Numbered from the whole stretch's first letter, positions 1-63,337 are shown. The stretch: 63,337 nt of DNA, filler included, from Octopus bimaculoides (GCF_001194135.2; 5 parts of 3 records of this genome joined end to end with filler, not necessarily neighbours in it), one strand, 5' to 3'. Numbers and translations: made by a program. The notes: generated by a model from the sequence alone, not told the origin.

Positions 1-14200: not shown

Positions 14201-15155
14201 TAAAACAACAATCATGTGTATACTTGCGTATATACAGGTATACAATATATATATATATTGAGGATTATACACAAAAAATTAATCAGACAACGAAACATAC
14301 GACAATGCACATATGCATCCTATGGACGAACAGTAACACAGAGACACCCTTATAAACTAAACACCTGCACCTATGTACACATATCTACGTAAATAATGTT
14401 TATACATAGGCCTGAATTCATAGTGGCGATGTAGGTAATAACATATTATTATATTATGAAAAGCAAATATACATTAAAGAAATATATATATAAGAATTAT
14501 AATATTTAAAAACTGTTTAAGTATATTATAAACATTTGAATAAAACATAAAAATTAAAAAAATAGTTATAAAAGTAGTTATAAATCTTGGTTGCTAAAAA
14601 AAATTAAATTGAAAATTATATAATAATGAATATATGTATGTATAGAGGAAATCATGATCAAATACTTATGTATGATTTTTTATGTATAATTCTATGTACA
14701 TGTGTGAAATTATAATACGATTATTATATACTGGAATATATATATATATATATATATATACTGGAATATATATGCGCTTATATGGAAAGTATTCGGCTAC
14801 ACAACATGTAATGTTTTATATATGAGCATGTATATAAATAAATATGCACATTTAACAATTGGAAGTACAATACATTAAGGTTAGTGCATGTATATAATAT
14901 TTTTGAAGAGAATGCATGGATGGGTACATTTACAAGTTTTTATTACAAAATAAATCTAATATCATATATACACATATATACACATGCACACACATCAACG
15001 TAGAAAAGTATATAGACATGCATATGGACATATACATAGATATACATGCGTTGGAATATATTAATACTCTTATCTACACACATATTAGTATATAGAGAGT
15101 AAAATATATGTATATGTACATATACATGGATATACAGATACCCATACACATATAC

Positions 15156-15221
<66 letters not shown>

Positions 15222-15535
15222 NNNNNNNNNNTATAGACATACGTGTACAAGGGTATACATATATATAGAGAGAGATGCGAATGGTTCTGTTATAGATATA
15301 TATATACACACACATGCATATACATACACATGGATACATACACATACAATGCCAGATTATGCATATATATATACACACACACACGCATACACATACCGAC
15401 ATACATGCATATACATATGCATGTACATATATATACACACACACACACGTTTGTCGTAATTTGAATTTAACATATGATAGCGTCTCATAAAGCGAGATTT
15501 CTATACATCTTAAATTTTCAGAGGAATCTGTAGTG

Positions 15536-15613
15536 GGGGAGTTTAGCTCAATCAGTCAGAGCATCATGACGCGTAATCACGGAGATGTGAGTTCGAGTTC
15601 ACAGCTAAGCACC
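15536..15613 (+). pseudogene. tRNA-Thr(CGT)-like pseudogene or SINE head
   Basis: A-box tagctcaatcagtcagagc, anticodon arm catga-cgcgtaa-tcacg, B-box gagttcgagt and a downstream T8 run. The acceptor stem does not pair. Confidence 0.6.
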
Positions 15614-16249
15614 TACACTTTTTTTCTGAAAAATAGGGGTACTTTATCCTGTTCAGGTTATATTATTAGCATTATCCTGCGATTGAGAATTTAAAAATCA
15701 CTTCTTTAACTTTCTAAGACATCTCAACGCTTCTAAAAGTAAACTTTGTTTGTTTGTTTACGTTTGTCGTAATTTGAATTTAATATATATATATATATAC
15801 CTTTACATATCCCTCTATAGAATAAAAAGATATACATATACCCCCAAGTATACGCTCATATGTACTTACCCGCGTACTAGTACTAGTTTTACTACTACAC
15901 ACGCGTAGAAAATAGGTAATTAAATTCGAATATAGGCAAAACGACAATGTGTACATGTATATATACACACGTCCAAAACTGATATTTAAATAAGCATATA
16001 GACAAGCACAATTGCATATATACATACACATCCACATATAGAGAAAACCCAAAATACATATTGGCCATATACATAAAATGTACTCCAGTTATCATAATTA
16101 AATGATATAAGTAATAAAATTCGATAATACTATTAAATAAAAAGTTACTATGTTATTTAGATTAATAAAGGAAAATATAATGCGATGTTAAATAATACCA
16201 AACAACATTAAGGATAATAATTAACTATTTTAGATTAGTGTAAAGGAAT

Positions 16250-16960
16250 TTGGCCATGTGTTTATATGAAAAAAATTTTTTTATCTCTTGTATTTACTAG
16301 TTGTCCTTTCATTTTCCTTATTTTATATATAGCTTTCTTGAAAGCATAATCTAGAGAATTTATTGTTATTTTTGTAAGAAATTGCAAATGATAGAATTTT
16401 CCAATAAATTGAGAAATGAGTGTATATTTTTTTTGAGGTACCAAATTTTTTTGACCCAGTTTTGTGTGCATCTGATATAATAATACTTAGTGGAATCGTG
16501 TGTTATCATTGTTGCTTGATATACATGTTTTCTTTTACAATCTCTGTGTTTTTACAAGCGTTTGGGTCTCTACAATTGCAATTTATGTGTGAGTGGTTTG
16601 GTGTTATTTGTAGATTTTTGTTGATTTATAAGGGTTGTGGTCATTAAATGTATTCATATTGCTAATTGCACCATTATGTAGTTTATTATTATTTTTGTAT
16701 GTTCTAGGTTCAGTTTTAAAATTTTATTTTCATAGAATTGATCTAGTTTCTTATTAAATGAAACTATTATCCTAAAAAGGTTGGGAGAAATTGAAAATCC
16801 TAATCTGATGTGTTTATTATTAAATATTTTATCTTATCTAGTGATTTTAAAGTTTTTATTAATAATCTTTCTGATAGATCTTATAAAAGTTCGTCTTTAA
16901 ATGCTTAGCAAAGGGAATTATTATCTAAATGGTTTTATCATTGTCTACCTTGGTTGAGCA
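16250..16960 (-). pseudogene. Penelope-like (Naiad-type) retroelement relic: thumb/linker, CNC zinc motif and GIY-YIG endonuclease
   Basis: Frameshifted minus-strand translation gives IIPFAKHLKTNFYKI, FNNKHIRLGFSISPNL, NCNCRDPNAC, DCKRKHVYQATMITHDSTKYYYIRCTQNW and WKILS, collinear with the Penelope-like consensus (WFNPPYS, KISYSCMPN, CNCR..CP, IYQATV, YIG, W.I). Confidence 0.7.
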
Positions 16961-17557
16961 TTGATTTGTATTCAAAAAGTCATTTTTCCTCATATATGCT
17001 ATTGGTTTATTTTTTTACTATGTCATTATCATAATTATTAACTGTATTATTCTGGTTATTCTTATCCTTATTGTTAGTTGTCTTACTTTGATTATCCATG
17101 GTTTTATTTATTGTTAACTTTATGTTCCTATTATTATCTTTAATTATTTAGTTGGGGTTTACGCTAACAGTATTTATGGGATTATTTACTTTAATGTGGT
17201 TAGAAAGGTAATCATTTCTATGATTTGTTTATTACTATGAATTTTATTTATGTTATAGTGTTCATCATGCTTAAGTTTATTTATATTATTATAATTATTA
17301 TGGTTGTCCTATTTACCATGATTGTTATATTTATGACCAGTATTGGGAGTTTTAATTATTTGTTTATGAGGGTATACTGATTCTTTATAGATATTCAAGT
17401 TTCTAATTTTAACTTTATTGTTTATGTAATTATATTTAATATGATTTTTACTAGTGTTGTGGTTTTTGTTATACTTAAATTCATATTTATATCCTGCCTT
17501 CTTAAGTGTTTTAAATAGACATGACTCCTAAGTGTTTAAATAGATATGCCTTGAAAA

Positions 17558-17879
17558 GTGTTTAAATAGACATGACTCCAAGAACAATTACAGATTACAA
17601 AAATTCGTAAGAACACCATACCCATGTAAATCTAAAGCCCCCCTTTTTTCTTTATTTAGTTTTTATTATTTTTTCTTATTGTGCTCCTGGTGAGTACTCT
17701 TTGACAACTCAGATTCTTAAAATGAATTTATTGTCTTTCTGTACGAAACGGTCGTATAGTGAAATGAATAAAAAATATTTTATTACAAATTAACATCTAA
17801 TCTCCTCTATTTGCGACAATATGATTGAATTTGTTGAACTTCATTCTATAACTTAAATCATAAACTTAATACACTTATA
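17558..17879 (+). repeat. Penelope-like pseudo-LTR, right arm, preceded by two extra copies of its ~24-bp 5' end
   Basis: Inverted match to 13104-13432; the motif gtgttt(t)aaataga(c/t)atg occurs three times in about 17505-17578. Confidence 0.8.
17682..17761 (+). ncRNA. type I hammerhead ribozyme, family 1 (core mutated to CUGGUGA)
   Basis: tgctc-ctggtga-gtac...gtac-gaa-acg-gt-cgt-a-tagtg; helix II gtac/gtac is perfect. Confidence 0.65.
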
Positions 17880-18192
17880 AAACCTTTCATATCTACGCCA
17901 ATTTACATCAGTAAATTCAAAGTAAAGTATGAAAGATCAACGTTAGAAATCTTTTGGAAACTATTCCAATTAANNNNNNNNNNNNNNNNNNNNNNNNNNN
18001 NNNNNNNNNNNNNNNNNNNNNNNNNNNNNNNNNNNNNNNNNNNNNNNNNNNNNNNNNNNNNNNNNNNNNNNNNNNNNNNNNNNNNNNNNNNNNNNNNNNN
18101 NNNNNNNNNNNNNNNNNNNNNNNNNNNNNNNNNNNNNNNNNNNNNNNNNNNNNNNNNNNNNNNNNNNNNNNNNNNNNNNNNNNNNNNNNNNN

Positions 18193-18231
<39 letters not shown>

Positions 18232-19170
18232 TGTATATGTATATATATATATGCGTTGTTTTAACTATAAGACAAGTGGACACGATAAATTATACAAAGT
18301 TGCTTTACAGTACCTGGTGCATTTGATAGCACTGTGATACCAATGCAATTTGTGGAAGAGACCGAGTTTGTCATCAGGAAGAGGCGTTGTTATGTATTTC
18401 TTGAATGGTATTATGAAATGTCACAGCGCAAGAAGGGACCCAAAGGAATTAATATTCATATGACTTACCTCACCCGTCTCAGAAATTTCTAATCGAAGAC
18501 AATTACAAATTAGCTTGTGTTGGCATGGTTATAATCAACTATGTGTGCATGGGGCATCGTGATTGACTTGGTGAGTGAACAGCAGAAGTGGTTAGCCCCT
18601 AAAGTGTATTTTCTATACCAACTATCTTGGTTTATAGAAGTTCGTACAAATATCACAAGCCATTATATACTTCTTTACAACTGACTTAGCAGCTATCACG
18701 ACGCTAGTAAAACTTGAAACTCCAAATTATAAAATTGAATGTTCCGGTGTACTGAAAGTCATGTAATAGAAAATTTTCAAAAAGTTTCTTGTCTGGCTAA
18801 TTAGTTTCCTTTAAGAGAATACATGCAGTTAGCCTTCAGGGAATAAATATTTTCATCGTATTTTATATATAGATGAAAATAGGTCATCTATATTTTCATC
18901 TAAAAAATGTATACGCATAAATTTTCGATGACATATGCAGAAGTGGTTTCAAAAGGAGGCACCGTTTCTTCATTGCTTGGAGCAATAAATTAAGAAAAGA
19001 AACAAACATTTATGCTACAATCACAAAAGGAACAGTCAAATAGAAACATAACGCCAGACACAGAAAAGATGTGACAAAAATCAACAATAACATCAGCAAT
19101 GTTGGGGTCCCATAAAATTTATCAATATTTTCCATTCCTACCGCTCACCATCTATCTCATTCTCTCTCTC

Positions 19171-19268
19171 TTTCTCGCTATCTCTCTCTCTTTCTCGCTA
19201 TCTCTCTCTCTTTCTCGCTATCTCTCTCTCTTTCTCGCTATCTCTCTCTCTTTCTCGCTATCTCTCTC
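19171..19268. repeat. 20-bp minisatellite (tttctcgctatctctctctc) x ~5
   Basis: Exact tandem copies visible. Confidence 0.95.
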
Positions 19269-19324
19269 CTATAGCTCCTACTTCGAATATAACGAAGCCA
19301 CGAATTCAACTGCATAATTTAAGG

Positions 19325-19900
19325 CGAATGTTTGCTGCCGGACAGTTTTCAAAAATTTCATCAACCATCAACAACATGAGACAATTTTTGATACCGTGCT
19401 ATAGAGCGAAAGTTTCGATGCAAAATATATAGTGAAGGTAATATGAAAAACAGATCATGTTAAATCCATCCCAACAGGTGAATTGTAGGTTGTCGTTGAA
19501 AAAAAAATCAGTTCAAATTCTACGTGGGAACATATCACCATTATATGTGGCATTGTAACATAAAGACTTGGTGATTATTGAGACCAAATGTTGTAAATAA
19601 ACAGAATATAATAAGGAGAACCAAAAAGAATGTATAAAGAAGCGCTTCAAATATGCATGCTTAACTTGAATAAATATTTCTCATAGTAAACTCAATAAAC
19701 TCAACTACATTCAAATGAAAACTACCATGACCGCAGATAAATGAGGCAAATTTAAACAATTCGTTACGAAGAGTTTGCGCCATATAATACACGTTACTGC
19801 AATAACAATACTTTACGAAATGACTGAAGGCATCTCTCTCCATGAATCGCAGTGCTATACTGTCACTGATATGTGAACGATGTTAGAAGTCAAAACTCGA
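19325..19900 (+). pseudogene. very degenerate CR1/L2/Jockey-type LINE reverse-transcriptase C-terminal relic
   Basis: Ordered remnants resembling FADD (tttgctgccggac), KDLGVII (aaagacttggtgattatt) and Y..RLKAL (tacgaaatgactgaaggca), with many stops. Confidence 0.3.
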
Positions 19901-20820
19901 GCACTAAACATCAGTTGTTACTTTCATAACAGACAACTTTTCAAAAGTCAAGCACACAAACATCGTTCTTTGCTTTCACATCAGATAATAAAATGAACAA
20001 TTAATTGGCTCGCTGAAGTTATGTTTGAATTCAAATGACTAACGATGTAACTGTTCGTGAATTTATGTGTTATTAATGAAAAAAACTGGGAATCATTAAT
20101 AACATTATTTCCCATATATAGATATATTTTCTAAAAGTAAAAACTCTCATATCCTTTGTGTAATCAAATTACCTGCGAGTATAACAGAAACCTAGAAAAA
20201 AAAAAAGAAAGAAATTACAATTTTCTTAGAAGATAAAATTATGAACGAATGGAATATTTAATGCAGATGTGAGAAAACATCTGATCAAATATTCAGTTAA
20301 GAGAACGGAATTAAAAATAGATACAAGTATATACACACAAACATATACGCAGACATAAAAACATTGAACATAAAAATAAAATGGTAAGACATAGAAAGAA
20401 ATCTCTGTTTATGGACAACGATATACCAGGAGAGAACAGTCTACAAATAGAAAGTTACTGATAACCTATAATACAATTGTACTTCAGTGCAATCTGCTGT
20501 TGAAACAAAGTCCTTAAACATTGTTAGAGTTTTAGGAAGATATCAAGGCAATACATAAAGAAACACCAAGAATATAATTATATAAATGTCTTTTACTATT
20601 ATAAATGAAAACATCAGACGTGTTTATAGCATCAGTTTCGAGCTCTTAGGTGGTTGTTAAGATAATTATAAAAAGTAATGTTTATTCCATAAGAACCGAC
20701 GGTACTACCGCTTTTAACCTCTGGAGGAGCCTCCTCCAGCTCATTATCGATGCAATCTGCACCCGATATATATTGCAAGCAGGGACGTGAACCCCTACTG
20801 TCTTCTAGCAGATGACGGGA

Positions 20821-20869
20821 CCATCAGACCGTATGGTTTCGAGTTATTTGTACTCATCCCCAGTGGTGG
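20821..20869 (-). ncRNA. type I hammerhead ribozyme, family 2
   Basis: Minus strand: ccacca-ctgggga-t-gagt-acaaata-actc-gaa-acc-atac-ggt-c-tgatgg. Helices II and III are perfect; the core has an A6G change. Confidence 0.7.
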
Positions 20870-21125
20870 ACACCCGTCTGTTAGAGATAGTAGTAATTCG
20901 ATCCGGCTCACAATATATAGAAAAGTAAGTGACAATCAGTCACTGATCTTCCCAAGGAATAGCCATATTAAAGTGGCGATAAACATTACTTCTCAGTATA
21001 GTTACTACTTTCATATTTTCTAACTAACTACTTTGCTTGTTGCCAGATCAATGCCTGATTGTCACTTATTTTTCTATATATTGCGAGCTGGAGCGAATTA
21101 CTGCTATCTCTAACGGAAGGTTTGT

Positions 21126-21174
21126 CCACCACCGAGGATGAGCACAAATAATTCGAAACCGTACTGTCTGGTGG
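21126..21174 (+). ncRNA. type I hammerhead ribozyme, family 2
   Basis: ccacca-ccgagga-t-gagc-acaaata-attc-gaa-acc-gtac-tgt-c-tggtgg; helix I ccacca/tggtgg is perfect. Confidence 0.7.
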
Positions 21175-22832
21175 TCCCGTCGTCTGCTAGACGATGGTAG
21201 GGATTCGCTCCCCTGATTTCAATATATATCGGATGCAGATTGCATCGACAACCAACTGGAGGAGGTTTCTCCTAGGGTTAAAAACGTCGGTAACGTTAGT
21301 TCTTATGGAATAGCCATAGTGAAGTGGCGATAAATATTGCTTCTTATAATTATCTTATTACTTTCATCTCTTATAGAAATCTTCTAACTGGCTACTTTGC
21401 TTGTTGCAAGATAATCATAATTTTACATTTAATTTTATTAGTCTCACAGCAATCTGAAATTCTCAAAATATTTCACACAATCTTTGAAGAAATTTAACGA
21501 TTAATTATGATGATGAAAAATGAATCAGATTTGCTATAATCTTTCTTCAGAAATGACGTCATTATAAACAAAGTCATTGGAGTTTTAGCATTAAAGTATT
21601 TTGTATTAATGCGTATTTGTCGTTATGCAATAATTTCGCTGTACAAAGTGAATTATACTGTTACAGTTTGTTTTGCTAGCAGAGACACTAACCTACCAGG
21701 CCGTAACATGTAACATAATCCAGGTGCCTTAGAATATCACTAAGCTCTCACAGTTGTCATTGTCAAATGTGCCTTGCTTTAAAAATCGATGCAAATCTGG
21801 TCAATCCATATTCAAGTATTTCACTACTTTCATCAGAAGACAATGCTGGGAAAGAGAGGACATAGAATGCGAGAGTAACTGTAGTAATACAATATTCAGT
21901 TATATACCGGCATATTCGGGATATAAAGGCTGTTATGATTGACTTCTTTTCACATCGCTTTACAGTTTAGCAAATTAAATACCATACAAATTCTATCATG
22001 AGCCTAACTGACATGCACAACTCTTCTCTCGAATTATGTAGCTGTGCCAAATGAAAGAAATCAGTTTTTATATCGTCACAAATTGACCATCTTCCCTGAT
22101 TCTTTCATAGAGGATCTGTCATTCCATCTGTTTTGATAAACCGTCAGAAAGTAGGAAATAAGCAAACTCTTGATTTTGATGCTACCGAAACAATTTATTC
22201 GCAAATTTTCTACTTTTGTTCTGAAGATTAAAACATTTTTTCTCATAGTTTCTCTGTTGTGTGGTAATAGAATATAAACCATGACAGGTATTGATTGCGC
22301 AAATGAGAGAAAAAGTTCGATTTTCTTCCCCTTCGTTTATACTTAGACATCATTACACAATTTAGCTGACAGATATTTTTTTCCTGTCTGCTAATGCCTT
22401 TTATATATTTTTGCGCTTGCTGAAAGAAAATAATAACATTTTTGTTTTGATCTATTGGTCTTTCACAAAAAAAAGCTGCTTTAATATTAGATCATAAAAT
22501 TACTCTCCAGTTAGTTATGGAAAAGCATTTTGTGATATACATTAAAAAAATTTCATTTAAGTTGCAGAAAGTTTGGTATTTTATTTCTTAGGCGTTCAGA
22601 TATATATAAATTTGAGAAACTTGTATACACATGTACACACGTACACACAGACCCACAGAAACACACTTGCACACATACACACAGACACACACACATACAC
22701 ATACACATACACAGACACATACATATGTATGTATGTATGTATGCATCTGTCTATCATCTATGTATCTATCAAGGATATATATATATATATATATATATAT
22801 TGAGAGAGAGAGAGAAAGAGGGNNNNNNNNNN

Positions 22833-22904
<72 letters not shown>

Positions 22905-24942
22905 TATAAAAGAAGAGAACATATTTGAATACATAAATGCCAACCAATTATTTAAAAAAGCGAACGTTTAATACACAAATTCTGCCTCATGATCTTCTAG
23001 ATGTATGCAAAGGAAATACCCGTAGTCAATTACAATTCAATAACAACTTACGTTACTCGAAGTCTTGATTTAAGAGTAGTACATCTTGTTTTTATAACTT
23101 TGGCGCAAATTCATAAATCGACGGCAAGTAGTGTATTATCAATCCTGGACATATAATAAATAAAAAGTTGACCTTAGTGGAATTTGAAATTCATACTACA
23201 TAGCATTTTCCCCACTATCACAACGATTTTGTCTACAGCCTTCGGCGATGGAATATGTTCATTTTAAATTTACACCGTCATTAAGTTTACGAATTTGTGT
23301 TGCAAGATTCCTGATGTGAAATCGATATTGTTATATTTCGGGGCGGTCATTTTTTTTTTCCCAAATAAACACATGCACCATATATTCGTTCTTCACACGT
23401 TTATTACTGTTCTCATTTTAACTGATGTCCATTGTCCGGAAATCTTTCGTAACATATCCGTGACATTTTCAGCTAAACTTTCCGTCTGCTCCATTTAGTC
23501 CATACACTAAAAATGGACTAAATGGAATAGGAGGACACACTTGGACGGAAAAGTCGCTGAAGAGGTCAGAAATGTGTGACGAAAGATTTAACGAAATAAG
23601 AACAATAATAAACGAGTGAGGAACGAATAAATACTGCATGTATTTATTTGGCAAAAAACACTAAACAAAAAAAAAAAAAAAAAAAAGCCCACCATACCAA
23701 AATATAGCGATATTCACTCCTTCAGACTGTAGAAAACAGTCGCATCTCTGGTGGCGGCAGGCATTTTTAAGAGGTCTATGTAATACAGACAACGCGTGCG
23801 CACACACGCATGCGCATATACATATACACGGAGACGTGCACGCGCACACTCTCACACACTTTCACACACCCTCGTACACACTCACACACCAAGCGTAATG
23901 TTTTATGGTTTGACAGTAAAACATTTTAATACTCAATTTGAAGCCCTTCCATGTGAGTAATGATATTTAGCTAAGGTATTCGAGTAGATGGAAATTGTAA
24001 TGGATGTCACTGATCCCCTTAAGATAGTTGACATCAGATTACCATCACGTTAATAGTCACTCGAATGCCAATACAAATACATTGTATAAATTTAATGGCG
24101 TAGTTACTAGTATCTGAATATGCCGAAAAAACTGCAAGCAACACACACGCAAACAAAACAATACACAAACACGTACAAACAGATCTTCACACAGACACAC
24201 ACGTACACACATACAGACACATATATATAGAAATGTATCGGCAGTGGTTTTGCGAGAGCTTTCTTGCATGTCTTTAAATGAATAACTGGAAAATCCATCA
24301 GGGCCCGATTCTGAGTTCAATTTTATCTTATCGATAGCTATGGTTATCTCTTCCTTGTTTTGATTTGCAGTTTTGAAGAACTAATCACACTAATTCATTT
24401 GCATATGCCCAGCCTGCAAGTGAAAACACTTTGGAATTGTTTATTTAGGATTTCACTTATCCTTATGGGATCCGCAGTCAGTGAGTCTTTTCTTGAAATA
24501 GTGGTTTTGTCTGGTACAGCACCGAGGCTAATAAAATGTCTTTTGTTTTTATATTTTCCACTACCTTAATTTCTTTTTATTCCCTTTCTTTCCCATCTGA
24601 TTTATTTTCAATCTCTACAGTTACTTTTGGGGCGGCACTTCTGACTGTCATTAAGTTCTCTATTTAAAAAGTTCGAGATTTTAATTCTATGACTAATATT
24701 GAATATCCTCGTGAATAATGCTTTTACGTATATTGGCTCTTCACGGTGGCAAAAATTTAAAGTTTATGGTTTTTATTATTGACATAAATTACAAGGTCCT
24801 ATTTTGTTCTCCACAGACGTAAAGAGCAGACTGCCAACATTGATAGCTAAATATACTTATCCACTCAATACAATATTTTGAGTTACATATCAGATAATGT
24901 TTGCATTCTGTACATCATATATATNNNNNNNNNNNNNNNNNN

Positions 24943-25001
<59 letters not shown>

Positions 25002-25015
25002 TAGACAGATATGAA

Positions 25016-25358
25016 GGTGCATGGCTCAGTAGTAAGAGCATTGGGCTCACACTCATGAGGCAGTGAGTTCGATTCCAGGACCGGATTGTGTCTCGTGTTC
25101 TTAAGCAAGACACTTTATTTCACGTTGCTCCAGTTCACTCAACTGTAGATGTGAGTTGCGACGTCACTGGTGCCAAACTGTATCAGCATTTACGTATCTC
25201 TTGGACTGCATCAGTGACGTGGAGAAGGGAGACTAGTATGCATGGCTGATTGCTGGTCTTCCGTAAACAGCCTTGCCTGGACTTGTGCCACAAAGGGAAA
25301 TTTTTGGTGCAATCCTATGGTCATTCACGACTGAAGGGGGGGGGGTCTTTACCCTTTC
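25016..25358 (+). mobile_element. tRNA-derived SINE family C
   Basis: Head ggtgcatggctcagtagtaagagc...gagttcgattccagg, then gcaagacactttatttcacgttgctccagttcactc and a LINE-like tail, flanked by microsatellites. Confidence 0.8.
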
Positions 25359-25369
25359 GTATCTATCTA

Positions 25370-25404
<35 letters not shown>

Positions 25405-25506
25405 NNNNNNNNNNNNNNNNNNNNNNNNNNNNNNNNNNNNNNNNNNNNNNNNNNNNNNNNNNNNCTCTATCTATCTATCTATCTGCCTACCTACCTACCT
25501 ACCTAC

Positions 25507-25550
<44 letters not shown>

Positions 25551-25801
25551 ATACATATATGAACATATGTGAATTTTATGTATGTATGTATAGATGGATG
25601 TGTGCGTATGTATGTGTGTGTGCATGTGTGTGTATGTGCGTGTCATTTGACAGAAAGAAAGAGTAACACTTCTTTAAATGTTCTCATATCGGACATATTT
25701 CGCAACGACAAGAGGTTCGAAACACCTATCAAAATTTGAAACCCAGCAAAATAAGCTGTGAATTTTCATGTAATAATAATAATAATAATAATATTAATAA
25801 T

Positions 25802-25840
<39 letters not shown>

Positions 25841-25850
25841 AATAATGATA

Positions 25851-26943
25851 AACATCTCTGCAAACAAGTAAGTAGTGAAGCAACGAATACAACTGAAATC
25901 CCAACGGCTAAGAAGGTATGATAAAAGAATCAAATTTTTTCGACAAACCAAGATATTCAAGGCGGATGCAAAAGATTTTATAGAGAAATTGGAAAACAAG
26001 ATAGAAGAAAAGGAGCCACCTAAGACTGAGGAAATGGGAGAATTCTGGAAGAATATAATGCTGAAGAATATAATACTGAAGCTCACTGGATAGAACCTGA
26101 GAAAGTGAGACTGGATGAAGTTGAAGAGCAGAAATGGGAGGCAATAGGAGCAGAAGGGCTAAGGTGTGTTCTTGGAGAATCTCACATACATAACTAACTG
26201 AAAGAATATACACTTCCCTGGAACAGAACTCTATCCTTCCACAAGCTCAAAAAAACTGTAAAAAGAATTCTTATGGATGAAAAGATCAATTACTCATAAA
26301 TAAAATGATTATAGAGAATTGCCGGAGCAAGAAGAAGAACCTGAGGATGGCATGGATAGAATACAGGAAAGCGTTTGATAGTGTCCCACATAACTGGCTA
26401 CTAAAGGCCTTTGAAATATACAAGATCTCTCCTGTCGTCTCGAAATTCTTACAAAGTAATATGACCAAGTGGAATATACGTCTCCTTCTAAACTATAGTA
26501 ACTGGATGAGTCAATCTAACAACATCAACATTAAACGGGACATCTTTCAAGGTGACTCCTTGTCCTCATTACTCTTTTGCATTACACTGACTCACTCTCA
26601 AACGAACTGACTAACACTAGGTATGGGTTCAAAATGTATAATATTATAGTACATCATCTGTTTTATATGAATGATCTGAAGCTGTTTGCTAGAAATGACG
26701 AAGAGCTAGTAGGGCTGCCGACAACCGTTAAAGACTCAGCAATGACATTGGGATAGATTTTGGCCTTGATAAGTGTGATAAACCAACTTCTGTAAGAGGC
26801 AAGCTAGAGCAAACAACTTCTATTAAATTAGATGCTGACACTACCATCAAAGAACTTGACCCACAAGAAAGCTATAAATACCTGGGGATAAACGAAGGAG
26901 ATGATATACAATATGCTAATGTGAAGGAAAAATTAAGGAAGGA
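25851..26943 (+). mobile_element. R4/Dong-clade non-LTR retrotransposon fragment (reverse transcriptase), disrupted
   Basis: KKNLRMAWIEYRKAFDSVPHNW, IFQGDSLSSLLFC, HLFYMNDLKLFA, YKYLGINE, KEKLRKE; preceded by a (TAA)/(CAA) run. Confidence 0.85.
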
Positions 26944-27305
26944 GTTGTTGTTGGCACTCCGTCGCTTACGACGTCGAGGTTTCCAGTTGATCCGATCAAT
27001 GGAACAGCCTGCTCGTGAAATTAACGTGCAAGTGGCTGAGCACTCCACAGAAACGTGTACCCTTAACGTAGTTCTCAGGGATATTCAGCGTGACACAGTG
27101 TGACAAGGATGACCCTTTGAATTACAGGTACAACAGAAACAGGAAGTGAGAGTGAGAGAAAGTTCTGGTGAAAGAGTACAGCAGGGTTCGCCACCATCCC
27201 CTGCCGGAGCCTCGGGGGGCTTTAGGTGTTTTCGCTCAATAAACACTTACAACGCCCGGTTTGGGAATCGAAACCGCGATCCTATGACTACGAGTCTGCT
27301 ACCTT
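26944..27305 (-). mobile_element. tRNA-derived SINE family D (possibly Deu/Nin-domain type) with (CAA)n tail, truncating the LINE
   Basis: Reverse complement: gactcgtagtcataggatcgcggtttcgattcc head ... ctcagccacttgcacgttaatttcacgagcaggctgttcc ... caacaacaac. The domain name is recalled, not verified. Confidence 0.7.
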
Positions 27306-27405
27306 NNNNNNNNNNNNNNNNNNNNNNNNNNNNNNNNNNNNNNNNNNNNTTAATTAATTAANNNNNNNNNNNNNNNNNNNNNNNNNNNNNNNNNNNNNNN
27401 NNNNN

Positions 27406-27760
27406 CCTATTGTCATAGGTGCCCTGGGAATGACAGCGAAACGGGCTGATTACTACCTAGCTCAGATACCAGGAAACCCCAAAATGGCTGAAGTTCAAAA
27501 GATAGTGCTCATGGAAACTGCCCATATCCTACGTAAAATACTGTCTATGTGATCTCAAATTTTAAAGCAAACATAATTTTCTTATGGTTTCTTAAATATT
27601 CACTAGGACAAAACTGTACAAATCCAAATATATGGTACCCTAGGCATAACACCTACATGAACTTCTAACTTGTTGTCTCTTGAGGTCTCTGGGTGAGACT
27701 TGGATCCAACTTGTACAAATGCAAAACAAAAGTCAAACATAAAATAATAATAATAATAAT
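27406..27760 (+). mobile_element. R4/Dong-clade LINE 3' end (restriction-like endonuclease C-terminus, 3' UTR, (TAA)n tail)
   Basis: PIVIGALGM...VQKIVLMETAHILRKILSM* with the stop at 27550-27552. Confidence 0.8.
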
Positions 27761-29271
27761 TTCTTTATTAACTACTTAGGGTTTACAAAAAATACATCAT
27801 GGACAACACAGGAGAAATACAGTGTGGAGTTACATGAAAGTTGTGTAAACGATGAAAAACAGAAACATTTATTGAATATAAAAACAAAATTCCCCAAAAG
27901 AGGGAGACCTCCTAAAACTGCACGTGAAAATCCCACAAGTCCACAACAGTCCTGACAACCAGGGTAAATGCCCTTTCCATTTTGTCTACAGGCGCATGCT
28001 TCGAATCAGCCCTTGCACTCGACCCATTCTTGCGACATTCACCCATCTCTTAACAAAATTGCTGGTGGGGGGAGAACCTCCCTCTCTACCCTCACTTTCC
28101 TTTTCAAGTGAAAAGTTGATGAGGGCTTGGCCAAAGAGAAAGTATCTTTCAGCCTGGTTCACCACAACCTCTCGGCTAAGGCCATCAGGCAAAGCAAAAC
28201 AGCCTGCCCTTCCCGGCTAAAGGAAAGCAGCGGTACTATGCACACATTGGACTCATCCGATAGCTAGATTCGTCCCACACGCTACAGCTGGTGTTCGAAA
28301 TAATCCCACAAGTCAGAAATAATCGGGCATTGGTCGGGAGTGTGCAGAAGGGTTTCGTCGCTCTGCGCGCATCTTGGGCAAGCCCTGCTGACTGCACTTC
28401 CTTGCCTGTAGAGTTTATTTCGAACAGGTAGTGCTCCCCGGTAGCACTGCCAGGCCAGGGATTTCTGGAAATTATCCAAAGGCCCCGAACCGAAATTTCT
28501 CTGCAACAGACCAGCCAGCACGTTGTTGTCGACGCCCAGAGTCACCCCGAGAACGTTGTTGCACTTACACACCGCTAACCCTCTATAGAACGCTATAGTG
28601 GAATTTCTGCTGATCACATTGCTCGACTGACAGAGGAATATGGGCGCCTGGCGATACTCTAGGAGCCAGGCGCTCTTCCTCGGTGTACGTTTGATCCAGG
28701 ACGGTAGTTCATTCAAAGAGAGAAGCAGTGGGAAATCGCATCTGACAAACAGCGACCAAGCCTGCACACCATCTAGGAAGCGCTGGAGATGTCACAGTCT
28801 CTGCGCATGTCTGCGCATCAATAGCCACGGCATACCCAGCCCTCTATTTAGCGCGTGTGGATCGCCTCCCTTCCACAGAAACCGGAATAGTAGGGATTCC
28901 AGTTTGGTCAGACTCGAACCGAGACGGTGAGGCGGTAGTAAATGATATATGCGATGTACGCATTCGCTGCACCCGCCCGATCTTTCAGGTATAGCTTTCT
29001 CTCAGCCCATTTCTGGGTTAGATTAGACACCCTGTTCGCCACCTCGATCCAGTTCTTCTCCATCTGGAGATCTGAACCGAACCAGATCCCGAGCAATTTA
29101 GCAGGTCCTTACGTCCAGTAACCCACGATGCTGTTGGAAGGCATGGACCTGTCTTTCAAAGTGCCGAGTTGCAAACCCACTGACTTCCCCTTGTTAATTG
29201 TTGCTCCTGTCACCGGCACGTATTCTTTTACAACGATACCGACCAGGGTGTTCGACACGATGACGGTATGG
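27761..29271 (-). mobile_element. Tx1/L1-clade LINE, 5'-truncated and frameshifted (RT thumb and zf-RVT zinc finger)
   Basis: LGIWFGSDLQMEKNW..KWAERKLYLKDRA and AWQCYRGALPVRNKL..CPRCAQSDETLLH..QCP. Confidence 0.8.
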
Positions 29272-29741
29272 TAATAATAATAATAATAATAATATTATGT
29301 TACCAACAGACACGATTAATTAGCCCAAAGTATTACGAGAAACCGGTGTTTCGACATGTTGTGACTCGCCAGCCAGAAGTACTTGGGCCATTGAATCTAA
29401 CAAGAGCTGGTGGTGTTGTTTTTCTTTTCAGTGAACAAACTATTAACTGATTCGTACTGATATCAGCCAACCAATAATAAATCGTCATATGCACTATAAA
29501 CAGCGTGATGCGAAACAAAGATTTGAGTATTTGTTCTTGAAACGTTCCGACCAAATTTATCAACAATGACTAAACTTAAGTTTTCTATCTGGTTTTCAAG
29601 ATTCTTTATGTGAATTCGCGTGTTGAAGCAAATTATATTGTGGCAATTTATATTGTCTTAATGCCTTATCATTTAACGCACTCACAGATTCGATTACCAT
29701 TCATTTATTATTTAAACTTACATAATTCTATTTTATCATTC

Positions 29742-29772
<31 letters not shown>

Positions 29773-30399
29773 CTACATTCGATCATCCTTCTGCATTTCG
29801 TTTACTAATAGACACAACCGCTTCGTCTAGATATCATATAAAATCTAGTCCAATTAATTACTCAATCTAATATGGACATCTCTTACACTCGCTGTAATTG
29901 AAATCATTATTTCAAGATTTTCAGCTTCCGAAGCTTAACATCGCACAGAAAAAATAGCTTGGCATTTTATTAAAACTTCATTATAAAATAATCATTAATT
30001 TATAAATNNNNNNNNNNNNNNNNNNNNNNNNNNNNNNNNNNNNNNNNNNNNNNNNNNNNNNNNNNNNNNNNNNNNNNNNNNNNNNNNNNNNNNNNNNNNN
30101 NNNNNNNNNNNNNNNNNNNNNNNNNNNNNNNNNNNNNNNNNNNNNNNNNNNNNNNNNNNNNNNNNNNNNNNNNNNNNNNNNNNNNNNNNNNNNNNNNNNN
30201 NNNNNNNNNNNNNNNNNNNNNNNNNNNNNNNNNNNNNNNNNNNNNNNNNNNNNNNNNNNNNNNNNNNNNNNNNNNNNNNNNNNNNNNNNNNNNNNNNNNN
30301 NNNNNNNNNNNNNNNNNNNNNNNNNNNNNNNNNNNNNNNNNNNNNNNNNNNNNNNNNNNNAGTTCGTCGTCGGAGTTTTATCGTGAGTTCGAAAATTTA

Positions 30400-30995
30400 T
30401 TTGGCTTCTTGGCCGCTTCTTCTTCTCTGTCTGTGTTTATGCTTCTGATGACTAAGGAGGCCGATTCTTGCACGGAAGCGTCTATTACAAAGTTCACAAG
30501 GGATCCATGGTGGAGGCTTTGGTTGTTGCAGCCTCTATTTTCTTTTTTTGTCGTTTCTCTTCTTCTTTCCTCTGTCGTTCAGCTTCAAAATGATCTGTCA
30601 CAGTGGAGATGAAATGATGCCAGCCGGGCCTGTCCTGAGCTTCAATGTCCCAGGTTTTGGGTTTTCTTACAGTTAGTTTTAGGTTTTGTTTCAGCTGGTC
30701 CTTGTATCGACGAAGGGGTCAGTCACGGAATCTTCTTCCGGTGTAAAGTTCACCATATATAATTTGACGAGGCAACCTGGTCTCTTTCTTTCTTGCTACG
30801 TGGCCTGCTCATCTCAGATGATGTTTCAGGATGGTGGCCTCGATGCTGCTGCTTTTCGTTCTTTCTTGGACGGAGACATCGGTCATATAGTTATTCCATT
30901 TGATAATCATAATAGAGTGGTGTTTCTGTTGGTGAAATCGCTCCAGTTTTTTTTAACTCACTTCGGTAAAGTGTCCAAGTTTTACAACCATTAAG
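30400..30995 (-). mobile_element. RTE-clade LINE ORF C-terminal fragment
   Basis: Minus-strand translation HLRWAGHVARKKETRLPRQIIYGELY..RRYKDQLK and CELCNRRFRARIGLLSHQKH. Confidence 0.8.
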
Positions 30996-31384
30996 GAGAG
31001 TGGAGACTCCGACTGCTTGGCAGACATTTAATTTTGTTTGTTATTTCAGATCTTTGTTCTTAACAGGTGAATATGTATATTTATTTAACCATGTGACTTC
31101 CATAGGATTACGGCCGTTTTGCAACCTTCGTCATGTGATATTAATTTCAGTAGGGAAAAAATTATGCATACATGTTTTACATTAATGTGTACGTTCAGCT
31201 TAATACAATAAAATTGTATATCCATAAATTAATTCAAATGAAAAAAGTTAGTTCATGAGATTAATGCTACATCATGGTTACACCAACAATTTATCACTAA
31301 ATATACACAAAAAATTTCTTCTGAGGCTTACTTCCCAACCACATGATTTTGTGTGTGTGTGTGTGTGTGCGTGTGTGTGTGAGT

Positions 31385-31429
<45 letters not shown>

Positions 31430-31439
31430 AGTATGTATG

Positions 31440-31635
31440 TGACCCTCACTGCTTGAAAACCGGTGCTGGCGTGACTTCGTCACGTAACTTAGCGGTTAGG
31501 CAAAAGGAACTGATGAAAAAAGTACTAGGCTAAAGATGTAAGTCCTTGAGTCGATTTGTTCGACTTAAAGCCCTTCAAGATGGTGCTCCAGCATGGTTGC
31601 AGTCAAATGACTGAAATAAGTAAAAGAGTAAAAGA
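31440..31635 (+). mobile_element. 3' half of SINE family A
   Basis: cactgcttgaaaaccggtgctgg...gtgctccagcatggttgcagtcaaatgactgaaataagtaaaagagtaaaag. Confidence 0.75.
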
Positions 31636-32030
31636 ATAGAGAGTATACACAGTGTAAGGAAGCCGAAAGTGGGCAATATTAAATTGCTTTGTCCAGTAAA
31701 AGTAGATGTATTGTGTTGCTTCCAATCATATAACTAAATCACTAGACAGAAATTTAGGAACTGGCCATCTTTAATATAAACAAATAATAAGGAAAGTAAA
31801 AACAGTAATAGTAAAAAATAAATAATATAAGAAGGTACATAAAAATATAAGCAAATTGCTGAATTTAACCCGAACACCCTCCACACACTCATATATATGT
31901 ATGTATATATATATATATGAACAAAATCGAATACATACACAAGGAATGTATATTGTTAGTCAATTGAAAGTTTTAGGCGTAAGAGAATATATTCTTCATG
32001 CACCTTGTGTAAAAATAAAATGTGAAATTA

Positions 32031-32251
32031 AGTCACAATCAAGTAAGACAACTCACATCAGGTCCTTTCTCGGTGCGACAGACATCGATGGTCCGTCATT
32101 GTTTTGACTTATCAATATCGCATACTGAACAAGGCCCTCTGCAAGCTATATCACCGATTATGACTATGCTAAAAGTTTAAACCATTTAGCATACAGTCAT
32201 AGTCGGCTCCGAGAAAGGACCTGACGTGAGTTGTCGCGCTTGACTGTAACT
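32031..32251. mobile_element. ~220-bp MITE with ~50-bp imperfect terminal inverted repeats and TA flanks
   Basis: agtcacaatcaagtaagacaactcacatcaggtcctttctcgg matches the reverse complement of ccgagaaaggacctgacgtgagttgtcgcgcttgactgtaact; TA on both sides. Confidence 0.7.
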
Positions 32252-32561
32252 TATATATATATATATATATATNNNNNNNNNNNNNNNNNNNNNNNNNNNN
32301 NNNNNNNNNNNNNNNNNNNNNNNNNNNNNNNNNNNNNNNNNNNNNNNNNNNNNNNNNNNNNNNNNNNNNNNNNNNNNNNNNNNNNNNNNNNNNNNNNNNN
32401 NNNNNNNNNNNNNNNNNNNNNNNNNNNNNNNNNNNNNNNNNNNNNNNNNNNNNNNNNNNNNNNNNNNNNNNNNNNNNNNNNNNNNNNNNNNNNNNNNNNN
32501 NNNNNAAAAAAACAAAAAAACAACAAAGTGAGGACGTGATATGGATAGTATTATATATATA

Positions 32562-33494
32562 CGAGGTCTGATTAACAAGTATAGGACTGTTGCCCCGAAG
32601 TAACGACGCTAAAGCACGCAGAGTAAAGACGCTAGGCAAAGATTGACCTTGAATTCTGCTACGCATGCGCACTGAGTTGTAACGTTCTAGCTTACCTCCG
32701 TTGTTTACAGCAGTTGCATACAGCTGTAGTGGAGTGAGACATTATCCACCTGTGGCTATAGATATATAAATATATATATATAGGGTCTGATCAATAAGCA
32801 TTGACGATGACACAGAAAGTTTTCATGGCGATACCTGCTCAGAGGCCTACGCAAAGATGCAGAACGTGTACATAGAGGAGTGTATGAGCTGCACACAAGC
32901 GTACGAGTGATTCAGATGTTTCCAAGATGGCCGAAAAAATACTGACAAACGTTCAGGGAGACCTTCAACCTGCAGAACTGGGGAACACATTGCAGATGTG
33001 CGTACAGCTGCGAGGGAAAATAACTGAATCACCATCCGTGAGTTATCAGAGGATATGCAGATTTATTACGGTTTAGTTCAGTCCATTATCACTAAAGATT
33101 TGGGTATGAGACGCATGTCTGCTAAGTCTGCGTCAAAACTACTTTCAGCTGACCAAAAAGGCACTCGGGTTTCAGTTCCACAAGATTTCCTTGATTGTGT
33201 CGAAAATGATGAAAACCTTTTGAAAACTTTGCTTAGGCCTCTGATCAGGTATCGCCAACTTTTGACAAAATTTGATGCAGCTTCTCTGTTCAACTTTCTC
33301 TGTCATGGTCAATGCGACGATCACACGCTGCACACCTTCCAAGTAGTGCTGTAAACAGCAGAAGTGAGCTGCAACATTAAAACTTAGTGCGCATACACAA
33401 CAAAGTTCAAGGTCAATCTGTGCCAAGCGACTTTACTCTGTGTGCTTTAACCTCGTTATTATACCAACAGTCCGGAAACTTATTGATCAGACTA
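32562..33494. mobile_element. rearranged mariner transposon relics (two 5' ends and an N-terminal transposase fragment)
   Basis: TIR-like ggtctgat(t/c)aa at 32562, 32783 and inverted at 33476-33494. Minus strand MTEKVEQRSCIKFCQKL; plus strand KRSGRPST..ITIRELSED..IITKDLGMRRMSAK. Confidence 0.8.
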
Positions 33495-33521
33495 CAAACA
33501 CACACACACACACACACACAC

Positions 33522-33565
<44 letters not shown>

Positions 33566-34029
33566 CCACAGGTGGATAATGTCTCACTCCACTACAGCTG
33601 TATGCAACGAGTTTTTAACGGGTTAATGGAAAAATTACATGAGGTGAATACACGAATCACTACATTCAAAAACATTCAAAAGCCAACAGTTTGTACCACT
33701 TCATGATTCTATGACCAGTACTGGTCATAAGAATATGACAGGCACTGGTGATTTTTTTTTCTTTTTCTAATGTAGTAATTCATGTATTCATGTGATGAAA
33801 ACGCTTTTTTTCTAATGTAATTTCTACATTAATCAGTTAAAAACTCCTTGGAAATGGCCGTTGTGGATAGACACTTTGTCTGTTGTTACTTATCTATTAA
33901 TTATTCATCTTATTCATAACCTGCTTCTTGAGTGGATCCGTAGTATATTACGGACCGTACATTTAGTACAATGTGCGTTTCTTAGATTAGCCTTCGAGTT
34001 AATGTACTCAATTGAGTACAGTTAACGTA

Positions 34030-34672
34030 TATAAAACCTGAATATTTTCCCGCTTAATCCATACATCAGTGTTTTGTTTTTCTACGTCTGGTTTGTTCAC
34101 TCTACATGGGTTTTGGCCATGCATTGGTTTTGGCCATTCTTCTTTGCTCTTTTTCTGGGCTTGTTTCTTAAACTGCACCGATTCTTTGTATACCGAGTAT
34201 ATATTCTTTACTTTATCATGCTGGTGCACAAGCTTCATTAGAGGATATTTTGACAACTCAAGATATCTATTTAATCCTACAGAGGTGGTAATATAATTCT
34301 AATTGAGTTAGTCCTCTTCCTCCCATGCTTCTCGGTAAATAAATCCTGTTCACGTCCGCGTTTGGGTGGTTCATTTGAGCCATGGTTAATAGTTTTCTGG
34401 TCTTGGAGTCTAGCTTCTTTATTTCGCTCATTTGCCAGTTGATAATGTTGAAAATGTAAGCTACGATTGGTACTGTAAGAGTGTTAATGGCTTCTGTTTT
34501 GTTGCAGCGTTGACTTCAGTCTTAGTTACTAACCATACTCTCCTGTAGTATTCTTTTCTAATCTTCTCTTTCATTGCTAAAGGTTTTATGCCGTTACTTT
34601 CGTCTATGCCAAGGTAATTATATGCTTCTTCCTGGTCCAGTGCTCGGATTCTTGCTTCTGTATTTACGTATC

Positions 34673-34673
<1 letters not shown>
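34030..34673 (-). mobile_element. R4/Dong-clade LINE internal fragment adjoining (TTA)n
   Basis: YNYLGIDESNG..MKEKIRKEYYRRV..KTEVNA and MKLVHQHD..KPMHGQ. Confidence 0.75.
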
Positions 34674-34734
<61 letters not shown>

Positions 34735-35244
34735 ATATTATTATTATCATCATTATTATTATTATCATCATCATCATCGTTATTATTATTGTTATCAGCA
34801 GCAAATCTAAATAATTGATATAATAACAACAACAATAACCTTAATGGCAGCAAAAGACATTAGCATTAAACAGCTCTACAATTAATTCTTAATTATATTA
34901 GAAGGTACACAAAGCACCAGCTTGCTGGAAAGTGAAAGTAAAAGCCCCCAACTTGAACCACTAGTCTCACTGAAAATATGTAACAGATCAATAGAAATTG
35001 GGCAAACAAGTGGAATGGTACGTTGTACTCTGAATAATGTAACAGATATACCTGGATCATGATTTGGAAATTTTGGCAAGAACCTCAGTTCTCTTCAGCA
35101 GGTTTTGCTGTACCTAAAATGAAAAATTTATCTCCTTTCGTTGTAATCGTTACGTTTTCAATAGTCCCGCGCCAAATTCAAAACAATTCCAGTGCATAGT
35201 ATGTGCATGTATAGGAATGAGTAAACATTCAAAATGAATACTCG

Positions 35245-35864
35245 TAAAGATATTAATTATTATTATTATTCAGTAGTTTTATTTTTATAACGTGCTTTCA
35301 CTTCACTAGCGAGCGCAGCTCTGTGTGCCTTAGGTATGTGCTGTGGTTTGTTGTGATGCTCTTATGGTTACTGTATTGAAAGTGTTTTGCATAGGATGTG
35401 TGCAGTGCCCAGTAGTGCAATTTTCTGTATGTTATATATATTTGTAAGTCCTNNNNNNNNNNATAGGATGTGTGCAGTGCCCAGTAGTGCAATTTTCTGT
35501 ATGTGATATATATTTGTAAGTCCTGGTGTTTTTGTTATGTATTTCTCTGAATATTTTTTTTATTATACCTAAGGCACCTACTATGATAGAAATTGTTTCT
35601 GTTTTTAGATTCCACATTCGAGTTATCTCTATTTCCAGGTCTTTGTATTTTGAAAGTTTCTCCTTTTCTTTTAGGAAAACGTTGTCATGTGCTGGTATTG
35701 ATACATCAATTAGAAAGCATTTTTTTCCTTCATGATCTTTGACAACTACATCTGGTTTATTGGCTTTAATTTCTCTATCCCAGAGTATGGTTGCTTTCTC
35801 GTTTTCTGTGACCTTTTCTGGCGTGTGTTTATACCATCTTTTTTCTGTTGTTATTCCATAGTGT
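35245..35864 (-). mobile_element. R4/Dong-clade LINE 3' end with restriction-like endonuclease
   Basis: ENEKATILWD..ANKPDVVVKD..LIDVSIP..KEKLSKYKDLEIEITRMWNLKTETISIIVGALG..QKIALLGTAHI. Confidence 0.85.
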
Positions 35865-35964
35865 NNNNNNNNNNNNNNNNNNNNNNNNNNNNNNNNNNNN
35901 NNNNNNNNTTAATTAATTAANNNNNNNNNNNNNNNNNNNNNNNNNNNNNNNNNNNNNNNNNNNN

Positions 35965-38721
35965 TTTACTGTTACTGTGTCTTGTAATGGCATTTCCAAT
36001 GTCTGCACTGTAATTTCTTTCTCCACCTCTTCTTCACCTGTTGTATATGTCTGTTCAGTCTTTATCACCATTGGTACCTGATCTTCAGATGTGACTTTCT
36101 TAGAGTCAATTGATACAACCATTTCCACAGGAATATCACTAATTTTCTCTGGAGAAATCTCAGTCTTCCGTTCCTCAGTGCTTGTAGTTATAATTGAAGT
36201 AACTTTAGCAGTTTCAACTTTCTCTGGTATTACTGACTCAGATATATCTGTAGGTTGAATTTCAGAAACAGGTTTCACTTCTTCTTCTGGTTGTTTCTCC
36301 TTCATTACAGTTGTTGAAATTGTTGTAATATCAGTAATTTGTGGTTTCTTCTCTTTAATTTCCATTTCTTTAGCTTCAATCTGAATTGTACTTTCCGGCA
36401 CAATATCAAATGTAGAAATTTCTGGAATAACTTCAGTTTCTTCTTTGCTAATGATAATTTCTCTCTTATCGGTAGTGATTGGTTCTTTTTGTATAGAAAT
36501 TATCTCAGGTAGTTGAGGTACCACTTGAATTTCAATTTCACTGACTGGTTTCTCAGGTTTACCAATATCAATGGATATAACTTCTGTTTTCTCAACAGGT
36601 TTAGCACCAATGTCAAGTTGGATAGACATTTCTTCTTTAGTTTCTGGTTTAATATCAACCTCTGTCTTTTCAATTTCAGTGACAACTTTCTCTGGTTTAC
36701 CAATTTCAATGGTTGTAACTTCTGTTTTCTCAACAGGATTAGCACCAATGTCAAGTTGGATAGACATTTCCTCTTTAGTTTCTGGTTTAATATCAACCTC
36801 TGTCTTTTCGATTTTAGTGACAACTTTCTCTGGTTTACCAATTTCAATGGTTGTAACNNNNNNNNNNNNNNNNNNNNNNNNNNNNNNNNNNNNNNNNNNN
36901 NNNNNNNNNNNNNNNNNNNNNNNNNNNNNNNNNNNNNNNNNNNNNNNNNNNNNNNNNNNNNNNNNNNNNNNNNNNNNNNNNNNNNNNNNNNNNNNNNNNN
37001 NNNNNNNNNNNNNNNNNNNNNNNNNNNNNNNNNNNNNNNNNNNNNNNNNNNNNNNNNNNNNNNNNNNNNNNNNNNNNNNNNNNNNNNNNNNNNNNNNNNN
37101 NNNNNNNNNNNNNNNNNNNNNNNNNNNNNNNNNNNNNNNNNNNNNNNNNNNNNNNNNNNNNNNNNNNNNNNNNNNNNNNNNNNNNNNNNNNNNNNNNNNN
37201 NNNNNNNNNNNNNNNNNNNNNNNNNNNNNNNNNNNNNNNNNNNNNNNNNNNNNNNNNNNNNNNNNNNNNNNNNNNNNNNNNNNNNNNNNNNNNNNNNNNN
37301 NNNNNNNNNNNNNNNNNNNNNNNNNNNNNNNNNNNNNNNNNNNNNNNNNNNNNNNNNNNNNNNNNNNNNNNNNNNNNNNNNNNNNNNNNNNNNNNNNNNN
37401 NNNNNNNNNNNNNNNNNNNNNNNNNNNNNNNNNNNNNNNNNNNNNNNNNNNNNATCAAAGAATTCTTCTTCAGAAAGTTCTTCTTCAGCTGTACTCACAA
37501 CACTCACTGATGGAGCACTTATAATGGTCATTTCAGAGATACCTTTCACTTCTTTAGTCACAGGAATGATTTCACTTTCCTTGCTGATTTCAACAACCTT
37601 ATCGGTTACATCTTCAACAGGAGCTTCTTCAATAGCAGATGCTTTTGTAGAACTCACAGAAATTTGAATACCAGTTTCTTCCACTGGTTTTACTGTTACT
37701 GTGTCTTGTAATGGCATTTCCAATGTCTGCACTGTAATTTCTTTCTCCACCTCTTCTTCACCTGTGGTATATGCCTGTTCAGTCTTTATTACCATTGGTA
37801 CCTGATCTTCAGATGTGACTTTCTTAGAGTCAATCGATACTACCATTTCCACAGGAATATCACTAATTTTCTCTGGAGAAATCTCAGTCTTCCGTTCCTC
37901 AGTGCTTGTAGTTATAATTGAGGTAACTTTAGCAGTTTCAACTTTCTCTGGTATAATCGTCTGAGACACATCTGTAAGTTGAATTTCAGAAACAGGTTTC
38001 ACTTCTTCTTCTGGCTGTTTTGCCTTCATTACAGCAGTTGAAATTGATGTAATATCAGTAATTTGTGGTTTCTTCTCTTTAATTTCCATCTCTTTAGCTT
38101 CAATCTGAATTGTACTTTCTGGCACAATATCGAATGTAGAAATTTCCGGAATAACTTCAGTTTCTTCTTTGCTAATGATAATTTCTCTGGTATCAATAGT
38201 GATTGGTTGTTTTTCTATAGAAATAAACTCGGGCACCTGAGGTGCCACTTGCATTTCAATTTCAGTGACTGGTTTCTCAGGTTTTCCAATGTCAATCGAT
38301 ATAACTTCTGTTTTCTCGACAGATTTAGCACCAATGTCAAGTTGGATAGAGACTTCCTCTTTAGTTTCTGGTTTAATATCAACCTCCGTCTTTTCTTTAA
38401 TTTCATCCTTCTTGTCTATTTTTTTATCAATAATTGTCTCAAATGACGTTGGTCCAGTTGTTATTTGTTCTCTGTGAGAAATATATACCTCATCAGATTT
38501 GGTTATTTCTTTTTCAATATCTTTTGCTTCATCAGTTTTAGCTTTTACTTCATCTGAAGTTATTTGTACATTTATATCCATTTTAATGCTTTCAGGTTTT
38601 TCTAAAGATGGTAAACTTTCTTTTATTTCTGCAACTTCCTGCAGTGCCATTTCTGGTATTTCTTTAGTCATTTCTTCTTCTTCGTCTGTCTTTGTTATTT
38701 CTCTAACAACTGGCATATCAC
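35965..38721 (-). CDS. giant repetitive exon C of an E/K/T/V/I-rich (titin-like low-complexity) protein; 3' end lost in the join
   Basis: Long open frames either side of a gap; acceptor ttgatttacattag|GT GAT ATG CCA (phase 1) at 38721; the same modules occur in exons A and B. Confidence 0.8.
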
Positions 38722-40140
38722 CTAATGTAAATCAAATAAGTTTTTAAAAAATACATTCTCATATAATAATCAGAGTTTTATCTGATGTTTATTTATCTTC
38801 CTGTGATTTAAAGAAATATGAAATTTTGTTTACATCTAAATGAGAGAAATAAAGAACAAATATTAATTTCATGTAATATAGAGAATATCACCTTGAAAGA
38901 GGAGTAATGTATGATGGTTAATAGTATCTAGACTTATTACAGGTTGAACTTGTGCTATACTTTGATGTAAATGAGGATCTTTTTTAATATAGGGCATATT
39001 TTTAGAATTTCATCTGAATGTTGTATGGATGAAACTTTATGTAATTTCATTGATCTTTGAATGACCATCTGGAATCACATTTAAAATATTTCTTGTATAC
39101 ATCAGTATAGGGTGTTAATAATAGCTGTTTCCAACATTTTTTATTCTTACTTGCTCAGAGATTTCTGCTGTCTTAATACTATGTATTTGTCTTTTTTTCT
39201 TAACTTCAGATTCTAAGCTGTATGTAACTTTGGTCTGATATGATATAAACTGTTGTTATTTAATAATTTTTTACAATCGTTGAATAGAATTCATGTAGAA
39301 AACGATGGATGAACATAAGACAAGAATTTTATTGTTGTGCATGTCTTTGCAAGTGATGCATAAATCAATTCATCAACTACAAATATTTTCTAAAGATATG
39401 GAAAACAATCTTTGAATAAATTTCCATCAAAAGAAAATTATTGGTTGTAGTTTTGTTGTTCTCCAAAATCAATCTTCTTGCCACATACTTTTTTTATCTT
39501 CTTTTCAACCTGATTTTCCATACATCAGTGTGTGTGTGTGTGTGTATTGTGTGAGTGTGTGCATGTGTGTGCATTGTGTATGTATACATGGGTCTGCACA
39601 TAAGCACCTATTCTTTTATACAGAATGCATATTATATTTTTCCCATGAATTCATGCAAGAATGCAATAAAAGCATTCAGGAATGATGGGTTTTTTTCTCA
39701 CTTGAACAAGTAAAGTGTAAAAACAATGCTCAGTTATCTAATTGGTATAATTACCAAAGGTTTCTTACTTGCATTATTTTTCTTAAAACATCTTTAAATA
39801 TATCTCAGTATGATTGATATAAAAGTTAATGTCCAAGGGTTAAAAATATAAAACTGTATGTTTTAAATTAGGTATTGATTTTAAATTAATTTTTATAGCC
39901 TTGTTTAAAAAACAGAAATATGTTCTCCAACTTTCAGAAATATTCTTCTTTAATTTCTTCTGACAAAATGTATGAAAACTGATCAATATATTTAATAAAT
40001 AAGTAACAAAAAAGATAACTGAATATCTGAAATTAAAATTGATTAGCAGGATAAAACAATTTGGAGGTAAAATTAAATTTCCTATCTGCCTATCATAAAA
40101 CATTTTAATTCTTGAAAATAGAAATTATAGGATTACATAC

Positions 40141-40390
40141 CTGGGGTGTAGAAAATTAAATCATAACTTTGGTAAATCATTCATAGTTTTTAAATTTAAT
40201 ACCTACTTCCTCTGTTGAATAACTGTAAACTTTTATGCTCTTCTCACATAAGGATATATATTACCATAAATTTTAACCATAACTGATATACAAGTTATGG
40301 TTCTGTAGTATTGTAAATGGTACATGTGGATTATAGAGATTGAATTTGGTATCTGGTAACAGAAATTCAATTCAAAAACAGGAAACTTAC
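40141..40390 (-). promoter_or_regulatory. candidate recursive splice site (tttatttcag|gtaag at 40391/40390) with a downstream 5' splice site (ccag|gtatgt at 40141/40140)
   Basis: Polypyrimidine tract plus AG directly followed by GTAAG; both junctions are conserved in the paralogous intron. Confidence 0.55.
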
Positions 40391-40831
40391 CTGAAATAAA
40401 CAAAAAGAGTTAAGTGAAAGAGACACATTATTAAAAGGAAACATATATATATTACATCTAACAAATTATTTAACAGTACAAGACATAAACTATAACAGTA
40501 AATTCATTTTAAATATCTTAAAAATATAAATTGCAACACAAAAAAGACAGATTATAAATATCTAAGAGAGGAGTAAATAACTGTTTAGTAAAAAAAAAAA
40601 ATATTTATAATGACACAAAATGTAACAGTGACAGTAAAAATTAATCATTAAATATTCTGCAATCAATTGTGACATGAAGAATTTACCAAAACATAAGTTG
40701 GCTGTTATATATATATATATATNNNNNNNNNNNNNNNNNNNNNNNNNNNNNNNNNNNNNNNNNNNNNNNNNNNNNNNNNNNNNNNNNNNNNNNNNNNNNN
40801 NNNNNNNNNNNNNNNNNNNNNNNNNNNNTAT

Positions 40832-41120
40832 TATAAAAAATAAATAAAACAAATATATATCCTACAATTTGTTTCGATTCATATCCGTTAGTGAATTTAT
40901 GTATATGGATCTCATCAGGTAATATTTGTCTAAAAAAATAGACAAAAATTTCATGCAAGGACTGTTAAATCATAAAATAGATTATTTTATGAAATTGCAT
41001 GAAATTTTTGTCCATTTTTTAGACAAATATTACCTGATGAGATCCATATACATAAATTCACTAACGGATATGAATCGAAACAAATTGTAGGATATATATT
41101 TGTTTTATATATTTTTTATA
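40832..41120. repeat. near-perfect ~127-bp inverted repeat with a 36-bp spacer
   Basis: Arms 40832-40958 and 40995-41120 differ at about 3 positions; the spacer contains its own tcataaaata/tattttatga hairpin. Confidence 0.95.
41027..41096 (+). ncRNA. type I hammerhead ribozyme, family 3, intact core (mirror copy on the minus strand at about 40855-40926)
   Basis: ctgatga at 41034-41040, helix II gatccata/tatgaatc, gaaa at 41077-41080, helix III aca-aat-tgt and a GUA triplet. Helix I is weak (atattac/ggatat with a bulge). Confidence 0.6.
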
Positions 41121-41754
41121 TTATATCATATTATATTATATGTTTTCATAGTATAATTATATTATATTATAATGTTGATAAATTTATAATATGTCAATTG
41201 TATTTCTCTATTTCTTTTAATATTTATTTTTTGAAATAATACCATTTTAAGTTCTGATTTTTTTCTCTACTTCTCTACTATATTGTGGTATTTAACTGAA
41301 GAACCAGAGAAAATTGCATGTTTTCCATCCCTTTGAAAGAAATTGTCTCTTCTTTGGATTGTATAATTATATATATATACAATTTTATCAGAGATAGAGG
41401 ATGAAAGAATTCCATGTTGCCACTATTGCAGATTTTTTTCTGCTGCAATAGTGGCAACATAGAATTCTTTCATCCTCTAGCTCTGATAAAATATTTGAGA
41501 AATATTATATTAATATATCTTGTCTGTTGAAAGTCCATATTTATTGCAACTGAAGATGGCACAATATTTAAATTGATTTAATGCTTGCATTGTTAGGTTA
41601 AATGGACCCACCTGAAATAGTCGTATTGCATTAATACCTGACATCCTGTTACTTATTTAATTTTATTTACCTTACTTCAAGCTATGCAGATAATACCAGA
41701 CTGACTTGGTACCTCAACTTAAGTATCCAATTCAACTGAATCTTAATTATTTCT

Positions 41755-41851
<97 letters not shown>

Positions 41852-44619
41852 TATTTATTAAAGATTTATTTGTTCTTTTAAATATTATACACTGAGAAAC
41901 TATATAAATTCATTTGTTAAGATTAATTAAATATACCTTCTATAAAAAAAATTCTGGGAAAAGTTTTAAATTTCATTAACTAAATCAATTACCAAATTCA
42001 TATGGTTTTTTTTTTTTTCCATCTAAATAAGAATGGAGTTTCCGATTTACCTAGAGATTGAAATCAAAGAATGCAATCTTGGCAAAAACTAAGAATCTAA
42101 AGAAGTGACAGTAACTTGGAAATCAGGAGTAGAAATACAATTATTGTCAAGTCCATCATATAATAAATAACTAGGCTCTTTTCAATGTTTAAAAATTATT
42201 TGTAAACATTCAATATTCAAACATCATGTGTATTAAGATAATTACATTAAAAGAACAAGGTAGGTTTGTTTTTTAATATAAACAAAGATTGCATTGCAGG
42301 TTGTAAAAGACAGTTTTCTACAATTACAAGCAATAATAAATATAAGAAAATAATTTTCATTTTAATTAAAAAAACAAACAAGTAACAATACAGTATACAT
42401 TAATTAATACATATGACAATTCTGTTGACCAAGATAAACGATTATACATAAATCAATTGTTCTATATAGCAACTACATGTGCAGATACAACAAAACATTA
42501 GCACCTGACATTTTTAACAAATTTACAGTTTCACTAATGAAGCTGTTAAATCTATATTGCAGAGCAAAATACAATTAACATTTTTTTTAAATATTCTATT
42601 CCATTATTTTACTTTCCCTTTTTATCTTTCCAATAACTCAAAACTTTCAATGGCAAATGAAAATTATAACAAATAACCAGAATCATCAATATAATAAGTA
42701 ACCCCAAAATTGATGACAGATATACTATCATCATAGCTTGTGATTTCAAAGTTTTAATGGTGAAGCTTATGTATTGAAAGGACTAGGAAAAAATGGATAG
42801 CAAAAGGAGGTATCAGAAATCTAGGTCAGAAATCAGATGTCAATTTTATTTAACCAGCAAGAATCTGAGAGTAGAATAATTCTCAGTGAGAAAAAGAGCT
42901 GTTCACTATTCTTAATTGCAAGACAATATTATTATATGAACTTGATTGGTATTAGAAGTATGTTGAGAACAACAGTCTTGCAATTTTCCAATTTTGGGAG
43001 TAGAAATGTCGCCTTAAAAGTATCATTACAAAAAGTTGCTAGATAAGGTAGTCCAGGAAGCTGTTAGGTATAATGACTAGCAAGACCTTTAAAAAGTGAT
43101 ACAAAAACTAAAGGGATGTATTGCATAACTGGGGGTATGAACTTGTGGATTTACAATATATTGCAGTTAATGCAAGATATGATTAGCTTAGAAAACTTGT
43201 AATTTTGGTTTGAAGGCGGAAATGATCAGAAAATAATATGAGTAGCTTTTGAAAGAAAACAAACATTTCACTATGGATTTGTAAACTTGGGACCCAGCTT
43301 TAACAACCTCCCATGCTTTAATTACTTGCATGGACAGATGTGTATCAGTAGATCAATAATCTGTGAGAGAAAAATAAAACCATGTACAAAGTTCTTGAAA
43401 TCAATGTTGAGATCATCAGCAAGTTCGGTGAAGAATTCTGTGTGAAGATATTTACTTGATCTCTATCCAGGACCTCTTAGTATAATTCTTTGTAGTTAGT
43501 TGTAATTACTAAAATAATAATGATACTTTTCCCATTTGAATATCATTGCAAATTTTTATCAGAAACAATTTGGCTGTCATCCTATAATCTTTTAAGAAAG
43601 TGGAACTAGCTACAGTTCAAAATATTGTGATAATCATAATGGCAAAAATACTAACAAGTAACTAAGAACAGAAAATTCCTGGACAACAAAGAAAGTAGTT
43701 TTGCTCAATTTGTAAGATAAGTGTAAATTAAAACTGAATTCTATGTTCTACCAAAAGGAATGACCAGACAAAAGGGATGGAGAAATCTCGAGAAAACTAA
43801 CAAGTTGGGTGTGCAAAACATCACAAAAATAAAACGAAATTCAACAAAATTTTCTAAAATAAACACTATATGAAACCTTTCACAAGAAATATAGCACAAG
43901 TTTAAATTTCAGAAATTAGATTTTACAATAGTAATTTGTCTCATACATTATTTGTCATTATTTCTATCTATGTTTATCTTTATAAGTTTCTCTGATTTTG
44001 CCTTCAAAATACAATAGTTAATTTTAAAACTAGATTGAGAAAATATATTTTTCTAAAGTCTATTCTGAGTAAAAGGAATACTAAGAAAACATCTGTTTAT
44101 AAGGACTCTTTGATAATAAGAAATAATAGGACTTTTACTTCACCTTTTTGAGTTATCTTTTTACACATACTGTTGTATATTCATACACACACACACATTT
44201 AATTATGAATCACAACTTTACATAAACTATATAGAAAAAAAGTTAAAAAACTGGTGAAATATTTCCTCTTATAATCCCCATATTAAAAAGACAAAAGCTA
44301 TATTGTGTGTGAATTAATACAAGCTTCCATACTGCAAGTGTATAATTTTACATTTATGCAAAAATTGCAATTATTGTAGCCATGTTTTCATGCAAGTGAA
44401 ACCTTACACACTAACATGAAATAAAATATGATGCACAAATATTAGACCTATAAACAATCATATATGATAAAGAATTAGTTAGAAGTTACCAGTATTGATG
44501 AATGTATTCAATACTAAATATCTTCAAATATATTCTAAGAGGAAAAAAGCAGATTTAGAATATTTACATCGTAATAAAGTACAGAGATTTTTACAAAAAA
44601 AAAGTGAGAGATGATGATG

Positions 44620-44760
44620 GAAGAAGAAGAAGAAGAAGAAGAAGAAGAAGAAGAAAAGAAGAAGAAGAAGAAGAAGAAGAAGAAGAAGAAGAAGAAGAAG
44701 AAGAAGAAGAAGAAGAAGAAGAAGAAGAAGAAGAAGAAGAAAAGGAGGAGGAGGAGGAGT
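44620..44760. repeat. (GAA)n/(GAG)n microsatellite
   Basis: Long AAG run; it accounts for the poly-E, poly-S and poly-L pseudo-ORFs. Confidence 0.97.
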
Positions 44761-45356
44761 TAATGAAAGAAAAAAATGAAAATGGCAGAAAGGGAAATGA
44801 CACAAAAAAGAAAGGTTGCAAAAATCAGTTTCAATACAAAAAGAAAACTTAGAGAAAGCATAGTAGAAAGGGGGAGAGACATGAAGAGAACAGAAAGAGA
44901 AAATGTATGATAAAAAATGAAGGCATTGAGAGGAGGGAGAGATACAAAGGACAAAGAGAGAAAGAAAGAAGAGACAGACAGAGAATGGAGAGAGAGCATG
45001 ATGGCGAAGAGTATCCAATCTTATATGACATAATATCATTTTAAATATGAAGGCAAAGCAACATGCATGACAATATAATATTAAGAAAGCATCTTCTGTT
45101 TAATAAAAACAGTGTTATACTCCTTAATTATCAGAAATTACAGAGACCTGACAAAACTATTGACAAATTATTGAGCTGAAAGAGACATAAAAACAAATAC
45201 ACTGGTTAAGTACATAAAAAGACATCTTAATACAAAACTGAAGCATGCTACCAAGGCATTGGTAAGCTACATATATATATATGCTTCTGTATAGTCAAGC
45301 AGTAGCAGCAAGTGTAGAAGCATAAGTGAAATCCTGGATAATACTCCACAAAATAC

Positions 45357-48300
45357 CTATGTCTTCAACAACTTCTTTCAACGAGTGAAGGATTTCAGGA
45401 CCAGGAAGGTTTTTTATATCTCCACTAGAAATATCTGGTACATGTGCAATTCTGGGAAATTCAAATGGCATTTCTTCTTTGACTTGGGATATAATAACTT
45501 CTTCAGAAGCTTTCTCATCAATATCCTCTTCAGGCAGCAAATATTCCACTTCTGGAACTTTTTCTTTCCTTTCAGAGGATGGTGTAGGTGCAATATAAGT
45601 AATTTCCGAATCCATAACCTTCATCGCCAACAAGGGAGAGGTTTCAGTTTCATTGCCAACTTCACCCACACTATCACTTTCATCTACAGCAAGAGCTTCT
45701 TCGGTAGGAGATAATTTAGTAGAACTCAAAGGAATTTGTATAAGAGCAGATTCCGCTGATTTTGGAGTTATGGAATCTTGTAATGGCATTTCCAGTGCTT
45801 GTACTGTAGTTTCTTTCTCCGATTCTTCACCTGTTGTATATGTCTCTTCAGTCTTTATAACCATTGGTACCTGATCTTCAGATGTGACTTTCTTAGAGTC
45901 AATTGATACTAACATTTCAACAGGAATATCACTAATTTTATCTGGAGAAATCTCAGTCTTCCGTTCCTCAGTGCTTGTTGTTATAATTGAGGTAACTTCA
46001 GCAGTTTCAACTTTCTCTGATGTAACTGACTCAGATATATCTATAGGTTGAATTTCAGAAACAGGTTTCACTTCTTCTTCTGGTTGTTTCTCCTTCATTA
46101 CAGCAGTAGAAATTGTTGTAATATCAGAAGTTTGTGGTTTCATCTCTTTAACTTTTACTTCTTTAGTTTCAATCTCAATTGTACTTTCTGGCAAGAAATC
46201 AGTTGTAGCAATTTCTGGAATAACTTCAGTTTCTTCATTGCTAATAATAATTTCCTTCTTATCAACAGTGATTGGTTCTGTTTCGATAGAGATAACCCTG
46301 GCTACTTCACGTGCAAACTGCATCTCAATTTCACTTACTGGTTTCTCAGGTTTACCAATATTAATAGATAAAACATCTATTTTCTCAACAGGTTTATCAG
46401 AAATCTCAAGTTGCATAGCCACTTCCTCTTTACTTTCAGGTTTAAGATCAACCTCTGTCTTTTCAATTTCAGTGACTACTTTTTCTGGTTTACCAATTTC
46501 AATTGCAGTAACCTCTGTTTTCTCAACAGCTTTATCAGAAATCTCAAGCTGGATAGCGACTTCCTCTTTAGTTTCACGTTTAATATCAACCTCTGTCTTT
46601 TCAATTTCAGTCACTACTTTTTCTGGTTTACTAATTTCAATTGTAGTAACCTCTGTTTTCTCCACAGGTTTATCAGAAATCTCAAGTTCGATAGCGACTT
46701 CCTCTTTAGTTTCATGTTTAATATCAACCTCTATTTTTTCAATTTCAGTCACTACTACTTCTGGTTTACCAGTTTCAATTGTAGTAACCTCTGTTTTCTC
46801 CACAGTTTTATCAGAAATCTCAAGTTCAATAGCGACTCCCTCTTTAGTTTCAGGAATAATATCAACCTCTGTCTTTTCAATTTCGGTGACTACTTTTTCT
46901 GGTTTACCAACTTCAATTGTAGTAACCTCTGTTATCTCAACAGGTTTATCAGAAATCTCAAGTTCAATAGCCACTTCCACTTTAGTTTCCGGTTTAATAT
47001 CAACTTCTGTCTTTTCGATTTCAGTGACTACTTTTTCTGGTTTACCAATTTCAATTGTAGTAACCTCAGTTTTCTCAACAGGTTTATCAGAAATCTCAAG
47101 TTGGATAGCGACTTCCTCTTTTGTTTCAGGTTTGATATCTACCTCTGTCTTTTCAATTTCAGTAAACACTTCTTCTGGTTTACCAATTTCAATTGTAGTA
47201 ACCTCTGTTTTCTCAACAGGTTNNNNNNNNNNNNNNNNNNNNNNNNNNNNNNNNNNNNNNNNNNNNNNNNNNNNNNNNNNNNNNNNNNNNNNNNNNNNNN
47301 NNNNNNNNNNNNNNNNNNNNNNTAGTAACCTCTGTTTTCTCCACAGGTTTATCAGAAATCTCAAGTTCGATATTGATTTCCTCTTTAGTTTCAGGTTTAA
47401 TATCCACCTCTGTCTTTTCAATTTCAGTGACTATTTTTTCTGATTTACCAACTTCAATGGTAGTAACCTCTGTTTTCTCAACAGGTTTATCAGAAATTTC
47501 AAGCTCGATAGCAACTTCCTCTTTAGTTTCAGGTTTAATATCAACCTCTATCTTTTCAATTTCAGTGACTACTTTTTCTGGTTTACCAATTTCAATTGTA
47601 GTAACCTCTGTTTTCTCCACAGTTTTATCAGAAATCTCAAGTTGGATGGCGACTTCCTCTTTAGTTTGATGTTTAATATCAACCTCTGTCTTTTCAATTT
47701 CAGTGACTACTGTTTCTGGTTTACCAATTTCAATTGTAGTAACCTCTGTTTTCTCAACAGGTTTATCAGAAATCTCAAGTTCGATAGCGACTTCCTCTTT
47801 AGTTTCAGGTTTAATATCAACCTCTGTCTTTTCAATTTCAGTCACTACTTTTTCTGGTTTACCAACTTCAATTGTAGTAACCTCTGTTTTCTCAACAGGT
47901 TTATCAGAAATCTCAAGTTCGATATCGATTTCCTCTTTAGTTTCAGGTTTAATATCAACCGCTGTCGTTTCAATTTCAGTGTGTACTTTTTCTGGCTTAC
48001 CAATTTCAATTGTAGTAACCTCTGTTTTCTCCACAGGTTTATCAGAGATCTGTATTTGGATAGCGACTTTCTCTTTAGTTTGAGGTATAATATCAACCTC
48101 TGTCTTTTCAATTTCAGTCACTACTTTTTCTGGTTTACCAATTTCAATTGAAGTAAGCTCTGTTTTATCCACAGGTTTATCAGAAATCTCAAGTTCGATA
48201 GCGACTTCTTCTTTAGTTTCAGGTATAATATCATCCTCTGTCTTTTCAATTTCAGTGTGTACTTTTTCTGGCTTACCAATTTCAATTGTAGTAACCTCTG

Positions 48301-51102
48301 TTTTCTCCACAGTTTTATCAGAAATCTGTAGTTGGAGAGCGACTTCCTCTTTAGTTTCAGGTTTAATATCAACCGCTGTCGTTTCAATTTCAGTGTGTAC
48401 TTTTTCTGGTTTACCAATTTCAATTGAAGTAAGCTCTGTTTTCTCCACANNNNNNNNNNTTTCTGGTTTACCAATTTCAATTGAAGTAAGCTCTGTTTTC
48501 TCCACAGGTTTATCAGAAATCTCAAGTTCGATAGCGACTTCCTCTTTAGTTTCAGGTTTAATATCCACCTTTGTCTTTTCAATTTCAGTGACTACTACTT
48601 CTGGTTTACCAATTTCAATTGTAGTAACCTCTGTTTTCTCCACAGTTTTATCAGAAATCTCAAGTTGGATAAAGACTTCCTCTTTAGTTTCAGGTTTAAT
48701 ATCAACCTCTGTCTTTTCAATTTCAGTGACTACTTTTTCTGGTTTACCAATTTCAATTGTAGTAACATCTGTTTTCTCCACAGGTTTATCAGAAATCTCA
48801 AGTTCGATAGTGACTTCCTCTTTAGTTTCAGCTTTAATATCAACCTCTGTCTTTTCAATTTCAGTCTCTACTACTTCTGGTTTACCAATTTCAATTGTAG
48901 TAACCTCTGTTTTCTCCACAATTTTATCAGAAATCTCAAGTTCGATAGCGACTTCCTTTTTAGTTTGAGGTTTAATATCAACCTCTGTCTTTTCAATTTC
49001 AGTGACTACTGTTTCTGGTTTACCAATTTCAATTGTAGTAACCTCTGTTTTCTCAATAGGTTTATCAGAAATCTCAAGTTCGATAGCGACTTCCTCTTTA
49101 GCTTCAGGTTTAATATCAACCTCTGTCTTTTCAATTTCAGTCACTACTGTTTCTGGTTTACCAATTTCAATGGTTGTAACTTCTGTTTTCACAACAGGTT
49201 TAGCACCAATGTCAAGCTGGATAGACATTTCCTCTTTAGTTTCTGGTTTAATTTCAACCTCTGTCTTTTCAATTTTAGTTACCACTTTTTCTGGTTTACC
49301 AATATCAATGGATATAACTTCTGTTTTCTCAACAGGTTTACCACCAATATCAAGTTGGATAGAGACTTCTTCTTTAGTTTCTGGTTTAATATCAACCTCT
49401 GTCTTTTCAATTTCAGTGACTACTTTTTCTGGTTTACCAACATCAACGGATATAACTTCTGTTTTCTCAACAGGTTTAGCACCAATGTCAAGTTGGATAG
49501 ACATTTCCTCTTTAGTTTCTGGTTTAATATCAACTTCGGTCTTCTCAACAGGTTCCTTTGAAACTACTTCTTCATGTACAATTTCAGAAGGAATTGTCTC
49601 TTGAACTGTAATCTTTTGCAGATCAGTGCTAACAACAGCTGCAGACATAGATATCTCCACATGTTCTTTCTCTATATCAGTTATATGTTCAATAGTGTCA
49701 ACTAACACATCTTCTGTTGTGCGAATCTTATCACATACACTAACTGATGTATCTTTTTCCTCATCAGAAACCTCTTTAGGTTCCACTTTCTTTTCTTCAG
49801 TTGATGGAATATCAAAGAATTGTTCTTCAGAAAGTTCTTCTTCAGCTGTACTCACAACACTTACTGATGGAGCACTTATAATGGTCATTTCAGAGATACC
49901 TTTCACTTCTTTACTCACAGGATTCATTTCACTTTCCTTGCTGATTTCAACAACTTTATCAGTTACATCTTCAACAGGAGCTTCTTCAATAGCAGATGCT
50001 TTTGTAGAACTCACAGAAATTTGAATACCAGTTTCTTCCACTGGTTTTACAGTTACTATGTCTTGTAATGGCATTTCCAATGTCTGCACTGTTATTTCTT
50101 TCTGCACCTCTTCTTCACCTGTTGTATATGTCTGTTCAGTCTTTATCACCATTGGTACCTGATCTTCAGGCGTGACTTTCTTTGAGTCAATTGATACTAC
50201 CATTTCCACAGGAATATCACTAATTTTCTCTGGAGAAATCTCAGTCTTCCGTTCCTCAGTGCTTGTAGTTATAATTGAGGTAACTTTAGCAGTTTCAACT
50301 TTCTCTGGTATTACCGTCTCAGATACATATGTAAGTTGAATTTCAGAAACAGGTTTCACGTCTTCTTCTGGTTGTTTCTCCTTCATTACAGCAGTCGAAA
50401 TTGCTGTAATATCAGTAATTTGTGGTTTCTTCTCTTTAATTTCCATTTCTTTAGCATCAATCTGAATTGTACCTTCTGGCACAATATCAAATGCAGAAAT
50501 TTCCGCAATAACCTCAGTTTCTTCTTTGCTAATGATAATTTCCTTCTTATCGGTAGTTATCTGTTCTTTTTCTATAGAAATAACCTCGAGTACTTGAGGT
50601 GCCACTTGCATTTCAATTTCACTGACTGGTTTCTCAGGTTTACCAATATCAAAAGATATAACTGCTATTTTCTCAACAGGTTTAGCACCAGTATCAAGTT
50701 GGATAGATACTTCTTGGTTACTTTCGGGTTTAATGCAATATTCTTTTGAATCTTTAATTTCAATTTGTATAGTTTTATCACTTATACTCTCAATTTTTGT
50801 TGGTCCTATTGTTATTTGTTCCCTTTGTGAAATAGAAACATCATCTGATTTTCGTATTTCTTTTTCAAAATCTTTTGCCTCTACAGTATGTTCCACTATA
50901 TTCATGTCATATGTACCTGGTTCTGCTACAAATGAAGCTCTTTGTACAGTGATATCCATTTCAATGCCTATAGTTGTTTGTAATGTGGGTGAATCATCTT
51001 TTACTTCCTTAGTTTCCTCTAAAACCTTCTCAGATATTTCTTTAATATTTTCTTCACTGTATTCTTCTGTTTCTTTTATTTCTGTAGGAACTGGCAAATC
51101 AC
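45357..51102 (-). CDS. giant (~5.7 kb) repetitive exon B, including about 22 copies of a 46-aa repeat
   Basis: ORFs of 1294 and 708 aa are broken only by N gaps. Acceptor ttgatttatattag|GT GAT TTG CCA at 51102; donor GAA GAC ATA G|gtattt at 45357; 138-bp periodicity. Confidence 0.85.
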
Positions 51103-52247
51103 CTAATATAAATCAAACAATTTTAAAAAATACTTTCTCATATAAAAGGAATACATTTTGTTTTGTCTCCATGTTTATATGTCTCCTTGATCAATGAAAA
51201 AAATACTTATAATATCATCTTATATATATATATATATATATATATATNNNNNNNNNNNNNNNNNNNNNNNNNNNNNNNNNNNNNNNNNNNNNNNNNNNNN
51301 NNNNNNNNNNNNNNNNNNNNNNNNNNNNNNNNNNNNNNNNNNNNNNNNNNNNNNNNNNNNNNNNNNNNNNNNNNNNNNNNNNNNNNNNNNNNNNNNNNNN
51401 NNNNNNNNNNNNNNNNNNNNNNNNNNNNNNNNNNNNNNNNNNNNNNNNNNNNNNNNNNNNNNNNNNNNNNNNNNNNNNNNNNNNNNNNNNNNNNNNNNNN
51501 NNNNNNNNNNNNNNNNNNNNNNNNNNNNNNNNNNNNNNNNNNNNNNNNNNNNNNNNNNNNNNNNNNNNNNNNNNNNNNNNNNNNNNNNNNNNNNNNNNNN
51601 NNNNNNNNNNNNNNNNNNNNNNNNNNNNNNNNNNNNNNNNNNNNNNNNNNNNNNNNNNNNNNNNNNNNNNNNNNNNNNNNNNNNNNNNNNNNNNNNNNNN
51701 NNNNNNNNNNNNNNNNNNNNNNNNNNNNNNNNNNNNNNNNNNNNNNNNNNNNNNNNNNNNNNNNNNNNNNNNNNNNNNNNNNNNNNNNNNNNNNNNNNNN
51801 NNNNNNNNNNNNNNNNNNNNNNNNNNNNNNNNNNNNNNNNNNNNNNNNNNNNNNNNNNNNNNNNNNNNNNNNNNNNNNNNNNNNNNNNNNNNNNNNNNNN
51901 NNNNNNNNNNNNNNNNNNNNNNNNNNNNNNNNNNNNNNNNNNNNNNNNNNNNNNNNNNNNNNNNNNNNNNNNNNNNNNNNNNNNNNNNNNNNNNNNNNNN
52001 NNNNNNNNNNNNNNNNNNNNNNNNNNNNNNNNNNNNNNNNNNNNNNNNNNNNNNNNNNNNNNNNNNNNNNNNNNNNNNNNNNNNNNNNNNNNNNNNNNNN
52101 NNNNNNNNNNNNNNNNNNNNNNNNNNNNNNNNNNNNNNNNNNNNNNNNNNNNNNNNNNNNNNNNNNNNNNNNNNNNNNNNNNNNNNNNNNNNNNNNNNNN
52201 NNNNNNNNNNNNNNNNNNNNNNNNNNNNNNNNNNNNNNNNNNNNNNN

Positions 52248-52288
<41 letters not shown>

Positions 52289-52299
52289 TATACACATAT

Positions 52300-52625
52300 A
52301 TATGACAGTTGCATCCTCGTTACATGAGAAAAACTAATACCTCGTTCAGAGATTTAACATTTATTGCCAAGAAGATTTACTGAAATGATTCATGATTGTT
52401 GCCATGTGATGCCTTTATATGACTTTTAAGCCCAGCCAAGCTCTTACAAATCTTATTACATACTAGACAACTGTGCTGGCTGGCAGGAGAAACAGGTGCC
52501 ACCATATGCACTTTCTTAACATGTCTTTTTAGACCTCCAACTGAGAGGCACACCCTTCCACATTTTACATATTTTCTGTTATGAATTTTAATAGCCACAT
52601 CATTGTTTATCATGGGTCGATTTCT
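52300..52625 (-). mobile_element. probable RTE-type LINE 3' end with two C2H2-like knuckles
   Basis: CGRVCLSVGGLKRHVKKVH and CLVCNKICKSLAGLKSHIKASH without TGEKP linkers, then a short UTR ending at a (TA)n run. Confidence 0.5.
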
Positions 52626-52930
52626 ATGAGAATATTTAAAGCATTACTTAGAAAAAAAAAACAAACAAACAAAATGTTTTTTAAATTTCAGAAATATTAT
52701 TGTTGAATTTCTTCTGAGGAAAAAAAAAATGAAACAAATCAAACTATCAACAGTAAAATGCAATGTGATTGTCTATCTGAAAATAAGACAGGTTGAATTT
52801 AAATGAGGATAAAATAAAAATATGAACATAAAAAGTAATCATAAATCAAGAATGCTTTAGTTTTCTACCAAACCTGCTTATAATAAATAAAATCTTAATT
52901 CTTGAAAATAGAAATTATGAGTTTACATAC

Positions 52931-53218
52931 CTGAGATGCAGAAAATTAAATCATAACTTTGGTAAACATTTTAATTAGACTTTAAGATATACTTTCCCTG
53001 TTGAATATTTCTCACTTTTTCCCACATATCTACATATTTTGAGTACAGATACATCATCATCATCGTTTAACGTCCGCTTTCCATGCTAGCATGGGTTGGA
53101 CATTTTGAGTACAGATACCATAATGGGAATATGTAACAATACTGTAGTATAACTATTTTAAGTAGATTCAATTTGGTATTTGATAAAAGATGTTCCATAA
53201 AAGAAGTTGATATCTTAC
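52931..53218 (-). promoter_or_regulatory. paralogous candidate recursive splice site (tttatttcag|gtaag at 53219/53218) with a downstream 5' splice site (ctcag|gtatgt at 52931/52930)
   Basis: Same architecture as 40141-40390. Confidence 0.55.
53053..53101 (-). mobile_element. 49-bp 5'-truncated family E retro-insertion with 17-bp target-site duplication
   Basis: attttgagtacagatac at 53036-53052 and 53102-53118. Confidence 0.9.
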
Positions 53219-54954
53219 CTGAAATAAACAAAAAAAAAAAACAAGTGAGACATTTGTTCAAAAAGAAGATATGAATATATATATTTACAGATATGCATGT
53301 ATGCATGTATGTATGTATGTATGTAGGTTGGTAGGTAGTTAGGTATAATTAATCAACATTACAAGCCATAAACTATAATAATAAACATCTTAAAATAAAG
53401 TTGCTATGAAAAAAGAAGGATTAATATTTAAAAATAAAAGATAAAGAAATTTTTAATATAGTCATTTATTATAGTGGCATGAAATAAGAAAATATTTGCA
53501 TAAAAGTTAAATAATATTCTGCAATCAAATGCAACATACACAATTTGCTCAAATATTAGGTATCGTGTATATAACATGTCCACTGAAAATTGTATTTCTG
53601 CTTTTAATTATTGTGTATTGAGAAGTAATATGAATTTAGCTGTTGAAAAGAGTTAGATATATCTTCTAAATATTAAAAAAAACAAAAAACTGAACTTTCA
53701 ACAGCGAAAACAACTACCAATGAATTTTATCATTTTAACTAAGGGACAGGAGTATAAAATACAATTGTTTTGAACTTCCCACAATTGCAAACAACTCCTT
53801 ACTTTTGAACATTTAAATATCATTTGTTAATAGTATTTAATGTAGAAAATCATAATAAAGAATTAGAATTGTTCTTAAATCTAAAACAAATTTAGCGTTG
53901 AAAGTTATAAAGCACATAGATATCTACAATTACAAGAAGCAAGTATAATTATATGAAAATGATTTTCATATGAAAATAAAACTAAACAGCATTAATTGAT
54001 TAGCTGTAACTTTTCTTTTTAGCAAAGTAATCACGTATAAATAAGTACTAAATATATTCTCTCAACTCCAATTATATATGAGATATAGCAATGCATTAGC
54101 ATTTGATATCTATTTAACAAATATACAGTGTGCTACTGATGGAGTTGTTATGATAGTAGTAAATGTTGTTTAGCCACAGGTCAGCTTTAATGTAGCAGAC
54201 TTCTGACCAAAGACCTTTCGGCCATGATCATGTTGTCTTTTACTTGTTTACAAGCAACCTATTATCCAGTATGTACCTTTCTAAGACAATGGGGTATGAA
54301 AGAATTTGGCTGCTTTTACCAGGTCATACAACCATATAACTACTCCTTCATTAGCTTAAATACATTGTTGAACAAAGCTGAATGCAAATTTTCTTAAAAT
54401 ATTCTGTTTTATTATTTTACTTTCTCATTTCTCTTGTTAGCTACTCAATTATATTTGAAAATTTCAACCAACTATTTTGGAACTATTTTGGGCATAAGGT
54501 GCTGTCTAGAATTATCAATATACAAAATCTTCTGGAGAATGATGGCAATGATATTGCCATTATTCTCTTAAGTTATATAGAGAAATACTATGAATACATT
54601 TGTGCTCAAAGAGAGTATGTACATGAAACAATAAATGAAGTGGTATGAAGGCTTCTATAAGTTCTGTGGTACAAAGTTATTGTGTTGATATAACAAACTT
54701 CATTGAACTTCAATGAACTACCTACCACTGTGACAAGTGTAACCACAACATTGATTAGTTAGGGGCTTATGAAGCCAGTTTGTGTATGAAGAACTTAAGG
54801 AAACAAATGACACAGGAGAAGAGAGTGAACAGACTTTACTAATAGATGAGACTTTCAATTAGTATGATAAAGAAGGAAAGACTAAAGAGCTATAAGAGTA
54901 AAAATCTATAAGACTAACAGTTTAGGGGGAACAAAACCAACTTATAATACAGAT

Positions 54955-55387
54955 GACATGTGCGGGCGACACATGATATCTTTCGAGCGGGATCGTTGCC
55001 AGTGCCCCTGGACTGGCTCATGTGCGGGCGACACATGATATCTTTTGTGCGAGATCGTTGCCAGTGCCCATGGACTGGCTCTTGTGCGAGTGACACATGA
55101 GGTTTTTCGAGCGAGATCGTTGCCGGTGCCCCTGGACTGGCTCTTGTGCGGGTGGCACATAAAAGACACCATTTCGAGTGTGGCCGTTTTCGTGCGGGTG
55201 ACACGTAAAAGCACCCACTACACTCTCTGAGTGGTTGGCGTTAGGAAGGGCATCCAGCTGTAGAAACTCTGCCAAATTAGATTGGAGCCTGGTGTTGCCA
55301 TCCGGTTTCACCACTCCTCAGTCAAATCGTCCAACCCATGCTAGCATGGAAGGCGGACGTTAAACGATGATGATGATGATGATGATG
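54955..55387 (+). mobile_element. family E SINE/LINE 3' region with an internal 62-bp tandem array and (GAT)n tail
   Basis: Units start at 54959, 55021, 55083 and 55145; the element ends ggacgttaaacgatgatgatg. Confidence 0.8.
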
Positions 55388-58300
55388 ACAGTTAAGTATT
55401 TCTAAAGTATATGTTTACTCAGAATCAGTGAATGAAGTAGAACGCCATACAGGAAACAGTCATATATATTGGTGGAATAGTAAAGTGGAATGGTGTATAA
55501 GGCTATAAGGACTAGTCCACAGTATTGGAAGAAATGCTAGAAACCAGATGATAATTTTACTTAACCAACAAAAAAGCTGAAGGTAGAATAGTTTTTTAAT
55601 GTTCTATATTATAAGAATAAGAATAGTGTACTACTCTTAAATACAAGACAATATGATATAATTGCCAACAATCATTAGACAGAAGAATGTTGAGAACAGT
55701 TCTTACACAATTTTCCAAAGTAAGAGGCATAAATCAGTTAGAAATGTCATTACAAAAGGGTGCTATGCATAAGATAGTATAGAAAGCTGTCATCTGTAAT
55801 AATTAGCAATATTATCAAAAAGTGATGCAAAGACTAAGTGGATATATGGTATTATTGAGGATAAAAACTAACAGATTAAGAATATTGAGGATAGAGTTGG
55901 CTTTGGAAAAATATAGTTTGATTTGAATCAGAAAACTATATAGAGAATTCTTGAAACATTTTACAGTCTATTTGTCAACTGAGGAAGTCGCTTTTACAGC
56001 ATCACTTACTCATTAATCAGATGTATAAATAGTAGCATATGTGTACATGAAAAATTTGTGAGAACAAATTCAAGTCATGTACAAGAATGTTTACATACAA
56101 TCAATGTCAAAACTGCCAGTAAGTTCAGTTGCAAACTCCATGTACAGGGAAGTATTATTCTGTTCTAATCCCTTAATTTTTGAAAATATAATCTGTGTTC
56201 AAATTTAAATGTCCTTGGAAACTTTTATAACCTAGCTCCCATTGAATAAGTTATCAAAAATATTACATAAAATGCATCCCAAACATAGAAACAGTTAAAA
56301 ACCCTATAGGTGATAATAGTGTTTGCAGAAGTCCTAATTGGTAACAAAGAGCATAAAATCTCAGAGATATATAGAAACTGGTTTCATTCGCAATGTAAGT
56401 TCTGACCCAACATAGTGAAGAACTAAATACTGTGTACTCAAGTGCAAACAATGATTGTTCAAAAAGTGCAGAAGGATCTTTGACAGAGTAGCAGAGAACC
56501 AGAAATTTAGATGTAATTGATGCACAGAAATTCCATCATATGAATTCCATGACCTTCGTAGATAGTTCAATTGAGGAAGAAAATATTTTCCATTACTTAA
56601 GAAGTCATAATCAGTGCAGTAGTATGATGTAGTAAAAAATATAATAGTTGAAACACTAACTAGAATATAAATGGATATGCTTTATGTAGTTATTGTAGTT
56701 GCTAGGTCAACAGGGTATCATTCTGCACAAAAGAGGCAGAGTGTATTATGTGTATCATTTGTGACACAGCAAGATAGCAAGTGATGAGCAATAGTAACAG
56801 AAATCCTGTAGCGGGAAGAGTTGATTACAGTTTAACACTAAAATGCCAACCTACAGGAAAGATAAAAAACATTTATATTGAGAAAACAGTGTGCATATGT
56901 CTGTATATGGCTGCATATTTATGATTATATCCGGTTATCTACAAATATGAACAATCTAAGGATGCATAAGCAATTGACCTCATGGAACCACATAAACTAA
57001 GTTTTCTCGATATGTTTTCCTTTTCTAGGCTCAAAACGTTAAAGACTCTTTCACTTCTCAAGCGTTAAACTAATACATCTATTTGTTGTCTACACCACTT
57101 GTCTTCGTCTTTTGTTTTTTTTTTGTGAATTCTCCCTTGATATTTTTTTTATACATAAACCCAGTATACTAAGTATCTGCATTGTATTTAACTTGTTCTT
57201 CAAATAAAGACTACTAACATTTAAAATAAAGAAATACCATATAAGTAAAATAAAAATAAATAAATAAAAAGAAATTCAACTAAATTATATAAGATCACAT
57301 CCCATTAAACCATTTAGAAGAATTGGAGATGAGATGTTACAAGAGAAATTAAAACATCCTAAAACTATGAATTTCATCTTGCATATTTTTCTTTTTACTG
57401 TAAGTTTATTTTTAAGAGTCTCTGTGATTTATTATAATTTTCAGAAACCTGTTCCTTCATTTGTAGTGAGATAACAATGTTGCTTACCAAATACAATACC
57501 TAAGATCACAACTCAACTAAGAAACTGTATACTTTTAGGAAAAGAGAGTAAAAATATGAATGTTCAATATGATGTGTAAAACAATAACTCTAAGGATGAA
57601 GTAAATGGCCTATGAAGAATATATTTCAAGAATGTACAATTATGAATTGTTAAATTCTAAAAGCTATGCAGAGAGAATCCTGTTATTTGCTAAAATATTT
57701 CTTCATAATTTTATACAAAATCCCCTTATTTAGATTAATTCTCATATGATAAATGTAATCATGAATACAAACTTCAATACTGAGCATGTTTCACTTTACA
57801 TATATGCACAAAATGCAAGTATTATAGGCTCTTTTTCATGCAAATGTATACACTAAGACATTCTACACAATGACATGATAGTCAAAGATGAACTAATATC
57901 AGACCTATAAACAATCACATAAGATAAAGCATTAGTTAGACATTATCAGTATCAAAGGACATATTCAATACTAATTTGCTTAAAAAATATTCTAAAAGAC
58001 AATAAGCACATTGAGAATATTTACATAATAATTGTACGAACTGAATATTTTGAATATTCAGACTAAAGAAGAGAATCAGAGAGATAGTAAAACAGGAAAG
58101 GTAATGAAAGAGAAGGGACAGAAAAGACAAAAGATAACGAGAAGAGTAAGGAAGATAGAGACAAATTTAAAGAAACAAAGAAACTTGAACTCATATCAAA
58201 ATAATCATGGAAGACAAAATGGAAATCACAGTGACATGAAGAGTATATAAAAGGAGAAAAAGATACAAAGAAAGAGACAGACAATCAATTTTATGTCACC

Positions 58301-58597
58301 TAAGATCATTGTAGGCAAAGCTACATGCACTACATAATAATACAAAGAAAGCAATTTCTTTTTTCATATATGGACAATATTTTCAGATACAACAAAGACC
58401 CAACAAAACTACTGACAAATTATTGAGCTGAAAGAGACGTATAAGCAAATACAGTAGTTAAAGACATTGTAATAGACATTGAACAGCATGCTATTGAGGC
58501 ATTGGTAAGCTACAGATATTGATGCTTGTGTAAAGTCAAGCAGCAGCAGTGAGTGCAGAAGCACATAATAAATCCTGCATGAGGATCCACAAGATAC

Positions 58598-61091
58598 CTA
58601 TGTCTTCAACACCTTCTTTCAATGGTTCAGGTATGTCGGGACCAGGATTGCTCAATTTAAGCTCAGTAACTGATGATTCTTTCTCTTTAATTTCCAGATC
58701 TTTGACTTCAACAGGGACTGTAATTTCTGGCTTGATATCGAATGTAGACATTTCTGGAGTAAGTTCGATTTCTTCCTTGCTAATGATAATTTCCTTCTCA
58801 TGAGTGGTTATCTCTTCTTTTTCTATACAAATAACCTCAGCAACTTGAGGTGCCACTTGCATTTCAATTTCACTGACTGGTTTCTCGGGTTTACCAATAT
58901 CAAAAGATATAACTTCTGTTTTCTCAACAGGTTTCTCTCCAACGTCAAGTTGAATAGAGACTGCCTCTTTAGTTTCAGGTTTAATGTCAACCTCTGTCTT
59001 TTCAATTTTAGTTACCACTTTTTCTGGTTTACCAATATCAATGGATATAACTTCTGTTTTCTCAACAGGTTTAGCACCAATGTCAAGTTGGATAGACATT
59101 TCCTCTTTAGTTTCTGGTTTAATGTCAACTTCTGTCTTCTCAACAGGTTCCTTCGAAACTACTTCTTCATGTACAATTTCAGAAGGAATTGTCTCTTGAA
59201 TTGTAATCTTTTGCAGGTCAGTGCTAACAACAGCTACAGACATAGGTATCTCCACATGTTCTTTCTCTATATCAGCTATATGTTCAATAGTGTCAACTAA
59301 CACATCTTCTGCTGTGCGAATCTCATCACGTACACTAACTGATGTATCTTTTTCCTCATCAGAAACCTCTTTGGGTTCCACTTTCTTTTCTTCAGTTGAT
59401 GGAATATCAAAGAATTCTTCTTCAGAAAGTTCTTCTTCAGCTGTACTCACAACACTCACTGATGGAGCACTTATAATGGTCATTTCAGAGATACCTTTCA
59501 CTTCTTTACTCACAGGATTCATTTCACTTTCCTTGCTGATTTCAACAACCTTATCAGTTACATCTTCAACAGGAGCTTCTTCAATAGCAGATGCTTTTGT
59601 AGAACTCACAGAAATTTGAATACCAGTTTCTTCCNNNNNNNNNNNNNNNNNNNNNNNNNNNNNNNNNNNNNNNNNNNNNNNNNNNNNNNNNNNNNNNNNN
59701 NNNNNNNNNNNNNNNNNNNNNNNNNNNNNNNNNNNNNNNNNNNNNNNNNNNNNNNNNNNNNNNNNNNNNNNNNNNNNNNNNNNNNNNNNNNNNNNNNNNN
59801 NNNNNNNNNNNNNNNNNNNNNNNNNNNNNNNNNNNNNNNNNNNNNNNNNNNNNNNNNNNNNNNNNNNNNNNNNNNNNNNNNNNNNNNNNNNNNNNNNNNN
59901 NNNNNNNNNNNNNNNNNNNNNNNNNNNNNNNNNNNNNNNNNNNNNNNNNNNNNNNNNNNNNNNNNNNNNNNNNNNNNNNNNNNNNNNNNNNNNNNNNNNN
60001 NNNNNNNNNNNNNNNNNNNNNNNNNNNNNNNNNNNNNNNNNNNNNNNNNNNNNNNNNNNNNNNNNNNNNNNNNNNNNNNNNNNNNNNNNNNNNNNNNNNN
60101 NNNNNNNNNNNNNNNNNNNNNNNNNNNNNNNNNNNNNNNNNNNNNNNNNNNNNNNNNNNNNNNNNNNNNNNNNNNNNNNNNNNNNNNNNNNNNNNNNNNN
60201 NNNNNNNNNNNNNNNNNNNNNNNNNNNNNNNNNNNNNNNNNNNNNNNNNNNNNNNNNNNNNNNNNNNNNNNNNNNNNNNNNNNNNNNNNNNNNNNNNNNN
60301 NNNNNNNNNNNNNNNNNNNNNNNNNNNNNNNNNNNNNNNNNNNNNNNNNNNNNNNNNNNNNNNNNNNNNNNNNNNNNNNNNNNNNNNNNNNNNNNNNNNN
60401 NNNNNNNNNNNNNNNNNNNNNNNNNNNNNNNNNNNNNNNNNNNNNNNNNNNNNNNNNNNNNNNNNNNNNNNNNNNNNNNNNNNNNNNNNNNNNNNNNNNN
60501 NNNNNNNNNNNNNNNNNNNNNNNNNNNNNNNNNNNNNNNNNNNCCTCTGTCTTTTCAATTTCAGTGACAACTTTCTCTGGTTTACCAATTTCAATGGTTG
60601 TAACTTCTGTTTTCTCAACAGGTTTAGCACCAATGTCAAGTTGGATAGACATTTCCTCTTTAGTTTCTGGTTTAATATCAACTTCGGTCTTCACAACAGG
60701 TTCCTTTGAAACTACTTCTTCGTGTACAATTTCAGAAGGAATTGTCTCTTGAATTGTAATCTTTTGCAGGTCAGTGCTAACAACAGCTGCAGACATAGGT
60801 ATCTCCACATGTTCTTTCTCTATATCAGTTATATGTTCAATAGTGTCAACTAACACATCTTCTGTAGTGCGAATCTCATCACGTACACTAACTGATGTGT
60901 CTTTTTCCTCATCAGAAACCTCTTTAGGTTCCACTTTCTTTTCTTCAGTTGATGGAATATCAAAGAATTCTTCTTCAGAAAGTTCTTCTTCAGCTGTACT
61001 CACAACACTCACTGATGGAGCACTTATAATGGTCATTTCAGAGATACCTTTCACTTCTTTACTCACAGGATTCATTTCACTTTCCTTGCTG
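58598..61091 (-). CDS. giant repetitive exon A; 5' end lost in the join
   Basis: Open frames either side of a gap with the same modules; donor GAA GAC ATA G|gtatct at 58598. Confidence 0.8.
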
Positions 61092-61191
61092 NNNNNNNNN
61101 NNNNNNNNNNNNNNNNNNNNNNNNNNNNNNNNNNNTTAATTAATTAANNNNNNNNNNNNNNNNNNNNNNNNNNNNNNNNNNNNNNNNNNNN

Positions 61192-63337
61192 ACGTACGTA
61201 CGTACGAACAAACAAACGAACGTAGGAACGCAAGTTCGTACGAACGAACGAACAAACGAGCGAACGAAGGTACGTAAGTGCGAACGAACGAAAGAACTTA
61301 CGTACGTAATTACTTATGTACGATCGAACGAACGAACGATCGAACGAATGAACGCAAGATCGAATGTAGGAACGCACGTTCGTACGAACGAACGAACGAA
61401 CGACCGAACGAAGGTACGTAAGCACGAACGAACGAACTAACGAACGAACGAACGTAAGTACGTACGTAAGAACAAACGAACGAACGAAAGAACGAACGCA
61501 CGTGCGTACATACATACGTACGAAAGGACGATCGAAGGAACGAACGCTCAAAAGAACGTACGTACGAACGAAAGAACGAACGTATGTACGTACGAACGAA
61601 CGATCGAACGAAACAACGTACGTACGGAATTACGTATGTACGATCGATCGAACGAACGAACGAATATACGTACGTAATGAACGANNNNNNNNNNNNNNNN
61701 NNNNNNNNNNNNNNNNNNNNNNNNNNNNNNNNNNNNNNNNNNNNNNNNNNNNNNNNNNNNNNNNNNNNNNNNNNNNNNNNNNNNNNNNNNNNNNNNNNNN
61801 NNNNNNNNNNNNNNNNNNNNNNNNNNNNNNNNNNNNNNNNNNNNNNNNNNNNNNNNNNNNNNNNNNNNNNNNNNNNNNNNNNNNNNNNNNNNNNNNNNNN
61901 NNNNNNNNNNNAACGAACGAAGGTACGTACGTACGAACGAACGAACGAACGAACTAACGAACGAACGTACGTACGTACGTACGAATCCACGAAAGGACGA
62001 GCGTACGTACGTATGTAAGTTCGTAAGTAGGTACGCATGAACGAACGAACGATCGTTGGAAAGTACGTACGTACGAATAAAAGAAGGAACGAACGTGCGT
62101 TCGTACGTACGAATGCACGAAAGAAGCAACGAATGAAGAAACGAACGTACGCACGTACAAACGTAAGAAGGAACGAACGAACGTACGTGCGTACGAACGA
62201 AAGTTCGAAGTTACTTACGTAAACGCGAACGAATGAACGCGCGTAGGAACGTACGAAATAACGAACGTACGTAAGATCGAGCGAACGAACGATCGAAGGA
62301 ACGGACGTACATAGGAACGAACGATCGCACGTAGGTACGTACATACAAACGAACGAACGAACGAACGACCGAATGAAAGAACGATCTCACGAACAAAGTT
62401 CGAATGTTCGTACGTAAATGCGAACGAATGAACGTGCGTAGGAATGTACGAAATAACGAACGTACGTAAGTACGTACGAAAGATCGAATGAACGAACGAT
62501 CGAAGGAACGGACGTACATACGAACGAACGATCGAAGGAACGGACGTACATACGAACGAACGATCGCACGTAGGTACGTACATACGAACGAACGAACGAA
62601 AGAACGACCGAACGAACGAACGATCTCACGAACGAAGTTCGAATGTTCGTACGTAAATGCGAACAAAATTCGAATGTACGTACGTAAATGCGAACGAACG
62701 AACGAACGGAAGTAGGAACGTACGAATTAACGAACGTACGTAAGTACGTACGAAGATCGAACGTACGTACGTACGTACGTACGAACGAATGAACGAACCC
62801 ACGAACGAACGAAAGAACGAACGTACGTTCGTACGTATTTAAGATCGAACGAACTAACGAATGAACCTACGTACATACGTACGTATGTACGAACAAACGA
62901 ATGAACAATTGAACGTATGTTCGTACGTACGAACGAACGAACGAATGAATGAAAGAACGTACGTACGGAATTACGTATGTAGGATCGATCGAACGAACGA
63001 ACGAACGCACGAACGTACGTACGTAATGAACGAAACCACGACCGAATGAACGAACAAACGTACGTAAGTATGTACGAACGAAAGAACGAAAGATCGAACG
63101 AACGAACGAACTAACGAACTAACGAACGAACGTACGTACGTACGTACGAATCCACGAAAGAACGAACGAACGTACGAACGATCGTTGGAAAGTACGTACG
63201 TACGTACGAATAAAAGAGGGAACGAACGAACTAGCGAACGAACGTGCGTTCGTACGTACGAATGCACGAAAGAGGGAACGAATGAAAAAACGAACGTACG
63301 CACGTACAAACGTAAGAAGGAACGAACGAACGTACGT
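61192..63337. repeat. CpG-rich degenerate (ACGA/ACGT)n satellite with higher-order structure
   Basis: Built from acga, acgt and atcg tetramers; blocks recur at 195 bp and at about 1.1-1.3 kb. Confidence 0.9.

What the first reader, a model, noticed from the sequence alone, without database searches (positions are those of the whole stretch)
40105..53240. Duplicated recursive-splice-like architecture: AG|GTAAG followed by a cryptic exon
Seen: both paralogous introns have tgtttatttcag|GTAAG (40391/40390 and 53219/53218), and 250 or 288 nt downstream a cag|GTATGT site in a 72-bp block with only 6 mismatches (40105-40176 vs 52895-52966), while the sequence between them has diverged and shares no ORF. 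The second site also has a pyrimidine tract and AG|GT, and the giant exons themselves start ag|GTGAT. Known: recursive splice sites in flies and vertebrates are 3' splice sites that regenerate a 5' splice site and are defined by a downstream cryptic exon. Inference: this locus uses ratchet points, perhaps to step across or skip multi-kb exons. I know of no description of this in molluscs.
Basis: partly seen in the sequence, partly recalled or inferred. Interest (0 to 1): 0.75.

Follow-up and report, generated by a model that had tools for sequence, protein, structure and literature searches.

The report
Likely recursive splice site before giant exon
In a cephalopod gene built of tandem multi-kilobase exons, a conserved intronic AG|GTAAGT site is used as a splice acceptor in RNA from two species and leaves RNAs that look like recursive-splicing intermediates, but the second splicing step was not shown and the paralogous copy could not be tested.

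Summary
The sequence observation is correct. On the minus strand, AGGTAAG occurs only at 53219 and 40391, and AGGTATG only at 52931 and 40141. These are paralogous positions in two diverged introns. The 72-bp block has 6 mismatches.

RNA contigs show that the copy-2 site (40391|40390) is a real 3' splice site.
- In three runs of the source species it is joined to a coding exon "X" that lies outside the piece, at least 20.7 kb upstream, skipping giant exons A and B.
- In a related species it is joined to a giant-exon donor (...GACATAG).
- These RNAs then run colinear with the genome, unspliced, for 1.67 kb into giant exon C.
- No RNA covers the sequence just upstream of the site.
- No contig uses the downstream CAG|GTATGT as donor or acceptor.
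- Mature X->C and A->C junctions are 5-7 times more abundant, and the 250-nt segment is not seen in mature junctions.

This fits a ratchet point with a cryptic RS-exon. The second step, resplicing from the regenerated AAG|GTAAGT, cannot be shown from contigs. A dead-end alternative-acceptor, retained-intron isoform remains a serious rival. Use of copy 1 (53219) was not detected and could not be tested properly.

Verdict: partly supported. It is a good lead for the first recursive splice site in a mollusc.

The parts
58598..61091 (-). Giant exon A, cut by the piece's edge, with an assembly gap at 59635-60543. It ends in phase 1 at the donor ATAG|GTATCT (58598|58597).
   Evidence: ORFs and sequence. 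RNA contigs end at 58596, meaning the donor plus a shared GT. A-type donor joined to exon C.
53213..53245 (-). Copy-1 first site: a 90% pyrimidine tract followed by cag|GTAAGA (AG|GT at 53219|53218).
   Evidence: No junction contig was found. The stretch 53103-53232 is held in full only by one DNA run and one RNA run of the species.
52931..53218 (-). Copy-1 288-nt non-coding segment between the two sites. It contains a SINE fragment with a 17-nt target-site duplication (53052-53118).
   Evidence: RNA contigs of X15 cover 52845-53078 and cross 52931|52930 unspliced.
52874..52970 (-). Copy-1 conserved block around cag|GTATGT (52931|52930).
   Evidence: 87% identity over 98 nt to 40086-40181. 66/72 matches in the core. 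No Rfam match and no stable fold.
45357..51102 (-). Giant exon B. It is phase 1 at both ends, has a weak acceptor attag|GTGAT, and is rarely included in the RNA runs examined.
   Evidence: Contig depth 5.6 at its start. Branch depths 25 vs 330 after the exon A donor; that these two branches are the B-type and C-type partners is my inference. Gaps examined.
40385..40415 (-). Copy-2 first site: tract + cag|GTAAGT (AG|GT at 40391|40390). It is a used 3' splice site that regenerates AAG|GTAAGT or TAG|GTAAGT.
   Evidence: Contigs of X15, X26 and X27 carry 26 letters of exon X directly joined here, and the X25 contig starts exactly here. The X48 contig (another species) carries a giant-exon end joined here. 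There is no RNA cover upstream of 40392.
40141..40390 (-). Copy-2 250-nt cryptic (RS-exon-like) segment, with an in-frame stop at 40235-40233.
   Evidence: (ORF 40233..40403). It is not joined to exon C in any contig.
40086..40181 (-). Copy-2 conserved block around cag|GTATGT (40141|40140). RNA contigs read through it unspliced.
38722..40390 (-). The 1.67-kb segment still present in RNAs already spliced at 40391. It is the presumed second-step intron, running from the regenerated donor to the exon C acceptor.
   Evidence: Contig lengths of 1698 nt (X25) and 1209 nt (X27) from their mapped starts end at 38695. That is the exact position where the unspliced path must merge with the A->C path for k=31. 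A separate X15 contig covers 38801-39481.
35965..38721 (-). Giant exon C (cut by the piece's edge, with an assembly gap at 36858-37453), with a weak acceptor cattag|GTGAT.
   Evidence: Its acceptor is joined to exon X and to an A-type giant-exon end in all four runs.

Best explanation
The piece is part of a cephalopod gene on the minus strand. It is built of tandemly duplicated, phase-1 giant exons that encode a repetitive E/K/T/V-rich protein. The giant exons are used as alternative cassettes.

About 1.7 kb upstream of giant exon C sits a ratchet-point module. It has three parts: a strong 3' splice site fused to a 5' splice site (Y-tract-CAG|GTAAGT, 40391|40390), a 250-nt non-coding cryptic exon, and a conserved CAG|GTATGT donor.

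Shown: upstream donors are spliced to this AG. In the source species the donor belongs to exon X, which lies beyond the piece. In a related species it is a giant-exon donor. The step removes more than 20 kb, including the skipped giant exons. The resulting RNA still carries the 1.67 kb down to exon C. The 250-nt segment is absent from mature junctions.

Inferred: the regenerated AAG|GTAAGT donor is then spliced to exon C's weak acceptor, giving the same X->C (or A->C) junction as direct splicing would. The downstream CAG|GTATGT serves only to define the cryptic exon and is outcompeted. The paralogous module upstream of exon B (53219/52931) would work the same way when exon B is chosen.
For: 1. 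Junction. Contigs in X15, X26 and X27 join ...GAAACAACTGAAGCAGCTCCATCAGAAG to GTAAGTTTCC at 40390. That exon end is not in the window at up to 3 mismatches. In frame it reads ETTEAAPSE-G and continues correctly into exon C.

2. Second species. A 1702-nt RNA contig (X48, 97% identical) joins TCATTGAAAGAAGGTGTTGAAGACATAG to the same site.

3. Colinear retention down to exon C. The contigs end at 38695, the predicted merge point with the A->C path.

4. Coverage step. Depth is 0 upstream of 40392 and 14-22 downstream in four runs. Organisms B and F show the same boundary, whereas DNA of organism C runs straight through.

5. Mature junctions. Only X->C (depth 71/117/155) and A-type->C (57/120/215) enter exon C. 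No CCCCAG|GTGAT junction was seen.

6. Abundance. The intermediate is 5-10% of exon C depth. That is the same order as plain unspliced RNA at the exon A donor, which is 2-9%.

7. Site strength. The regenerated donor matches the consensus at 8/9 positions, against 6/9 for the native giant-exon donors. The site's tract is 80-90% pyrimidine, against 55% for the giant-exon acceptors. T occupies positions -5 and -6, a feature enriched at fly ratchet points.

8. Conservation. The motifs are unique in the piece and sit at paralogous positions. The block around the second donor is conserved above the intron background. The segment between the sites is unconstrained: it has no shared ORF and took a SINE insertion. 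Fly RS-exons are described the same way (PMC8605326).
Against: - The defining second step is not shown. It needs lariats or kinetics, and only assembled contigs were available.
- The ratio of X->40390 to X->C junctions is 14-19%, which is high for a transient intermediate if the libraries are poly(A)-selected. The library type is not on record.
- In the source species, no contig joins the giant-exon donor at 58598 to GTAAG, although A->C is as common as X->C.
- Copy 1 shows no junction contigs.
- The cryptic exon is 250-288 nt, against about 50 nt in flies. The second-step intron is only 1.67 kb.
- One search did not lay the long contigs over 38752-39500 in three runs, so colinearity there rests on contig lengths plus the X15 contig.
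- The related species are only about 3% diverged, so orthologue conservation says little.
Confidence: 0.5

Rival explanations
1. Alternative 3' splice site plus a retained or detained intron. The strong AG at 40391 is an alternative acceptor that extends exon C by 1.67 kb on its 5' side. The regenerated GTAAGT is not respliced. The product carries a premature stop (40235-40233), so it is either an unproductive, possibly regulatory, isoform or splicing noise. X->C and A->C arise only by direct splicing.
For: The RNAs are fairly abundant, at 14-19% of the X->C junction depth, and were assembled in every run examined. They run uninterrupted into exon C. No evidence of the second step exists. The exon junction complex is known to repress regenerated donors after splicing (PMC6224609, abstract seen).
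Against: A useless or harmful cryptic acceptor would not be expected to keep a perfect AG|GTAAG, a strong tract and a conserved downstream donor block in both paralogues while the rest of the intron decayed. Its level equals that of ordinary unspliced pre-mRNA in the same libraries. The abrupt onset of coverage at the site is what a ratchet point gives.
Confidence: 0.3
2. The 250/288-nt segments are genuine alternative (poison or tissue-specific) cassette exons, or parts of alternative terminal exons. They would be spliced at CAG|GTATGT in tissues that were not sampled. The AG|GT juxtaposition would then be incidental.
For: The donor block is the best-conserved intronic element. One unitig (X26) breaks at 40139, two bases past the donor, as expected if a partner beginning GT exists. 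A further conserved acceptor, cag|AAGAAATT, lies downstream, and one contig starts exactly at it in copy 1 (52713).
Against: No contig in any of the runs laid here (six RNA runs, four species) is spliced at 40141 or 52931. Contigs in four runs of the source species and one of organism B (X48) read through the donor. No such junction enters exon C. The segments share no ORF, their lengths differ (250 vs 288 nt), and one took a SINE insertion.
Confidence: 0.12
3. Exon X lies in the 106-N assembly gap (40723-40828), only about 330-440 nt upstream. In that case X->40390 is an ordinary short intron and not a long-range step.
For: X is nowhere in the read sequence of the piece. The gap's content and true length are unknown.
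Against: The gap is flanked by (AT)n and AT-rich intron. The paralogous stretch upstream of the copy-1 site has nothing like X. In organism B the same acceptor is joined to a giant-exon donor, which lies at least 4.9 kb away. X is also joined directly to exon C, and apparently to other giant-exon starts, which suits an exon upstream of the whole array.
Confidence: 0.06

Closest known systems
Drosophila intronic ratchet points with cryptic RS-exons (Burnette 2005; Duff 2015, preprint 10.1101/006163; Joseph 2018 and 2021, PMC8605326)
   Same: Both have a juxtaposed strong acceptor and consensus donor (Y-tract, TT at -5/-6, CAG|GTAAGT). Both have junctions from an upstream donor to an unannotated intronic AG. 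Coverage restarts at the site. The cryptic exon is out of frame, poorly conserved and bounded by a conserved donor, and it is absent from mRNA. In both, the regenerated donor is at least as strong as the cryptic exon's donor.
   Different: Here the cryptic exon is 250-288 nt, against about 50 nt in flies. The last segment is only 1.67 kb, whereas the fly segments average about 18 kb. The intron that is stepped across contains skipped multi-kb coding exons. The module is duplicated along with each giant exon. The second step, lariats and a true sawtooth profile are not shown. The animal is a mollusc.
Vertebrate recursive splicing through RS-exons (Sibley 2015, from my own knowledge; Blazquez 2018, PMC6224609)
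   Same: The RS-exon is defined first and spliced to the preceding exon, which creates a recursive 5' splice site. The RS-exon contains a premature stop and is normally skipped. The cryptic exon is longer here than in flies.
   Different: Vertebrate cases lie in introns of about 100 kb or more in long neuronal genes, and RS-exon inclusion is tied to upstream cryptic events. Nothing of that kind could be tested here.
Ubx-type resplicing of expressed exons (Hatton 1998, as cited)
   Same: Cassette exons that begin with GT could regenerate a donor after being joined upstream, and then be removed. The giant exons here begin with GTGAT and are optional cassettes.
   Different: The donors regenerated at giant-exon starts (AAG|GTGATA, TAG|GTGATT) match the consensus at only 5-6 of 9 positions and lack G at +5. 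There is no evidence that they are used. The initial GT simply encodes Gly-Asp.
Decoy exons and detained introns (PMC7373989)
   Same: Both involve an exon-like, non-coding element inside an intron that stays in a fraction of transcripts.
   Different: Decoy exons act without being spliced. Here the element's acceptor is actually spliced, and only the downstream part of the intron is retained.

Membership tests
Recursive splice site (ratchet point with RS-exon) | A 3' and a 5' splice site juxtaposed: pyrimidine tract, then AG|GTRAGT | tested here: met
   The site reads tttttgtttatttcag|GTAAGT at 40391|40390 and ...cag|GTAAGA at 53219|53218. The tracts are 80-90% pyrimidine.
Recursive splice site (ratchet point with RS-exon) | RNA junctions from an upstream exon's 5' splice site to the intronic AG | tested here: met
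   Copy 2: exon X joined to 40390 in X15, X26 and X27, and a giant-exon end joined to 40390 in organism B. Copy 1: no junction found, and the region is haplotype-specific.
Recursive splice site (ratchet point with RS-exon) | The site lies inside a long intron that is removed in steps | tested here: met
   Exon X is absent from 40392-61091, so the first step spans at least 20.7 kb. One caveat is the 106-N gap at 40723-40828. The second segment is 1.67 kb.
Recursive splice site (ratchet point with RS-exon) | Sawtooth read density that restarts at the site | tested here: inconclusive
   Contig depth is 0 upstream and 14-22 downstream of 40392. Contig depth is flat within a contig, so no gradient can be seen. 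The raw-read runs barely express the gene.
Recursive splice site (ratchet point with RS-exon) | The regenerated 5' splice site is used (second-step lariat, or a precursor-product relation) | not testable with these tools
Recursive splice site (ratchet point with RS-exon) | The site and the cryptic exon are absent from mature mRNA | tested here: met
   Only X->C and A-type->C junctions enter exon C, and together they account for its depth. No junction from 40141 was seen. Rare forms below the contig threshold are not excluded.
Recursive splice site (ratchet point with RS-exon) | A downstream 5' splice site bounds a cryptic, non-coding RS-exon | tested here: met
   CAG|GTATGT matches the consensus at 8/9 positions and lies 250/288 nt downstream in a block with 66/72 identity. 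The segment has in-frame stops, no shared ORF and a SINE insertion. Its role in exon definition was not tested.
Recursive splice site (ratchet point with RS-exon) | The motif is conserved above the flanking intron | tested here: inconclusive
   Between paralogues, the 21/21 run at the first site is not significant alone, but the second block is (P 1e-5 to 3e-4). In orthologues, GTAAGT is unchanged with substitutions at +8 and +11, but overall identity is 97% on both sides of the site.
Ubx-type respliced expressed exon | After joining, the exon start regenerates a functional 5' splice site | tested here: not met
   AAG|GTGATA and TAG|GTGATT match at 5-6 of 9 positions, with no G at +5. There is no RNA evidence.
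Ordinary cassette or constitutive exon | Spliced at both ends and present in mRNA | tested here: not met
   The acceptor is used, but the donor at 40141 or 52931 is never seen spliced.

The most novel reading that the evidence does not exclude
Each giant exon of the tandem array carries its own ratchet module upstream: a strong acceptor fused to a strong donor, plus a conserved cryptic-exon donor. The spliceosome first lands on a module, discarding any number of multi-kb exons behind it. It then makes a short hop to the giant exon's intrinsically weak acceptor. On this reading, recursive sites are the selectors that decide which giant exons are included. That would be a use of recursive splicing for choosing among tandem giant exons, in a lophotrochozoan.
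Probability: 0.2. Interest if true: 0.7.

Novelty: new member of a known kind. Interest (0 to 1): 0.5.

Why it matters
Recursive splicing has been shown experimentally in flies and vertebrates. The paper library searched here holds no report of it for an octopus, another cephalopod or any mollusc. A validated case in a cephalopod would place ratchet points with cryptic RS-exons in the third great bilaterian branch, and would argue that the mechanism is ancestral. The context is also unusual: the intron stepped across contains optional multi-kb coding exons with weak acceptors, and the module was duplicated along with each exon. That makes a link between recursive splicing and exon choice directly testable. 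If the RNAs are instead dead-end retained-intron isoforms, the locus is an ordinary case of unproductive splicing.

Tried and rejected
- Raw-read RNA runs X24, X45 and X46. The gene is almost silent in them (depth 0-0.8 at the exon ends), and the hits were SINE and microsatellite noise.
- Protein homology across the A/B exon junction found nothing.
- Looking up an ORF of the retained segment in public contigs found nothing.
- Rfam on the whole piece gave only sub-threshold miRNA-model hits on microsatellites and nothing on the conserved blocks, so a snoRNA or other known RNA was rejected.
- Local RNA folding of both sites in both copies gave z-scores from -1.3 to +1.7, so a conserved hairpin was rejected.
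- Duplex search between the conserved islands, looking for docking/selector pairing as in mutually exclusive exon clusters, gave no pair strong in both copies. The first-site and second-site islands (I5/I6) scored z -5.8 in copy 1 but only -2.2 in copy 2, with long loose duplexes (one search timed out).
- Orthologue conservation as a test of constraint failed, because the related species are about 97% identical on both sides of the site.
- Copy-1 usage. There were no contigs over 53103-53292 even at 80% likeness, including in one DNA run. The stretch is held in full only by X1 (DNA) and X28 (RNA).

Full report
**Anatomy**

The usable piece (35965-61091) has 31% G+C and six assembly gaps. The gene is on the minus strand. 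Three very large open reading frames encode an E/K/T/V/I/P-rich protein with about 45-residue tandem repeats:
- Exon A runs from 61091 or beyond down to 58598.
- Exon B runs from 51102 to 45357.
- Exon C runs from 38721 to 35965 or beyond.

All three begin ag|GTGAT and end ...GACATAG|GTAT. They are therefore phase-1 symmetric cassettes. Pfam finds no domain, and a protein search across the A/B junction finds no relative, so the gene remains unnamed.

On the minus strand, tgtttatttcag|GTAAG is at 53219|53218 and 40391|40390. The sequence cag|GTATGT lies 288 and 250 nt downstream. AGGTAAG and AGGTATG occur on this strand only at these paralogous places. The 72-bp block has 6 mismatches.

The two introns (58597-51103 and 45356-38722) are paralogous, but only 8 islands still align, at 75-87% identity. 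A global alignment shows that the first site, the second site and a third conserved acceptor (cag|AAGAAATT, at 52714|52713 and 39960|39959) belong to one module of about 650 nt. Islands 1-4 average 70% identity. Against that background the block around the second site is significantly conserved. The perfect 21-nt run at the first site is not significant by itself.

The segment between the two sites has no common ORF and hits a stop in the incoming phase. In copy 1 it has taken a SINE fragment with a 17-nt target-site duplication.

**Gaps**

- The 10-N gap at 48450 is false, because its flanks overlap by 47 nt.
- The 100-N gap lies in exon B's repeats and nominally shifts the frame.
- The 1000-N and 106-N gaps are intronic and border (AT)n.

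None of the gaps touches the motifs.

**RNA evidence, copy 2**

Only Logan contigs were available for the runs that express the gene. The three raw-read RNA runs barely express it.

In X15, X26 and X27, a single contig joins 26 letters, GAAACAACTGAAGCAGCTCCATCAGA (plus an ambiguous AG), to GTAAGTTTCC at 40390. In X25 a 1698-nt contig starts exactly at 40392. No RNA contig covers 40400-40445.

The 26-mer is nowhere in the window. It is therefore the end of an exon "X" at least 20.7 kb upstream, unless X hides in the 106-N gap. In frame it reads ETTEAAPSE|G.

The contigs pass unspliced through cag|GTATGT (40141|40140) in X15, X25 and X27. X26 breaks at 40139 without any spliced partner being laid.

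Contig lengths place the ends of the X25 and X27 contigs at 38695. For k=31 this is exactly where an unspliced path must merge with the A->C junction path. The RNA is therefore colinear from 40390 into exon C. X15 adds a separate contig at 38801-39481. One search did not lay the long contigs over 38752-39500, and I cannot explain this. A filter triggered by the (CA)n at 39510-39600 is my guess.

**Mature junctions**

Exon C's acceptor is joined in all four runs to exon X (depth 71/117/155 in X15/X26/X27) and to an A-type giant-exon end, TTGAAAGAAGGTGTTGAAGACATAG (57/120/215). Together these account for the exon's depth (142/247/365). No contig joins ...CCCCAG to exon C.

Three conclusions follow. 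Exon B is skipped in most transcripts. The 250-nt segment is not a constitutive exon. The RNA spliced at 40391 is 14-19% of the X->C junction depth, or 5-10% of exon C depth.

At exon A's donor, contigs stop at 58596, which is the shared GT. Branches of depth 330 and 25 follow in X25, and I read these as the C-type and B-type starts. Plain unspliced RNA sits at 2-9% of exon depth. No contig leads from this donor to GTAAG.

**Other species**

An RNA contig from organism B (X48, 1702 nt, 97% identical) joins TCATTGAAAGAAGGTGTTGAAGACAT(AG), a giant-exon end, to the same 40390. It again runs about 1.7 kb onward. In organism F a contig starts at 40388 with nothing upstream. DNA of organism C runs colinear through the site. 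GTAAGT is unchanged in these species, and substitutions fall at +8 and +11. The species are too close for a test of constraint.

**Copy 1**

X15 has RNA over 52845-53078 that crosses 52931|52930 unspliced. X26 has a contig that starts exactly at 52713. Nothing covers 53103-53292 in X25, X26, X48 or even the DNA run X2, at 80% likeness. Only X1 (DNA) and X28 (RNA) hold all the words of 53103-53232. The stretch therefore seems haplotype-specific.

**Interpretation**

Several criteria used for fly ratchet points and the RS-exon model (PMC6224609) are met for copy 2:
- AG|GT with a strong tract, and TT at -5/-6.
- Junctions from upstream donors.
- Coverage that starts at the site.
- Absence from mRNA.
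- A poorly conserved, out-of-frame cryptic exon bounded by a conserved donor.

The regenerated donor (AAG|GTAAGT) matches the consensus at 8/9 positions, while the native giant-exon donors match at 6/9. The site's tract is 80-90% pyrimidine, against 55% at the giant-exon acceptors. A strong landing site followed by a short hop to a weak acceptor makes mechanistic sense.

The second step itself is missing from the evidence. An alternative-acceptor, retained-intron isoform carrying a premature stop explains the same contigs, so I give recursion 0.5 and that rival 0.3.

Some readings are not supported. The second site shows no use as a ratchet. Resplicing of giant exons from their GTGAT starts has no support (5-6 of 9 matches). 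A structured or known RNA in the conserved blocks is also ruled out.

**Novelty**

No paper in the searchable library links recursive splicing with octopus (0 hits). The hits with cephalopod (1) and mollusc (2) are incidental mentions. If validated, this would be a new member of a known kind, set in an unusual context of tandem giant exons.

Noticed in passing
58537-58597 and 45296-45356 (minus strand): If the giant-exon donors are not used, the reading frame continues for about 20 codons to a stop at the same aligned place in both copies (GILWILMQDLLCASALTAAA* and GILWSIIQDFTYASTLAATA*). The first 220 nt or so of both introns are 79% identical. A 1518-nt RNA contig (X25, depth 6.3) runs unspliced from 58625 to 57110. 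This could be an alternative read-through C-terminus and 3' end, or just pre-mRNA.
   Followed up: partly
52659-52717 and 39907-39963 (minus strand): There is a third conserved acceptor, cag|AAGAAATT. In the donors' phase it gives short tails, EEIQQ* (copy 1) and EEIKEEYF* (copy 2). One RNA contig (X26, depth 5) starts exactly at 52713. This may be an alternative terminal exon after each giant exon.
   Followed up: partly
38721 acceptor; exon B 45357-51102: Exon B is mostly skipped. An A-type giant-exon end is joined directly to exon C at a depth equal to the X->C junction. After the exon A donor the two branches have depths 330 and 25 in X25. The short unitig at the X->C junction suggests that exon X is also joined to other giant-exon starts that share GTGATATGCCAGTT.
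   Followed up: partly
53052-53118: A SINE fragment is flanked by a 17-nt direct repeat, GTATCTGTACTCAAAAT. Words from it reach contig depths of 1e5-1e6 in RNA runs. A longer element of high RNA depth lies at about 55100-55390.
   Followed up: partly
53103-53292: This stretch is held in full by only one DNA run (X1) and one RNA run (X28) of the species. It is absent from the contigs of another DNA run even at 80% likeness. It is probably a haplotype-specific or structurally polymorphic segment that includes the copy-1 first site.
   Followed up: partly
52380-52620 (minus strand): An ORF fragment present only in copy 1 contains two C2H2-zinc-finger-like motifs (…KCGRVCLSVGGLKRHVKKVH…CLVCNKICKSLAGLKSHIKASH…). 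It looks like a piece of a mobile element.
   Followed up: no
48450-48459: This 10-N gap is an unmerged overlap. The 47 nt on either side are identical, so the assembly duplicates 47 nt of exon B here.
   Followed up: yes
Only an X15 contig appeared. This is probably a filtering effect near the (CA)n at 39510-39600.
   Followed up: no
40899-41053 and 41395-41481 (plus strand): These are sub-threshold Rfam hits to the plant and insect miRNA precursor models MIR9563 and mir-9243 (56 and 48 bits, against gathering scores of 90 and 83). They lie in AT-rich intron and are most likely low-complexity hairpins.
   Followed up: no
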